DNA of 64,000 bases from an uncultured Thermococci archaeon (GCA_964595645.1 CAZQQT010000004.1:128001-192000); one strand, 5' to 3'. Counted from the first letter of the stretch, positions 1 through 64,000 are shown. The notes: generated by a model from the letters alone, not told the origin. Translations and numbers: made by a program.

Positions 1-101
1 TTTTATTTATTTGTGTGGTTAGTTGAAAATATTAAATGCAAGATGGACTAATAGTCGAAACTAATTTTCCAAGATACTCTCCAATTCTTCTCATGCGGTA
101 C

Positions 102-466
102 TTATCTCTCGTTAAACAAACTCAGTATATCTTCCTTTCCTTTTATCCTTGTACTGTCCTTGTTCTCAATATCTTCCAAAATCTTTATCATTTCCCTTTT
201 GTTTACTAGTTCTCTTTTGTTCATCAGTGATAGTACATCCTTCAAATCTAACACAGATATTCCCTTTTCCTCACAAAACTCAACGACTTTGGAATACTAA
301 ATATTTTGTTAGGAAAGGAGAAACCGATTTGTTTGGCCCGAAGAAGTTCCGTATACACGGATCCTGTAATGCAAAGATCGGATTTTGTGAATGTCTCCTT
401 AAGAAGCTGTATTTTTTCTATTTTAGAAAAAGTACTTGCAATATCACAATCTAGAAGAATAATCAT
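102..466 (-). pseudogene. PIN-domain toxin (DUF3368-like), internally deleted and frameshifted
   Basis: N-terminus MIILLDCDIASTF...VYTEL is PIN-like. Another frame continues KVVEFCEEKGISVLDLKDVLSLMNKRELVNKREMIKILEDIENKD to TAA at 102-104. Lies directly downstream of a UPF0175 gene. Confidence 0.6.
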
Positions 467-769
467 TCAATCCTCAATCACTCGCGATATTCTTTTCTCG
501 CTCTCTGTTTTTGAGCCCCCGCTTTCTATTTTAGCACCTCTACTCGAAAGAGCATCTTTAAATTCCTCGAGAGTCATTCCGGCAATTTCAGCAGCCTTCC
601 AGAGGCTAATTTCTTTGTTTTTGTAACGATAAAATGCAATTTCTATCTTTAGATGTGGTTTAGACTCGAGCAATGCCCTGATAGCATCATCCACAATTTC
701 CTCTTCTGATCGATAAATATTCCTTCTCAATAATGCATCGATCTCTTCTTTTTTAGTTTTCATAACCAT
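467..769 (-). CDS. UPF0175 family antitoxin
   Basis: YKNKEISLWKAAEIAGMTLEEFKDAL HTH motif; adjacent to a PIN gene. Confidence 0.8.
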   Translation of the reverse strand: MVMKTKKEEIDALLRRNIYRSEEEIVDDAIRALLESKPHLKIEIAFYRYKNKEISLWKAAEIAGMTLEEFKDALSSRGAKIESGGSKTESEKRISRVIED

Positions 770-870
770 CTACCCATTGTCTTCTTATCTGTCTTTTTAT
801 AATTTATACTTCATGTACTACCCAGTAAGCGACGCTAGCACCTTCTCAAGTTCTGTTCAGCCTGTAACAA

Positions 871-1152
871 TCATCTCTTTTTCTTTCTACAGTGGGTCCG
901 GGCCTCATAAAGTACTACCCGTCCCCCAAATACACGTTTGATGAATGGCCTGTATTTCATTTGTTCAATCTCCTCGGACGTGTACACGGATACACCCATC
1001 GCAAAAGCCGCATCTTTGTAGACTTCATCAAGGCGATCAAGAATTTTTTTGTCTGTGTTTTTTATTACAATGAGATCAATATCACTCAGATGTTTTACAC
1101 CCGTCCCTCATGCTAGAGAACCGAACAGTATCACCTTCTTTACTGCATCAAT
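871..1152 (-). pseudogene. Minimal nucleotidyltransferase (MNT) relic followed by a HEPN start remnant
   Basis: Manual translation KKVILFGSLA*GTGVKHLSDIDLIVIKNTDKKILDRLDEVY carries the GS..DxD motif with an in-frame TGA at 1108-1110. Confidence 0.65.
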
Positions 1153-1339
1153 TCATGAACAAAAATACAACTCAGGGGACTCTTACTCTATCTGTTTATG
1201 ATTGAAAAAATATTGGAAGGAAAAGAACTAAAAAGAGAGATTTTTTGGTGATTTATGCAATTGAACATGTTTATCATACCGCCCCACATTGTCCACCAAT
1301 AATGAAACCTTTTTATTCTCTCCTTCTATACCGATATTT

Positions 1340-1864
1340 ATGCAGTACGGTCTTGATAGGGTGAAAAGAGGAAAAAGAAAGGGGCTCTACTCGTGCGTGC
1401 TAATGAGTGACAAGATTTTCGAGATAATCCTCCCGGATCACCGTGAAAATATCGAGAAAAAGATAAAAAAAAGCTATACCCAATCGAAAAAGGCGGATAA
1501 CTTTGCACGGAGGGTGAACAGCTGGATACAGTATGGGCTGACATTTGAACATCCTTACGCGCTCCGAGGTACCTCCTTCGAAAAAAAAGTCTATAAAAAA
1601 GTGACGGAAATCCCTCCAGGGAAAGTAGCGTCGTACAAACAGGTGGCAGAATCACTCGGCTCGAGAGCCTACAGAGCCGTGGGGAACGCCATGAAGAAAA
1701 ATCCCATTCCGTTACTCGTGCCGTGCCACCGTGTGATAAATACGAACAGAGAACTCGGCGGCTACGGTGGAGGACTGGACCTCAAAAAAAGGATACTGTT
1801 CAAAGAAGGAGTAGAGGTGGAGAACGATAGAGTGCCTGGGCGATACTTCGTGGAAACACTATAA
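1340..1864 (+). CDS. ogt: Methylated-DNA--protein-cysteine methyltransferase
   Basis: IPPGKVASYKQVA, RAVGNAMKKNP and PCHRV active-site motifs; ATG at 1340 preferred over the upstream TTG. Confidence 0.93.
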   Translation: MQYGLDRVKRGKRKGLYSCVLMSDKIFEIILPDHRENIEKKIKKSYTQSKKADNFARRVNSWIQYGLTFEHPYALRGTSFEKKVYKKVTEIPPGKVASYKQVAESLGSRAYRAVGNAMKKNPIPLLVPCHRVINTNRELGGYGGGLDLKKRILFKEGVEVENDRVPGRYFVETL

Positions 1865-2017
1865 ATTCAAAGATTTCTCATGGTTGTTCGTCTTGAAAGG
1901 AGGAAGCTGTGATGGATATCAGAATCCATACTGACAAACTATTTATATCAAAAGAAAAAAAGTATACTGATGCAACTACAGAAGCGGTACAGAAAAGCGA
2001 TAGATAAGTTTGTGAGA
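1832..2017 (+). repeat. Direct repeat A copy 1 (ogt 3' end + intergenic + MNT start); diverged copy at 2679-2859
   Basis: gtgcctgggcg...tgaaaggaggaagctgtgatggata...tacagaaaagcgatagat is alignable in both copies. Confidence 0.9.
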
Positions 2018-2290
2018 AGAGCGAAAGAAGAGTACGGGGATAAAATAGAAAGAATCGTGTTGTTTGGGTCTGTTGCACGGGGAGAAGCACAAGAAGAGTC
2101 GGATATCGATCTGTTAGTGATCTGGAAAGGGGAGGAAGAAAAAGGCTGGGAGGCCATGTCAGGGCTCGCATTTGATGTACTGTTGGATACAAAAGAGTAT
2201 ATTTCAGTAAAGGTTTACATTCCTTCTGATCTCGAGAAAAAAACCCCATTTAAAGAGAATGTAATGAAAGAAGGGATAACACTTGTATAA
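1970..2290 (+). CDS. MNT antitoxin (nucleotidyltransferase)
   Basis: LFGSVARGEAQEESDIDLLV motif. Confidence 0.9.
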   Translation: MQLQKRYRKAIDKFVRRAKEEYGDKIERIVLFGSVARGEAQEESDIDLLVIWKGEEEKGWEAMSGLAFDVLLDTKEYISVKVYIPSDLEKKTPFKENVMKEGITLV

Positions 2291-2660
2291 AAAGTATATT
2301 GAACAAGCAGAAGAAAAGTTACATGCGGCTAAATATCTTTTAAAGGGGAAGTACTATAACGATGCTGTGAGCAGAGCATACTACTCAATGTTTTATGCAG
2401 CGAAGGCATTATTATCCACAAGGGATATATACCCGAAGGGGCATAAGGGAGTAGTAATAAAATTCGGATTGGAATTCGTAAAGAACGATTTCATAGAAAG
2501 TATGTACGGACGTGCACTATCTTATGCAAAGGATCGGAGAGAAGTCGCAGATTATGATACTGAAAAACACATACGCAAAGAAGAGGCAGAATCCATTGTA
2601 GAAAACGCAGAGAAATTCTTGGAGAGAATTAAAAGAGCGATAAAGGAAGTAGATTGCTGA
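2283..2660 (+). CDS. HEPN domain protein (UPF0332-type)
   Basis: AVSRAYYSMFYAAKALL...HKG...RREVADY; overlaps the MNT gene. Confidence 0.88.
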   Translation: MYKKYIEQAEEKLHAAKYLLKGKYYNDAVSRAYYSMFYAAKALLSTRDIYPKGHKGVVIKFGLEFVKNDFIESMYGRALSYAKDRREVADYDTEKHIRKEEAESIVENAEKFLERIKRAIKEVDC

Positions 2661-2703
2661 AAAGTAGAGTACAAGAATGTGCCTGGGCGGTACTTTGTGG
2701 AAA
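2577..2703 (+). repeat. Direct repeat B copy 1 (HEPN 3' end + ogt-end motif); copy at 3897-4023
   Basis: 127 bp with 3 mismatches by eye. Confidence 0.92.
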
Positions 2704-2859
2704 CACTATAACCTCAAAGAGTTCTCGATGAGTTTCGTCTTGAAAGGAGGAAGCTGTGATGGATACCAGAATCCATACTGAAGAATTATGTATATCAAAA
2801 AAAATATACTAATGCAACTACAGGGACGGTACAGAAAAGCGATAGATGAGTTTGTGAGA
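2679..2859 (+). repeat. Direct repeat A copy 2
   Basis: Diverged copy of 1832-2017. Confidence 0.88.
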
Positions 2860-2924
2860 CTGTGTATGATCGGAGGACTATCTTCTAATCTTTCTGTTTC
2901 AGTTAGCGATGGTGTCTCCGATCT

Positions 2925-3350
2925 TTAGCTCTTTGATGATAAAAATTTTAAAATGTGTGAAACATACTCTTCGATATCACATAAATCTTCATTCATCACA
3001 ATGAAAATCCGTTTCAAGTCAAGGTTCCCGTATCTGTGTACGAGGAGATTTCTGAATTTTGCCATTTCCTGCAGTGTTCCTGAAAGGCGTGGTTCAATTA
3101 CTCCCTGCTCTTCAAGGATCTTAAAAATATCCTTGTAGTCCTCAGCTCTCCTCCAGCCTTTTTCCGCGATGATATGGTTGCCAATATCCAAACACGCTTC
3201 AATTGCTTCTTGTAGACTATGCTTGGCAGCTTGAATATCCCGATAGTTCTTGGAAAATGACTCAAATTCCTCCCTGGAGAGTTTTCTTAGAAGTGTGAGA
3301 TTTTCCTCTACAATATCAATTTTAGCGTGAATAATCTCTTCGCTTATCAT
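2925..3350 (-). CDS. hepT: HepT-like RNase toxin (DUF86 HEPN)
   Basis: FRNLLVHRY (RNxxxHxY) motif. Confidence 0.9.
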   Translation of the reverse strand: MISEEIIHAKIDIVEENLTLLRKLSREEFESFSKNYRDIQAAKHSLQEAIEACLDIGNHIIAEKGWRRAEDYKDIFKILEEQGVIEPRLSGTLQEMAKFRNLLVHRYGNLDLKRIFIVMNEDLCDIEEYVSHILKFLSSKS

Positions 3351-3790
3351 ATTCCCAAACGCTCCATTCTTGCCTTATTGTATCGATGTATGTACGGTTT
3401 AAAATCCATGTATCGGCTGATAGAATAAGCTTCAAAAGTAATACGCGCCCTCTCATTCTTTGAGTGAATAAGGGTTCCAGAGATGAGGACTTGATGTCTA
3501 AACCGTACGGGAGATCCATTGAGGATACGGAGGTCTACTGAGATTGTACTGTCCAGCGATTTTTCAATTTGTAGCGCAAGCCGTGAAGAATAGAGGGGAT
3601 CTCTTTCTGGTTCGTTATCCAAATAGACTGCAATATCCATGTCACTTCTTTCGGTCTGCGTACCCCTCGCATAGGATCCAAAAAGGTAGGCAAAAAGTAC
3701 GTGGGGCTCGTTTTCAAGGACACGAGCGATCTTTTCTCTTATTTTCTCTTTTTGATCTTTTCTGAGCGTATACGGTTTCATTGTCGTCAT
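3347..3790 (-). CDS. mntA: MntA-like nucleotidyltransferase antitoxin (type VII TA)
   Basis: AYLFGSYARGTQTERSDMDIAV motif; coupled to the DUF86 gene. Confidence 0.9.
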   Translation of the reverse strand: MTTMKPYTLRKDQKEKIREKIARVLENEPHVLFAYLFGSYARGTQTERSDMDIAVYLDNEPERDPLYSSRLALQIEKSLDSTISVDLRILNGSPVRFRHQVLISGTLIHSKNERARITFEAYSISRYMDFKPYIHRYNKARMERLGI

Positions 3791-3896
3791 TGATTTGTAT
3801 TTACTTCACATTTTATAAGCTTTTTGTAGTGTGTTTCCGGAGCTATATACCTGTTGCCATGATTGCTATACCTTCAGTGTACCTCCCGGATCATCG

Positions 3897-4023
3897 AAAG
3901 AAGAGGCAGAATCCATTGTAGAAAACGCAGAGAGATTCTTGGAGAGAATTAAAAGAGCGATAAAGGAAGTAGATTGCTGAAAAATAGAGTACGAGAATGT
4001 GCCTGGGCGGTACTTTGTGGAAA
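3897..4023 (+). repeat. Direct repeat B copy 2
   Basis: Near-identical to 2577-2703. Confidence 0.92.
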
Positions 4024-4033
4024 GGCTGTACTG

Positions 4034-4711
4034 TCACAGACACACCACACGGAGATGGGTGTATCGATCGATGTACCGAAGCGTATTGGATTTTCTCCCG
4101 AGCGCGACATCTATTACTAAAGGGAGGATAAAGGCTTTGGGGAAGTTCCGAATGGCCGCTTTTTGAATGGTTATCGCCCCAATAACTTGAATATTGAGCA
4201 GTAGATTTCCGAGGGTCTGTCCTCCTTCATTCTCAAAGATGGTGAGGTATATCCAGACCACGATCAGCGTTGCGAGGATGTACATAGGAGTAATCACGAA
4301 CTGCCGAGGGAGATCCACTGAATAATCAAAGAGAATGGGAACGGGTAAGAGATTCACGATGAGACTGACGATGCCCACCGTGAAAAGATCGATGAGATAA
4401 GCCGCTGTCCGTCAGGTGGCAGAGGTCTCCTCGATACGCTTTGGGACTTGCTGGAGAATTGAAAACGCTCGCAGTCCTCGCTCGGTAAGTGTGTAGCGCC
4501 CTTCTTCATCCTTCGTCACTAATTTCTCCAATTTCGTGAGATGAAAGGTGAGGTTTCCCGTCTCAATCGCCAGCGCTTCTAAAATCTCTGTATACCGCAT
4601 CCGCTTGTGTGCGAGCATTTCAATGATTTTCCGTCTAGTGGGATGGTTCAGTGCCGAAAACATGGATGATCGTGGATTTATAGAGAATGAAAAGTATGAG
4701 AATGTACGCAC
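4034..4711 (-). pseudogene. ArsR-like winged HTH fused to an RDD domain, split by an in-frame TGA
   Basis: FSALNHPTRRKIIEML...LTFHLTKL (wHTH). TGA at 4412-4414 reads through to RTAAYLIDLF...GGQTLGNLLLNIQV (RDD motifs). Confidence 0.7.
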
Positions 4712-5465
4712 AGATGAGTCCTATCCTCAGGAGGAGTAACAACCGAAGGTACCCGGAATAGCGGGTAAGTTCACGGAGGAACCACACCCCCTCAACAATC
4801 AGACTAGCTGATAGAGCAACCATGCACCCGGCATACGCCCACTGGTTGTTCATGTGTGTAGCTACAGCAGTAATCAAGAGCACCGCGTACACCATAGCCG
4901 TGATGATACTAAAATACGGTTCATATTCATACAGATCGAGAATCTCCCACGTGGAGTACATCTCGCTGAGCGTATCAATGACCCGTATTATGGAGAAGAC
5001 TGCTAGTAAAGGGAAGATCACTGCTACGGCCCGCCGATAGTTTCTGAACATAGCGGAAATCTCGCGCTGCGTATGCCGGTACAATACGTACAACGAGATA
5101 CCTCGCAACGGGAGCATGAAGAGTGAGGGTATCAGTATGCCATAGAGAGACGTATGTCGTGAGGTGGCACCCAAGAGGTAATCGATAACCACAGTGCTAA
5201 AGCCGAACGCATTCATGAAACAGGTGTAGCCTAAAAAGATCATGACCCCGTAGGATGCCCAGTCAGTTCCGCGATACCCAAGAATAACGAGGCTGAGCAT
5301 CGCTACATCGACGAGAATATGGTGGATCCGCCACGCATCGAAGATGTGTGCCACATCGGCGGGAACACCGATACCCAGCAGGTACAGGAGATGCTCCATC
5401 ATACTCACAATGAAGAAGATTCCCCAGAGAACGTACACAATTTTTGCTTCGGTCTCGTACTCCAT
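4635..5465 (-). CDS. Multi-pass membrane protein (possibly the frameshifted N-terminus of the HTH-RDD gene)
   Basis: About 8 hydrophobic segments; overlaps the HTH ORF by 77 nt. Confidence 0.6.
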   Translation of the reverse strand: MEYETEAKIVYVLWGIFFIVSMMEHLLYLLGIGVPADVAHIFDAWRIHHILVDVAMLSLVILGYRGTDWASYGVMIFLGYTCFMNAFGFSTVVIDYLLGATSRHTSLYGILIPSLFMLPLRGISLYVLYRHTQREISAMFRNYRRAVAVIFPLLAVFSIIRVIDTLSEMYSTWEILDLYEYEPYFSIITAMVYAVLLITAVATHMNNQWAYAGCMVALSASLIVEGVWFLRELTRYSGYLRLLLLLRIGLICAYILILFILYKSTIIHVFGTEPSH

Positions 5466-5690
5466 GTAACTACTCAGATTTTTGTATATTTAACATTTTT
5501 TGAAAAGAAATCTTGTCATAAAGATGTTATCTAAACACAGAGAAAAATCGTACACCATTTCGAGAATATGGGGGTCCGTTGTCCTCTATGTAGAACTTAG
5601 TTGGTTTTTCATAGGGCCAGATCCTCAATTGTTTGAAGACATAACAATTTACGTCATTCATAGAATGAATGAGATTGTGGAATACAAGAA

Positions 5691-6422
5691 TCACTCGGGA
5701 AGCATGGCGTTTAACTCTTCAAGATGGTGAGACACTTCCGGAGCTTCTTTTTTCGTGTGGGTCTCCAGAATGGAACAGCAGTACCTCAGTTTCTTCAGGG
5801 CTTCCTCCCGCTCGGCATCAAGCATGATCTCACGATGGGTGGTGGAAATCTCCTGAAAAATATCGATAAAGTTTTTACATGCTCTGTAGCTCCCGGGGAG
5901 GTTCTCTGAAACTCGTTCTTCAATGTTCTTATGGAACTGCGTAAGGTACGTCATGAACTCCTTCCATCCGTTTCGCCAGCTCCGTAACTCACTGAGAGGT
6001 TCGGTGGAGGTCCTCACGATCATGGTATAGGGGGTGCGGTGATCAGGATCTGTAGAGCCTAAAAAGAGCGTGATCTGTTCCTCCCTCACGCTGGTGATCT
6101 CACTTACACCGATGTATCCCGTAACCTCCACGGTTTGGGTTGGATCTAAGAAGAAATCAATTCCGGAAAAATGGATAATCCAGCCGGGAGGGATTGTGTC
6201 ATCGTCTACGAGGATATGAAGCTCGTGGGTGTAGGATGATCTGTTCGTGATAGTAAAGGTGAACTCGGCTGCTCTATCAGCGGTGACAAAAACGATGTCT
6301 GGCATATTGAGTACGATATCCGCCAGCCGATGTCTATCCTTTAGGTAGAATGTGAGTGTACTTGCGATGACGAGAAAAATAAGAGTGAAAAAACTAGATA
6401 GTAATTCCAAAGAAATCGCCAT
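5691..6422 (-). CDS. Membrane-anchored hypothetical protein with an Ig-like segment
   Basis: N-terminal TM; FTFTITNRS...PPGW...LDPTQTVEV pattern. Confidence 0.6.
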   Translation of the reverse strand: MAISLELLSSFFTLIFLVIASTLTFYLKDRHRLADIVLNMPDIVFVTADRAAEFTFTITNRSSYTHELHILVDDDTIPPGWIIHFSGIDFFLDPTQTVEVTGYIGVSEITSVREEQITLFLGSTDPDHRTPYTMIVRTSTEPLSELRSWRNGWKEFMTYLTQFHKNIEERVSENLPGSYRACKNFIDIFQEISTTHREIMLDAEREEALKKLRYCCSILETHTKKEAPEVSHHLEELNAMLPE

Positions 6423-6435
6423 GAACGCCCTCTAC

Positions 6436-6648
6436 TCAGAGTATCTGTGAAATCTTAAACGCTACGGATGCAAAAAACACAATAATTAATGGGACAGTGA
6501 TCGGCGCGAAAATGTGCTTTATTTCCTCTTTTGTTTTACTCGTCTCAATCAGTTCGTTCATTATCAAGTATGTGATCAAAAGGATTGCTGCCAGTGCAGA
6601 CCCACTCCCAACCATTAACATACTTGACAGTAACATGCTCGACATCAT
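6436..6648 (-). CDS. Small two-TM protein typical of archaeal glycan loci
   Basis: LLITYLIMNELIE...PLIIVFFASVAFKISQIL. Confidence 0.6.
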   Translation of the reverse strand: MMSSMLLSSMLMVGSGSALAAILLITYLIMNELIETSKTKEEIKHIFAPITVPLIIVFFASVAFKISQIL

Positions 6649-6784
6649 TTTATGCACCTTAATAATAATAGGAGTGTCTCCTTTATAAATCTTTCGGCAA
6701 AAATGCATTTGCAGAAAAAAAATGATATGCTCATATCTGCTAAGAACGCAAAAGTGTTTTAAACAGACAATAAGAGTAGTTGCT

Positions 6785-7549
6785 ATGAGAAGTGAGAAGA
6801 TCAGCTTGATCCTGATTGCACTGGTCCTCGTGGTGTCAGAGATTTCCTACACAGAGCTAAATCTCTCATTTGGACTGTACTGTTATGGGATCGCAGTTGC
6901 CGGGATAATCATCTCACTTATATTCACCAGCCAGAGCAGAGAAGTGGACCAGCTGCTCTACGGGCTCATGATTCTCCCAGTAATTCGTTTCGTGGGATCC
7001 TGTATGCCCGTACGTGAACTAGAGCCCTTACTTCGGGTGCCCATCGTCTATCTCGTCTTTTTTCTCTCCGTCCTTATCGTGTTCTACTACTCGGATCTTG
7101 ACTCGTACCGTCTCGGCATTCGGAAGGAGAAGCTCTATTTACTTCCTTTCGCCCTGCTCTTAGGTGCGGGATTGGGGCTCATTGAGTACCATATTCTACA
7201 ACCTGAGAAGCTCGTCCCTGCGTTAACAGTGGAGAGTATCATGGTAGGTGTGGTCAACATCAGTATCGTCACAGGATTTATCGAAGAGTTCATGTTTCGA
7301 GGGCTGATACAGAACTTCTCCAAACATATATTCTCCAAATGGTACATTCTCTACACAAATCTGATATTTGCTTCAATGCACCTTGTCTGGGGAAATATCA
7401 TAGAGATTGCGTTTGTTTTTCTTGTAGGGATACTGTTTAGCGTGATCTACCTGAAAACACAGAACTTGATCGTGGTGAGCGGGATCCACGCGTCGATCAA
7501 CTTCTTTCTCTACATTGTCTATCCAGTTTTTACCCCCCTCCTATTCTAG
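6785..7549 (+). CDS. CPBP (CAAX/Abi) intramembrane metalloprotease
   Basis: GFIEEFMFRG, FASMH and HASIN motifs. Confidence 0.9.
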   Translation: MRSEKISLILIALVLVVSEISYTELNLSFGLYCYGIAVAGIIISLIFTSQSREVDQLLYGLMILPVIRFVGSCMPVRELEPLLRVPIVYLVFFLSVLIVFYYSDLDSYRLGIRKEKLYLLPFALLLGAGLGLIEYHILQPEKLVPALTVESIMVGVVNISIVTGFIEEFMFRGLIQNFSKHIFSKWYILYTNLIFASMHLVWGNIIEIAFVFLVGILFSVIYLKTQNLIVVSGIHASINFFLYIVYPVFTPLLF

Positions 7550-7553
7550 AACA

Positions 7554-9011
7554 TTACTTCTTTTTCTGGAGATACACCACAAGAAGAATGAACGCACCGG
7601 CGAAAACAATACCGAGGTATATGAGTGGGTCGACACCACGTGCAGACGGTGCTGACGGCGTAGAGGGTGGAACTGTCGTGCTCGGGGGCTGGGTTGTTGT
7701 GGGCTGCGAGGTAGGTGGTATCTTTTTCGCAAGTGTAACGGAGATCTCCTTCCGTTCGCCCGGTGAGAGGGAAATTTCCTGTGTGTACGGTTCGTAGCCC
7801 TCTTTCTCTACCCGTACGGTATACGTTCCCTTTTCCAGTTCTAGATCCACCGGTGTCTCTCCCTTTTTTTCATCGTTGATATAGACTAAAGCAGTTGGAT
7901 CCGATGTGAGTGAGAGTGTTGCCCGTTGCTCTTCGAAACAGTAGAGTTTTCCATCGTACGATCCAACGTAAAGGTTGTCATTAGCGATAGCGGGAGAAGA
8001 ATGAACTTCATCGCCTGTTTCGTACTGCCATAGAAGGTTTCCTGTCTCCGCATCCAATGCGTAAAGAGAGGCGTCCCACGAACCGACGTAGACCTTTCCA
8101 TCGACAACGGCAGGTGACGAGGTCACCTCACCGTTCGTCGTGTGCTGCCACACGAGAGTGCCGTCCCTCATGGTGAGGCAGTAGAGGGATCCATCGCGGG
8201 ACCCGATATAGATATGTTTGTTGTAGATCGCGGGGGAGGATCCGATGGGACCGTCTGTCTCATGCTGCCACACCAGCGCACCCGTCGCGGCATCGAAACA
8301 GTAGACATTGTGGTCATAGGATCCTACGTAGACCACACCCTCTGCGACAGCAGGGGTGGAGCCGATCCAGTCATCCGTGGTGTAGTACCAGAGCCGTTCA
8401 CCGGTGTCAGCATCGAAACAGTACATATTCCTATCGTAGGATCCGACGTACACCTTTCCATCGGCAAATGCCGGTGAGGATCCCACGTAGCTTCCCGTCT
8501 CGTACTCCCAGAGAAGCGTTCCATTGTCTGCGTCGAGACAGTAAAGAGAGTGATCGTACGATCCCACGTACAATTTTCCATCGACGATAAGTGGAGACGA
8601 TCCAATGTTCCCGTTCGTTTTGTACTGCCATAGAAGTTTTCTTGTGTCGGCATTGAGGCAGTAGAGATAGTTGTCCCGGGATCCAATGTACACCTTCTCC
8701 TTGTGTACGGCGGGAGAGGATCCTATCCACGACCCCGTCTCGTACTGCCACAGCAGCTCGCCACTCTCCGCGTCGAGACAGTAGACACTGTGATCCACCG
8801 ATCCCACATACACACGGTTATTAACCACGGCGGGAGAGGAAAAAATGGAGTCCTCCGTATGGTAGCTCCACGCGAGCTCCATGTGATCAGGAAGCTCTCC
8901 GGAAGTACATCCAGTACGGTGCGAATCGTGGCGAAACAGCGACCAGTCCGCACCGACGGGAAGAACAGCGAGGAACCATACCAAGATCATAGCAAGAAGG
9001 ATTCGTTTCAT
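7554..9011 (-). CDS. PQQ-like beta-propeller repeat surface protein with PEGA domain and C-terminal TM anchor
   Basis: Signal peptide; ~8 repeats of SSPAVxDGKVYVGSxDxxLYCLDAxTGxLLW; PEGA (LSLTSDPTALVYIN...GETP...GTYTVRVEKEGY); P/T linker; TM + KKK. Confidence 0.9.
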   Translation of the reverse strand: MKRILLAMILVWFLAVLPVGADWSLFRHDSHRTGCTSGELPDHMELAWSYHTEDSIFSSPAVVNNRVYVGSVDHSVYCLDAESGELLWQYETGSWIGSSPAVHKEKVYIGSRDNYLYCLNADTRKLLWQYKTNGNIGSSPLIVDGKLYVGSYDHSLYCLDADNGTLLWEYETGSYVGSSPAFADGKVYVGSYDRNMYCFDADTGERLWYYTTDDWIGSTPAVAEGVVYVGSYDHNVYCFDAATGALVWQHETDGPIGSSPAIYNKHIYIGSRDGSLYCLTMRDGTLVWQHTTNGEVTSSPAVVDGKVYVGSWDASLYALDAETGNLLWQYETGDEVHSSPAIANDNLYVGSYDGKLYCFEEQRATLSLTSDPTALVYINDEKKGETPVDLELEKGTYTVRVEKEGYEPYTQEISLSPGERKEISVTLAKKIPPTSQPTTTQPPSTTVPPSTPSAPSARGVDPLIYLGIVFAGAFILLVVYLQKKK

Positions 9012-9051
9012 GCGTTCCCATGATTCCTCACGTATTTAAAGGTTACCGCTG

Positions 9052-9579
9052 TCACATCGCCTGCTCGATGAACGCAATGAGACGATCAATGATACTTCCG
9101 AGTCCCATCTCCTCCAGCGTGGTGTTGATGGTGAGTGTTGTCTGGAGGGGCACGATAATATCCTTCTTAAAGGTGAGCTCCTTATGGAGGGGAACGTCTA
9201 CCTCCACGGTATCCTTCACGGGGACGGTGACCCGGGTATCGATGGGCACGACGATCCGCTGTCGTTTCCCGTTGAGTACGATGGTCGTCGCTACCTCGTC
9301 AACGATCCGTACTTCGGTGGTGGTGTCCACCGGAACCTCCACGGTCACCGTCTCATCGAATGCCGTGGAGAATTCCACGGGAACAACTTTCTCCTCGTCG
9401 ATGTTGTAGGTAAACGAGATCGGCTCATCCTTGAGATCCTCCAGTTCTTGGGAGAGGTGCGCCATTCCCGTGGAGATATCCTGTTTCGTGGAGTACAACG
9501 TGTAGATCAACGCAGCGTTTATCGTTAACGAAAGAATCACGCCGATGGTGAGTGCGTAGAGAACTTTTTCTGAGTTCAT
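9052..9579 (-). CDS. Membrane-anchored hypothetical protein with V/P/T-rich beta repeats
   Basis: N-terminal TM; repeated VxVP motifs. Confidence 0.6.
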   Translation of the reverse strand: MNSEKVLYALTIGVILSLTINAALIYTLYSTKQDISTGMAHLSQELEDLKDEPISFTYNIDEEKVVPVEFSTAFDETVTVEVPVDTTTEVRIVDEVATTIVLNGKRQRIVVPIDTRVTVPVKDTVEVDVPLHKELTFKKDIIVPLQTTLTINTTLEEMGLGSIIDRLIAFIEQAM

Positions 9580-9650
9580 GTTAATATGCATATAGCTATT
9601 ATTTGATGTTCTCACTTAAATCTTGTGGAAAAAAGAAATAATTGGTATGT

Positions 9651-9698
9651 GTGTTATCCATAGTTAATAACACTTTTGTTAATTTGTTGGGAACAAAA
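9651..9698. promoter_or_regulatory. Inverted repeats upstream of AbiEi (putative operator)
   Basis: gtgttat-N9-ataacac and ttttgtt-N11-aacaaaa, followed by the TATA-like tttatata. Confidence 0.5.
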
Positions 9699-9729
9699 CA
9701 TTTATATACTGGAAATACGAAAAGAAATA

Positions 9730-10455
9730 ATGGATAGACTGACAATCGTGAAACGATTAGGCTCGTTGAGAACGGCTGTATTCACGCTTTCACAGATCTC
9801 TGCACTTTTTGATAAACCAATTGAGAGTACGAGAGTCTTACTGAGCAGGTTGGTGAAAGATGATGTACTTGTGAGGGTGAAACGTGGGCATTACTGTGTA
9901 CCGTCTACACCTGTCTTGAGCATTGCATCGAGTATCTACGTTCCTTCGTACGTATCTCTATGGGCTGCATTTGAGTATTACGGAACAACCACCCAGACAC
10001 CCCAGATTATCGATACTGTAAATACAGAGAAGTCCGGTAAAAGAGAATTATCTGTAGAGGAAGGAACGTTCACACTACGTTTTGTGAAAACCAATGAATC
10101 GTTTATGTACGGAATCAAAAAAGTATATCTCGATGGAAAAACAACGTTTATAGCCGAGAAAGAAAAGGCAATCATTGACGGATTGCTTTTTCATAATTAC
10201 GTTCCGTTAGAAGAGGTTATCGAAGCGATAAGGAATGGAATCGATAGGGAAAGAGCAATAACGTATGCGAATATGTGTGGAAAACAAGTGGTGATGAAAC
10301 GTCTTGGTTACCTAGTAGATCGGGAGGGAGAGGGATGTGATCCTGGAGAGTTCGGTAAGTTATCCGATACATACGTACCCTTGGACCCATCGTTTCCTCG
10401 AAGAGGATCGTATGATTCAACATGGCGTATTATTGATAATAGGAGGAAAAGATGA
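9730..10455 (+). CDS. abiEi: AbiEi-family antitoxin (type IV TA)
   Basis: wHTH ...LSRLVKDDVLVRVKRGHY; PSYVSLWAAFEYYG; EKAIID; KRLGYL; WRIIDN. Confidence 0.85.
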   Translation: MDRLTIVKRLGSLRTAVFTLSQISALFDKPIESTRVLLSRLVKDDVLVRVKRGHYCVPSTPVLSIASSIYVPSYVSLWAAFEYYGTTTQTPQIIDTVNTEKSGKRELSVEEGTFTLRFVKTNESFMYGIKKVYLDGKTTFIAEKEKAIIDGLLFHNYVPLEEVIEAIRNGIDRERAITYANMCGKQVVMKRLGYLVDREGEGCDPGEFGKLSDTYVPLDPSFPRRGSYDSTWRIIDNRRKR

Positions 10456-11222
10456 ATAGAGAGGAATTGAAATCGTATGTAGGAACGACGGCGTTTTCGC
10501 TTGGTCACGTGGAAAAGGACTACTTCCAGCATATCGTGTTGGGAGCGCTTTCACGGAAATGGAGTGCGGATCTTATCTTCAAGGGGGGAACAGCATTGCA
10601 AAAGATCGGAGTGATACCACGATTCAGTGAAGACCTAGATTTCACTGAGGAAACAGACATTTTTCCAAAAAATCTTGCCGATACGGTAGTAAGAACTATT
10701 GAATCCTATAATTACCCAGTTGAAGTCGACAAGTTCACTGATGAAAGAAGAACAGCAGGATTTAGGGTGAAAATACGAGGTCCACTGTACAGAAACAAGA
10801 GGGGTGTATGTTCCATCCGGGTAGAGATCAGTAGAAGGGAGAAGGTGGTGTTGAAGCCGCTGTCAGAAGAGATCGATCCACCCTACAAAGATGTCCTCCC
10901 ATATGTAATACAAGTAATGAGGAAAGACGAGATACTCGCAGAAAAAGTCCGTGCGATAATGACCAGAGACAACGTGAGAGATCTTTATGACATCTATAAA
11001 TTGATAAAGAGCGGAGCAACATTCAGAAAAGAGTTAATAGATAAAAAACTTGAATATTACGGGATGGAGTTCGATACGGCAGCATCTATTGAACGGTGTA
11101 AGGAAGTGAGCAGAAGATGGAACGACGACCTCAGCAGTGTAATGGAACATGTCCCTCCCATGGACGTGGCGTTGGACACAGTGATCGATAAAATCTATAC
11201 ACGAGGGGAAGATAGATATTGA
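10452..11222 (+). CDS. abiEii: AbiEii nucleotidyltransferase toxin
   Basis: EKDY, FKGGTAL, RFSEDLDF, AEKVRA and RDLYD motifs. Confidence 0.9.
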   Translation: MNREELKSYVGTTAFSLGHVEKDYFQHIVLGALSRKWSADLIFKGGTALQKIGVIPRFSEDLDFTEETDIFPKNLADTVVRTIESYNYPVEVDKFTDERRTAGFRVKIRGPLYRNKRGVCSIRVEISRREKVVLKPLSEEIDPPYKDVLPYVIQVMRKDEILAEKVRAIMTRDNVRDLYDIYKLIKSGATFRKELIDKKLEYYGMEFDTAASIERCKEVSRRWNDDLSSVMEHVPPMDVALDTVIDKIYTRGEDRY

Positions 11223-11440
11223 CGTTCCCAAAATCTGTGTTGTAGAGATGGCGGCAGCTGTAAAAAGACTTGGCGATGAGGACCTGGCAATGAAAATTTC
11301 TAAAAAGATTGAAAATAAAGTAAAATCAGGTTTTTGATAATATCTCATATATAAAAGAATCGTACAAGAAATACATGGATGAAATGACAGATACCGTTAT
11401 TAACATGTGGTGAATATTGTAACCAAGAGATTTCCCTGCT

Positions 11441-11610
11441 ATGAGCAAACGAATCCCTGTCTCCGAAAAACGATGGAAGGAGTTGTCTAATATAGAGGAA
11501 AATCCGAATGTATACCCTTTGATGGGGTAGAATAATATCGTATGAGGTTCGTATCTCTGAAAAAGTTCAAGCGTTTCTCCATGTACAAGGCAATCATTCC
11601 GGCGGTAGAA
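11441..11610 (+). pseudogene. RelBE-like relic
   Basis: MSKRIPVSEKRWKEL (antitoxin start), then SYEVRISEKVQAFL (RelE start); both truncated. Confidence 0.4.
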
Positions 11611-11649
11611 GTGATATATTTTTATGTGAAGACATCGTAGAGTAATCAT

Positions 11650-11871
11650 ATGAAATTAGTTGAGAAAGAGAGACTTCTGAAAATCATTGTCGATAGATGT
11701 AAAAAAAAGATCGGAGAAGATCTTGTGAGCATCATTCTTTTTGGATCCTTGGCAAGGGGAGATTTTGATGGACGATCAGATATAGATTTACTTATAGTAA
11801 TGGAAAATGATAGAAAGGAGGATATACTCAAGGACATAAGGCTCGAGTTCCTCAACGGTATTACAGTATAA
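11650..11871 (+). pseudogene. Truncated MNT
   Basis: ILFGSLARGDFDGRSDIDLLIV; only 73 aa and no partner HEPN. Confidence 0.7.
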
Positions 11872-11932
11872 GAACTATTTCCTTAAAGAAGGAAAAATAT
11901 GGCTTTTACTACGAACGGTGAACATCGCTTCA

Positions 11933-12102
11933 TCACGGGATGAATTCGACAACTTTTTCTTTTTCATTAAAACAGATCGTAAATTGTGTGAAGATATCTT
12001 TTCTTCCAATAATATTGAATCCTATACCGAGTTGTCTCGAGAATCCAATTGTGGTGGAAAATGTCTTTTCTGCAAGTTGGACTGTACGTACGAAAACTTC
12101 AT
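11933..12102 (-). pseudogene. Retropepsin-like aspartic protease remnant (catalytic N-terminal half deleted)
   Basis: MKFSY start overlaps the DUF5678 stop; another frame gives IGFSRQLGIGFNIIGRKDIFTQFTICFNEKEK. Confidence 0.5.
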
Positions 12103-12305
12103 AAGAGCGTCACTGTCTCCTCTTCTCGTGGTACATAGGTGATAGACACTTCTTTTTCAGGGTACTTCTCCTTCGCTTTTTTGAAGACCTCATTTTCACT
12201 ATCTCCAATAGCCACCAGCTCACTCCCCACAATTGCAATGTACTTTCCCGGATACTTTTCCGACCACTGTTGCGAATGGTTCAACAGATATTCATGTGCC
12301 TCCAT
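12099..12305 (-). CDS. DUF5678 family protein
   Basis: EKYPGKYIAIVGSELVAIGDSENEVFKKAKEKYP. Confidence 0.75.
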   Translation of the reverse strand: MEAHEYLLNHSQQWSEKYPGKYIAIVGSELVAIGDSENEVFKKAKEKYPEKEVSITYVPREEETVTLL

Positions 12306-12559
12306 ACGTAATAGGTTGGTCTCTATGCTTATATATCTTTTCATTCGTTCTGTTGCTGCATACGTGAGATCAGATATGTGGGTGTTCCTCTCTCACTGCA
12401 ATGTAGAGATCTGGGTTGTATCTTCATTTTGCAAGAACACATAGAGGAGCCAGGGGAAAAATAGATGGTCTTTGAGGCATCCCTAGTGAATACTGTTAAT
12501 GTAGTAGAAATTACTGATACAATGATCGTCACTCTCGTGAAAAAAAGAAAAAAAGAGAG

Positions 12560-12733
12560 CTATATTTTCGCAATGAAAAAGCAGAACACTCCTGCGAGGA
12601 TCAGGACAATGCCAATGGCTCCTTCGAACACTGTCACTAGTTCCTCCCACCATCCTAACCCCTGCGGGATCAGGGTGTAGAGCCCTACTGCAATCAAGAC
12701 AATGCCAATCAGTACCCATACTAGCTTATGCAT
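12560..12733 (-). CDS. 57-aa two-TM small protein (below the ORF-track cutoff)
   Basis: MHKLVWVLIGIVLIAVGLYTLIPQGLGWWEELVTVFEGAIGIVLILAGVFCFFIAKI; the paralogous 3' half at 52089-52178 keeps the frame. Confidence 0.7.
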   Translation of the reverse strand: MHKLVWVLIGIVLIAVGLYTLIPQGLGWWEELVTVFEGAIGIVLILAGVFCFFIAKI

Positions 12734-13038
12734 GATATCACTCGTGCTCCCTTCGTCTTCGGTATATTTATACCTTTTGCTCTTCCCACAGTTCCATCTT
12801 CAAATGTGGAAATATCGTGGTATATTGGAAAGTACGAGGAATGGAGAAAAAGTTTTTAAAGTCAGCCGGATAGATGATCGGGAAGAAGAGTAATAGAGAG
12901 GGGACCACGATCTCAATTGACGGAAGGATGAGAGGCGGACGTGGTCTGGGTAGTTGAAGGTATACACAGAACTGTCCTTTTTGAAGAAGTACGTGAAAAA
13001 TCGTGCAAAGATTTGTTAAGGTGAGAGAAGAATAAGCA

Positions 13039-13158
13039 ATGATCTGTATGAAAACAAGGGCGATCTATGAAAAGGGAACATTGCCATTATTAGAGAAGGT
13101 AGAGTTGGAAGAGGGTGAGAAGGTAGAAATCGAGTTTAAAAAGCAAAGAAAAAGATGA
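13039..13158 (+). pseudogene. DUF104 (AF2212-like) antitoxin, truncated, followed by a PIN relic (~13260-13420)
   Basis: RAIYEKGTLPLLEKVELEEGEKVEI; downstream VETSVLITFLRG. Confidence 0.55.
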
Positions 13159-13450
13159 TAAAAAAGATATTTTGAAATACGCGGGGATATTAAAAAATTT
13201 AAATGGAAAAGAAGAAAAATTGTTTCTAGACGCAGTAAAAAGAAGAAATTTTTTTGAGGAAACGTTGAAACAAGTGTTCTCATTACCTTCTTAAGGGGGA
13301 AAAGAACGTGCTTACCCCAAAGTATAGTGGTCATCGCATCATATCATAGTACGACTTCGCGTTGACGTATCGGAGAAATAAAATTAGATTTCTGGGGAAT
13401 AGATAGAGTAATAAAGAACAAAAACCATAAATGCATTATAGGGTGATCAG

Positions 13451-13751
13451 ACGGACATCGATGAAATCAATCATGAGATCATTAAAAAATGTATTCAAGA
13501 AGATAGATTTATTATTTCAAATCACGCAAGGGTGAGAATGTTCCAGAGAAATATATCCACAGACAATATTAAAGACCTTATAGAAAAGGGAGAAATAATT
13601 GAAGAGTATCCAGAAGATGAGCATGCCCCTCTGCGTTCACACCTGAATAAAAATCCTTATCTCTCAATGTGAAGATCATATAAGAATAGTAACCGTGTAT
13701 CATCCAGACAAAAATAAATGGATAGAGTATAAAGTAAGGAGGGATAAATAA
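13451..13751 (+). pseudogene. DUF4258 toxin-like gene, start lost and frameshifted
   Basis: ISNHARVRMFQRNIS...GEIIEEYPED...CEDHIRIVTVYHPDKNKW; ACG where ATG is expected after a GGTGAT RBS. Confidence 0.7.
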
Positions 13752-14005
13752 TGAAACCAGAAAAATGTAGTTTTTGTAAAGGAAAGCTGTCCAAAGGGAA
13801 GACTGAGTTTGTTGCCAAAGTAGGAAAGGAAGTGATCTCCATCAACGATGTTCCAGCTTACATCTGTGAGGACTGCGGAGAGGCATATTACTCACCAGAA
13901 ATTTCAAGAAAAATAGACACAATCATGAAAGAGTTCCATGAGGGCAGACTCTTGGCACACCCTATAGCTGCTGGTGAGATCGATCTTGAGAATGTTAGTG
14001 TGTAA
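13751..14005 (+). CDS. YgiT/MqsA-type zinc-finger protein
   Basis: CSFCKG...VPAYICEDCGEAYY. Confidence 0.85.
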   Translation: MKPEKCSFCKGKLSKGKTEFVAKVGKEVISINDVPAYICEDCGEAYYSPEISRKIDTIMKEFHEGRLLAHPIAAGEIDLENVSV

Positions 14006-14268
14006 ATCGTATGGTATACTCTGGCACATGGAACGATACAGGGTGCACGAACATGAAGAGTGCGTATTCTCATGGTACACGGGATGAACATCCCATGACC
14101 CAAAAAATAGAGAAACTGCTGAGGGATAATACTAGATTACTCAAAAGATAGAGAGATCATCTTCGTGAATCCATGTACGAATATATCTGGAGATATATGA
14201 TGTGCAGGTAGAACTAATAGGCGTGTGGTCTGGGTAGTGGTTTTTTTCTATCAAAAGGAGGATAACAC

Positions 14269-14700
14269 ATGCGGCGAATCGTGGTACTCTGTGTCTGTCT
14301 GTCACTTCTCACCCTGCTCATGGGGTACTACGCGCTCACTTACGAGGAACACAAGGAGTACCCCACGAATGAAGAGGTGGTGAGAGGTGTCGAAGGAACG
14401 GTGTCCATTGGCGGCGTGGTGATCGGGGCTGAGACGATACGTATCGAGTACGGATCCAGCGAAAAGGAGATCATCGTCCACTCGGATGACGCGATGAACA
14501 AGGGGGACTTCGTGGAGATCCTCGGTGTGCTCCACGGCAACGAGATCGTTCCCGAGAAGATCATTGTGTATGAGAAATGGTCGTACTACGGTATCTTCAT
14601 TCGTTCTGCTATCGTAATCCCGATCATGCTGTACCTATTTTTCCGATACTGGATCTTCGATACAGCCGAAATGATCATCAGGAGGCGGGAGCATGCCTGA
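14269..14700 (+). CDS. Membrane protein with an OB-fold-like periplasmic segment
   Basis: N- and C-terminal TMs; KGDFVEILGVL. Confidence 0.65.
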   Translation: MRRIVVLCVCLSLLTLLMGYYALTYEEHKEYPTNEEVVRGVEGTVSIGGVVIGAETIRIEYGSSEKEIIVHSDDAMNKGDFVEILGVLHGNEIVPEKIIVYEKWSYYGIFIRSAIVIPIMLYLFFRYWIFDTAEMIIRRREHA

Positions 14701-15160
14701 CTGGCTCGCTCATCTCGCCTTCGCCTACATCCTCTGCAGGATCCTCAGGTATAGATTTCCCTTTGACACGCATCGAACGATGCTCGTGATGGTGGGGTCC
14801 TTGATCCCCGATCTGGTAAAAATCGAACTGCTTTTTGATTTTTTTGGGATAGAGATGGAGTTCCTCACACCGCTGCATACACCCATCGGCTCGGTCCTTT
14901 CTGCGGCAATTGTTGCATCCTTGTTCTCCGAGATGATGCTCACCTTCTCCCTCTTCCTTCTCGGCGCTGCAACGCATTTAGGACTCGATCTCCTCATGGG
15001 GCATGTGGAGGGAGGGATACATCTACTGTTCCCATTCAGCTGGGACACATATCAGCTCGGGATCATTCAGTGTGACGAGTGGAGGCTCACAGTTGTGTTA
15101 GTTGTTGTTGCACTCGGAATTTTCCTCGTAGAGAGGTACATGCATAGTAAAGAATCGTAG
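14693..15160 (+). CDS. Metal-dependent membrane hydrolase (YdjM-like)
   Basis: AH, GSLIPD, LHT, THLGLD and G..LLFPF motifs. Confidence 0.8.
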   Translation: MPDWLAHLAFAYILCRILRYRFPFDTHRTMLVMVGSLIPDLVKIELLFDFFGIEMEFLTPLHTPIGSVLSAAIVASLFSEMMLTFSLFLLGAATHLGLDLLMGHVEGGIHLLFPFSWDTYQLGIIQCDEWRLTVVLVVVALGIFLVERYMHSKES

Positions 15161-15196
15161 AAGAGAAGTACTATGAAATTCGTTAAAAGCTAAAAT

Positions 15197-16117
15197 ATGG
15201 TGATGAATATGAGAATGCTCGTGACAGGAGGCGCAGGGTTCATCGGGAGTAACCTGGTGGATCTGCTCGTAGAGAAAGGACACGATGTTGTGGTGGTCGA
15301 CAATCTCCACACCGGAGCGAAAGAGAATATTCGAGAGTTTAAAAAAGATATAGAGCTCATTCACAAGGACTGTGGAGACGTGACATCGGAAGAAGTTGAT
15401 GAGATTGACGGAATCTTCCATATGGGGATCTACTCTTCTTCCCCAATGTACTGGGAGGATCCCTCGCTCGTTGGGGAAGCAGTCAACGACTTCCTGCACA
15501 TGCTGGATCTAGCTCGAGAAAAGAACGTGAAGATGGTCTGGGCGTCCAGTTCCTCCATTTACAACGGGAACCCCACGCCGTGGAGAGAGGATATGCCTAT
15601 TTATGTGAAGGATTACTACACGGAGGCACGGTACTCCATGGAACGGCTCGCTAAACTCCACTACGACTGGCACGGAACGGAGACGATCGCACTCCGGTTC
15701 TTCTCCGTGTACGGACCGAAGGAAAAGGCGAAGGGACGGTACGCGAACTTGGTGTCACAGTTCTTATGGAAAATGCAGGAGGGAGATACGCCGGTGATCT
15801 ACGGCGACGGTACGCAGACACGGGATTTCACGTACGTCGACGATGTCACAGAGGCCATTCTCGCCGCGTTCAATGCGGAAATCGAACACGATATCTTCAA
15901 TGTCGGCACGGGCGAATGCTACAGTCTTAACAAGCTCGTGGAGATTCTCAACGAGATACTGGAAACTGATATCACACCAAAGTACGTGGAGAACCCGATA
16001 AAGGGATACGTGCAGGAAACACTGACAGACACGACCAAGGCGAAAAAGGAGCTGGGGTTTGAGGCGTCGATAGGGCTGAGAGAAGGGATAGGAAAGTTGG
16101 TTGATGAAGGAGAGTAA
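15197..16117 (+). CDS. NAD-dependent sugar epimerase/dehydratase
   Basis: [15 protein letters not shown] and GDGTQTRDF motifs. Confidence 0.9.
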   Translation: MVMNMRMLVTGGAGFIGSNLVDLLVEKGHDVVVVDNLHTGAKENIREFKKDIELIHKDCGDVTSEEVDEIDGIFHMGIYSSSPMYWEDPSLVGEAVNDFLHMLDLAREKNVKMVWASSSSIYNGNPTPWREDMPIYVKDYYTEARYSMERLAKLHYDWHGTETIALRFFSVYGPKEKAKGRYANLVSQFLWKMQEGDTPVIYGDGTQTRDFTYVDDVTEAILAAFNAEIEHDIFNVGTGECYSLNKLVEILNEILETDITPKYVENPIKGYVQETLTDTTKAKKELGFEASIGLREGIGKLVDEGE

Positions 16118-16119
16118 CA

Positions 16120-17370
16120 ATGAACATCTCAATTATTGGCACAGGTTACGTTGGGCTCGTGACAGGAGCCTGCCTCGCCAGCCTTGGCCATACCGTGACC
16201 TGCGTGGATATCGTACAGGAAAAAGTAGATCGTATCAATAACAAACAGCCACCTATTTATGAAGGGGGGCTGGAAGAGATATTACAGGAGACGGTGGGAA
16301 CAAGGCTGTCAGCCACCACAGACCTCAAAAAAGCGGTACTTAACTCTGACATCACATTCATCTGTGTGGGGACGCCCTCAAAGGAAGATGGATCCATCGA
16401 TTTGATGTATATAAAAAAAGCCGCAAGGCAAATAGGCACGGCCCTCAAAGAGAAAGAGGAGTACCATCTGGTGGTAGTAAAATCCACCGTTATTCCTGGA
16501 ACAACAGAAAAAATAAAAGAAATTATAGAAAAATCCTCAGGAAACCAACACTTCGGCATCTGTATGAACCCCGAGTTTCTTAGGGAGGGAAAAGCAGTCC
16601 ACGATTTTATGCATCCCGATCGGATTGTAATCGGTGTCGACGAGAAAAAAAGCGGCGATATGCTCGACAAATTGTACAAAAATTTTTCATGCCCAATCCT
16701 CCGCGTTGATATACGAACGGCAGAGATGATAAAGTACACGTCCAACGCGTTTCTCGCAACGAAAATCTCCTTTATCAATGAGATCGGGAATATCTGTAAG
16801 AAATTAGGCATCGACGTGTACGATGTCGCCGAAGGGATGGGGTTAGACACACGGATCTCGCCGAAGTTCTTACGGGCGGGCTGTGGGTTTGGCGGCTCGT
16901 GTTTTCCCAAGGACGTGAAGGCACTGATTGCCAAAGCGATGGAGCTGACCTACGATCCCACGCTCCTCGAAAGTGTGATGAAGGTAAACGAGCGGCAGCC
17001 GCTACAAATGATTGAGCTGCTGAAAAATAAGCTAGGAGATGTAGAAAACAAAAATATCGGCGTACTGGGGCTTGCCTTTAAGCCCGAGAGCGACGATATT
17101 AGAGAGTCCCGTGCGATCCCGATCATTCAGGGGCTAATAGAAGAAAACGCGAATGTCTACGCGTACGATCCAAAAGCAATGGGACACATGAAGGAACGCT
17201 TCCCAGAAGTAAGGTATGAAGACAATGCTCAGTCCGTGATAGACAAAACTGAGGCCGTGTTACTAGTCACAGCATGGCAGGAGTTTAAAAATCTCAACTA
17301 TAACAATAAACTGGTGATCGACGGTAGAAAGATTCTCGAAGGAAACAACTACGAGGGGATATGTTGGTGA
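16120..17370 (+). CDS. ugd: UDP-glucose 6-dehydrogenase (AglM-like)
   Basis: GTGYVG, NPEFLREG and GFGGSCFPKD motifs. Confidence 0.92.
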   Translation: MNISIIGTGYVGLVTGACLASLGHTVTCVDIVQEKVDRINNKQPPIYEGGLEEILQETVGTRLSATTDLKKAVLNSDITFICVGTPSKEDGSIDLMYIKKAARQIGTALKEKEEYHLVVVKSTVIPGTTEKIKEIIEKSSGNQHFGICMNPEFLREGKAVHDFMHPDRIVIGVDEKKSGDMLDKLYKNFSCPILRVDIRTAEMIKYTSNAFLATKISFINEIGNICKKLGIDVYDVAEGMGLDTRISPKFLRAGCGFGGSCFPKDVKALIAKAMELTYDPTLLESVMKVNERQPLQMIELLKNKLGDVENKNIGVLGLAFKPESDDIRESRAIPIIQGLIEENANVYAYDPKAMGHMKERFPEVRYEDNAQSVIDKTEAVLLVTAWQEFKNLNYNNKLVIDGRKILEGNNYEGICW

Positions 17371-17374
17371 TCAC

Positions 17375-18154
17375 ATGGTGAAGAAAGGAGTAATTCTCGC
17401 GGCTGGCGAGGGAACACGGCTGCGGCCTATCACGAAAGCGATTCCGAAGGAGATGATTCGAGTCGGAAAAAAACCGACGATAGGGCACGTGGTTGAAGTA
17501 CTACGGCATGGGGGGGTAGAGGAAGTGTTGGTGATCGTGGGAAGAAAGAAACACGCCATCATCGATTATCTGGGATCAGGGGATGAGTTTGGTATCGATG
17601 TGTACTATCGAGTCCAAGAAGAACCGAAGGGTACGGCCCACGCCACTGCCCTAGCCGAAACGTTCATCGATCACGACGACTTTGCCCTGATCTATGGGGA
17701 CAACTACATCTCGCCGTACAACGTGATGAAAGAAATTGTTGCTTTTCATAAGCAAAAAAACGGTGCGGGGACTTTGGTCTTGAACCCTGTCAACGATCCT
17801 CGCCGTTTTGGGGTGGTAAACCTCGATGATGAGAACAAAGTACGTGGAATCATAGAGAAACCCACCTTGAAAGAGGCCCAACCGTACAAACGGAACGATC
17901 ACTGGCTGAATATCGCTGGGTTGATGATACTCTCATCCAAGATATTTACGTATATACGAAAAGTGGAGCCGGGGAAAAACAACGAACTCTGGCTCACAGA
18001 CGCCATTGAGCTGATGAGAAAGAATAAAAATGACCTCTACGGCTATATCTATAAAGGGAAACGGTACGATATCGGGACCTTTGAGTCGCTGAAAAAAGCT
18101 GATGAGCTTGAGTTAGAAAGAAGAAAGGAAAATTCTAAAAACAAGAAAGAATAG
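17375..18154 (+). CDS. Sugar-1-phosphate nucleotidyltransferase
   Basis: ILAAGEGTRLRPIT..PK; QEEPKGTAHA; EKP. Confidence 0.88.
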   Translation: MVKKGVILAAGEGTRLRPITKAIPKEMIRVGKKPTIGHVVEVLRHGGVEEVLVIVGRKKHAIIDYLGSGDEFGIDVYYRVQEEPKGTAHATALAETFIDHDDFALIYGDNYISPYNVMKEIVAFHKQKNGAGTLVLNPVNDPRRFGVVNLDDENKVRGIIEKPTLKEAQPYKRNDHWLNIAGLMILSSKIFTYIRKVEPGKNNELWLTDAIELMRKNKNDLYGYIYKGKRYDIGTFESLKKADELELERRKENSKNKKE

Positions 18155-18165
18155 GTGCTGAAAAT

Positions 18166-19131
18166 ATGACAACAACACTTGTCACTGGTTCTGCGGGTTT
18201 TATTGGGTTCCATGTTGCGAGAGCTTTATTGGAGAAAGACGAACAAGTTGTAGGGATCGATAATGTAAACGATTATTATTCTCAGAGATTGAAGTGGGAT
18301 AGGAATTCAATATTGGAAGAATGCAATGAGTACAAGTTTTATCATGAGGATCTTTGTGATTTGAACAAATTGGAAAATATTTTTGACAAACATAGTATAG
18401 ATAGGATATGTCATCTCGCTGCGCAGGCAGGCGTACGCTACTCTGTAGAAAATCCTCACGCATATCAGAAGTCCAATTTGGAAGGATTTACTAATGTGTT
18501 GGAGATGGCAAGATATAGTGATGTAAAGAATTTTGTGTATGCTTCTTCTTCCTCCGTGTATGGCGGCAATGAAAAGATTCCTTATTCGGTCGAGGATGAC
18601 GTTACAAAACCTGTCTCGTATTACGCTGCTACAAAGGTTGCGAACGAGGTAATGGCTCATTCGTACAGTCATCTGTACGATCTACCCTGCACAGGGCTAC
18701 GGTTCTTCACTGTCTATGGACCGTGGGGGAGACCAGACATGGCTTTGTTCAAATTCACGGACAGGATCGTAAATGGAAAATCCATTGACGTGTACAACTA
18801 CGGTGATATGAAAAGGGATTTTACCTATATCGACGATATTGTAGAAGGTGTTATTTCCTCGCTAAACAAGGCGTTTGATTATGAAATATTTAATCTAGGA
18901 AACAATACTCCTATAGATTTGATGGATTTTATTGGAATGTTAGAAGATACAGTGGGGATGGAAGCTGAGAAGAACATGATGCCGATGCAGCCTGGAGATA
19001 TGAAGATCACCTACGCCGATATTTCAACATCGCAAGAAAAACTGGGGTATGAACCTAAAACTGATTTGAAAGAAGGTACCAAAAAATTTGTAGAGTGGTA
19101 TATGGATTATTATAACGTAAGGTTGAGGTGA
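18166..19131 (+). CDS. UDP-glucuronate 4-epimerase-like SDR
   Basis: HLAAQAGVRYS, YAATK and YGPWGRPDMA motifs. Confidence 0.88.
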   Translation: MTTTLVTGSAGFIGFHVARALLEKDEQVVGIDNVNDYYSQRLKWDRNSILEECNEYKFYHEDLCDLNKLENIFDKHSIDRICHLAAQAGVRYSVENPHAYQKSNLEGFTNVLEMARYSDVKNFVYASSSSVYGGNEKIPYSVEDDVTKPVSYYAATKVANEVMAHSYSHLYDLPCTGLRFFTVYGPWGRPDMALFKFTDRIVNGKSIDVYNYGDMKRDFTYIDDIVEGVISSLNKAFDYEIFNLGNNTPIDLMDFIGMLEDTVGMEAEKNMMPMQPGDMKITYADISTSQEKLGYEPKTDLKEGTKKFVEWYMDYYNVRLR

Positions 19132-19134
19132 AAG

Positions 19135-20408
19135 ATGGTATTAAAAATGAAAAAGGAAATAGAAAGAGGCGAAGCTACAGTGTGCATAGTTGGGCTGGGC
19201 TATGTCGGGTTACCCCTCGCGGAGGCATTCTCCAATCACATAAGAACTATAGGAATAGATATAGATAAGAATAAGCTAAAAACTATAGAAAAAAATAATA
19301 AAAATTTAATCTGTACCTCGGATCCTTCACTGATAAAACAAGCAGATTTTATAATTATCACGGTACCAACACCAATAACGCAATCGAAAGAACCGGATTT
19401 ATCCTATGTAAAATCTGCAGCAACGACGGTAGGAAAAAATCTCAAAAAAGGTGCAACGGTGGTATTGGAATCGACCGTGTACCCTGGTGTAACTGAAGAA
19501 ATCGTTGTTCCTATTTTGGAGTGTGAATCGGGACTTGTATGTGGAAAGGACTTTAAAGTCGGATATTCTCCCGAAAGAATTAACCCTGGCGATGAAGATC
19601 ATACCTTAGACAAAATTACAAAAATCGTAGCAGGGATCGATGAAGACACAACGGAAACGCTAGCTGAACTATATGGGCTGATTACCGATGTCTATAAAGC
19701 TAAGGACATTAAAACAGCGGAAGCGGCAAAGGTGATGAGAATATCCAACGAGAATTGAATATTGCGTTGATGAATGAGTTCTCTCTCATATTCGACAAAA
19801 TGGGCTTAGATACAGATGCCGTGTTGGATGCTGCAGCGACAAAATGGAATTTTCATTGATATAGCCCTGGACTTGTAGGAGGGCATTGTATCCCTGTAGA
19901 TCCGTATTATCTAGTATATAAAGCGAAGGAAATTGATCACCGTCCCCAGCAGCTGATCCTCGCGGGTCGTTCCATCAACGATAACATACCCAACCACGTG
20001 GCGGACATGACTATCAAGGATCTGAACGAAACGGGTAAAGTGATCAAGGATTCTAAGGTCATCGTGATGGATCTTACCTATAAAGAGAATGTAGCTGATA
20101 CGAGGAAGTCTCCAGCTAAGGATCTGATAAAAGAGCTGAAGGCCTTCGATATCGATGTTTACGGCTACGATCCTCTACTGAGTGGGGAGGAAATCAAAAC
20201 CTTTGATGTGAAACCCTTGAGCAACATCAATAATCTAGATTTTGATGTGGACAGCTTTGTTTTCACTGTTTCACACAATGAGTTCAAAGATATATCAATA
20301 AATAACTTGAAAGCTTTGACTAATACTAACCTGTTGCTCATCGATGTACGAGGAATATTTTCGAAAGATGAGTCTGAAAAAAATGGGTTCATCTATAGAA
20401 CACTGTAG
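19135..20408 (+). pseudogene. UDP-N-acetylhexosamine dehydrogenase (WbpA/WbpO-like), frameshift plus stop
   Basis: GLGYVGLPLA and YSPERINPG; frameshift near 19735 into [14 protein letters not shown]; TGA at 19857-19859 before YSPGLVGGHCIPVDPYY. Confidence 0.85.
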
Positions 20409-20446
20409 GTACAGAATTACAAATGATCGAAAAGGGTGTATGAAAA

Positions 20447-20637
20447 AACAGACGTAGTTCGTGTACAAACAGCGTCTGTTACCTGACGGCGTTCGTGTAT
20501 GAATCACCTGACGTCATTCGTAATGAAATTGGGGATAACAAACGCTGTTCGTACAAAATATTTGGATGAGTCGATAAGGATTTTTTGATGTCTGGATAAG
20601 AAATCAGTTAACGGCAATTGGATTATGAACAGCGTTT
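20447..20637. repeat. Cluster of degenerate ACGNNGTTCGT motifs in direct and inverted orientation
   Basis: acctgacggcgttcgtgtatgaa (20481), acctgacgtcattcgtaatgaa (20506), aacagacgtagttcgtgtacaaa (20447), aaacgctgttcgta (20540) and inverted tatgaacagcgttt (20624). Confidence 0.55.
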
Positions 20638-20696
20638 GGTGGGGTTGGTAAACATCCGTCCAATAACTTTAAAAGTTTAAGTCGTTTTCACTATGT

Positions 20697-22142
20697 GTGA
20701 CTCTTAAGCAAACCGTTAAGGACATAGGCATAATCGGAATCTCAAAGATGCTACTTTCAGTAGCAGGGATAATTTTAATCCCTTTTTTGACCAAGATCCT
20801 GGGCGAACACGATTATGGTTTGTGGGTACAGGTAAGTGCAACAATAGGCATTTTAAACCCCATCATCAGAATGGGGTTGCCCTATGCCACTGTGCGCATA
20901 TTCCCTTCAAAAGATGATATCAAAGAGATCGGTAAGGATTTCTCTGCGATAACTTTCCTTGTTCTAACCACTTCTATCTTCGCTTCCACATTGATATTTT
21001 TATTCCCTTCAATACTGGCAAATACAATATTTGAAGGACGTATTATAATCGTACAAATCCTAGCCGTATTTTTGTTCGTCCGTTCTATGGATGAACTGTT
21101 CATAACTGTATTTAGAGCTTTTAGAGAGATGAGAACCTATGCCATTTTGGAAGTGACCACCAGATATTCCGAAATAGCTCTTGCAGTGTCTTTGGTTATA
21201 ATGGGTTACGGCCTGATCGGAGCAGTACTCGCATTGGTATTTGTGAGAGGTTTATTGTTTATTGTTCTCACGATTTTAGTATCAAGAAAGTTAAAATTTA
21301 CAAGACCTAAATTCTCCAGAACGAAGGAATATCTAAACTTTGGAATACCTCTAATACCTTCCGATCTTTCAGTATGGTTGGTTAGCACTAGTGATAGACT
21401 TCTGATAGGTTTCTTTTTGGGTGCTACCTTTGTTGGTTATTATACTCCTGGCTACATGTTAGGGATGGCAATACCTGCAATGTTCACTGGAGTTCTCGTT
21501 TTTGTTTTAACGCCTGCCTTTTCAGAATATTACGAAAATAATGATTTGTCAACTATCTATGTGATAACAAGCTATTCGGTGAAGTTCTTTTTGATTATCT
21601 CTTCTCTTTATTTTATAGGTGTACTACTCTTCGGAAGACGTATTCTTGAAATATTTGCAACCCCTGCAATTGCAGAAAACGGTTACATCATAATTATTTT
21701 TACATCTATTACGGGTTTCTTTATGGGTATTTACACGCTTTTTTCAAGATATATAATATTAAAAAATCGAACAAAATTAATAGCGAGTTTTTGGATGATC
21801 GCAAGTTTCGTGAATATTTCAGGAAATATTTTGTTAATCCCACGCATCGGTATAATCGGTGCTGCAATTACAACCGTTATATCCTACTTCATACTGGTTA
21901 CATTAGCTTTAAACTTTGCATTGAAAAACTTTGATATCACAATAAAACTAGATTATATTCCAAAATTGGTTGTTTCTTCTTTTCTTACCTCGATATTCAT
22001 CTTTTTTTTAATCAATTATCTAACAATAACACCCATATACATCGACATCGTTTTGGGTTCGGGTTTTTATCTATTATCCGTTTTGATTTTTAAAATATTA
22101 AAAAAAGAAGAAATTACTTTCGTTAAGAGTATAATAGGATAA
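20697..22142 (+). CDS. Wzx-like oligosaccharide flippase (MOP family)
   Basis: About 14 TMs; LTKILGEHDYG, DRLLIGFFLG..VGYY and LLIPRIGIIGAAITT motifs. Confidence 0.9.
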   Translation: MTLKQTVKDIGIIGISKMLLSVAGIILIPFLTKILGEHDYGLWVQVSATIGILNPIIRMGLPYATVRIFPSKDDIKEIGKDFSAITFLVLTTSIFASTLIFLFPSILANTIFEGRIIIVQILAVFLFVRSMDELFITVFRAFREMRTYAILEVTTRYSEIALAVSLVIMGYGLIGAVLALVFVRGLLFIVLTILVSRKLKFTRPKFSRTKEYLNFGIPLIPSDLSVWLVSTSDRLLIGFFLGATFVGYYTPGYMLGMAIPAMFTGVLVFVLTPAFSEYYENNDLSTIYVITSYSVKFFLIISSLYFIGVLLFGRRILEIFATPAIAENGYIIIIFTSITGFFMGIYTLFSRYIILKNRTKLIASFWMIASFVNISGNILLIPRIGIIGAAITTVISYFILVTLALNFALKNFDITIKLDYIPKLVVSSFLTSIFIFFLINYLTITPIYIDIVLGSGFYLLSVLIFKILKKEEITFVKSIIG

Positions 22143-22171
22143 TGAGATAAATTCATATCATTTTTTGATAA

Positions 22172-23317
22172 TTAAGCAATCACGTTTTTAAAAATTAAAA
22201 CTATATCTGATTGGTTTAATACAATAGGATTGTTTTTCAAACGTTCCATATTTACTCTAGATACAAAATCATCTAATCGAATATTTTCACAAATATTCCC
22301 TAAATATGGTTCCAAACCTATCTCGTTCATCATTCGGCCGATGAAGTTTAATGCCTCTACAGGAGATGAACCATCCATCAACGAATATAACTCTGATATA
22401 ATCTCCTGATAATAATCCGTACCCCTTTTGTCTATCAGTTTATCAATATTTTCTCCATTATACTTCAAAAACTCCTTCATCATTATCGCAACTGCATGCC
22501 CATGTGGTATACCACATTTAGAGGTGATTACGTAGGAACATGCATGAGGGGCTGTAGTCTTTGAGATGTTAATAGCCTTTCCGGAAAGATTAGCTCCCTG
22601 TAACATGTTTTTTCTAGCTGCTAAATCATCTGGTTTTTCATACGCTCGGGATATGTTTTCGAGTATCAATTCAATAGCTTTTTTTGCATATTCTTTAGAT
22701 TCTTCTGTCGAGTTAACACTCCAATATGATTCAATGCCCTGGCATAAAGCATCCATGCCTGTACAAGCTGTTTGATACTTAGGTAAAGTTAACGTTAATT
22801 TAGGATCCAAGACCACATAATCCGGCAATATATATTCATGAGCAACCGAATATTTTTTCCCATCCATGTAAACCACAGCAAAATGCGTAGCCTCGCTACC
22901 CGTTCCAGCAGTGGTTGGAACAGCTAGAAAGGGTAACCCGTTGGACTCGATACTTTTTTCCTTCAAAACATATTTTTCTGGATTAGACTCTTGGAAAGAA
23001 AATATGTTGATCAACTTAGCAACATCAATGGCACTCCCTCCACCTACAGCCATAACTAAATCATTATCGTTTTTATTAAATTGTTCTACCCCATTTTTTA
23101 TCTCTTCAATTTTAGGATTCGAAGAATAATCTGTGAACTCGTCGAATTCAACATCCATCTCATCTTTGATTTTTTCTAACTCCTCTTTAGCTCCATTCAT
23201 CGAAAAGGATTTTTCACCATGAACTAGAAAAACTTTTTCAGCTTCTAAGTCATCCAAAACAACTCTAGTTTTTTCGATTGCTCCATCCTCAAAGAATTCT
23301 TTAACCATATCAATCAC
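22172..23317 (-). CDS. Phosphonoacetaldehyde reductase (group III iron-dependent alcohol dehydrogenase)
   Basis: GGGSAIDVAK, PTTAGTGSEATHFAV, DALCQGIESYWS, AINISKTTAPHA and HGHA motifs; in an operon with pepM and ppd. Confidence 0.85.
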   Translation of the reverse strand: MIDMVKEFFEDGAIEKTRVVLDDLEAEKVFLVHGEKSFSMNGAKEELEKIKDEMDVEFDEFTDYSSNPKIEEIKNGVEQFNKNDNDLVMAVGGGSAIDVAKLINIFSFQESNPEKYVLKEKSIESNGLPFLAVPTTAGTGSEATHFAVVYMDGKKYSVAHEYILPDYVVLDPKLTLTLPKYQTACTGMDALCQGIESYWSVNSTEESKEYAKKAIELILENISRAYEKPDDLAARKNMLQGANLSGKAINISKTTAPHACSYVITSKCGIPHGHAVAIMMKEFLKYNGENIDKLIDKRGTDYYQEIISELYSLMDGSSPVEALNFIGRMMNEIGLEPYLGNICENIRLDDFVSRVNMERLKNNPIVLNQSDIVLIFKNVIA

Positions 23318-24020
23318 CTAAAAAACTTTTAGCCTTTTTCAAATCAGGTTCAGTATCTATCTCCATGCAGAAAAGATCAGAAAAATCAACACTTTGTATC
23401 TTTAATTTTTCTTTTTTCAATAAGGGATTCAAAGCGTTTTCAGCGTACACCCCTTTTTTTCCATCTTCTACAAAACTTTCCATGGACCCCATCCATCTTT
23501 TAAAATCTTCATTTTTCAAAAAATAAAATGGCATAAAACCTACTTTTCCATCTATATCTACACCTATCTCTTTTACAAATCCATCTTCTATACAAGCATT
23601 GAAATCTTTTTTTAATGATTCGTCATGATTCACGAGTCCACGGCTATACTTATCATCATATAACAGTAAATCTAAAATCCTTTTTTCGAATACTAAATCG
23701 CCGTGTAGTAACAAAATATCTTCAGGCCCGATCAATTCCTTTGCCAGATAGAGAGAATAGATATAATTTGTAGATTTGTATTCTAGATTGTGTACGTATT
23801 CGATTTTTAACTCGTTATAAACTTCTTCAACATGTTCTTTTAGTTTATCTTCAAAGGGTCCTGTTGTTATGACAATCTCCTTGATACCTTTCTCCGAAAG
23901 CAATCTTAGCTGCCTAGACAATATAGTTTCATCATTTAATTCCACCATGCATTTAGGCTTGTCATCGGTATAGTGCCCCATCCTCTTACCTTCACCTGAA
24001 TTAAGGATTATAGCCTTCAT
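23310..24020 (-). CDS. LicC/PntC-like cytidylyltransferase
   Basis: AIILNSGEGKRM...PKCM, NYIYSL, LLHGDL and EIDTEPDL motifs. Confidence 0.85.
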   Translation of the reverse strand: MKAIILNSGEGKRMGHYTDDKPKCMVELNDETILSRQLRLLSEKGIKEIVITTGPFEDKLKEHVEEVYNELKIEYVHNLEYKSTNYIYSLYLAKELIGPEDILLLHGDLVFEKRILDLLLYDDKYSRGLVNHDESLKKDFNACIEDGFVKEIGVDIDGKVGFMPFYFLKNEDFKRWMGSMESFVEDGKKGVYAENALNPLLKKEKLKIQSVDFSDLFCMEIDTEPDLKKAKSFLGD

Positions 24021-24029
24021 GGTCTCACT

Positions 24030-25166
24030 TTAATCCTGCAAAAAATCCATGAACATCTCTTTTCTTTCTATCGGTCCGATATCTGGCCTACCTAAATCTT
24101 TTCTAGCACCTTTTTTAACTCTAACTTCAAGAAGAGCTGGTCCTTTTGTTTTCAACAACTCCTTAATTTTCTCATCTACTTCCGATGGAGTGTTAGCTTT
24201 CATTACTTTGTTATATCCCGCTCCTTCAGCAATCTTTTGGAAATCTACAACTGGAGCAGCTGTAGGCTGACCACCTACAGAATCGTGGGCACAGTTATTT
24301 AGTATTACATGTTTAAGATTGACTGCATCATTCAAGCTTATTGTAGATAAAACTCCCATGTGCATGATCAAAGAACCGTCACCTTCAATGCATATAACCT
24401 GTTTATCTTCATTTCTTAAAGCTATCCCTAAAGCTATCTGTGAGGCGTGTCCCATCGAACCGACCATCAAAAAATCTTTCTCATGTCCTTGGTTCAATCT
24501 TCCACGTACTTCGTAAAGCTCCCTAGATATCTTACCTGTGGAAGAAACCACAAGATTTTCTCCAGTCTTCCATTCAATATTTTTTATAATCTTCTCGATC
24601 GCTTCTTCCCTAGTAATATCACAACTGATATTTTCATCCTGTTCTAAAGTATATTCTAAGAAAGTTCCTCTCTTAACAACTAATGCTCGAGGTTTTTTAT
24701 CGTCTTTCATATCCTTAACAATCTCTTCGACCAAAGCTTTAGCTTCTGATATCTTTTCAGGCAAAACAAAGTTGGGTATATCCATAGTATCCAACAGATC
24801 TCTAGTGACTTTCCCTTGTTTGATGTGCTGACAGGTATCTTTCTTACCTGGTTCACCTCTCCATCCTATCATCAAAAGAACAGGTATATTGTACACTTCT
24901 TCATCTACCAAAGACAACAGCGGATTAGTAGCATTTCCCATACCAGAATTTTGCATGTAGACCAGTGGAATTTTTCCTGTGGACAAGTAATACCCCGACG
25001 CTACACCAATTGCATTACCTTCATTCGCAGCGATAATATGATTTCCTTTAGATACGTTATCTGTGACATAGGCACAAAAACACTTCAGTAATGAATCAGG
25101 AACTCCAGTAAAAAACTCTACATCATTATCAATCAATGTAGAGAAAAATTCTCCAGGATCTAACAT
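24030..25166 (-). CDS. ppd: Phosphonopyruvate decarboxylase
   Basis: FFTGVPDSLLK, ANEGNA, YMQNSGMGN, STGKISREL, GSMGH, EGDGS...NN and HDSVGGQPT motifs. Confidence 0.93.
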   Translation of the reverse strand: MLDPGEFFSTLIDNDVEFFTGVPDSLLKCFCAYVTDNVSKGNHIIAANEGNAIGVASGYYLSTGKIPLVYMQNSGMGNATNPLLSLVDEEVYNIPVLLMIGWRGEPGKKDTCQHIKQGKVTRDLLDTMDIPNFVLPEKISEAKALVEEIVKDMKDDKKPRALVVKRGTFLEYTLEQDENISCDITREEAIEKIIKNIEWKTGENLVVSSTGKISRELYEVRGRLNQGHEKDFLMVGSMGHASQIALGIALRNEDKQVICIEGDGSLIMHMGVLSTISLNDAVNLKHVILNNCAHDSVGGQPTAAPVVDFQKIAEGAGYNKVMKANTPSEVDEKIKELLKTKGPALLEVRVKKGARKDLGRPDIGPIERKEMFMDFLQD

Positions 25167-26468
25167 CTATTTCCCTCCAGGTATAAGAGTTAAGATGTCT
25201 CTTATACCCATACAGTACTTTTCGTCTGCTTCCTTAGCTCGATTGTGCTCCAAGATACTTTCAGCAGCTTTCTTCATAGCTGGATATGCACTACGCAGGA
25301 GATGATTGGCATAAATAACCACATTTGCTCCGGCTTCTATCAACTCTTCTTCGGTTATTTGACAATACGTGGTTGGAACCACGACAACTGGAACCTTATA
25401 CTCAAAATCTTCATACTCGTCAAAGAACGCTAAGATATCATCTGGATCATCGTCTTTGCTGTGGATCATTACAGCATCTACACCAGCATCTATGTAAGCC
25501 TCAGCCCGCTCCAAGGCATCATCTAATCCAGCATCAAGTATCAAGCTTTCTATACGAGCTATTATCATGAAATCATCAGTGACCTGTGCTTTTTTACCTT
25601 CTGATATTTTCCTCGTAAAGTTTTCTATAGTATCCTGTTTTTGCTCCACTTCTGTACCGAATAAGGAATTTCTCTTCAATCCTATCTTATCCTCTATTAT
25701 CACGGCAGAAACGCCTATTCTCTCTAGGGTTTTAACTGTGTAAACAAAATGTTCGACTTTACCGCCTGTATCCCCATCCAATATTATCGTTTTGGTCGTA
25801 ACCTCCAAGATCTCATTAATCGTATTGATCCGTGAAGTTTCATCGACTAACTCAATGTCAGGTTTTCCTTTCACTGTAGAATCACATAAACTACTTACCC
25901 ACATCCCATCGAAGCTTTCTATTTTATCCTCTTTAGGGAATTTTGTTTTCTCGGCTATCAACCCAGTTAATCCGTTATGAGCTTCTATGATGCGAACGAT
26001 GTCTTTTTTTTCTATAAGCTTTCTAAGCTTCTTCCTTCTTTCATCTGGCGTTGTTCCCAATTCTTCAATCTTTTCATCCAATTTATCTAGCGAAACATCT
26101 TTCGTATATTCAACTTCGACTAGTTCTCCTCCCCATTCCTCTAAAGTTTCTATAACTTTTTCCCTAATTTTTTGTTGAGGTCCAGTCTTCCAATCTTCTC
26201 CATGGACTACATAATCCGGCTTTAGCTCTTTCAATGTAGGGGTATAATCAAGTTCTTCTTGCCTAACTACGTTTTCAACGCCTTTGATATTTTCTATCAC
26301 TTTTTTGCGTTGATCGTACTCTAATAGAGGATAACGCTTATAGCTAGCCATTACTTCATCCGTCAAGATTCCTACTGTTACTTCCCCTAACTCCCTAGCC
26401 TTTTCTATCACGTTTATGTGGCCATGATGTATTATATCCGTTCCTATCGTAAGATAGACTTTTTTCAT
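25167..26468 (-). CDS. pepM: Phosphoenolpyruvate mutase with N-terminal cytidylyltransferase domain
   Basis: PepM signature EDKIGLKRNS (EDKx5NS); DGDTGG; N-terminal DIIHHGH (HxGH)...VVHGEDW. Confidence 0.96.
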   Translation of the reverse strand: MKKVYLTIGTDIIHHGHINVIEKARELGEVTVGILTDEVMASYKRYPLLEYDQRKKVIENIKGVENVVRQEELDYTPTLKELKPDYVVHGEDWKTGPQQKIREKVIETLEEWGGELVEVEYTKDVSLDKLDEKIEELGTTPDERRKKLRKLIEKKDIVRIIEAHNGLTGLIAEKTKFPKEDKIESFDGMWVSSLCDSTVKGKPDIELVDETSRINTINEILEVTTKTIILDGDTGGKVEHFVYTVKTLERIGVSAVIIEDKIGLKRNSLFGTEVEQKQDTIENFTRKISEGKKAQVTDDFMIIARIESLILDAGLDDALERAEAYIDAGVDAVMIHSKDDDPDDILAFFDEYEDFEYKVPVVVVPTTYCQITEEELIEAGANVVIYANHLLRSAYPAMKKAAESILEHNRAKEADEKYCMGIRDILTLIPGGK

Positions 26469-26504
26469 TTTTTACCTCCTTTTATTTAATTAGACTATTA
26501 CTCT

Positions 26505-27197
26505 CTAATCAATTATTGATTCATCATCTTTATAATAAATATAATCTTTTTTAGGTGTTTTCCAGTCTTTACCATATCTATATTCGAGATATTCTTCCAC
26601 AGGACTAGGAATATTGAATTTTATACCGTAAAATTGTATTGTAGATAACTCATTAAAATATTTTGCAGGTATTGAGATGAAAATTTTAGATGACAACATA
26701 TCATGGATTTTATTTAGACTTTTAATCATTTTCCTTCTGATTTCCGGAGAAAATTTGGAAAAAAAGTGTCCCATAGCGTTAGTTAGAAAAAAGGGATATC
26801 TTATTTTAATAAATTTAGCACTTCTTTTATCTTCAACTAAATGTCTAATATAATTAATCATTGGTCCAACATAATAATCATTTACTTTCCAAAAGGTAGT
26901 TGCAGTATCATCTTTTTTATCATACAATGTTATATCGATTCTAATATCTTCATAATAAATATGTATGTGTTTTGAATAAATAACTAAATAATCACTAGGA
27001 AGTTGGTGGAGAGCCTTTTTTACTTCATTATAATTGTCACTCCAACTTCCTAAGTCAATATCATTATCCCCTTCTATTATCTTTCCATCTCTAACTGCAC
27101 CAAGTAATGTTCCAGAATCCAACCAGAAACATATATCTTCCTTATCCAAAAGCGTTCCAATTCTTTTCAAGATTTTTGAAGCTTTTTTTCCTTCCAT
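26505..27197 (-). CDS. licD: LicD family phosphotransferase
   Basis: FWLDSGTLLGAVRDGKIIEGDNDIDLG; YLEYRYGKDWKTP. Confidence 0.85.
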   Translation of the reverse strand: MEGKKASKILKRIGTLLDKEDICFWLDSGTLLGAVRDGKIIEGDNDIDLGSWSDNYNEVKKALHQLPSDYLVIYSKHIHIYYEDIRIDITLYDKKDDTATTFWKVNDYYVGPMINYIRHLVEDKRSAKFIKIRYPFFLTNAMGHFFSKFSPEIRRKMIKSLNKIHDMLSSKIFISIPAKYFNELSTIQFYGIKFNIPSPVEEYLEYRYGKDWKTPKKDYIYYKDDESIID

Positions 27198-27227
27198 TCT
27201 GAATCACGTTATATAGAGGATTTATTA

Positions 27228-29006
27228 TTACGAATTCATTTTTTCAATTTTATAGGTGTAATAAAATTCATTGTCGTATACCCTATTTACTGAAGAATCA
27301 TTATTTAATTTATTATATGTTGTTTCATTAAAAAACCAGTCTTCTTCATAATCCGTAAATACTTCATAAAATAATATGCGCGTTACATCAGTATGAGTGA
27401 TATATCCAGAAAAGTTTTCTCCTACCGTCTCATGTTCCTTATATCCAAAATGTTGTGGCATTTCTTTTTCTTGTTGGCTTTGAATTCTATCCGGAACAGA
27501 ATACCTTCCATAAATAAGATGTCCCATCCTTTCTCTATCTGTCCCAAAACTCCAAATTGATTCATTCCCTTTGCTGTTTTCTAAAAACCATTCTGATCCG
27601 ACTACTTCTTGCAAAGAAACTTGATTATTAGCCTCTTTGGATATAGAGGAAGGATGTACACTAAAAACAGAAATCACTATAATAATAAAAATTAAAATAG
27701 TCAATATTATTGTTTTGGTCAATCTATTTTGAAAACTAAAGTTTATTATTATTGTGCTGATAAATATAGAAAAAAATGTAAACCATTTAAAAAGCCTATA
27801 AAAATGTACAAAATCAACAAAAAAATTCATTCCGGACCAAACTACAAAAGTTAGAAAAGATAAAATAAAAAATCCGGACAGATTTTTATTAAAAAAAACG
27901 AAGATAGTACTTTTTCTCTGTTTGACAAGTGTAAATAAGATAATCAATAACGAAAAAAATAACAGAATCATTTCCAAACCAAATCTAAACATTATTATTT
28001 GTATAGCATCTATAACTTTTACATCATACACATTCAAAGCCGCAGTATAGTATACTAAAGCAGGATTAATTGCTTCTTCAATAAATAATGAATATAAAGC
28101 TTTTCTAAATCCATGTTGTATTGTAGGAAATAAAAAATACCAATTAAACCAGAGTGAAAATAAAGCTAATACACCTTTATTTGGCAAATTTCTAAATTGG
28201 TGTTCGTCACTATATTTCAAAAAACTGCTGTGATAAATATAAAGATCGAAAATGATAAGAATTATAAAAATATAAAATGAGGATATTGGATGAGAAAAAA
28301 TCAAACCAACCATCATTATAAAAAAACAAATTAATGTATTCTTTTTCTTTTTTTCTCTGTAAATTTTGATTATTAAATATATAAGTAGAGGAAGAAATAA
28401 AAAAACCATGTTGTTTGGTTTAATATTCAAATGTACCGCCCCAAAAATCAAGAGTATTCCTAGTAAGATAGGATACTTTCTGTTTATATCATTAAAACCG
28501 TGTTTAAAAAGTATATATATCGAAGATGAAAAAAATATGTAAAAAACAATTGAAAAGAATTGAAATATTATAGTTACAGGCATCTTTGTTATCAATGCAA
28601 AATTTGTGGCAAAGACATGTAATCCGGGGTAGTAATTTTGATCGTGGACGAACCCCCTGCCCATTAGATCCTTAATACATCCTATATGAGTTATTATATC
28701 TCCTCTACTGTAAATAAAGTAACCTCTAAAAATCGGTAAGGATATAATTAAAATATTAATATATAAAATTACTCCAACCCCATACAAAAGATATTTCTTA
28801 TCATCTGAATGAATAACTACTAATGAACCAAAAATAAGAGAAATTACTATTAATAACCAAAAGTAATTTGGAAACGCGGAATATATTGATGGTTCATATG
28901 ATTCTACTTGGGGTGTAATAATAAGTATAATATCAATTAGTATTGAAGATATCAGTGCTAACAAAAGAATGAACCGGATGTGAATAGCTTTTAAATTAAT
29001 ACCCAT
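27228..29006 (-). CDS. Polytopic membrane protein, GT-C-like, typical of archaeal glycan loci
   Basis: About 13 TMs; RGDIITHIG...NYYPGLH; HP; C-terminal NRVYDN. Confidence 0.6.
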   Translation of the reverse strand: MGINLKAIHIRFILLLALISSILIDIILIITPQVESYEPSIYSAFPNYFWLLIVISLIFGSLVVIHSDDKKYLLYGVGVILYINILIISLPIFRGYFIYSRGDIITHIGCIKDLMGRGFVHDQNYYPGLHVFATNFALITKMPVTIIFQFFSIVFYIFFSSSIYILFKHGFNDINRKYPILLGILLIFGAVHLNIKPNNMVFLFLPLLIYLIIKIYREKKKKNTLICFFIMMVGLIFSHPISSFYIFIILIIFDLYIYHSSFLKYSDEHQFRNLPNKGVLALFSLWFNWYFLFPTIQHGFRKALYSLFIEEAINPALVYYTAALNVYDVKVIDAIQIIMFRFGLEMILLFFSLLIILFTLVKQRKSTIFVFFNKNLSGFFILSFLTFVVWSGMNFFVDFVHFYRLFKWFTFFSIFISTIIINFSFQNRLTKTIILTILIFIIIVISVFSVHPSSISKEANNQVSLQEVVGSEWFLENSKGNESIWSFGTDRERMGHLIYGRYSVPDRIQSQQEKEMPQHFGYKEHETVGENFSGYITHTDVTRILFYEVFTDYEEDWFFNETTYNKLNNDSSVNRVYDNEFYYTYKIEKMNS

Positions 29007-29064
29007 ATATACTCCTCAATTTACCAACTTTTTATAACCTTGAAGTTTTATTTTTAAAACTAAT

Positions 29065-29982
29065 TTATCTAATAAAATCAAACAATTTCTTAAATCGTTC
29101 TTTTCTATAATATTCAATCACATCCGGATCATTAATTCTTTCTTCTTGATTTATAAATGCTTGGAGATACCCAGAAATATGCCCAATACCATATACAGGT
29201 TTAGAAAACATACAAAAGAATATTCTAGCTAATAACATGAGAGGATGATAATATTGAATGTAGGCCCTGTATCCATGAAATTTCCCCATCTCATACATAT
29301 TTTCAAGTGTAGTATTAGTTTCACGAACCAAACACCCCCAAACATCTTCGATGTGAGCAACTTCATAACCATTCATTATAGCTTTAGCATGGATTATATC
29401 CGATGATGCATCCGTGATAGGAAAGCCGCCGATTTCATTAAGAAACGATTTCCTATAAATTCTGATTTCATCAAACGGTTCATCAACTCTATTTTCGCTG
29501 CTGTAAATTACTAAATTTTTATCATTTAGAATTCTTTGAGGTTGCTTTAGGGCTGAAACATCTATACTCTTTTTCAAAGTCATTAAATTTGGACTAGCTA
29601 TAGCTAAATCTGGTCGTTTCTCCATTTCGTTAATTATTCTTTCAAATGTTTCATCATGGAACCTAGCATCCGCATCAGCTTTGGCTAGATATTTAACCCT
29701 ATTAGAAATTTTTAAGGACTTATCAAATCCTGTGCTTAAAACTTTAGCAAAATGTTTTCCGAATGTCCTCTCTGATTTTTCTGACATCCTAAACGAATGT
29801 ATCCAGCCGTATTCAACACATAATTTTTTTAATAGTTCAGGCGTACTGTCAGTACTACCGTCGTCTATTATTACCCATGCTTGAGGTTTTTGCGATTGAT
29901 CTATAACACATTTTGCTAAGTCATTAATGTTTTCTTCTTCATTTTTTACTGGAGAGATTAAATTATAATCTGGGTTGACCAT
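29065..29982 (-). CDS. Glycosyltransferase family 2
   Basis: ISPVKNEE, IIDDGSTD and DAD motifs. Confidence 0.88.
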   Translation of the reverse strand: MVNPDYNLISPVKNEEENINDLAKCVIDQSQKPQAWVIIDDGSTDSTPELLKKLCVEYGWIHSFRMSEKSERTFGKHFAKVLSTGFDKSLKISNRVKYLAKADADARFHDETFERIINEMEKRPDLAIASPNLMTLKKSIDVSALKQPQRILNDKNLVIYSSENRVDEPFDEIRIYRKSFLNEIGGFPITDASSDIIHAKAIMNGYEVAHIEDVWGCLVRETNTTLENMYEMGKFHGYRAYIQYYHPLMLLARIFFCMFSKPVYGIGHISGYLQAFINQEERINDPDVIEYYRKERFKKLFDFIR

Positions 29983-30064
29983 GTTACATACCCCTCTCTA
30001 AATTAGATAAATATTTTTTCAACCACTTCACCATTTTGTTCTCAGCGCCTAATTTTCTTATTTT

Positions 30065-31057
30065 TTATTCTCCAATACTGTCTGTTACAGATTCAAAATT
30101 TTGAACATCATACATAACCATTCCAATATCCTCTTCTTCCAATAAATCAACAGTATGAAGAGATTGTTCTTCATTGACCTCTAAAACCGAACTCAATATT
30201 TTGGCATTAAACCCTAATTCTTCTGCAAAGTTATGTATAGCTTTTACATCTTTTGGGAAGCAACTACCTCCAAAGCCGGCTCCTGCATTCAAAAAATCTC
30301 TGTTGATTCGATGATCTAGGCCTACTCCATCCATCACGTCTATACATCGATTCCGACTTTTTCGCAAATTCTTGATAACTCATTCGCAAATGATATTTTA
30401 GTGGCTAGCAAGGCATTCGAGGCATACTTTATCATCTCTGCAGTCCTTATATCGGTCTTAACCACAGGCGCATCGAAATTTTCATAAGCTTTAGAAACCT
30501 TATTGACCGTTTTTTCATCCCTTCCTCCTATCACTATCCTATCGAGATTTAAGAAGTCATCCAATGCAATGCTACCCCTTCCCGTAAAAATTCAGGATTC
30601 ATACCGAGGCCCAAATCTTCTGCAATCTCTTTCCCGCTCTCTTCTAAAATGGTAGGACTTTTGTGTCAGTGGTAGTTGGAACTACGGTACTCTTAACACA
30701 AATTACATGATAATCATCTTTTTCTGATAAAGCCTTAGAAATATTTTCCGCAGTCTTTTCTACATCACTGGTATCGATACTACCATCTTGTTTAGAAGGA
30801 GTTCCCACACAGATAAAAGTAACATCGGTTTGTTTTATCGCATCTACAGTATCCGTCGTAGCTATCATTTTATCTTCATTAACTACTTCTTTCAATAATT
30901 TGTCTAGCCCCTCTTCGTATATAGGCGGAACTCCCTGATTGATTTTGTCGACTTTTTCTTCATCTATATCTACACAGGTTACTTCATGACCCTTGGATGC
31001 AAATCCAGTTCCTGAAACTAATCCTACGTAACCTGTACCTATTATGCTTATTTTCAT
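30065..31057 (-). pseudogene. ugd: Second UDP-glucose dehydrogenase, multiply frameshifted and truncated
   Basis: Three ORF fragments: GTGYVG; DRIVIG...AEMIKYASNA; GFGGSCFPKD. Confidence 0.88.
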
Positions 31058-31071
31058 CCAAAATCACCGTT

Positions 31072-31998
31072 CTAGTCTTTTCTGAAGTATTCTATCGTCT
31101 TCTTTAAACCTTTTTCTAATCCTATCTTCGGCTCCCAATCCAACTTTTCTTTGGCTTTAGTGATATCTGGTTTCCTTCTCTCTGGGTCGTCTTTTGGCTG
31201 TTCCTCATAAGTCAGATCACTATCAGTATCGATCAACTCTATTGTCTTCTCGGCAAGCTCTAAAATGCTGATTTCATGGGGATTACCTAGATTTACAGGA
31301 GTGTTTACATCTGCCTTCATCAACATCCAAATCCCCTCGATCAAATCATCAATATAACAGAAACTCCTAGTTTGACTGCCATCTCCATGGACTGTAAGAT
31401 CTTCGTCATTCAGTGCTTGAGTGATAAAGGTGGGAATCACTCTCCCATCATCGGCTCTCATCCTGGTCCCATAGGTATTAAATATTCTAGCCAACCTAAT
31501 ATCTATATCATGTTTGCGATGGTAAGCCATACATATCGCTTCTCCATAGCGTTTTGATTCATCATAACATGATCTGAAACCTATCGGATTTACATTACCC
31601 CAATAATCTTCTGTCTGAGGATGTACTTCAGGATTGCCGTAAACCTCGCTTGTAGACGTGAAAAGATACTTCGCATCTTTAGCTTTAGCTAATCCCAAAG
31701 TTTTGTGAGTTCCCAATGCGCCGGATTTCAATGTTTTTATTGGATATTCCTTGTAGAATATGGGTGAAGCTAAACTTGCCAGATGTAAAACCCAATCAAC
31801 GTCTCCCCCTACATGAATGAAATCAGTAACATCATGTTCATAGAACTGGAAATTTTTGTGGTAAAAGAAATCGTTTAAATTTTCATCTCTTCCGCTCACT
31901 AAATTGTCTAAACAAACAACTTCGTGGCCTTTATTCAATAAATACTCACATAAATGACTTCCAATAAAACCAGCTCCTCCGGTTATTACTATCCTCAT
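31072..31998 (-). CDS. UDP-glucuronate decarboxylase (UDP-xylose synthase-like)
   Basis: [34 protein letters not shown] and DDGRV motifs. Confidence 0.9.
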
Positions 31999-32859
31999 CT
32001 AATCACCTCTAAAATAATTATCTTTTATCCATTCTTTCAATTCTTCTCCCAATTCTTCTTTGATTGCCAAATCTATCGTTGTTTTGATATAGTCTTTTTT
32101 ATTTCCAATATCATATCTTGTACCTTCATAGTAATATGCGTACTGCTCATCGATTAATCTTAAGGCATCGGTAAGCTGCACGTCTCCTCCTTTCCCAGGA
32201 CCAACTTCTTCTAGAGCATCAAAAATATTAGGGGTTAATAGATATCTACCTAAAATAGCTAAATTAGAAGGGGCTTCATCAACTGGCGGTTTTTCTATTA
32301 AATCATCGATCTGGTAAACATTATCTTCTCCTTTTTCTCCTGAAATAACTCCATATAAGTTTACCTTATCTTCAGGAACTTTCTCAACCGCTGTTATAGA
32401 TTTTTCATATTTCTGATATAGGTCTATTAACTCTTTAGTACAGTTGGGTCTAGTAATCGTATCCCCGAGGAGAAGCACAAAGGGATTATCTCCTACATGT
32501 TTTTTAGCATATCTAATAGAATCACCTAGTCCTTTAGGTTCCTTTTGTCGGACATAGTGTATGTCAGCCATGTTAGAAATCTCTCTTACCCTTTCTAGCA
32601 TCTTTTCTTTGCCACTCTTTTTGAGATGATTCTCAAGTTCATAGAAAGTATCAAAGTAATCTTCGATTGAGCGTTTGTGTTTGCCCGTGATTATCAATAT
32701 ATCGTCTAGTCCTGCGGATAATGCTTCGTTTACGACATAGTGCATGACGGGTCTATCAACGACCGGCAACATCTCTTTTGGTTGACTTTTAGTTGCAGGA
32801 AGCAACCGAGTACCCATTCCAGCAGCTGGGATCACAGCTTTAGTTATTTTTCTTTTCAT
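31999..32859 (-). CDS. galU: UTP--glucose-1-phosphate uridylyltransferase
   Basis: KAVIPAAGMGTRLLPATKSQPKEMLP; VRQKEPKGLG; VQLTDAL. Confidence 0.93.
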   Translation of the reverse strand: MKRKITKAVIPAAGMGTRLLPATKSQPKEMLPVVDRPVMHYVVNEALSAGLDDILIITGKHKRSIEDYFDTFYELENHLKKSGKEKMLERVREISNMADIHYVRQKEPKGLGDSIRYAKKHVGDNPFVLLLGDTITRPNCTKELIDLYQKYEKSITAVEKVPEDKVNLYGVISGEKGEDNVYQIDDLIEKPPVDEAPSNLAILGRYLLTPNIFDALEEVGPGKGGDVQLTDALRLIDEQYAYYYEGTRYDIGNKKDYIKTTIDLAIKEELGEELKEWIKDNYFRGD

Positions 32860-32890
32860 CTAATCTCACCTCACTATAAAATACAGTTTT

Positions 32891-33376
32891 TCATTCTATA
32901 TTTTTAATATAATCATTCAATTTTGAAATTAATTTATTTTTTGTATTAAAACTTCTAATTTTTTTATAATCTTTATTTAGAACATTTTCTAGATTTTCTA
33001 TATTATATACAACCACTCCAATATTTTCTTTTTCTAATTTTTTACTTATTTCTAATTGGTGATTATCATAGTGTTCATTGTATTTTTTTTGTCTAGGAAC
33101 AATTATCATTGGCTTATCATAACTGTAAGCTGTAATGATTGTCCCTATACCAGCGTGACCTATGATAAGTCTCGATTTTTTATATAAATCATTAATTTTT
33201 GCATTTGAAGTATATCTAAAAAATCGTGTATGATTTGGTTTATATTTGGTATCTCCTATTTGCATAATTATCTTTTCATCTAAATTGGGTTTAATTTCAT
33301 CTACTTTTTTAATTAATCTACTGAAATCATGAGAACTTCCACCAACAGTTACAAAAATCAAATTACCTTCCCCCAA
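32891..33376 (-). CDS. Alg13/PssE-like glycosyltransferase subunit
   Basis: IFVTVG, IIGHAGIGTI and EHYDNHQLE motifs. Confidence 0.88.
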   Translation of the reverse strand: MGEGNLIFVTVGGSSHDFSRLIKKVDEIKPNLDEKIIMQIGDTKYKPNHTRFFRYTSNAKINDLYKKSRLIIGHAGIGTIITAYSYDKPMIIVPRQKKYNEHYDNHQLEISKKLEKENIGVVVYNIENLENVLNKDYKKIRSFNTKNKLISKLNDYIKNIE

Positions 33377-33849
33377 TATTTAGCTTTTTCATATTTTCTT
33401 GATAAAGAATCCCACTGGACTAAGAATAAATCACTTATAGGATAGATTAATTTAGCACCAGGAGATATTCCTTTAACCCGAGTTAAAGATTCTAAATAAA
33501 TAACTTTTTTACCAAATAATTTTCCGATGTATGATAGACTAATACTTGCAGGACCTCCACTACAAAAAATCACGTCAGGTCTTTCTTTATATACTATATA
33601 CAAGCTCATAATAAAGCTATAAATTTGATATAAAACTAATAATATGAGATAAAGGTATTTAGACTCCAGGGAGGTAAATACTTCAGAGAAATGTTTTTTT
33701 AAATAATATACCTCATTTTCATTTTTAAGTTCTGATGAAACTTCGGAAAATGCCGTCACAAAAAAAGTCTCTTCATCTTTAAAAGCATCTATAATTTGGT
33801 TTGTTTCATCAAGGTGTCCACCTGGACCTACAGAAATACAAATTTTCAT
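33358..33849 (-). CDS. Alg14/PssD-like glycosyltransferase subunit
   Basis: GGHL, ERPDVIFCSG, YLES..R and FLVQW motifs. Confidence 0.88.
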   Translation of the reverse strand: MKICISVGPGGHLDETNQIIDAFKDEETFFVTAFSEVSSELKNENEVYYLKKHFSEVFTSLESKYLYLILLVLYQIYSFIMSLYIVYKERPDVIFCSGGPASISLSYIGKLFGKKVIYLESLTRVKGISPGAKLIYPISDLFLVQWDSLSRKYEKAKYWGKVI

Positions 33850-34134
33850 CTGAATTTCACTACCATTTGAACATTTTTAAATTATTTAATAATTCCCCAT
33901 ATCTTTAAAATATACAATCTAATAAGGTAATCATTTATCTTATATAATAAATTTTAAAATTTTATCTTTGTTGACTTATAATTCGGTTCGATAAAAGCAA
34001 GATTTACAAAATATAAAAATTGATTTTGGATAGTTCTGTTTCTAATCTTTTTTCGCTCAATGGTATCATTTATAAATTATTATTAAAACAAAAATAACTC
34101 ACTAAATTAGTGGTATGTAATATTGTATCTATCT

Positions 34135-35011
34135 TCACTTAAAGTTATTTTTTATGGTTATTTTAAGAAATTTTCTTTTTTTTGAAGCAATTATACTAAG
34201 TTTATCTCCTAAACCTGTTAAATTCCCAATAAAATTTTCACACCGATAAGAGATGAACAGTAATCTATTGCCGATAAAAGAAAGGTAATCATTAGTAGGG
34301 GTTTGAATATCTTTAATTTTTAGGTTAGCCCTAGGAAAAAGTTTTTTACAAGAATTTTTGGTAAAATACCAATAATGTTCATGAGGGGAGTATGCATACC
34401 ATTTTTTTCCTAAAATTTTCCTAATCGGATTCGAGAAACGGGGAACCTCTATACCTATTATCCCATCTTTTTTCATTAGAGTCCTTCCTATTTTTAGAAA
34501 TTTAGGAAAGTTTTTCACATGTTCTAAGAAAGCCTTCATTACTACGACATCAAAATTATGACCTAAATTTTTTTTATCTAGTTTTTCTACATCTCTTACA
34601 AATAAATTATTTTTAAGTTCTAATTCATTTTTCCCATACTTTATTTTTGTCTCATTAAGATCGACTCCCATGGCATAATCCTCTATCTCTAGCCATCTTA
34701 ACAATCCATCCGTAGCCACAACCTAAATCAATTAATTTTCCTCCCTTTTTATATTTATATATTTGTTTCATTTTTTCTTTAGCATAGATTTTAAATTTTT
34801 TTGGATTTAGAGAGGAAGGATTATTATTTGATCTCTCCAAATTTTTTATTTCTTCCTGCTTTAAACTAAATAGAGTTTGGTTTTTTCTTAATCCACAGCT
34901 AGGACATTTTTCGATTACTAATTGCTTATTATTTATTTTTTTAAAAGGCCCTATTTTCATATCAAATTTAAATTTCATATTACAGATTGGACATTTTTTA
35001 AATCTTATCAT
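34135..35011 (-). pseudogene. Class I SAM methyltransferase with N-terminal Zn ribbon, frameshifted near 34680
   Basis: CPIC...CPSCG, LIDLGCGYG in one frame; AMGVD...FLEHV...EVP...EHYWYF in the next. Confidence 0.8.
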
Positions 35012-35075
35012 TTTTCCACCTTGTGATACTTTTTCGATAGTTGACTTTTATTATATTATGGGTAGATAAATAAAA

Positions 35076-36641
35076 TTAGCAATCCATAAATAACTTTATA
35101 TTTTCCCTAATTTTTTCTTTTTCAGTTTCTTTTATTTCTTTTATATCATATTTTTCCTTTACAACATCTGATAAAAACTTTCCGTCCATAATTGGAGGAA
35201 TAGGTATTTTCATTAATACTAATATTGTTGGGGCAAGATCTATTAATTTTGCATTATCGATAACTTTTCCTTCACGAATCCCATCGCCTTCTATAATAAA
35301 TATCCCAAAGGGATCTGCATTATGATCTCCTGTTTTATAAGGCATATCAACTCTTTCTGTAACAATATCAGTATGAAAATTTGGATTAATTTTAAATTTT
35401 TTATTAGGTAAAGGAATTAAATCAGGTAATGTATCTTTATAAGGTCCTTTAAATAACTCCTTTTTAGTGTGAATTTCTTTAAAAACAGAGTTCCCTTTGT
35501 ATTCATATTGTAAGAGTTCTTTTTTTAACTTTTTAATTAGATTTTCATAATTATTCTTGCTATTATTATAGTTAAAATAAATCCCCCAACGAGAACCGTA
35601 AAATAATGTCTTATTTTTATTTACTCTTTTGAAAATTGCGTTTTCATTCATAGCTTCACTTTTTATTTTTTCAGGAACTAATGATCTTATGAAATCAAAA
35701 TTTTTAGTTAAATTTATTCCTTTTGAATAAATGAAATTCTTCATTTGAGTTGAAAAATTATTTTTTGTTTCAAGATACCCCTTCCTTTTTAACCAAGTAT
35801 TAATATGAAAATATTTATTTGATCTTCCATGAAAACCATGGTCTGACATAATTATAGTTATATCAGGGCCCATGGCGTCACGTAATTTTTCGATTTTCTC
35901 GTCTATTTTTTCCAAGAAATTATTTATTTCTTTTTTTTCATCCCAAAAAATATGTTGAATCACATCCAATTCTTTAAAATTAACAATAAAAAAATCAAGA
36001 TTATTCTTTTTTATTAATTTATTACTTAACTCAGCTCTTTTTTTGAGAACATTATATAGTTTATTTTTAACAATTTCTTTATTTACACCTTTTTCAGGCA
36101 ACACCCCTAATTTTCCATTGAATTCTACATCAATTTTATATCCATTTTTATTAAGATATTTTTTTAACTCTTTAGGATAAGTATATTCAGAACTGTGACT
36201 AGGTGAAAGGAATCCGGAAATTAGAAATCCATTAACTTCCTCTGGGGGAAATGTTACTGGTACGTTTACCACCCCTACCTTAAAACCATAGTCAGAAAGT
36301 ATTTTCCAGAGGGAATCGGGTGTTACAAAAGATGCATTTGCTGTTTTATTTTCCATTTTAAAGGTTTCATCTTTTTTTGTTAAACTATTTAACGCGAAAA
36401 TACCCAATTTTCCTGCATTGGTTCCAGTGAAAAATGTGGGCCATGAATAAATCGAAAGTGGTGGGATGACACTTTTTAATTTTCCATGGACACCTTTTTT
36501 TACTAATTTTGAAATATTAGGTATACCTTTTTTCCTTTTTTCCAACAAGGGTTTTAGAATTTTAAATGTAGCTCCGTCTAAACCAATTACTAGTATTCTA
36601 GGATTTTCAATTTTCTTATCTTTTGACATATTATTCACCAT
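35076..36641 (-). CDS. Alkaline phosphatase superfamily protein (type I phosphodiesterase/NPP-like)
   Basis: VIGLDGAT, SVIPPLSIYSW, MSDHGF, GDH and LIDLAPT motifs. Confidence 0.85.
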   Translation of the reverse strand: MVNNMSKDKKIENPRILVIGLDGATFKILKPLLEKRKKGIPNISKLVKKGVHGKLKSVIPPLSIYSWPTFFTGTNAGKLGIFALNSLTKKDETFKMENKTANASFVTPDSLWKILSDYGFKVGVVNVPVTFPPEEVNGFLISGFLSPSHSSEYTYPKELKKYLNKNGYKIDVEFNGKLGVLPEKGVNKEIVKNKLYNVLKKRAELSNKLIKKNNLDFFIVNFKELDVIQHIFWDEKKEINNFLEKIDEKIEKLRDAMGPDITIIMSDHGFHGRSNKYFHINTWLKRKGYLETKNNFSTQMKNFIYSKGINLTKNFDFIRSLVPEKIKSEAMNENAIFKRVNKNKTLFYGSRWGIYFNYNNSKNNYENLIKKLKKELLQYEYKGNSVFKEIHTKKELFKGPYKDTLPDLIPLPNKKFKINPNFHTDIVTERVDMPYKTGDHNADPFGIFIIEGDGIREGKVIDNAKLIDLAPTILVLMKIPIPPIMDGKFLSDVVKEKYDIKEIKETEKEKIRENIKLFMDC

Positions 36642-36661
36642 ATAATTTGTTAAATATCATA

Positions 36662-38098
36662 TCATTTTATAAACAATTGTTTTAAAAAAGAACGTAATCC
36701 TTTAATATTCCTTATAAATTCTGATGGACGTTTTATAGATTGAATAAATTTGTAAGCAATATATTTGGGACTTGTATGATAATGAATATATGCTTTTTTC
36801 TGTAACTCTCTTATTTCAGAAGGATTTAGATTCCCTTGATTAAGAGTAGTAATATAGTGACCCTCCTCAGTAAGCCATTCAGAATAATCTTCCGTTTTTA
36901 AATTACCTTCTTTTTTAGCTTTTTTATAATCATCTGTCCGGGGGTATACCATCAATGGATAAAATTGTGCTGTATCTGGGAATAATTCCTTAGCATATTC
37001 AACGGTGTTTTTTATTGACTCTTCTGTATCGTCAAATAATCCAATTATAAAGCATCCATTAATTAATAAACCAATCTCCCTAGCTTTATTCATAAATTTT
37101 TCCGCTTTGTTAGTTGTGATTCCCTTTCTAATATTTTTCAAAGATTCTTTTGAGGGGGTTTCAAATCCTACACATGCCAATCTACACCCCGCCTTTTTCA
37201 TCTTCTCCATTAATTTAGGATCCGTATTAACCCTCAAATTACATGACCATGGTAAATTAATATTATTTTCTATTTTTTTTTCACAAAATTCCATAGCAGT
37301 ATCTTTTTCTAAACCAAATGTATCATCCTCGATCATGACTTCATTTATTTCAGGCATTTCCTCTTCAATGAATTCAAATTCTTTAATTACATTTTCAGGA
37401 CTCCTTGTTCTATATGAATTTTTAAAGGGTATATTACAAAAAGAACAATTATATTTACAACCTCTTGCAGTTAATATAGTAACCTGAGGATATCCTACAG
37501 AGGCGTAAAAATAATTTTCAGGATTTAGGTGTTTTTTATATACTTTAGAAACAAAAGGTAATTCATCTAAATCTTTAATCATTTCTCTTTCACCAGTGTT
37601 AATTACCTCCCCATCTTTTTTAAATGCGAGTCCTTTAATTTCTCTAAAATTCTTATTTTGATTATTTAATGATTCTGCTAAATCTTTTACTGTATAATCA
37701 TATTCCCCTGAACAAATTGAATCCACTGCGTCATTAAAATTTAATGTCCACTCTGGTTTAGCTGTAGGATGTGTTCCAACCATATTAATATGGATATCGG
37801 GATTGTTTTTCTTGATTTGCTTAGCAAATCTCAAATCATTTTTTATGCTTGGTGTACTAGTATCCATAATAATTAATTTAGGGTCAATAGATTTTATTTC
37901 TTTTAGAGTTCTTTTATGGTCCCTTTTTTCTGCTATGGGGTCTATTAAAAACTCATCAAATCCCGCTTTATCTAAAACTCCTGTCGCATATGCTAGATAA
38001 TATGGATAATATACGGTACCACCAAATGATACTCCAGGAGATCTACTTTGTCTAGAAAAATTTTCTTTAAATGGAGGATTTAGCAATAAAACTTTCAT
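36662..38098 (-). CDS. B12-binding radical SAM protein (HpnJ-like)
   Basis: N-terminal cobalamin-binding-type domain; RGCKYNCSFC (CxxxCxxC); EDDTF; VGFET. Confidence 0.88.
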   Translation of the reverse strand: MKVLLLNPPFKENFSRQSRSPGVSFGGTVYYPYYLAYATGVLDKAGFDEFLIDPIAEKRDHKRTLKEIKSIDPKLIIMDTSTPSIKNDLRFAKQIKKNNPDIHINMVGTHPTAKPEWTLNFNDAVDSICSGEYDYTVKDLAESLNNQNKNFREIKGLAFKKDGEVINTGEREMIKDLDELPFVSKVYKKHLNPENYFYASVGYPQVTILTARGCKYNCSFCNIPFKNSYRTRSPENVIKEFEFIEEEMPEINEVMIEDDTFGLEKDTAMEFCEKKIENNINLPWSCNLRVNTDPKLMEKMKKAGCRLACVGFETPSKESLKNIRKGITTNKAEKFMNKAREIGLLINGCFIIGLFDDTEESIKNTVEYAKELFPDTAQFYPLMVYPRTDDYKKAKKEGNLKTEDYSEWLTEEGHYITTLNQGNLNPSEIRELQKKAYIHYHTSPKYIAYKFIQSIKRPSEFIRNIKGLRSFLKQLFIK

Positions 38099-39102
38099 TG
38101 TTTATCACCTACATAAGATATAACCCCTATTATCGCCCCAAAAAAACCGCTTATTGACCTAATTGAAGCAAATAATGGGGCAAGAAAAAGCATTTTTCTT
38201 TCAAATTTATATGAAAATAAACCGTATGGAATATTTGAGAGATATAAAGTAAAAATAAAAACTAATGGTATATATGATAAATAAAATAGTCCAACAAAGC
38301 TTAATAAGAAGAATCCTACTAAGAAAAATTGTAATTGTGGTTCTAACCCGCTATAAGAATCTCCAGCTAATGCTTTTGATTTGTTTTCAAAATATACAGG
38401 TACTCTCCAAAAACCTCTATAAAATTGTTGTTTCAAATATTTTAAAAAAGATTCAGGATGAAAATGATATGCAAATGTTTTTCCTGTAAAATATATTTTA
38501 TAATTATTATTACTCAATTTATAAGAAAAATCAAAATCTTCCCCACTTGCAGTTTTGTATGAGGTATCAAATCCATCCATTTCTTTGAATGTTTCTTTTT
38601 TTATTGAGAAAGAATAAGTGCCTACAGAATCTGTTATTTTACCTCTAATATTAGAATGACGTTTTTTTGTTTCATAATCAATATATCTTGCAATTAAAGA
38701 CTTCTTATTTTTTATTTCGTAACCACAATGTGCGCCAATAATATTATTTTGTTCATCAATGGGATCTATCATTTCTTTAACCCAGTTATTTGGTAAAATA
38801 CAATCAGCATCTGTAAAAAGGAGTATATCACCATTTGCATGTTTAGCTCCTTTATTTCTAGCACTTGCTGGACCCATATTTTTTTGTTTTGCAATAGGTA
38901 TAGTAAGTTTACTTTTGTCCCTAAAATTTTTAATTTTTGATATTGAATCATCTGTTGAACCATCATCAACTATAATGACTTCAAAATTTTTATAGGTTTG
39001 TTTTTCTAAACTTTTTAAATTTTCAATTATTGTTTTAGAGGCATTATACATAGGTATAATAATACTAACTCTATATTTTGACATTTTATCTTTGTTTCTC
39101 AT
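38095..39102 (-). CDS. Glycosyltransferase family 2 with C-terminal TMs
   Basis: IIPMYN, VDDGSTD, GPASARN, FTDAD and GEDFDF motifs. Confidence 0.9.
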   Translation of the reverse strand: MRNKDKMSKYRVSIIIPMYNASKTIIENLKSLEKQTYKNFEVIIVDDGSTDDSISKIKNFRDKSKLTIPIAKQKNMGPASARNKGAKHANGDILLFTDADCILPNNWVKEMIDPIDEQNNIIGAHCGYEIKNKKSLIARYIDYETKKRHSNIRGKITDSVGTYSFSIKKETFKEMDGFDTSYKTASGEDFDFSYKLSNNNYKIYFTGKTFAYHFHPESFLKYLKQQFYRGFWRVPVYFENKSKALAGDSYSGLEPQLQFFLVGFFLLSFVGLFYLSYIPLVFIFTLYLSNIPYGLFSYKFERKMLFLAPLFASIRSISGFFGAIIGVISYVGDKQ

Positions 39103-39517
39103 AAATCTAACACTCCTAAAATATTTAATTTAACACTTAAAAATTGATGTGTAACAATCGGGATATAGATTATCTGAATCAGCATTCCACAGATAAATAA
39201 TACTTTCATTTTCTTTATTACTCATTTTCCATCTTCCAAAACTCATTGAATACAAAACTGCTCTTAATTCACCATCTTACAGAGCTCACCTATATCGCTT
39301 TAGGGGGGACAACGATCCCTAAAACTCTCCACTTCCTCACCACAACCCACCCACATTTCGCGAAGGACGGCAGTTATCTGCTATCCTTTGCACGCGAAAT
39401 CCGGCAGGTGAGGTTTCTACAAGACAACAATCACCTGTTGCGTTTGCGATATTTTTTTAACTTTTCCGACCAATTCTTCAACATCTCATCCTTGTGATTA
39501 CACTCATCGGCCATTCT

Positions 39518-40301
39518 TTAAAGATATTTTCTGATCTCTTCGCTCACAACTTCATCAAACACAAAATCAAATTCAGGTCCTTCATCCATCTGATGTTTAA
39601 GAGAGTTCTCCCAGCTGTTTTGATAATCTTCCTTTCTTTGGATAAACGCTTCTAGGTCTATCTCTACACCTTTGAATTCGCTTTTTTTCCTTCAACACTT
39701 CCCTCACAATCTCTCTATCAATTTTTTCATGCATCTTCCAAACATCATATAGATCTCTAGGCCTGGTCCTTTCAAATAAGGATCTAATTTTTTCTGCTAT
39801 TATTTCTTCAAGTGGATAACATCTTACCTTTTTATCGAAGTTATCAGGGCAGTTATGGAGGATTCTCCTTGATTCAGGACTAAGAACAATCTTTTCCTTA
39901 TCAGGACGTGTCAGATCAATTTTGATCTTTAAAGGACTTCCAGTACTTCTCAAAATCCTGAAATAAACTTCGATTTTAAATCCGTTTTTAACTTCTTCTA
40001 ATTTCAAATCTTCTTCAAAACGAATCCCATATTCTCTTACGGTCCTTTCAATAGCTTCTTTAATCAACGCCTCTAAACTCTCTTCTCTAAATTCTTTTAC
40101 CATGGTAAAATCAAGGTCATCAGAAAATCTGTAATCATCAAAATATACCTTTTTTATACCAGTTCCGCCTTTCAGGAGCATATCATCGTTAGCGAAGTTC
40201 TTGAGAAACCAGCTCTGGGCATAGTCTCTTTCGATAGTACTAGCGGGCACCCCATTTTTCCTCGCTCTCTTTTTGATCTCACCGTCCCGGATCATCTTCA
40301 A
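39518..40301 (-). pseudogene. abiEii: AbiEii toxin with a frameshift at an A-tract near 39685
   Basis: ERDY, KGGT, RFSDDLDF and RDLYD motifs; C-terminus EFKGVEID...WENSLKHQM continues in another frame to TAA at 39518. Confidence 0.8.
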
Positions 40302-41050
40302 GCCTTCAATTCATTTTCATCAACATTAATGATCAATCGCCATTTCGAATTTCTATCTCCTTTGTCAGGCATAGTGGGATCCAACTTAAGATAATTTCTC
40401 GTATCTACAGCGGGGATATCGATGTTCACGCCATGAAGATCACACAGATATCCGAACCGTCTCCAAACACCGGTATTACCAATTCTATCTATATAATCCA
40501 ATATCTTTCCATCATCGAAATCCTCGGACCTAACCACCTTAGCCACCTCAACAATCCCACCGCAGTACTTAAGTTTATCTAAACAATCAACGATAGTTTT
40601 CTCCTTGTCTGTTATATTCACTTGTTCATCGCCAGACCAGAAAGTCTCTTTCCCGAAGAATTTTTCTTTCTTCAACTTGACTATCTTAAAATTCACGCCG
40701 AATATCTTCTTCTCTCTCCATCTCTCCCTCGAGGTGGTTTGAACGAATACTATTGTAGGTATCTGTTCCGTGAAACCGTGATAGTTGAGAGCACTCCAAT
40801 AACCTACACAGTACGGTTCGGCCAATGCAGAAGCCAAAACGAATTCGTCTAAAGTATATTCCCCTTTTTCACTTCCCACGAGTATAAGCATGTACTTTCC
40901 TTTTTCGATCCTTTCGATCCAGCCCTTTTTTTCTAGTCTAGAAAGTATAACACGCAAACTCTCTCTTTTTAGTTCCGACGCTTCCAAAGCTTCATCAACG
41001 GTGAATGTTTGACCCTTCTGAGCTAATTTATCTAGTAAACTTTTTCTCAT
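40298..41050 (-). CDS. abiEi: AbiEi-family antitoxin
   Basis: LSRLEKKGWIERIEKGKY; YWSALNYHGFTEQIP; EKTIVD; RRFGY. Confidence 0.88.
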   Translation of the reverse strand: MRKSLLDKLAQKGQTFTVDEALEASELKRESLRVILSRLEKKGWIERIEKGKYMLILVGSEKGEYTLDEFVLASALAEPYCVGYWSALNYHGFTEQIPTIVFVQTTSRERWREKKIFGVNFKIVKLKKEKFFGKETFWSGDEQVNITDKEKTIVDCLDKLKYCGGIVEVAKVVRSEDFDDGKILDYIDRIGNTGVWRRFGYLCDLHGVNIDIPAVDTRNYLKLDPTMPDKGDRNSKWRLIINVDENELKA

Positions 41051-41592
41051 TTAAACACACTAATCTTAACATTTTTGTTAATTATCGTGTATATTACTAA
41101 GAAAACATCCGACTATAAGATTTTTACTTATCATCTTCACGGAAATCTCTTTGAATTCAAAACTTCTTACCATGTTAAAAACTTCTTAAAATTATCTTTA
41201 CCTTTTAAATCTCTAATCCCAAAAACTCCTTAAAACCTCTTAAACACTTCTCCATCTTTAACCTCTTTCAATAAATCTTAAATTTTTACAGCCCCCCATC
41301 TACCCCCCATCGGCCCTATTCTCATCGCTGTTCGCTCGATCCAAACCGACGGGTGTTTCGCGGAATTTTTTTCACGTTTCGTCCTTTGGAGGAATCTGGG
41401 TGTTATTTAAAACATTTTACCCCTTTCCCTCCCAAAACCCCCCAAAATCTCGCAATCCTCCCTTCAAAACCACCGTCTTTCGCCCGCAACAAACGTTCGT
41501 TATCTCCCACTCCAGAGCTACGATCTCATAGACCCAACAGCCAACAGCCTCTCCCGCTCCAACAAACGTTAAATCTCCGCAAAGGCCCTTTG

Positions 41593-42270
41593 TTATCCCC
41601 TAAATTTCCGCAAACGACGTTTGATAATCCTTCCGTAAAACACGTTTTGTCCCGAGTGTCTACGACCGAGGGATGAAATCCCACAGGTACCACACGCCCT
41701 TTGCGAGAACAAAAAAACAGAGCAGTTCACCAACAAAAGATATCGATCTCCGATCTTGAAATCCAAAATGTTATAACTCAATTTACCTTCCCGCCTCCAT
41801 GAAATATCCTGACTACGGAAAGAAGGAAAAATACTGGAATCATACTCAAATCCTAGCTGAGAGAGTTTTTCGACGTCTTCCTTACAGATAACTCCTTTAG
41901 GAGACCTATATCCTTTCGGTTTTTCTCCAAAGAAACGTTTATATTCTGTGTAACTTTTAGTAATCTCTTCAGAGGATACAGCATCATTTCTATGGCTGTA
42001 TGAATGAAGTTCAAACTCGACGGTATCTAATCCAATATTTTTGAGTACTTCAGGATCCTTTTCGAGTATTTCTCCTTGGACAAATACAGTGAGTGGAAGA
42101 TTTCTTTCTTTGAAGAAGTTTTTTAACTGTAATAGGTAAGAAAATCCCTCTTTATATTTTTTTGGTAGAAGGTCAGCGTGATCATATTCGAGATCAAGTG
42201 TCAAACAGACTGATTTTTCCTTTATAACATCTTTTGGATTGATAGTTCTGATGTCTTTCATGCAATCCAC
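41593..42270 (-). pseudogene. Polysaccharide deacetylase, C-terminus replaced at the island border (~41815)
   Basis: LTLDLEYD, TVFV, LHSYSH, GYRSP and YDSS motifs, followed by non-homologous sequence. Confidence 0.7.
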
Positions 42271-42288
42271 GAACTTTTAGATATTGGC

Positions 42289-42621
42289 CTATTCCTCTTC
42301 ATCTAATTCATCTAACGCTTCCTTCCGTACAAGTTCAGTGATCGTTTTGTCCATTTTTTTGATTGAAATATAGAGTTTTATGGTCATCAACAACGCGGAA
42401 GTTGCGATAATGGCCACCACTGCATCAAAGGGCCTGTAGAATCCAAGTCGTGTCAATATATAATTCGCACTCTCAGGTACCAGGACGATAGTCCATAACG
42501 AGGCAATCACGATGGAAAAAAAGAGCGTGACACTATCGAATCCCTCTCGTCTAAGGTAGGTGCAGAGGTAGAGCGTGAGAAAAAACAGGACAATTCCCCC
42601 GAAGATCTGTTCGATCATCAT
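42289..42621 (-). CDS. DUF2304 family membrane protein
   Basis: LGFYRPFD...KTITELVRKEAL; downstream of a DPM1-like GT. Confidence 0.8.
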   Translation of the reverse strand: MMIEQIFGGIVLFFLTLYLCTYLRREGFDSVTLFFSIVIASLWTIVLVPESANYILTRLGFYRPFDAVVAIIATSALLMTIKLYISIKKMDKTITELVRKEALDELDEEE

Positions 42622-43286
42622 TGGATGACACCTTTCAACAACATATCGATCATGATCTTGAATCCCGCAATTACCGTGGTTCCTGAGACTTCCTTGGGGT
42701 AGACCGCATCCACAGGTACCTCCTCCATGGTAAGATCGTGATCGTGTGCTTCCTTCAGTATCTCGGTGCAGATGGCGTAGCTATCGAGATCGAAGTCGAT
42801 CGTCTCCAATGCTTTTCTATCGTAGGCACGGAATCCACACTGGGTGTCCGTGGACTTAATCCCAAAGAATACTCGTCCGAGGACATTCAGCCCCCAGTTC
42901 CCCACACGTTTCACCAACGGCATCTCGTTATTATCTCCGAGCGTTCTGGAGCCGATAACTACATCTGCGTGATTCTCTTTGAGGCACTGCAAAAATCGTG
43001 GAATATCGCAAGGATCGTGCTGACTATCACTGTCAAGCGTGATCACTACCTCAGCATTGTTTCTTAACGCTACCAGCACTCCTGTTTTTGTGGTAGCACC
43101 CACACCTCGATTCACATAGTGACGTAAGACATAATCTGCGCCTGCATTTTTCGCCGCATCGTACGTGTTGTCGGCACTCCCATCGTCCACCACCACAACT
43201 CTGTCCACGTACTGGCGCGTTTCTTCCACTACTTTTCCCACGGTACTTTCCGTATTGTACGCGGGGATTACCGCATAGACACTCAT
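42618..43286 (-). CDS. DPM1-like GT2 (dolichol-phosphate glycosyltransferase)
   Basis: VIPAYN, DDGS, NRGVG, DSDSQH, GSR and DTQCGFRAY motifs. Confidence 0.9.
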   Translation of the reverse strand: MSVYAVIPAYNTESTVGKVVEETRQYVDRVVVVDDGSADNTYDAAKNAGADYVLRHYVNRGVGATTKTGVLVALRNNAEVVITLDSDSQHDPCDIPRFLQCLKENHADVVIGSRTLGDNNEMPLVKRVGNWGLNVLGRVFFGIKSTDTQCGFRAYDRKALETIDFDLDSYAICTEILKEAHDHDLTMEEVPVDAVYPKEVSGTTVIAGFKIMIDMLLKGVIQ

Positions 43287-43385
43287 TACTCCACCTTTTA
43301 TATTTTCTTCTACCCTACTCAAGTAACATCTCTTTTTCCTGAGAGATTCCAAAAATTTTATATTGTTTTCCTCGAAGGAAGTGAT

Positions 43386-45212
43386 ATGAAAAAATGGGGA
43401 TACCTTCTTGTGATCCTCCTCGTGAGCATAACATTCAAGTACACCATCATGGAGAGTGTTCACACTCTCCCATGCAGTGATGTGTATTTTTATTTAGATA
43501 CGTCAAATGAACTTATTGCCTCTGGAGAAATACCCCGAGGAATCCACCCAACATTCCACATTTTTCTCAGTGAACTCTCACTCGTTTCCGGCGTGGACCT
43601 CATTCCATTTTTCTTTTACTTTGCACCTGTACTCAACGCCATCTTGATTCTCGCCGTGTTCGTCGCAGGATCCAGGCTGTACAATGAAAACGTCGGACTG
43701 TTCTCGGCGTTTTTTGCTGCCATCACGCCGATTATTTTCGTGCGGCACTCGCAGTTGATCGCGGAAAATCTTGTTATTCCGTTGTTTGTGTTATATTTTC
43801 TCTACCTTTGGAAGTTACTGGAGAAATGTGATGTTCGGTATGCAATAATTGTGATTTTTTCCTTTCTCGGGATGTTCTACGCACACGATCTCACCGGAGG
43901 TCTCGCCATCCTCCTCTCACTCGTTTTCATCCCTTTGAGACTCGCATTACGAAGGCGGTACATCGCGTCCGTTGGAAGCGTTGTTGTTGGAATTGCCGTA
44001 TTACTGATGATCTTCGTCCTCCCCATGGAACGCCTCCCGGAGTTCAAGGAGTACTACATTCCGCTGTACGAAATGGTGAAGGAGTACTTCGCATCGTTTT
44101 CCTACGGGACCGATACACTCATGCCGGTGAGAGTGTACGATCTCCTCCTCCCTACAGCGGCCGTCGGCATCCTCGGTCTCGGTGTAGTATGGCGGTATAA
44201 AAACATCGGATGGGTACTCTTCCTGTGCGGATCGCTTTTCTTCATGACGCAGGCGTACCGTATGGGCTTCAACTTCCTGCCGCATCGATTCGTCGTGTAC
44301 CTCGCCATCCCGCTCGCCATCTTAGCGGGAATGTTCCTCGTGTGGATGTATAAAAAGATCAAAAGGAAAACACTGGCAGTGAGTATTATCTCGGTGATCC
44401 TCGGCGTCTCATTACTCTACGCTGTTTCGTACGACTTCCACTACACCGTGTTCGTCTCGGACAAGGATTTTGAGAGTCTCAGATGGGCACGCCACCACTG
44501 CGACGGCGAGATTCTCTCGTACTCCACCATCAAAAAGCATAAAGAGAAGTTCGAGGCCATCTCCAACACAGATGTCGAGTTCAAAAACCAATTGTTCCAG
44601 ACCGGAAGCATCGATTTTAAACTACTCCAGATCGTCTCGGAGTGTTTCTCCATCCCCATCACCGGTACCGCGTCGTCCGACACAATCTACTACGTGGGAG
44701 AACAAATAAAGAACGACAACTTCATCCGACTGAACAGGAGGGACAGGACGCACACCTCGCTCGCTATTGTCCGCACGTTCTGGGGTGAGCCAGACACCGT
44801 GATTATCGCCGACGCGGTGGAGTACGAGCAGGGCGTCCAGTGGAGCATGACCTACCATCTCCCCGTAATCCTCTACGCCAAGGAAAACTATGAAGTGGTC
44901 ATGGAATCCATCGAGTCGTGGCGTCCCCACGTGATCCTCGCCTCCGAGATCCCGGAACTCGCCCACGTGTTCGAGCTGAAGGGGATTCCGTACTCCACCA
45001 CACCCACGGCACACCACACGTACCCGCCGAAGGAGGGAGTTGCGCTCTACTACAACGAGTACGACATCCACGGGCTCCTCGAACACACATCACGGTACCT
45101 CTACCTCTCGCAGGAAGCGACAGAGGATTACCCCGATCTCGCCTCGCGGCTGCATACCACCAGCCTCAACAAATTCCACACGTCGGGAGTCTCCGCGTTT
45201 TACCTCAAATAA
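43386..45212 (+). CDS. GT-C-fold membrane glycosyltransferase-like protein with a soluble C-terminal domain
   Basis: SDVYFY, HPTFH, GLFSAFFAAITP...EN and PHRF motifs; about 12 TMs. Confidence 0.65.
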   Translation: MKKWGYLLVILLVSITFKYTIMESVHTLPCSDVYFYLDTSNELIASGEIPRGIHPTFHIFLSELSLVSGVDLIPFFFYFAPVLNAILILAVFVAGSRLYNENVGLFSAFFAAITPIIFVRHSQLIAENLVIPLFVLYFLYLWKLLEKCDVRYAIIVIFSFLGMFYAHDLTGGLAILLSLVFIPLRLALRRRYIASVGSVVVGIAVLLMIFVLPMERLPEFKEYYIPLYEMVKEYFASFSYGTDTLMPVRVYDLLLPTAAVGILGLGVVWRYKNIGWVLFLCGSLFFMTQAYRMGFNFLPHRFVVYLAIPLAILAGMFLVWMYKKIKRKTLAVSIISVILGVSLLYAVSYDFHYTVFVSDKDFESLRWARHHCDGEILSYSTIKKHKEKFEAISNTDVEFKNQLFQTGSIDFKLLQIVSECFSIPITGTASSDTIYYVGEQIKNDNFIRLNRRDRTHTSLAIVRTFWGEPDTVIIADAVEYEQGVQWSMTYHLPVILYAKENYEVVMESIESWRPHVILASEIPELAHVFELKGIPYSTTPTAHHTYPPKEGVALYYNEYDIHGLLEHTSRYLYLSQEATEDYPDLASRLHTTSLNKFHTSGVSAFYLK

Positions 45213-45349
45213 TATACTGTGCTACCCCTACTGTAGTAGTAAAATGCAAATAATGAGATACACGAATAGTATGCACACATCTTTGTTGAAAAGGTGTCCA
45301 CCAATTGAAAAATAATATTCGTCCGATTTATTTTCACAATGCACTGTCC

Positions 45350-45649
45350 CTACACCATGCGGAGAAGTTCCTCTGATTTCTTCCGCAGTTCTTTCGCTGA
45401 TTCCGGTCCCTTCTGTATCGGGATGTCATTTTCTCTTAACCGTGTTTTCATTCTCTCGTAGGACAGTCCAGCGATCTCTGCTGCTTTGCCGAGGCTTATT
45501 CTACCATCCTTATAGAGCTCCATTACAATTTTCTCTCTGAACTCTTTGTTCGCAGCGAGAAACATATTCACAGCATCGCGTAATACAACATCTTTATCAT
45601 AGCCAATTTTTTCCGATGCTTTCAGGATGTCCTCTACATCTGTTTCCAT
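45350..45649 (-). CDS. UPF0175 family antitoxin (orphan)
   Basis: LYKDGRISLGKAAEIAGLS. Confidence 0.8.
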   Translation of the reverse strand: METDVEDILKASEKIGYDKDVVLRDAVNMFLAANKEFREKIVMELYKDGRISLGKAAEIAGLSYERMKTRLRENDIPIQKGPESAKELRKKSEELLRMV

Positions 45650-45794
45650 AATGGTCCACCGTTGTCTTCTGTCTATTTTTTGGTATGTAATAGTTTCCTT
45701 CCGCATTTTTCTCCATGAATAAGAAACCACGTCACCTTCCTTTTGTGGAAGATGGTACGTTCACTCCTCTCTTGTCTTCTGAATAAAATGAATT

Positions 45795-46058
45795 CTACAA
45801 CAACTTCGAAAAATCATCATATACATGCGTTCTATGTCCGATGAACAGCACCAGTATTCTATCAGCCTCGTGATCTATCTCATAGATAACCCTGTAATCT
45901 CCAGCTCGCTGTTTCCAGAACGACGAATGTGTTAAATGTGTGCCTCGTTTTTCTGGGAGTGTTTTGAGCTCTTTGATGTTGTTCTTAATTCTGTTTTCGA
46001 TTGTGGGATCGCAGGAGTTGAGAAATGCCTTTGGATGGAGGAGTATTCTGTATGTCAT
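45795..46058 (-). CDS. relE: RelE/ParE family toxin
   Basis: YRILL...RAGDYRVIYEID...IGHRTHVY. Confidence 0.85.
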   Translation of the reverse strand: MTYRILLHPKAFLNSCDPTIENRIKNNIKELKTLPEKRGTHLTHSSFWKQRAGDYRVIYEIDHEADRILVLFIGHRTHVYDDFSKLL

Positions 46059-46273
46059 TTGCGCTCAAATGGAATGAGTATTTCAGGGGTTTCTTTTGCT
46101 TCCCTGCTTCGATCGGTCAGCATCCTGTAGAACTCACGAGTTTTTTCTCGTTCCTGATGCAACGCGATCATCGTTCTGATCGCCTCGCTCCTACTTTTAA
46201 ATTTACCCTTTCTCACCTGCTCATCGATTTCTTTGACCGTGTCTTCTGACAGTCTCAGCTGGACCTGGACCAT
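46055..46273 (-). CDS. Ribbon-helix-helix antitoxin
   Basis: VQLRLSEDTVKEIDEQVRKGKFKSRSEAIR. Confidence 0.85.
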   Translation of the reverse strand: MVQVQLRLSEDTVKEIDEQVRKGKFKSRSEAIRTMIALHQEREKTREFYRMLTDRSREAKETPEILIPFERK

Positions 46274-46282
46274 TCACTCACC

Positions 46283-46312
46283 GTAAACATAATCGTTTAC
46301 AACAGTTATAAA
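46283..46312 (-). promoter_or_regulatory. Putative RHH operator and TATA box
   Basis: gtaaac-N6-gtttac palindrome between TTTATAAC (minus strand) and the ATG. Confidence 0.5.
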
Positions 46313-46498
46313 GGGTGCGATCGAGATTGCTATGACACAATACCCCTTGTATCCGTAAAAGTAAATCCTAAATACCACGCGCTCATTCGGGTAGCTTGTT
46401 GTTTTTTCTCAAAATAGTGAGAACCTCTGGAATATTACCTTTTACATACCCAGATAATAGGCACGATCACTTCGATACATTTCAAAAGGTATCGATGC

Positions 46499-47335
46499 TT
46501 ATTCCTTTCCTCTCACCGTCACCCAGAGGTGGAGATCCCGGTACTGCTCCCCGCCTTTGTACAGGAGGAACTGCAGCTTCATCTCTTCACCTGTAATGGT
46601 AGGCGTAATCTCCACACGATGCTCCCATTTCTCCTCGTGTGAGAGGGTGAGCTTCTCTTCGTAGAGCGTTTCACCTTTCAGGACAACGTCGATCCGATAC
46701 TGCGCCACCGCATGCTCCCTGTTGACCACGCCGATAATCAGCTCTTTCGACTCGCCGAGCGTGTACTCCGTGGGGTAGTCCGCCGCTTTTCCCCCGGGAC
46801 CCAGAATGTAGAACTCGGTGAACCGTTCTCCTACCTTCGGCGTGACAATCACGTAGACGAGCATCCCCACCGCCGCAACGATCGAGATCACCAGGATCAC
46901 GGAGAGCGCCTTGTCAAGCCGGGACCCCGAAAACAGTCCGGTATCCTTCGGGAATGACACCACAAACCGTTCCTCCTCGGGAAGCATCTTTCTCCTAAGG
47001 AACGCACCAATGAGACAGATAACCGTGAACAACGAGATACTCACGAGGATCGGGTTCAACCGGATGCCCCACGGCGTGTAGTTCAGCCCCAGCCCGATCA
47101 AGGGCACAACAGCAATGGACAGTCCCAACGACAACGCGAGCCGCTCGATCCCATCGATATCATCCTTCCGCGGGAACAACACAGCTATCAGCGCGTACCC
47201 CGGAAAAAATAAAATGAAGAGTAGCCCGAAGACGGTACGGATGGCACCGAGATCGTAGTACACCGAGACAACGGTCACCACTACAGCCACGAACGAAAGG
47301 AACAGGTCTCTGGAGTGTGCCATACCTTCACTCAC
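46499..47335 (-). CDS. DUF1616 family membrane protein
   Basis: LFFPGYAL...ERLALSLGLS...GERFTEFYILG..GKAADYP...LHLWV. Confidence 0.9.
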   Translation of the reverse strand: MSEGMAHSRDLFLSFVAVVVTVVSVYYDLGAIRTVFGLLFILFFPGYALIAVLFPRKDDIDGIERLALSLGLSIAVVPLIGLGLNYTPWGIRLNPILVSISLFTVICLIGAFLRRKMLPEEERFVVSFPKDTGLFSGSRLDKALSVILVISIVAAVGMLVYVIVTPKVGERFTEFYILGPGGKAADYPTEYTLGESKELIIGVVNREHAVAQYRIDVVLKGETLYEEKLTLSHEEKWEHRVEITPTITGEEMKLQFLLYKGGEQYRDLHLWVTVRGKE

Positions 47336-47697
47336 AACACTTTCTTAATAAACTTTGTTCCCACGCGCACGTACTTCTGCACCGCCTCGATAAAGATCTC
47401 CCGTTGTTCCTCGTAGGTGTGGACGTAGTGATCGGCGATCTCCCGGCTTTCCAGCTCCTTCATGACCAGCCGTTTCTGCACCTGCGTAATCTTCGGTTTC
47501 CGTCGGTTCTCAAGAATTCTCGAGAGCTGTGCCAGACAGTTCTGGAAGTATCCAATCTTTTTTCCCCGTTTTCCTTCCGCTGTGAACACCAACCCACAAG
47601 TTGTGCAGTAGTACCGTCTTCTCGTGGTGGTCGGTTCTTCCTCCTCTCTCGGAGCCCATACACGATCCTGCGGATCACATCGCTCATGACTGCACAT
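47332..47697 (-). CDS. Archaeal hypothetical protein with a CxxC motif
   Basis: YCTTCGLV; overlaps the DUF1616 start. Confidence 0.65.
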   Translation of the reverse strand: MCSHERCDPQDRVWAPREEEEPTTTRRRYYCTTCGLVFTAEGKRGKKIGYFQNCLAQLSRILENRRKPKITQVQKRLVMKELESREIADHYVHTYEEQREIFIEAVQKYVRVGTKFIKKVL

Positions 47698-47978
47698 GAT
47701 ACCATCCTCTACCGAAACCCTACCCTCCTCTCATCCTGTGCGTCAATTAAGGCGGGGCTTCCTCTATTCACTCTTGCTTATATTGTAGGTGTCAAAGGTA
47801 AAAAAGATATACCATTACACATTTAAAAAGGTTTCGGATTAAGATAAATAAAAATGATTGAATGAAAAAATAGTCTTTAAAAACTGGAAAATATCATTAA
47901 CTGAGGAGTTATTAACACGCGGATTGTGCCAATTTATGTTAAGAAAGCTTTAAATATAAGATTGTACCACTTACTAGC

Positions 47979-49457
47979 ATGGAAAAAAAGCCACCGCTGT
48001 TTCTGTTCCTTTTTTTCACGTTGTGCGTCGTGAGCGTCAGCGCCGCCTGGCCCATGTTCCGCCACGATCTCCAGCACACCGGTCACACCGCTGACGAGAT
48101 ACCCGATGAACTTGAGCTCGCATGGACGTACGACACCGGGAGCAGCATTCACTCGTCTCCTGCCGTCGCCGATAGAAAGGTCTACTTCGGATCGGAAGAT
48201 CACCATGTGTACTGTCTTGACGCCGTGACGGGAGAACTCCTGTGGACGTACGAAACAGATGGCCGCGTAAGATCTTCACCTACAGTCATCGACGGCAGAG
48301 TGTACATCGGATCGTACGATCACTCTCTTTACTGTCTGGACGCACGTACAGGAATGTTGTTATGGACATACAAAACAGACGGGTGGGTTGGATCCTCTCC
48401 TGCAATTTACCATGAAAACCTCTACATCGGATCGTACGACTACCACGTCTACTCCCTCAACATCCACACCCAAATCCCACGATGGCAGTACACCACAGGG
48501 AGTTACGTGAGATCCTCGCCGGCATTTTACCACGGAAAGATCTACATCGGATCCTACGACTACAAGGTGTACTGTCTCGATGCAGCCACTGGAGAACAGG
48601 TGTGGAGCTACAACACCGGTTACTGGATAGGATCGTCCCCCACAGTCGCCAACGGAAAGGTCTACATCGGATCCCACAACGGACAGCTCTACTGCCTGGA
48701 CGCGGCCACAGGATCCCTCCGGTGGAAGTACAAAATGCAGTATGTGGACTCCTCTCCCGCCGTCGCCGATGGAAAGGTGTACGTGGGATCCCAGGATCAC
48801 TCCCTCTACTGCCTCGAGGCACAGACCGGGAGGAAGGTATGGCAGTACACAACAAACGGGAAGATCACCTCGTCTCCTGCCGTCGCCGATAGAAAGGTCT
48901 ATTTTGGATCGGAAGATCACCATGTGTACTGTCTCAACGCAGACACGGGTGAGTTACTGTGGAACTACGAGACAGGCGGTGAAATCCACAGTTCTCCCGC
49001 CGTCGCCGATGGAAGGCTCTACGTGGGATCCTCCGACGGGAAACTCTACTGTTTCAGGGAAAAGAGAGCAACGCTCATAGTGGAGTCCATCCCAGTGGCA
49101 TTGGTTTATATCAACGAGAAGTACATGGGTACCACACCGCTCACGGTAGCGTTGGAGAAAGGAACGTACACCGTACAACTGAAAAAAGAGTCCTACAAAT
49201 CATATACCCAATCCATCGAACTACGCCCGGGAGAAAACAAGCAAATCTCTGTGAGTCTCACCGAAATCCCGAAGCCTTCAGTCTCACAACCTACCACCCC
49301 GCCCAGTAACACGATCTCGCCCCATGTATCACCTCAAGAACACAACATAATTCTTTATGCCTGTGTTCTCGGTGCGCTCATCGTGATGATATCCCTCGCG
49401 TTCTATTTCCTAAAGAAAAAGAAAAACCAGTTCTCGTTCTTCGAAGAGAGGAAGTAA
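47979..49457 (+). CDS. PQQ-like beta-propeller repeat surface protein with PEGA domain (paralog of 7554-9011)
   Basis: WPMFRHD, ~8 SSPAV...W repeats, PEGA, TM + KKKK. Confidence 0.9.
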   Translation: MEKKPPLFLFLFFTLCVVSVSAAWPMFRHDLQHTGHTADEIPDELELAWTYDTGSSIHSSPAVADRKVYFGSEDHHVYCLDAVTGELLWTYETDGRVRSSPTVIDGRVYIGSYDHSLYCLDARTGMLLWTYKTDGWVGSSPAIYHENLYIGSYDYHVYSLNIHTQIPRWQYTTGSYVRSSPAFYHGKIYIGSYDYKVYCLDAATGEQVWSYNTGYWIGSSPTVANGKVYIGSHNGQLYCLDAATGSLRWKYKMQYVDSSPAVADGKVYVGSQDHSLYCLEAQTGRKVWQYTTNGKITSSPAVADRKVYFGSEDHHVYCLNADTGELLWNYETGGEIHSSPAVADGRLYVGSSDGKLYCFREKRATLIVESIPVALVYINEKYMGTTPLTVALEKGTYTVQLKKESYKSYTQSIELRPGENKQISVSLTEIPKPSVSQPTTPPSNTISPHVSPQEHNIILYACVLGALIVMISLAFYFLKKKKNQFSFFEERK

Positions 49458-49750
49458 TTTGTCTGTCCAAAACCTTGGAATCAGTTTTTCAGTGTTTTAG
49501 TTGATAAAGAAGGTCTTGTAAGAATATACCAACAAATATGAAAATAATTCAGATTGATATCATCAAATCCGTTTCACCTACTTGGTTGCATAATTCGTTC
49601 TGACGATCTATTCCTCTACCTCTTTTCTTCTACAACTCCCTCAAAAACTGACAGTAGTGAAAGTACTGTCATTTGATCACAAACTCGTATTTGGTGATTT
49701 ATTGACTCCAATTTCTCGTCATAGGTTAGGTTGGTTTGGAGGGTTTAAAA

Positions 49751-49950
49751 CAGTTACTCACCACAGATCGACATAGTGTCGGAGACCTATGTCCAGTTGT
49801 AGCGAGTTACTGAAGAAGTTATCTCAATAAACGCTCACATGATGTCATGTGAGCTTCCTGCAACGTGGCACAGTTTCACTGTGCCCTTCGGACACAGCCC
49901 TACCTGTATCCGTAAGTTCTGCCTGTGTAGGTTTCTGTTTTCGGTGATTT
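49751..49950 (-). ncRNA. Putative structured non-coding RNA or MITE-like element (four tandem hairpins)
   Basis: Hairpins at 49751-49812, 49833-49854, 49867-49885 and 49889-49912; several mismatches become G-U pairs on the minus strand. Confidence 0.45.
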
Positions 49951-50019
49951 ATGCAACACAGCACAAAAAAGGCAAAATATTTAAAAACAAAAAACAAAGA
50001 GAGTGTATAGAGAATTAAT

Positions 50020-50460
50020 ATGAAAAGAGCATCGATAACAAGAATAACGGGACTGGAAAAGAGGCTTTTAGAGTGTCTGAATGAGCAGACACATGTAAAA
50101 CTCGCCTATCTCTTTGGTTCAAGAGCAGAAGGAAAAGAAGGGAAATTAAGCGATATAGATATAGCAGTCTTGCTGGATGAATCATTGAGTAAGAAGGAAA
50201 GGGTTGATCTACAACTAAAACTGATATCCACGTTAACACGCACCCTGAAAATGGAGTGGGTTGACCTGATTGTAATGAATGATGCCCCGCTCTCACTCAA
50301 TTATGAAATAATAAAGGCAAATCATCCGTTACTTGTGAGAGATAAAGAGGAGAAGATAGATTTTGAGCATAAAATACTATCCAGATACCTCGATAGGAGG
50401 TACTATGAAAAGAAGTGGACATCCGAGTTCCTGAAAAAGGTCGCTGAAAGAGGGATTTAG
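50020..50460 (+). CDS. mntA: MntA-like antitoxin
   Basis: AYLFGSRAEG...SDIDIAV. Confidence 0.9.
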   Translation: MKRASITRITGLEKRLLECLNEQTHVKLAYLFGSRAEGKEGKLSDIDIAVLLDESLSKKERVDLQLKLISTLTRTLKMEWVDLIVMNDAPLSLNYEIIKANHPLLVRDKEEKIDFEHKILSRYLDRRYYEKKWTSEFLKKVAERGI

Positions 50461-50461
50461 A

Positions 50462-50884
50462 ATGGATGAAAAAGAGAAAGTCGCCAGAAAGATTAAGAAC
50501 ATGAAGAAATACGTTGATTTTTTGAGGTCATATAAATCGATAACAAAGGAAAGATTGGAAGAAGACTATCAGCTAAGGTCTGCTATCGAACGAAATCTTC
50601 ATCTTGCTATCGAATCTGCCTTAGACATTGGGGGAATCATCATTTCAGCAGAAGATTTTGAAAAGCCAGAGGATTACAGGAGTGTTATACTGATACTTGG
50701 AAAACATGAAGTTATTCCACACGATTTTGCAGAAAAATTTGCTGAAGCGGCAAAACTTAGAAATATTTTGGTTCACATGTATGCTGAAGTTGATACAGAG
50801 GTTATTTATGAAATATTGCAAAACAATCTCGGAGACTTTGATGAGTTTGCAAAGTTCATAGCAAAACATTTGAAGGGAAATTAA
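50462..50884 (+). CDS. hepT: HepT-like RNase toxin (DUF86)
   Basis: LRNILVHMY motif. Confidence 0.9.
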   Translation: MDEKEKVARKIKNMKKYVDFLRSYKSITKERLEEDYQLRSAIERNLHLAIESALDIGGIIISAEDFEKPEDYRSVILILGKHEVIPHDFAEKFAEAAKLRNILVHMYAEVDTEVIYEILQNNLGDFDEFAKFIAKHLKGN

Positions 50885-51032
50885 CATTGGGGGAGCACTA
50901 AATCGCAGAAGCGTTGGTTCTGTGATCTGATCACAAAGCCTATGTCTTTGTAATTTAATAAGAAACAAGATAGAGACTCCAAAAGATCTTATAACTACAT
51001 CTTGTATTATGAAAAAACATGGGTGAGCAAAA

Positions 51033-51248
51033 ATGAGTGATACACAAATTCTTAAAGAGCATTTAGATCGCATGACACAGGAGTTGGAACAAATAAAAAA
51101 AATTGTCATACGATTAGAAGAGAGAGATAAAGAAAAGACCGAGGAGGCATGGGTTGATCTGATGAAGGCATCCAAGGAGATTTCACGGCGTTGGGAAGGT
51201 GTTTCTGCCGTAAATGAGATCAAAAACCAAAGGGAGAAGAAATGGTGA
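51033..51248 (+). CDS. Putative antitoxin
   Basis: Ends SAVNEIKNQREKKW and overlaps a PIN start. Confidence 0.6.
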   Translation: MSDTQILKEHLDRMTQELEQIKKIVIRLEERDKEKTEEAWVDLMKASKEISRRWEGVSAVNEIKNQREKKW

Positions 51249-51331
51249 AATATATCACTCTGGATAGCTCTGTTATTGTCGCAACTTTAAGAGAACAAGA
51301 AGAAAATCATGAAATGTGCAAAAGTTTTTAA
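51242..51331 (+). pseudogene. PIN toxin N-terminal fragment
   Basis: MVKYITLDSSVIVATLREQEENH then a stop. Confidence 0.6.
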
Positions 51332-51366
51332 GCAATAACAAAGAAGAAGATAGCAGGTGTGAATGT

Positions 51367-51546
51367 ATGGATATCTCAGAAATCGAAAAAAGGTTGTATA
51401 AAGTTGATAATGATCTCAATGAAATAATAAAGATGGTGAGAGAGCTAAAAAAACCTGAAGCTAATGTGGTAGAGGGAGCGTGGGGATACGACGTTGACAG
51501 CTGTGGATTTGTAAGAGAGTTGAGACAAACAAAAAGGATTATATGA
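51367..51546 (+). CDS. VapB-like antitoxin
   Basis: GAWGYDVDSCGFVRELR, directly upstream of a PIN gene. Confidence 0.6.
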   Translation: MDISEIEKRLYKVDNDLNEIIKMVRELKKPEANVVEGAWGYDVDSCGFVRELRQTKRII

Positions 51547-51956
51547 TGTTCATTGATACGTCTATTTTCGTCGATGTGTGACGATCCACACAAGTAGAAC
51601 CATCCAAATCATTGTTCAAAAGTATACATGCAGGGGATGAGGGATTTGCTTCTGTAATTACAGTTGCAGAACTTAGTGTAGGAGCACACCGATCTCCACG
51701 AGAGGATGCACTGGAAAAGACTTTCAAACTGTTATCCCTTGTCCCTGTATGTGATCTGACTGCCGAAATAGCATCAAAAGGAGGGAGGATCTATGGCATG
51801 CTGGCAGAGAGGGGAAAGGAAGTAGAACTCAATGATTGTCTCATTGCCGCTACATTTCTCTCCCTCGACATTCGCAAAGTAGTCACGAGAGACATCGATC
51901 ATTTCTCCAGAATAGATACTATCGAAGTAGTAACTCCAGAGGATTTGGGGTTCTAA
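51543..51956 (+). pseudogene. vapC: VapC/PIN toxin with an in-frame TGA at 51579-51581
   Basis: MFIDTSIFVDV*R...SVITVAEL...NDCLIAAT...VTRDIDHFSRI. Confidence 0.8.
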
Positions 51957-52059
51957 TCGGTATAAAATAGTAATTTTTTCATACGTCACAGAGAAAATCT
52001 TTCACAGGAGGTAGTGGAAACCATAGTCCATCTATGCCTGCGGAAGATACACTTACTTT

Positions 52060-52178
52060 ACTCACGTGAAAAAAAGAAAAAAAGAGGCCTACATCTTCGC
52101 AATGAAAAAGCAGTATGCACCTGCGAGGATGAGGAAAATACCGATGGCTCCCTCAAAGACGATTTTGAGTTCCTCCCA
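52060..52178 (-). repeat. Paralogous fragment of the small membrane gene 3' half and terminator (copy of 12531-12649)
   Basis: WEELKIVFEGAIGIFLILAGAYCFFIAKM vs WEELVTVFEGAIGIVLILAGVFCFFIAKI; shared downstream T-rich tract. Confidence 0.85.
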
Positions 52179-52464
52179 TTCATCATCGAGCTCTCAACCA
52201 ACACAGCTCATTCCATGTGGAGAATAGATCTATAAAACTGTCGATGATCTGAGCATGGCCCAGCGAAGCGGAGGAGTCAGTAGTTTTTGGCCTGCGGCAA
52301 CACGAAGAACGCAATGGCGAACATGGTAAGAGGGCCCAGTACACCTTCTTTCGCAATGACCTCCACACCGTGGTCTCCTTGCAGATCCTCCGTTACCGGT
52401 GTACCATGCACATTCCACAGAATGAGACGAAAGTAATTTAAAGTTTTTAATAAGAGAGTAGGGT

Positions 52465-52665
52465 ATGCCAAAGATCATCAAGGTCATCTACGAGGATGGG
52501 GTCTTCAAGCCCGTTGAAAAGGTCGAGCTGAAAGAAAAAAGTAATTACAAAATTATAATAAAAGATGACATAGAAACCCTTAGAGGAAAATACGGCAGAG
52601 GTAAAAAGGTCAACATAGAGGAACTTAGAGATGAAATGTATGATAGAAGATCCCATATTCGTTGA
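52465..52665 (+). CDS. DUF104 (AF2212-like) antitoxin
   Basis: IIKVIYEDGVFKPVEKVELKE. Confidence 0.85.
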   Translation: MPKIIKVIYEDGVFKPVEKVELKEKSNYKIIIKDDIETLRGKYGRGKKVNIEELRDEMYDRRSHIR

Positions 52666-53098
52666 TAGTTCAATATTTTTATCATTTTTCATAGATGGTG
52701 TAGATGCTTTTGAGAACCTAAAGAAGTATAACCTTGTCACCTCGACAAATGTTATTGAAGAAGTTACATATATTCTTATTAAAGAACGATCAAAAATTAT
52801 TTCGGGAATCGAAAAACACTATGACTTGTTAAAATACTTGAGAAAAAATCCAGACTTCGTTAAGGATGTATCAAAAGAAGTTATTTCCGACATTTCTGCA
52901 GTAACAGAAGGATACGATGTGGATGTCTTATCTCCAGCATCATCTATACTAATGTATAAGATGATAGAAGAATGGGGTATACTTCCAAACGACGCGTTAA
53001 TCGCAGCCACATGTAAATACTACGGAATAAAGAATATAGCAACACTTGACGAAGATTTCAAAAGAGTAGATTTCCTAAAAATAGTTGAAATTGAATGA
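52640..53098 (+). CDS. vapC: PIN/VapC toxin
   Basis: FVDSSIF...VIEEV...ILPNDALIAAT...IATLDEDF. Confidence 0.88.
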   Translation: MIEDPIFVDSSIFLSFFIDGVDAFENLKKYNLVTSTNVIEEVTYILIKERSKIISGIEKHYDLLKYLRKNPDFVKDVSKEVISDISAVTEGYDVDVLSPASSILMYKMIEEWGILPNDALIAATCKYYGIKNIATLDEDFKRVDFLKIVEIE

Positions 53099-53301
53099 AT
53101 TTCCTGCAAGAGGAGTCTGAGAAAACGAGAAATGAGCTGGGAAACAAAATAGACAAGATGGGAGAAAAGGTTGACAACGTCGGCGAAAAAACAGAGTTAC
53201 TCCGGGTAGATCTGAGAGAGTACATAGAGTCAAATTTTAAACGGGTGTACGAAGAAATCGCAGAGATTAAGCAGGCATTGAAGAAAGATGGCATAATGTA
53301 G
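53095..53301 (+). CDS. Coiled-coil fragment resembling the C-terminus of archaeal acylphosphatase-coiled-coil proteins
   Basis: KIDKMGEKVDNVGEK...YEEIAEIKQALKKDGIM. Confidence 0.4.
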   Translation: MNFLQEESEKTRNELGNKIDKMGEKVDNVGEKTELLRVDLREYIESNFKRVYEEIAEIKQALKKDGIM

Positions 53302-53312
53302 TTGTATACCAT

Positions 53313-53339
53313 CGCTTTTCATGTAGCTATGTTATACAT
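53313..53339 (+). repeat. 27-bp direct repeat flanking the AbiE operon (partner 54911-54937)
   Basis: cgcttttcatgtagctatgttatacat vs cacttttcatgtaactaagttatacat (24/27 identical). Confidence 0.75.
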
Positions 53340-53433
53340 GTGCAGTGAACAGGTGGTATGTGGAATATTCCCTGCAAATAACATTTTTGTTAATCTAGAG
53401 TGGGCAAACCATTCATTGTGAATTGCATAGAAC

Positions 53434-54189
53434 TCACTCTATATCGAACCCATGCTCCGTCAACGTTTCGACTACCTCTTTTTTTACGTGGTGGTACGGT
53501 GGAGGGTTCACCACGAGAACTCCCAGATCACGTACCCACTCAGATTCAGTGATCGTGAGAGAGATCCGTGGAGGATGGCCGACTGTCTCCATTTTTCGTT
53601 CAACCAACGTTTTTTGTGGCGTGATATCCTGGCGCAGCAGAAACCACACATCGTACAGATCTCTCCCCTTCTCTCTCATGCTCAGAGCCCGTAATTTTTC
53701 GGCAAGTACCTCCTCCTTCTGGAGACCCAACACATTCACTACCCTCGCCTCCGGATACTCAAAAAACAGTCGAACCCATGTCGGCTCGAGGAACACATCC
53801 CCTCGTTTCGATGCCTCAATATTTAATGTTCCCACCGATCTTTTCGAACCATCAAAAAGAGGTCCCCGGTATCGCAGCCGCCCTGAAAATGACAGATCAT
53901 CCGAGTCTATTCTATCGATGGATGCTTCAACACCGTATGAGTGTAGCGTGGAAGCAGCATCTTTCAACTGTTCTATCACATCGCCCTCTTCACATATCGT
54001 AAATTCGAGATCCTCCGAAAATCGATCTAACCCGTACGCGTGTTTTAAAAACGTTCCCCCTTTAAACACGAGGAAATCCGCTCTTTTGTACAGTTCTTTC
54101 AAAAACAATGACTGGATATAGTCCTGTTCGAGTATATGCAATGGTAATTCGTTTCCATGTATTTCTCTTAACTGTCTTCTCGTGATCAT
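53434..54189 (-). CDS. abiEii: AbiEii toxin
   Basis: EQDY, FKGGT, RFSEDLEF, AEKLRA and RDLYD motifs. Confidence 0.88.
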   Translation of the reverse strand: MITRRQLREIHGNELPLHILEQDYIQSLFLKELYKRADFLVFKGGTFLKHAYGLDRFSEDLEFTICEEGDVIEQLKDAASTLHSYGVEASIDRIDSDDLSFSGRLRYRGPLFDGSKRSVGTLNIEASKRGDVFLEPTWVRLFFEYPEARVVNVLGLQKEEVLAEKLRALSMREKGRDLYDVWFLLRQDITPQKTLVERKMETVGHPPRISLTITESEWVRDLGVLVVNPPPYHHVKKEVVETLTEHGFDIE

Positions 54190-54920
54190 CGTCCCCTCCT
54201 ATTCACATAGAGTTTCCACTCAGCGTTCAGGTTAGACTTCTCCCTGTTCGGATCCAGTGTCGTATACGTCGTGATGATCTTTTTGATCTCCTCTTTTTCA
54301 AATTTCACGCCCCTTGTATCTAAAAGATACCCTATGCGAGAGGCAATAGCCGAACTATCCGTTTTTTTACAGTAACCGATTAATTTTTCTGTATTCAGAT
54401 CATCTGAGATCGCATCGTATATCCGTGATACTCCTCCTGAATACTCTAGATGTCTCACACAATCGATTAAAGTCTTTTCTTTATCGGACACTACTACTTT
54501 CCCGTGCCTCTCATATCCAAAAAAGAATTCTTTTTTGACTGTCACATACCGTATATCCTGTCCCTGCAGTTCTATCGGTCTTTTTCTCCTTGTCGTAACA
54601 AGAAAAACAGTTCTCGGCACTTGTTCTGTCATGTCGTGATAGTGCAAGGCGCTCCAAAACGCAATATAGGAAGGGATGAATATCTCGGGGACGATCTCGT
54701 AGATATCCATCTCGTTCCACACATCCGTCAAAATGTATTTTCCCCTCTCAATTCTCTGTATCAATCCCTTACCCTTCATGCTTTCAAGTATTCGGTACGT
54801 GTTCTCTTGAGAGATTTTTAGGAATCTCCGTATATCTTGTGGTGCAAAAACAACCATGTCCCTTGATTTGGTTTCGGATATCACCTGAGATTCCCGTTTT
54901 GATACGCTCACACTTTTCAT
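54186..54920 (-). CDS. abiEi: AbiEi-family antitoxin
   Basis: KGLIQRIERGKY; FWSALHYHDMTEQVP; EKTLID; RIGYL. Confidence 0.88.
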   Translation of the reverse strand: MKSVSVSKRESQVISETKSRDMVVFAPQDIRRFLKISQENTYRILESMKGKGLIQRIERGKYILTDVWNEMDIYEIVPEIFIPSYIAFWSALHYHDMTEQVPRTVFLVTTRRKRPIELQGQDIRYVTVKKEFFFGYERHGKVVVSDKEKTLIDCVRHLEYSGGVSRIYDAISDDLNTEKLIGYCKKTDSSAIASRIGYLLDTRGVKFEKEEIKKIITTYTTLDPNREKSNLNAEWKLYVNRRGR

Positions 54921-54977
54921 GTAACTAAGTTATACATTTACTATATAAAAAGATTACGTAAAATATAGATGACGAAC

Positions 54978-55039
54978 CATGCCCCTCGGCGTTCACACCT
55001 GAATAAAAATCCTTATCGTTCAATGTGAAGATCACATAA
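54978..55039 (+). repeat. 62-bp copy of the DUF4258 relic (partner 13622-13683)
   Basis: catgcccctc.gcgttcacacctgaataaaaatccttatc...caatgtgaagatca. Confidence 0.88.
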
Positions 55040-55040
55040 A

Positions 55041-55350
55041 GAAACTGCTGGGAAATAGTATTGCCATCATCAATAGCTTGAGTTTAAAGAATAAAGAAGG
55101 AATACGTAGAGCTATGGAACCATGGGATAAGTTTTTATTGTAAAATAGTGGTGGTGAGAAAAAGTGATTGAAATTCCCGGAAGATCTCAGATGGATACTC
55201 AAAAAAGAAGAAAATGTGAGATTCGTAGAATCTGTCGTAGTTCAAAGACTATGTGAGATAAAAGTGGGGGATCTACTTACAGAAAAGAGTGAATTGAAAG
55301 AAAAGGATATCGATCAACTCGATCATCTCGTAAAAAAAGAACTGCACAAG
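55041..55350 (+). repeat. 310-bp near-identical direct repeat (partner 57620-57929)
   Basis: Identical by eye except for 2 positions near the 3' end. Confidence 0.95.
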
Positions 55351-55371
55351 AGGATACGTGGAACGGAATGA
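55168..55371 (+). CDS. Putative antitoxin
   Basis: KSELKEKDIDQLDHLVKK; overlaps the PIN start. Confidence 0.6.
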   Translation: MKFPEDLRWILKKEENVRFVESVVVQRLCEIKVGDLLTEKSELKEKDIDQLDHLVKKELHKRIRGTE

Positions 55372-55655
55372 GATTTGTCATCGACACAAACATTCTATTC
55401 TCTGCAATAATCAAAAAGTCCATCACGAGAAATATTATTCTTAGTGATGTATTCGATCTATATGTCCCGGAATACCTCTTTGAAGAAATAAACAACAATA
55501 GGAAGATAATTTTGGAAAAAGCGAGAATGGAAGAAGAACCCTTCCTTGCCTTGCTCACATTGTTTCAAAAACATGTGCGAATAGTGAGAAAAAAAGACTA
55601 CCAATGTAAAATTCCTCGAGCTGAAAAAACGATGAGAAAGGTAGTAGAAAATTAG
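55368..55655 (+). pseudogene. PIN toxin, C-terminally truncated
   Basis: FVIDTNILFSA...PEYLFEEI; lacks the DxxD..F/WSxD C-terminal motifs. Confidence 0.7.
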
Positions 55656-55937
55656 TGACAAAGAACATCGATGAACGCTCACAGGAAATCGATGAGATCT
55701 TACACGACACACCACATGAAGAAGACCCGTTACACGTTATTCATGAGTTTTTTGTCAGGAACATCCACATTTTTATCTCAATAGGAATGCTGTTATTACC
55801 CTCCTGTAGTAGTAATGTGCAACGGTAATGACTAGAAACAACTACTTCTATTGTTGTGATCCAGCGATGGGCCCCATTCTCTATCATCGCAGAGAAAAAC
55901 CAATGCAGAGAATATAGAATTTCATCGCGCAAGAGTT

Positions 55938-56386
55938 TTACTTCCATTCGTCACATGCGTTCACGATCTCTTTCGTTGTATATACCTTACTTGTTTCCTG
56001 TTGTGTAAAATGTGTATCATCCGACCATAATGGACAGTGTAACGCTAATGCCAGAGCCAAGAAGGGTGTATCCTTTGCATCAACATCCTTCATTATCGTA
56101 TACGCATCTCGGATTTTATGGGCGTACAATTCGGAAGGGATGATGTGAACGGGTTCGAGTATCACTTTTAACATATACTCAAAACTTTGTTTTGCAACGT
56201 TTTCTCCCTTTTGGAGAGTATATAGCTTTTGTACTCCTGTATCTCTCTTAATCCATCCTCTGGATAGTAAATATCCAATGAATCCGATCTCAATAATCGT
56301 CCTGTAAAAGAATTGTCCTTGAGCAACGCGGATATCAAGACATTGGTATCAACTACAACTCGTATTTCTTCTTTGTCTCTTTCCAT
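55938..56386 (-). pseudogene. PIN toxin, frameshifted near 56190
   Basis: VVVDTNVLISAL in one frame; DAKDTPFLALALAL..LWSDD in the next. Confidence 0.8.
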
Positions 56387-56562
56387 ACCTTCTCCCTTAC
56401 CCCATCCAACGCGTCTAATTCGTCCTCTTCTAATGAAAGCTCTTCCTTACATCTTTCAAAGAGGACCCACTTCACCTCTTCTTCTCTCACCAGTTCATCG
56501 ATCTTCTTTTTGAGAAGTGATGATGGGATGTCTTTTGGAATCTTTACGGTAATTTCACTCAT
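56353..56562 (-). CDS. Putative antitoxin
   Basis: MSEITVKIPKD...; overlaps the PIN gene. Confidence 0.65.
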   Translation of the reverse strand: MSEITVKIPKDIPSSLLKKKIDELVREEEVKWVLFERCKEELSLEEDELDALDGVREKVWKETKKKYEL

Positions 56563-56623
56563 GACAATCTTTTCTGTTGCTTTCTATTAAAATCTTTCTA
56601 TTTTCCTTGGATGTACAGAGGTA

Positions 56624-56881
56624 TTATTTGTATGCTTTTTTTCTTGGCAACACAGCAAAAACTACAATTGTATGATTCTTCTGGAGTTCAAAGAGAACTC
56701 TATATTTTCCGACTCTCAACCGATAATACTGTTTGTATCCTTTTAATTTCTTTATGTCCAGTCGTGGAGAAAATCCTTCTTTAAGTTTTACTAACTTTTC
56801 CTTTATGCGCTTATGCACGTCTGGATCTACATCATCTAATTGTTTTTGTGCTTTTCTTTCCAAAAATACTTTATAGTTCAT
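56624..56881 (-). CDS. relE: RelE family toxin
   Basis: IKKLKG..YYRLRVGKYRVLF...PRKKAY. Confidence 0.9.
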   Translation of the reverse strand: MNYKVFLERKAQKQLDDVDPDVHKRIKEKLVKLKEGFSPRLDIKKLKGYKQYYRLRVGKYRVLFELQKNHTIVVFAVLPRKKAYK

Positions 56882-57044
56882 TTAATTCAATTGTTCCAGT
56901 TTTTTTTCTTCTCTCGTAACCTTCTATCTCCTTTATTTCATCTTCTTCAGGTTCTTCTATTCCTATCAGTCGTGAATCTACTACATTTTCAATTTTTTCT
57001 AGCATAAGCTTCATTTCTTCCATTTCTTTTGTTATTTCTTTCAT
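56871..57044 (-). CDS. RelB-like antitoxin (57 aa, not in the ORF track)
   Basis: MKEITKEMEEMKLMLEKIENVVDSRLIGIEEPEEDEIKEIEGYERRKKTGTIELNEL; overlaps the relE start. Confidence 0.7.
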   Translation of the reverse strand: MKEITKEMEEMKLMLEKIENVVDSRLIGIEEPEEDEIKEIEGYERRKKTGTIELNEL

Positions 57045-57122
57045 TATTTCACCTATTTTTATTACGTAAGATGTATCTAAATTATATAAATCTTTCCACC
57101 GTGCTGTGATGTAAAGAAGGAC

Positions 57123-57329
57123 TCATCGTTCATTCACCATCTGAAGGTACTTTTTTCGAGTTACCTTCACATTCTTTGCATTCAGCATGAAACTATCAAC
57201 TAACACTGCCTGTTGCTCGCTCCACACCTCGTTGGGTACGCGTTTCACCCAGTCGGCATAGTAGTGGATGAATTTCAGTCGTTCCTGCAGGTTTTGTTCT
57301 TTATCAAACTTCAATTCCATACTTCTCAC
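57123..57329 (-). CDS. Small hypothetical protein, partner of a nucleotidyltransferase-like gene
   Basis: NLQERLKFIHYYADWVK...WSEQQAVLVDS. Confidence 0.55.
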   Translation of the reverse strand: MRSMELKFDKEQNLQERLKFIHYYADWVKRVPNEVWSEQQAVLVDSFMLNAKNVKVTRKKYLQMVNER

Positions 57330-57537
57330 CGCTCACATGCAGTTCTTCCATGAACTTCCTGAGCAGATTGTGATCTGCATGTTCCTTAAAAATATCCCAG
57401 AGATACACGGCATCTTCTATATCTTTTTTGCTACCTAAATACAGTTTATACGGTATTTGTAACTCTATTGGAGAAATATATATACTTTTTTTGTCTATGG
57501 TAACTTTCAATCTATTGTCGATACTATATTTATCCAT
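57304..57537 (-). pseudogene. C-terminal fragment of an archaeal nucleotidyltransferase-like protein
   Basis: ISPIELQIPYKLYLGSKKDIEDAVYLW. Confidence 0.5.
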
Positions 57538-57619
57538 GAGGACAGGCTTTTGGCACGCCCTATAGCTGATGAGATGATCTTGAAAATGTAAGTGTGGAGG
57601 AACATGGTATAACAATAGA

Positions 57620-57929
57620 GAAACTGCTGGGAAATAGTATTGCCATCATCAATAGCTTGAGTTTAAAGAATAAAGAAGGAATACGTAGAGCTATGGAACC
57701 ATGGGATAAGTTTTTATTGTAAAATAGTGGTGGTGAGAAAAAGTGATTGAAATTCCCGGAAGATCTCAGATGGATACTCAAAAAAGAAGAAAATGTGAGA
57801 TTCGTAGAATCTGTCGTAGTTCAAAGACTATGTGAGATAAAAGTGGGGGATCTACTTACAGAAAAGAGTGAATTGAAAGAAAAGGATATCGATCAACTCG
57901 ATCATCTCGTAAAAAAAGAATTGTACAAG
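57620..57929 (+). repeat. 310-bp direct repeat copy 2; the antitoxin copy is fused to a DUF104 fragment
   Basis: ORF 57747-57980 matches 55168-55371 and then reads RIEVVYEDG. Confidence 0.93.
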
Positions 57930-58069
57930 CGAATAGAGGTAGTTTATGAAGATGGGGGTTTAAACCCCTCAAAAGAGTGAGTTTTCCTGAAAAAAACCAG
58001 GGGTGAGGTAACATTGGGGGGAAAATTTGTTATAGACCTTTTTGCCAAAAAAGATAAGAAAAGAGTTGA

Positions 58070-58631
58070 GCAGAGTCTGATATCGATCTGTTGGTGATAG
58101 GCGACGTGAGTGTAGAGGAATTAGTAGATCTCTCCTTTCCAATATTACTAAAATATGGTGAATTTATCTCAGCAGGAGATATGAAAAAAAAGCAGTTTGA
58201 GTTCTTAGCGAGAGAAAAATATTCATTTGTAAAAAACATTGTGAAGGAAGGTGTGGTGTTGTATGAAAGAGTGGAAAAAACATCTGAAGAGGGCAGAAGA
58301 GAAGTGAAGATCAGCAAAAATTTTATTTGAGAATGATATGGTCGCCGACTCTACAAATGAGGCTTACTACACCATGTTTCATGCTGCAAAGGCGTTACTC
58401 GCATTAAAAAACATTTATCCAAAAACACATCAGGGTGTGGTTTACAGTCTGTCACCGAAGGACTCATCGAGGAACTGTAAGCAAAGAGTTTAACAAAGGC
58501 AGAAATCAAGCGTGAAAAAGCAGAATAGCAACAGTTACTACGAGCTGTCTAAAGAAGAGGCAGAAACCATTGTGGACGACGCTGAGAAATTTTTAGAGAG
58601 AATCACAGGAGCAACAAAGGAAATGGAATAA
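58070..58631 (+). pseudogene. Degraded MNT-HEPN pair
   Basis: AESDIDLLVIG; HEPN MKEWKKHLKRAEEK*RSAK...AYYTMFHAAKALL...EAETIVDDAEKFLERI with stops and frameshifts. Confidence 0.75.
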
Positions 58632-58696
58632 CTTTCAGTTACTCGAACTGCTGACCTCACCGGAAGAAATTTATTTCCTCACTACTACTCTTTTCT

Positions 58697-59050
58697 ATGA
58701 GAAGAACATACGTAGTCCAGAAACACGATGCATCCCAGCTCCACTACGATCTCAGACTGGAAAAGGATGGCGTCCTGAAAAGCTGGGCTGTTCCTAAGGG
58801 AATTCCCCAGAAGAAAGGCGTGAAACGCCTCGCCATTGCAGTGGACGATCATGCCCTCGAGTACGCAACCTTCGAAGGTACCATCGAAGAGGGCTACGGC
58901 GCGGGCACGGTGGAAATCTGGGACAAGGGCGAGTACGAGGAAGAAGAATGGGGGGACAAGAAGATCGTGATCACTCTCCACGGTGACAAGATCACCGGTG
59001 AGTACGCGCTGATCAAAACAAGCTTCGGATGGCTCATCTTCAAGAAGTGA
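58697..59050 (+). CDS. Stand-alone LigD 3'-phosphoesterase (PE) domain protein
   Basis: VVQKHDASQLHYDLRLE...LKSWAVPKG...RLAIAVDDH..Y..FEG.I..GYGAG.V.IWDKG. Confidence 0.92.
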   Translation: MRRTYVVQKHDASQLHYDLRLEKDGVLKSWAVPKGIPQKKGVKRLAIAVDDHALEYATFEGTIEEGYGAGTVEIWDKGEYEEEEWGDKKIVITLHGDKITGEYALIKTSFGWLIFKK

Positions 59051-59089
59051 ACGTTTTTATACAGCGACGCCCAATATCTGTGTGATACT

Positions 59090-59479
59090 ATGGTAGTGAA
59101 GATCAGTATCTACACGGAGGCCACCGGGAAGGTGGAGGGGGTTCTCACGGAGGATCAGAGCCCACAGACCGTCGAGGCCATCATCAACGCCCTCCCCATT
59201 GAATCCGCCGCACAGCGATGGGGCGACGAGGTCTACTTCACCACGCCCGTCACTGCGGAGGAAGAAGATCCTGTCTCCACCGTGGAGAAGGGCACCATCG
59301 CCTTCTGGCCTGCCGGGAACGCAATCTGCATTTTCTGGGGCCCCACACCGATGAGCCCCTCACCCGACGAGATCCGTCCTGCGAGTCCTGTCAACCTCAT
59401 TGGAACGATCACCGGCGACCCCTCCGTGTTCTCAAATGTCGATGCGGGAACAACAATACGGATAGAACGCGTAGAATGA
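59090..59479 (+). CDS. Cyclophilin-like fold protein (DUF369/TM1367-like)
   Basis: SPQTV...LPI...WGDEVYF...GTIAFWPAGNAICIFWGPTP...PVNLIG. Confidence 0.85.
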   Translation: MVVKISIYTEATGKVEGVLTEDQSPQTVEAIINALPIESAAQRWGDEVYFTTPVTAEEEDPVSTVEKGTIAFWPAGNAICIFWGPTPMSPSPDEIRPASPVNLIGTITGDPSVFSNVDAGTTIRIERVE

Positions 59480-59547
59480 GCGAAAAACTCCTCTGTTCCC
59501 TTGGGAATCAAAGCTTGCAAAAAATTTAAATAGATAAAACGTGTAGT

Positions 59548-59790
59548 ATGAGGTGTGATATCATGACAGTCGCATATATCCTCTGTGTGGCAGAGGTAGG
59601 GAAGGAGAAAGCGGTGCAGACAAAACTCAAAGAGTTTGAGGAGGTAAAGGAGGTCTATGTCGTGTACGGCGAATATGATCTCGTGGTAAAAATAGAAATA
59701 CCCGATCTGAAGCAACTAGACGCATTCATCACAGACAAAATCCGAGGAATCGAGCATATCGAAATGACATCAACGATGATAGCGTTGTAA
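59548..59790 (+). CDS. Stand-alone Lrp/AsnC ligand-binding (RAM) domain protein
   Basis: AYIL...VYGEYDLVVKI...IR.I..I..TSTMI. Confidence 0.88.
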   Translation: MRCDIMTVAYILCVAEVGKEKAVQTKLKEFEEVKEVYVVYGEYDLVVKIEIPDLKQLDAFITDKIRGIEHIEMTSTMIAL

Positions 59791-59870
59791 GACTTCTTTT
59801 TCGTTTTTTTCCAAAATGAAAAAACGCAAAATTTAAAAAGCGAGGATGTAATCCTATTCTTGGTGTTGCA

Positions 59871-60848
59871 ATGGAAAGAAAAAAATATGCGGTAATCGGC
59901 GTCTCTCTTACTGTAATCATCGTACTGGCAGGACTGGTGTATGGATCGAGCACGGCATTTGCCACATCAGGATCACCAAAAAAGACCTACTTCGAGTTCG
60001 GAGAGACATCGCTCGCAGTTAACGCGTACGAAGGAACGTACAAGGAGTTACGCGGGCTCGTGGGACGCGCGGAGGAAGTCACCGTGTACCACACAGGAAA
60101 TAAGGACGTCGCAACCTACCTCGAAACTGTCGACTACAGTATACACGCCGAACAACTCGGGTTTCTCGATAAGCTGATGATCGCGTTCCATCACAAGGGG
60201 ACTGCGGACAACCCCGTGGTACTCGTCGAACAGGGCGATCTTTCGATCACAGTAGTACGAGAGAACGTCTTCATCGTCAGAACGCCCAGTCTGGACGTAC
60301 TCAAGCAGGTGTTCTCCTACAGTACAGAACATGCCTACGACTTCAGCGCAGAACCCTTCACGATCAAAATCCCCTTCAACCTCCAAAATGAGAAGTTTAG
60401 TTTACCTGCCTTCGCAGGCATCAACCAAGAAACGCTACGAGAAAATAACAACATGATATTTAGCATGCTACGAGCGCCACTTATCAACCCGGAGATACAG
60501 AATCTGTACCTTATCCACACACCATGGGAGACATCGGGTGAGGAGAACAGATCGCTGACAAAGGGTGTCGCGTACATCTCCCGAGTTATCGGTCAGATTC
60601 GCCCCGAGATGGTGGATGAAAAAACGTATATTATTACGGATCTCACCACACTAGACAAACTCATGCTCTACATGGAAATCATCGGCACAAAAGAAGTTCC
60701 CGTATACTGTATACGAACCCAGGTGGACAACGCAAACCAGGACGGGATCTACATGCCCCGGGAGGGGTTTGTGTATCTTGAAGTCGAGAACCATGAGAAT
60801 ATTGAGAAGTACAGCATGGGTCTGGCCACCATCCTCGGAGGAAGTTGA
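59871..60848 (+). CDS. Secreted or membrane-anchored hypothetical protein
   Basis: N-terminal TM; long open frame coupled to the next gene. Confidence 0.65.
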   Translation: MERKKYAVIGVSLTVIIVLAGLVYGSSTAFATSGSPKKTYFEFGETSLAVNAYEGTYKELRGLVGRAEEVTVYHTGNKDVATYLETVDYSIHAEQLGFLDKLMIAFHHKGTADNPVVLVEQGDLSITVVRENVFIVRTPSLDVLKQVFSYSTEHAYDFSAEPFTIKIPFNLQNEKFSLPAFAGINQETLRENNNMIFSMLRAPLINPEIQNLYLIHTPWETSGEENRSLTKGVAYISRVIGQIRPEMVDEKTYIITDLTTLDKLMLYMEIIGTKEVPVYCIRTQVDNANQDGIYMPREGFVYLEVENHENIEKYSMGLATILGGS

Positions 60849-61636
60849 TGCGGATTAAATTTTTAGATATCGTCATCCTTCTCCTAATTACACTCTCTCT
60901 TTTTTCATATTTCTTACAGTACGGCACATACGAACAGAAAGAACGATTGGAGTACTCTGGATCACAGATTTTTAAAGCGGTGAAAGATTTTGAAAACTAC
61001 ACGAGCAAGGGGTTCGCTTACCACGTCACCGTCACCGGGAGGGTAAACATGGACGACTCCCCCGTGGAGATCACCGGTATTGTCACCGAGACGGGGAGGG
61101 GAAACTTCGTACTCAAAACGCCCCAGGGAAACCAGTATACCGTAGGGGGTGTCATGAGCTACGAGGAGGATATCGCCGCGAAAACCATGGTGATGACCGT
61201 TGAAAACAAATCCACCGTGTTCTACGAGGCAACACCAGTAGAAACAACCAGTTTTGAGGCGCTGTACTCCTATGTGACGGAAACATCGTCGTTCATGGAG
61301 TACAAAGGGATCTACGATATCGCCATCTCCGGCGAGTTCACCATTATCCCGGGGGAGGAGGCATTCGCTCCGCGAATCAACGATACACTCACACATCACA
61401 TCATCGCCTGTAAGGGGATCCATCTCGATGGACACACCCTCACACTGGTCCAATGCAGTATCGACGAGCTACAATCCCTCGCAGCACTCCTGTCATCGGA
61501 AAAAATTTATACCGGGGATTTCTGGGTTGTTATCCGCACAGAAGAAGAAATCGAAGAGCTGGAAAAGTATGCTATCAAGCGTGAGGACGACGACACCCCC
61601 GCGATATATAAGGATTCCATCCATATCAGGTTATAA
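60845..61636 (+). CDS. Membrane-anchored hypothetical protein
   Basis: N-terminal TM; operon coupling. Confidence 0.65.
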   Translation: MMRIKFLDIVILLLITLSLFSYFLQYGTYEQKERLEYSGSQIFKAVKDFENYTSKGFAYHVTVTGRVNMDDSPVEITGIVTETGRGNFVLKTPQGNQYTVGGVMSYEEDIAAKTMVMTVENKSTVFYEATPVETTSFEALYSYVTETSSFMEYKGIYDIAISGEFTIIPGEEAFAPRINDTLTHHIIACKGIHLDGHTLTLVQCSIDELQSLAALLSSEKIYTGDFWVVIRTEEEIEELEKYAIKREDDDTPAIYKDSIHIRL

Positions 61637-61637
61637 C

Positions 61638-63266
61638 ATGATTGAGGAGTATTTTGAGCAATTAGCTGCGCGCATCCGTCATTCATACACGAAGAGTAAA
61701 TTCTCCCGTATCGGAGATCGTTTTTTCTCGTGGGTCACATCGTTTCCGCCGTTACGATACGTTGGATCGCGCGACATCCCGACAAAATACTTCCACCCCC
61801 TCATCTTCGTAGTCTTGTTCCTCGTGTTCTTGGGACTCTCCGACAGCCCACTGTCTTCGTACGGAACACTAACCGTGTTCCTGGGACTCGGCGCATTTAT
61901 CCTTGGCACGGTGGTGCGATTTCGTGAGATACGTCTTCCAGAGAAGCTCTTTTACCCTCTTGTCATCGCTTTTTTTGCGTGTATGGCACTGATGTCCTTC
62001 GACTGGAGCATCTTCTCAAAGCTCGGCCTCATTCCCTTCACACTGATCTATTTCTCTCAAAAACGGTACTCCTTTGAAATTTACTTGACATCCTTCATTG
62101 TGTTCATACTCCTCTTCTTCAGAGTAGGCTACTGGGCGATTACCGTCCCCTACGTTTTTGTCTCGCTCATTTTCATGGCACGGTCGCTGAAGTACAATGA
62201 ACAGTACCACATGGAAAAACTGAAACACTCCCTGCTCCTCTTCGCCTTCCTCCTCCCCTTCAGCCAGTACCCCTCCATCGTCCCCTTCATTCTCACCTTC
62301 TGGATCTTCCTCTTCATCTACTACCTCGTCACCCTCGTAGTTGTGGGGAGCCATGGGACTCTCCACGACATCATCACGGGGAACCTCTGGACGCTGACCG
62401 TCCTCCTCATTGGTATCGGCACGCTGTACTGGGCGCTCGATCTGCTCGCCTACGGGGGGATCCCTCTCCTGCAGCCGCTGGGACGGGGGACACTCAACCC
62501 CTGGTACACCATGGCCGCCCACCTCCTCCCCCTCGGCACGATCCTTCTCGTCTCGCTCACCGGCATCGAGATGGAGAACACCCGGGCGCGGTGCGTCTCG
62601 TTGGTGTTCGTCACCGTGGCACTGCTCACCATGGCCGCTCTGGGGTACAGGACACAGATCGCGTTGATCGTCCTCGGCGTGCTCATTGCCGCCGGGTTCA
62701 CTAAATTAGTTACATTAGAAGAGATCACCGTCCTCGGCGGTCTCGGTGCCGCTGGACTCATCGCGATGACCGCGTTGCGGAACATCATCCTGCAGACAAC
62801 GATCTCGGTGATAGACGCTGTGCGGTACAGAATCGGTCTCACACTCACCAGCTACGATATTCTCGCAGATCTCGGTGGAATCAAGGGATTCACCCACGGA
62901 TTTGTCCATATGGCCTCGTACCCACCACTGGCAAACCTGATGCCAGGCATCGCCTACTCTCCCAGACGGTACATCGGTGTGATCGTGGGTGCGGAGAACG
63001 TCTCCATCACCTCAACGATTATGGGCCCCCTCGTTATCGACTTCGGAATTCTCGGTGTGGTTGCCGGGATGTTCTTTCTAGGATACCTCCTCTCAAAGAC
63101 GCACAGACTCATTGAAAAGACAGATGGAAGAGAGAAGGCCCTGTTCATTGGCCTCTACGCGGTGCTCCTCGGGTACACCATCACCGGCATAGAAACGGGC
63201 CTTGTGGACTTTGAGGTGCTGCTCGTCTTCTTCCTGAGCTTTCTCTACGTCCTCTACCGGGATTAA
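61638..63266 (+). CDS. Archaeal putative oligosaccharide repeat-unit polymerase (PF01901-like)
   Basis: GGIPL...R, LGYRT, GFTHG and PRRYIG...SITSTIMGPLVIDFG motifs; ATG at 61638. Confidence 0.7.
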   Translation: MIEEYFEQLAARIRHSYTKSKFSRIGDRFFSWVTSFPPLRYVGSRDIPTKYFHPLIFVVLFLVFLGLSDSPLSSYGTLTVFLGLGAFILGTVVRFREIRLPEKLFYPLVIAFFACMALMSFDWSIFSKLGLIPFTLIYFSQKRYSFEIYLTSFIVFILLFFRVGYWAITVPYVFVSLIFMARSLKYNEQYHMEKLKHSLLLFAFLLPFSQYPSIVPFILTFWIFLFIYYLVTLVVVGSHGTLHDIITGNLWTLTVLLIGIGTLYWALDLLAYGGIPLLQPLGRGTLNPWYTMAAHLLPLGTILLVSLTGIEMENTRARCVSLVFVTVALLTMAALGYRTQIALIVLGVLIAAGFTKLVTLEEITVLGGLGAAGLIAMTALRNIILQTTISVIDAVRYRIGLTLTSYDILADLGGIKGFTHGFVHMASYPPLANLMPGIAYSPRRYIGVIVGAENVSITSTIMGPLVIDFGILGVVAGMFFLGYLLSKTHRLIEKTDGREKALFIGLYAVLLGYTITGIETGLVDFEVLLVFFLSFLYVLYRD

Positions 63267-64000
63267 GACTCGTCTCCCGCAGGAACGACCTCGAGATGGA
63301 TCTCCCGTTCGTCCATCACAAACTCCTTCCAGAGGAGCTCCACCGTCAGCACATACTCCACGCGGGTGCTGCCAGGGGCGAGATCGCTGGTGAGATAAAA
63401 AGTCTTTCTGATCTCCTCGTTGTACAGGAGCGACTCATCGATATGGTAGACGTACAGTCCATCGATTTCTTCGATGCCCTCTCTGTCCACGGTGTAGTAC
63501 TTGTATCCCGAGGTGAACTGGATGGTGAGGTTCTCAATGCCGATCTTTTCTTTGTTCTTCACAGCCACTGAGATATACTTCGTCGACTTCGCGCCAACTT
63601 TCATCTCGCTGGGCGTAATCTCCTGTATCACGACCTCAGGTTTTTTCACGGTGATCGCCACATCCTTGGTCGTTCGTTCCTCCGACTGCACCACGATGGT
63701 GAGTATTACCTCCTGTGCGGTCTTTTCCACATTTTTGGCGCGTATTTCTGTGGTAAAACTGCCCGCACCGCCGGCATCGAGCGTCTCGGTGAAGGTGGCA
63801 TTTGTATCTACGTACTGTGATTCTATGGAGATGTCACACGTCCTCTGCTCCTCTGTGGTGTTTCGCACCGTGAACGTGAGTGTTCCCGCCTCCCCCACGA
63901 GGATCTCCTTGGGCGTTTCCTGTACCGTGATTTCCATCTCGCTCTCTTTCGTCATGGTCGTATACACGTAGTACGCTCCAATCACGAGGCAGATGAGGAT
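63263..64000 (-). CDS. Membrane-anchored Ig-like domain protein (5'-truncated by the window edge)
   Basis: LTFTVRNT...; ISVAVKN; frame open to the window edge. Confidence 0.6.
   Translation of the reverse strand: MLICLVIGAYYVYTTMTKESEMEITVQETPKEILVGEAGTLTFTVRNTTEEQRTCDISIESQYVDTNATFTETLDAGGAGSFTTEIRAKNVEKTAQEVILTIVVQSEERTTKDVAITVKKPEVVIQEITPSEMKVGAKSTKYISVAVKNKEKIGIENLTIQFTSGYKYYTVDREGIEEIDGLYVYHIDESLLYNEEIRKTFYLTSDLAPGSTRVEYVLTVELLWKEFVMDEREIHLEVVPAGDES

Follow-up and report, generated by a model that had tools for sequence, protein, structure and literature searches.

A putative 2-hydroxyethylphosphonate cassette within a surface-glycan island of a non-methanogenic archaeon

The window analysed here, a whole stretch of 64,000 nucleotides, belongs to a 99.96%-complete genome whose host is an uncultured, non-thaumarchaeal, non-methanogenic archaeon that looks like a member of the class Thermococci and the order Methanofastidiosales; mcrA is absent from its own family. 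The original prediction, made from the sequence alone, had already judged the host apparently non-thaumarchaeal and had named a series of phosphonate and glycosylation genes, all of which were found by profile search at the positions given and with the identities claimed; they are listed below together with further genes of the region:

20697-22142, plus strand: MOP/Wzx-type polysaccharide flippase (PF01943, 90 bits; PF13440), with ~11 predicted transmembrane segments
22172-23317, minus strand: Fe-ADH, predicted phosphonoacetaldehyde reductase, PhpC/FomC-like (PF00465, 142 bits; PF25137)
23310-24020, minus strand: PntC/LicC-like nucleotidyltransferase of a 'His-Gly' subfamily, 236 aa (PF12804/PF00483)
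24030-25166, minus strand: Ppd, phosphonopyruvate decarboxylase, 378 aa (TIGR03297, 479 bits)
25167-26468, minus strand: CTP_transf_like and PEP_mutase fusion, Fom1-type, hereafter CT-PepM, 433 aa (TIGR02320, 398 bits)
26505-27197, minus strand: LicD-family phosphotransferase, 230 aa (PF04991, 49 bits)
27228-29006, minus strand: polytopic membrane protein, GT-C-like (weak DUF6541 match, PF20176, 32 bits)
29065-29982, minus strand: GT2, family-2 glycosyltransferase (PF00535, 50 bits)
31072-33849, minus strand: NAD-dependent epimerase/dehydratase, GalU and an Alg13-like/Alg14-like pair (PF16363/PF01370; TIGR01099; PF04101; PF08660)
35076-36641, minus strand: alkaline-phosphatase-superfamily protein, type I phosphodiesterase / nucleotide pyrophosphatase (PF01663, 127 bits)

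On the minus strand, the genes for GT2, the GT-C-like protein, LicD, CT-PepM, Ppd, the PntC/LicC-like enzyme and Fe-ADH follow one another in operon-like packing, with intergenic distances of -8 to +58 nt: the last two genes overlap by 8 nt, CT-PepM and Ppd abut with a gap of 0, and the remaining gaps measure 9-58 nt. The flippase gene is convergent with this series. The five genes from LicD to Fe-ADH are full-length relative to their homologues, and all catalytic motifs checked in the encoded enzymes are present. The membrane protein has about 12-14 transmembrane segments by hydropathy, and its nearest Atlas clusters are archaeal, one of them named RgtA/B/C/D-like glycosyltransferase; it is a candidate GT-C-like protein of archaeal type, which may process or polymerise a glycan. 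GalU scores 356 bits against TIGR01099 (cut-off 327), and with the epimerase/dehydratase and the Alg13-like/Alg14-like pair it would provide sugar-nucleotide and lipid-linked-oligosaccharide functions from the same low-GC island. The PF01663 protein has neither a signal peptide nor a PDB sequence match.

The five genes, which the original prediction had described as tightly coupled, stand in the same order elsewhere: the arrangement LicD, CT-PepM, Ppd, nucleotidyltransferase, Fe-ADH recurs in a soda-lake Thermoplasmata MAG (L002) and in a soda-lake sediment contig (L031). The arrangement is therefore not a product of chance, and the cassette is, as judged from its genes, common to two archaeal classes. 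Between the window and L002, amino-acid identities in this order are 46/87/79/64/68%, with dN of 0.08-0.44 and dS saturated. CT-PepM, Ppd and Fe-ADH are also neighbours in L005, L006, L008, L010 and about 30 metagenome loci, and NCBI names homologues of the reductase in MAGs of Aenigmarchaeota and Hodarchaeales. PntC plus an AEP transaminase is the combination carried by Natroniella (L003), the nearest bacterial relative with a name, and by a Nanoarchaeota locus (L004). The archaeal case is less unusual than was implied, since related cassettes of the 2-hydroxyethylphosphonate (HEP) or AEP type occur in Thermoplasmata, Nanoarchaeota and Woesearchaeota MAGs and a CT-PepM fusion was already on record from Borg elements of Methanoperedens (bioRxiv 10.1101/2024.11.05.622173). 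As a side observation, PepM has PF01663 or sulfatase genes in its vicinity in L002, L003, L004 and L043.

The C-terminal domain of the fusion scores 398 bits against the TIGR02320 equivalog (399 when the whole genome is searched), above its cut-off of 319.55. The PepM-specific EDKxxxxxNS motif is present as EDKIGLKRNS, and its E, D, K, N and S are invariant across 118 homologues. Alignment to the Mytilus enzyme (1m1b) shows conservation of the Asp in PDI, the Asp pair in DGD, the Arg in ARIE and the His in IHSK, which we take to be active-site residues of Mytilus PepM; the residues aligned with its catalytic and Mg-binding sites are kept. This domain is predicted to convert PEP to phosphonopyruvate, forming the C-P bond. 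At the N-terminus (PF01467), residues 4-136 match the Fom1 CyTase domain (PDB 5x3d) at E 1.6e-45, as against only ~1e-9 for TagD-type enzymes, and the HxGH motif, here HHGH, is invariant or nearly so in the 118 homologues. The Fom1 domain is a characterised HEP cytidylyltransferase whose product is CMP-HEP (Cho et al. 2017, cited in PMC6697681), and the same activity is predicted for the N-terminal domain, which is specifically Fom1-like. The same fused domain is also seen in the AEP-type clusters L003 and L004. Ppd matches the TIGR03297 equivalog with 479 bits (cut-off 312.5) over model positions 2-360 of 360, both of its TPP domains (PF02776 and PF02775) are recognised, and it is predicted to decarboxylate phosphonopyruvate to phosphonoacetaldehyde.

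Fe-ADH has a Group III fold with the GGGS and PTTAGTGSE motifs. Its metal-site ligands align, with Gln at one canonical His ligand, a substitution shared by 23 of 37 module-linked homologues and by PDB 6jko. NCBI gives the name phosphonoacetaldehyde reductase to homologues at 44-52% identity, and homologues at 31-69% identity adjoin CT-PepM/Ppd in about 40 other loci. The protein falls below TIGR03405, NCBIfam's one phosphonate-linked Fe-ADH equivalog (170 bits, cut-off 423.7), a model that takes its name from PsrA and might not extend to PhpC/FomC. Its predicted reaction is the reduction of phosphonoacetaldehyde to HEP. No MpnS/HEPD-like ORF lies in the island, whose ORFs of at least 80 aa include neither an aminotransferase nor a cupin-type protein, and no AEP transaminase scores above cut-off genome-wide, in line with the absences originally reported.

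For the free nucleotidyltransferase, a family profile built from six members matches PntC (6pd1) with 162.8 bits (E 1e-46) and LicC (1jyk) with 121.2 bits (5e-34), other structures scoring 70 bits or less, which places the enzyme, by profile comparison, nearer to PntC than to either LicC or the sugar-1-phosphate nucleotidyltransferases. In the Treponema denticola enzyme (Tde-PntC), Glu104 and Glu196 are acidic residues that contact the AEP amine (PMC6697681). The equivalent of Glu196 is kept as E194, and His106-Gly107 aligns with Glu104-Ser (LLLHGDL vs LLLESDL); because of the change from Glu104 to His106, the protein is called PntC-like and is not filed as an AEP-specific PntC. Among loci with His-Gly-type genes, Fe-ADH co-occurs in 35 of 47 and AEP transaminase in only 1, while all 3 PepM-linked loci of the Glu-Ser type have the transaminase. 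In at least three bacterial loci, the His-Gly domain and CT-PepM form a single fused protein, a physical link with phosphonate chemistry. The enzyme is a second predicted cytidylyltransferase, with HEP or a HEP derivative probably as its substrate. What is new here is that the free nucleotidyltransferase belongs to a PntC subfamily in which His-Gly replaces the amine-contacting Glu of AEP-specific PntC and which mostly travels with Fe-ADH.

These data weigh on the proposal that the head group is AEP, formed by an unlinked aminotransferase while Fe-ADH serves another role. AEP is the most frequent branch, accounting for 56% of ppm neighbourhoods (PMC8942020), L003 and L004 use PntC with an AEP transaminase, and the genome does encode a class-V aminotransferase, on contig C6, which is its best match to the AEP-transaminase models. 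However, this gene is unlinked to the cassette, its 192 bits lie far under the cut-offs of 361 and 401, and comparable sub-cut-off matches occur in 14 of 14 control genomes. Together with the 8-nt overlap between the Fe-ADH and PntC-like genes, and with a PntC-like enzyme that lacks the amine-contacting Glu and belongs to a subfamily accompanying Fe-ADH, this makes an AEP head group very unlikely.

LicD, the candidate transferase, scores 48.8 bits against PF04991 (gathering cut-off 22.6) and carries the N-terminal GxLLGxxR...DxD motif as GTLLGAVRDG...DNDID. No transmembrane segment is predicted, which indicates a soluble protein, and the LicD-like domain of FKRP (6kaj) matches weakly. Its gene is the sole LicD copy in the whole genome and keeps its position beside pepM in L002 and L031. 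LicD is predicted to take the HEP-phosphonyl group from CMP-HEP and attach it to a hydroxyl of a sugar; the genome's lack of a choline kinase, the single LicD and the kept position beside pepM give this donor indirect support. Among NCBIfam models it matches Mf1 best (E 2e-15), the diacylglycerol/glycolipid cholinephosphotransferase of Mycoplasma, so that a lipid acceptor is possible: the pathway would run as far as CMP-HEP in the same way and end on a membrane lipid or glycolipid with a phosphonolipid-like head group. A GT2 and an HpnJ-like radical-SAM gene 10 kb upstream, which may modify the head group of a lipid-linked sugar, would suit such an acceptor. Yet the Mf1 score is far under its cut-off (57 bits vs 225), the island has no CDP-alcohol phosphatidyltransferase, and the Wzx flippase, GT-C-like protein, GT2, GalU and Alg13/14-like neighbours are typical of lipid-linked oligosaccharide assembly. 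We regard a lipid acceptor as unlikely.

LicC and LicD are also the classic phosphocholine pair, and the fosfomycin pathway is represented in the island by four of its enzyme classes (Fom1-, Fom2- and FomC-like proteins and a B12 radical-SAM enzyme). It could accordingly be proposed that LicD and the LicC-like enzyme carry out a phosphocholine-type (Lic) decoration, while PepM, Ppd and Fe-ADH yield HEP in free form or some small-molecule phosphonate, for instance by a fosfomycin-like route through the radical-SAM enzyme. Against this, the host genome has no choline kinase, the fusions of the His-Gly domain with CT-PepM link the supposed LicC to phosphonates, and no HppE/FomD-like genes are present. 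The radical-SAM protein was considered as a Fom3-like enzyme and rejected: it is HpnJ-like across its full length (369 bits, with only 106 bits for the PhpK P-methyltransferase family), and its gene is not kept beside the cassette in L002 or L031. Such a division into two separate systems is highly improbable.

The cassette lies inside the longest low-GC stretch of the genome, the island having a GC content of 0.28-0.35 against 0.432 +/- 0.031 for the genome. Among the 133 genomes of the host's class, one has PepM and two have LicD. In the PepM tree, the window's clade is nested in the Halanaerobium/Natroniella clade (Halanaerobiales), with SH-aLRT of 99 at both nodes. The patchy distribution, the composition and this nesting make horizontal acquisition, as first proposed, well supported, and each part of the prediction that lent itself to computational testing was borne out. 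The PepM/Ppd core most probably derives from Halanaerobiales-like Firmicutes, and the cassette was apparently acquired from salt- and alkali-loving bacteria, a direction of transfer that rests on the few named PepM sequences among close metagenomic relatives that are mostly unplaced taxonomically.

Foreign composition would also fit a recent acquisition, silent by now or in decay, so that the phosphonate is not made or the acceptor glycan no longer assembled. Parts of the island are indeed decaying: the UDP-glucose dehydrogenase genes are in fragments (19135-20408 and 30065-31057) and a methyltransferase gene is split (34135-35011), which may leave the acceptor glycan incomplete. Toxin-antitoxin genes border the island. 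The five cassette genes themselves, however, are intact in length and catalytic motifs, their order is kept in two other contigs, and dN is much below dS; we consider a silent or decaying cassette rather improbable, a little more so than a lipid acceptor.

Altogether, the cassette can be read, with reasonable though far from full confidence, as a Pnt-type phosphonyl-tailoring system of the HEP branch, set within an accessory surface-glycan island. In this model, if the genes are expressed, the PepM domain would convert PEP to phosphonopyruvate, and decarboxylation by Ppd to phosphonoacetaldehyde would pull the unfavourable PepM equilibrium forward. Fe-ADH would reduce the aldehyde to HEP, which would be activated with CTP to CMP-HEP, the best-precedented catalyst being the PepM-fused Fom1-type domain; the separate His-Gly PntC-like enzyme may act on HEP or a related substrate. 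Soluble LicD would then use CMP-HEP to place the HEP-phosphonyl group on a hydroxyl of a lipid-linked oligosaccharide at the cytoplasmic face, and the adjacent Wzx-type flippase would flip the decorated unit towards an envelope glycan, either an N-glycan or an exopolysaccharide.

Several known systems share parts of this scheme. In Streptomyces fosfomycin biosynthesis (Fom1 CyTase-PepM, Fom2 Ppd, FomC Fe-ADH), the first four reactions, up to CMP-HEP, are predicted to be identical, but the archaeal cassette is without the Fom3-type methyltransferase, FomD and Fom4, and CMP-HEP, a transient methylation handle in fosfomycin synthesis, would here be the donor for LicD. In the Streptococcus pneumoniae Lic system (LicA/LicC/LicD1/LicD2, with the TacF flippase), a cytoplasmic LicD likewise puts a cytidylyl-activated head group on a lipid-linked glycan before flipping; the head group there is phosphocholine from imported choline, a route for which the archaeal genome lacks the kinase. 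The actinobacteria Glycomyces and Stackebrandtia nassauensis have phosphonoglycans in which HEP is esterified to an exopolysaccharide, and use a PhpC-type Fe-ADH branch after Ppd (cited in PMC8942020). Within the archaea, Nitrosopumilus maritimus, as summarised there from Metcalf et al. (2012), makes HEP through PepM, Ppd and Fe-ADH to supply a surface polymer; its MpnS takes HEP on to methylphosphonate, an enzyme with no counterpart ORF in the present island, and it differs both in host lineage and in cassette origin, the present cassette being Firmicutes-like. The Borg elements of Methanoperedens also encode a nucleotidyltransferase-fused PepM in a glycoconjugate region with a predicted surface decoration (bioRxiv 10.1101/2024.11.05.622173), but their cluster is extrachromosomal and of the AEP type (PntC-AEP transaminase fusion), while the present one is chromosomal, of the HEP type and accompanied by LicD.

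The same overall logic is seen in the bacterial Pnt pathway, with its PntC cytidylyltransferases and LicD-like transferases, in Treponema denticola (Tde1415), Atopobium rimae and Olsenella uli (Rice et al. 2019, PMC6697681). There too, PepM and Ppd are followed by LicC-like CMP activation and by a LicD-like transferase, within a locus for cell-surface glycan, and a PepM-fused nucleotidyltransferase with a second one nearby is a layout already noted in PMC6697681; the LicD-like transfer step is a prediction in the bacterial systems and in the archaeal cassette alike. Those PntCs that have been characterised act on AEP and have an AEP transaminase as partner or fusion domain, whereas the archaeal cassette pairs its nucleotidyltransferase with Fe-ADH, and the amine-contacting Glu-Ser of the characterised PntC contrasts with the His-Gly of the archaeal enzyme. 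The logic of the system is thus already known from bacteria, and the novelty lies in its archaeal host.

The genes named in the original prediction were borne out between 20697 and 29982 by an ORF map and by Pfam and NCBIfam scans. A minus-strand run ends at an alcohol dehydrogenase gene facing a flippase.

Genes of the minus-strand run from 29982 to 22172, in order, and the flippase facing its end
minus strand, first gene of the run, starting at 29982: GT2 glycosyltransferase
minus strand, next after GT2: polytopic membrane protein of 592 aa with a weak DUF6541 match
minus strand: LicD (PF04991)
minus strand: PF01467 cytidylyltransferase (CT) domain fused to a PEP mutase (PepM), 433 aa; TIGR02320, 398 bits against a cut-off of 320
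minus strand: phosphonopyruvate decarboxylase (Ppd); TIGR03297, 479 bits against a cut-off of 312
minus strand: MobA/LicC-like nucleotidyltransferase, 236 aa
minus strand, end of the run at 22172: iron-type alcohol dehydrogenase (Fe-ADH)
20697-22142, plus strand: MOP/Wzx flippase, convergent with Fe-ADH

The five genes from LicD to Fe-ADH form a cassette of about 5 kb and are all intact. Their packing is operon-like: the PepM and Ppd genes abut, the nucleotidyltransferase and Fe-ADH genes overlap by 8 nt, and the remaining gaps measure 9-58 nt. In the PepM domain, the EDKxxxxxNS motif specific to Ppm reads EDKIGLKRNS, with motif positions that are invariant across 118 homologues, and alignment with Mytilus PepM shows conservation of the Asp, Arg and His positions that, following the PepM literature, we take to be active-site residues. 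The N-terminal domain of the fusion keeps the HxGH motif and matches the sequence of the Fom1 cytidylyltransferase crystal structure (5x3d) with an E-value of 1.6e-45, compared with a weaker value of ~1e-9 for glycerol-3-phosphate cytidylyltransferases; formation of CMP-HEP, HEP being 2-hydroxyethylphosphonate, was shown for the Fom1 domain (Cho et al. 2017, as cited in PMC6697681). In Fe-ADH the motifs GGGS and PTTAGTGSE are both present, and Gln replaces one canonical His metal ligand, as it does in 23 of 37 PepM-linked homologues and in the solved enzyme 6jko. LicD has the GTLLGAVRDG...DNDID motif and zero predicted membrane segments.

Phosphonoacetaldehyde could be transaminated to 2-aminoethylphosphonate (AEP) or reduced to HEP. 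The original prediction saw no AEP transaminase (AEPT), and this holds for the whole genome (1.97 Mb in 14 contigs, 99.96% complete, with a single PepM), in which no match exceeded the cut-off of either AEP-transaminase model. The best match is a class-V aminotransferase on a different contig, whose 192 bits fall short of the cut-off of 361; similar sub-cut-off matches occur in 14 of 14 control genomes; an AEP transaminase elsewhere in the genome was therefore rejected, all class-V aminotransferases being below threshold. Within the low-GC surface-glycan island around the cassette, every ORF of at least 80 aa was accounted for and none encodes an aminotransferase or a cupin. Homologues of the Fe-ADH at 44-52% identity, among them those of Halanaerobium hydrogeniformans and several DPANN and Asgard MAGs, bear the NCBI name phosphonoacetaldehyde reductase, and homologous genes lie directly after CT-PepM/Ppd in some 30 metagenome loci as well as in four other PepM loci (L005, L006, L008 and L010). 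Against the reductase reading, the Fe-ADH scores far below the cut-off of TIGR03405, the sole phosphonate-associated Fe-ADH equivalog in NCBIfam.

In the case of LicD, the donor has to be considered together with the rest of the genome, which encodes no other LicD. Its best NCBIfam match is a glycolipid cholinephosphotransferase, well below cut-off, and a phosphocholine supply was rejected since choline kinase is absent from the genome. Given a single LicD and no choline kinase, no locally encoded route other than the cassette leads to a small head group activated by cytidylylation, which would leave a CMP-phosphonate as the only plausible donor. In the window, as in a Thermoplasmata MAG (L002) and on a metagenome contig (L031), the LicD gene is the one immediately upstream of pepM. 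Because LicD is soluble, transfer should precede flipping and take place on the cytoplasmic side, as it would by analogy with the pneumococcal Lic system. The island's glycan genes comprise the Wzx flippase, GT2, GalU (above cut-off), an epimerase/dehydratase, an Alg13/Alg14-like pair and a membrane protein of GT-C-like type, for which the closest clusters in the Atlas are archaeal. This neighbourhood points to a predicted lipid-linked oligosaccharide bound for the envelope, whether as an N-glycan, an exopolysaccharide or a glycolipid.

The locus raises the puzzle of why one HEP-type module should hold two cytidylyltransferases. A profile built from the free nucleotidyltransferase and five relatives has its best match in the PntC domain of Tde1415 from Treponema denticola (6pd1) at 1e-46, with LicC (1jyk) next best at 5e-34. 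In Tde-PntC, Glu104 and Glu196 contact the AEP amine (Rice et al., PMC6697681). The window's enzyme keeps the Glu196 equivalent but has His106 and then Gly where Tde-PntC has Glu104 and Ser (LLLHGDL versus LLLESDL). Neighbours were scored for 80 metagenome loci of the PntC-like family and for genome-contig loci, the window itself being excluded. Fe-ADH lies within the fetched flank in 35 of 47 His-Gly loci, a count that is not a statistical test, as relatives share labels; the His-Gly loci outside those 35 are mostly short contigs. PepM, Ppd and Fe-ADH occur together in 30 of the 35, just one of which also has an AEP transaminase. Among PepM-linked Glu-Ser loci, all three have the transaminase and none has Fe-ADH; a further 36 Glu-Ser loci are all without PepM. 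Gene order varies among the His-Gly loci, and the association with Fe-ADH has thus outlived rearrangements. At least three bacterial loci also have a reading frame of ~670 aa.

Reading frames of ~670 aa in bacterial loci
L035, 7998-10013: ~670-aa reading frame
L043, 8001-10013: ~670-aa frame, Pfam-confirmed triple fusion of a His-Gly NTP_transf_3 domain (N-terminus), CTP_transf_like and PEP_mutase
L063, 2032-4041: ~670-aa reading frame

The triple fusion of L043 sits in a glycan locus and is followed by Ppd and Fe-ADH, and its first domain is homologous to the window's separate nucleotidyltransferase. The fusion has an architecture found in 2.8% of Ppm proteins (Rice et al., PMC6697681); by joining a His-Gly domain to CT-PepM it argues that both cytidylyltransferases are part of the HEP-type module; the modules of L005, L006, L008 and L010 are without a PntC-like gene. 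No description of the His-Gly PntC subfamily was found in the literature searched, coverage of which is incomplete. We consider it quite improbable that the His-Gly enzymes are a distinct, undescribed family of cytidylyltransferases specific for HEP or a HEP derivative and share a two-step cytidylyl relay with the Fom1-type domain. Were this true, CMP-HEP for LicD could, for example, come from one enzyme and an activated second unit from the other; attached at HEP's free hydroxyl, that unit would yield a teichoic-acid-like repeat containing a phosphonate. The product in this archaeon would then be the first phosphonate-esterified envelope glycan outside Nitrososphaeria, made with bacterial components on an archaeal pathway for lipid-linked glycans. 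The His-Gly versus Glu-Ser difference is itself a lead that mutagenesis can test and that would sharpen automated prediction of HEP-type versus AEP-type clusters.

Another possible fate of a phosphonate is methylation, for which one gene of the island had to be considered:

36662-38098, ~10 kb upstream of the cassette: B12-binding radical-SAM protein; full-length match to HpnJ (TIGR03471), 369 bits against a cut-off of 578

A Fom3-like identity was rejected, as the 369 bits for HpnJ compare with 106 bits for PhpK-family P-methyltransferases; the KedN5 and RiPP (TIGR03975) C-methyltransferase families give 72-93 bits. In neither L002 nor L031 is this gene conserved next to the cassette. Its HpnJ-like character and the lack of conserved linkage make a fosfomycin-like or 2-hydroxypropylphosphonate route unlikely. 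The radical-SAM gene overlaps an upstream GT2 gene by 4 nt (36662-39102, minus strand). HpnJ is the ring-contraction enzyme of hopanoid cyclitol ether, HpnI/HpnJ-type pairs make cyclitol head groups, and archaeal calditol synthase is a related idea; the GT2 and radical-SAM pair could constitute an island-encoded system for contracting sugar rings. Separately, a Nanoarchaeota MAG (L004) has a B12-binding radical-SAM gene (6299-7816) ~0.65 kb upstream of CT-PepM-Ppd-PntC-AEPT, with one small ORF between; its product, only 25% identical to the window's radical-SAM protein, could be a phosphonate C- or P-methyltransferase.

Several other features of the region deserve mention. Alkaline-phosphatase-superfamily genes (PF01663 phosphodiesterase or PF00884 sulfatase) recur beside archaeal and bacterial PepM clusters.

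PF01663/PF00884-type genes near PepM
window, 35076-36641, minus strand
L002 (Thermoplasmata MAG), 4220-5494
L003 (Natroniella), 16163-17617
L004 (Nanoarchaeota MAG), 2404-3930 and 4349-5494
L043 (bacterial locus), 6194-8035

The window's PF01663 protein has no signal peptide, its nearest Atlas clusters are unnamed archaeal PF01663 proteins, and a PDB sequence search returned no match; it may be a candidate CMP-phosphonate hydrolase or second phosphonyl transferase. Two UDP-glucose/GDP-mannose dehydrogenase genes are fragmented (19135-20408, plus strand; 30065-31057, minus strand), their N-terminal, central or C-terminal domains being encoded by separate short reading frames, and an intact copy lies at 16120-17370; the broken genes are a case of selective decay inside glycan loci. 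A class-I SAM methyltransferase is apparently split (34135-35011, minus strand): a 118-aa ORF ending with the SAM-binding motif LIDLGCGYG overlaps the start of a 194-aa ORF with the rest of the domain, and the gene is probably a frameshifted pseudogene. At the right-hand edge of the low-GC island, the glycan genes are separated from a normal-GC polysaccharide deacetylase/GT2 block by an AbiEii/AbiEi type IV toxin-antitoxin pair (39597-41050, minus strand). Paralogous secreted-type proteins with PQQ-like beta-propeller and PEGA domains (7554-9011, minus strand, 485 aa; 47979-49457, plus strand, 492 aa) flank the glycan and toxin-antitoxin region in opposite orientations.

The host's GTDB class holds 133 species, and one of its families, with 97 genomes, has seven sampled members of ~2 Mb without mcrA. 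No mcrA was found in the host genome; in its order, two of four sampled families are positive (16/17 and 7/7 genomes) and its own family is not (0/5). The pattern would suit a Thermococci or Methanofastidiosales-like host. PepM occurs in one of the 133 genomes of the class and LicD in two. The window's ~22-42 kb region is the genome's longest low-GC stretch (GC 0.28-0.35; cassette genes 0.28-0.39), against a genome GC of 0.432 (sd 0.031, 5-kb windows). The same-genus genome G001 gives only scattered matches to the window, at 72-77% identity on several small contigs, which do not define the island's boundaries by synteny. The horizontal acquisition that had been predicted is upheld by a quick maximum-likelihood IQ-TREE phylogeny of 77 CT-PepM proteins, with SH-aLRT support only. 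The window's PepM forms a group (SH-aLRT 99) with eight metagenome sequences and the protein of a Thermoplasmata MAG recovered from Kulunda soda-lake sediment, nested in a clade with Halanaerobium hydrogeniformans, Natroniella and Halanaerobiales MAGs (SH-aLRT 99), itself among Clostridia; Nanoarchaeota, Woesearchaeota and Heimdallarchaeota fusions branch elsewhere. The synteny search was likewise positive, the five genes recurring in identical order in L002 and in L031, whose contig name (SL_8KL_010_SED...) indicates a soda-lake sediment sample. L002 lies outside the host's class, so that the cassette is common to two archaeal classes; its proteins share 46% (LicD), 87% (PepM), 79% (Ppd), 64% (nucleotidyltransferase) and 68% (Fe-ADH) amino acid identity with the window's, and dN of 0.08-0.44 with saturated dS is consistent with purifying selection on the cassette. 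Among named bacteria, the nearest locus is that of Natroniella (L003), where CT-PepM-Ppd is accompanied by a PntC-AEPT fusion; Halanaerobium, for its part, has a reductase homologue. For this reason the archaeal cassette may be a mosaic. It points to a transfer of envelope chemistry from soda-lake Firmicutes to archaea of two classes.

Altogether, the observation behind the original prediction is confirmed, and its reading is supported as far as computation reaches. Cell-surface decoration is thought to be the main microbial use of C-P chemistry; to our knowledge, nothing downstream of CMP activation has yet been reconstituted. A compact, intact cassette with a single plausible LicD donor makes a clean system, useful for testing the missing phosphonyl-transfer step. 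The comparative lead is that the His-Gly PntC-like subfamily appears, from gene neighbourhoods, to go with the reductase branch and not the transaminase branch. Methylphosphonate, from Nitrosopumilus, is the only archaeal phosphonate product named in the literature covered, and that literature, incomplete in its coverage, yielded no description of a HEP/LicD cassette in Thermococci-related or Thermoplasmata archaea. CT-PepM and PntC-AEPT genes are known from Methanoperedens Borg elements (bioRxiv 10.1101/2024.11.05.622173). The HEP branch accounts for 8.5% of ppm neighbourhoods and has two isolated products, the Nitrosopumilus methylphosphonate and a HEP-exopolysaccharide of Stackebrandtia (PMC8942020). 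Rice et al. 2019 (PMC6697681) described the same logic as phosphonyl tailoring: PepM-Ppd is followed by CMP activation and a LicD-like transferase, within a glycan locus. They also found triple fusions, PF01467 domains fused to PepM (23.6% of Ppm) and clusters that hold two nucleotidyltransferases. Judged from its predicted enzymes, the locus is an archaeal representative of this known type of system, in which the host is new and the logic known.
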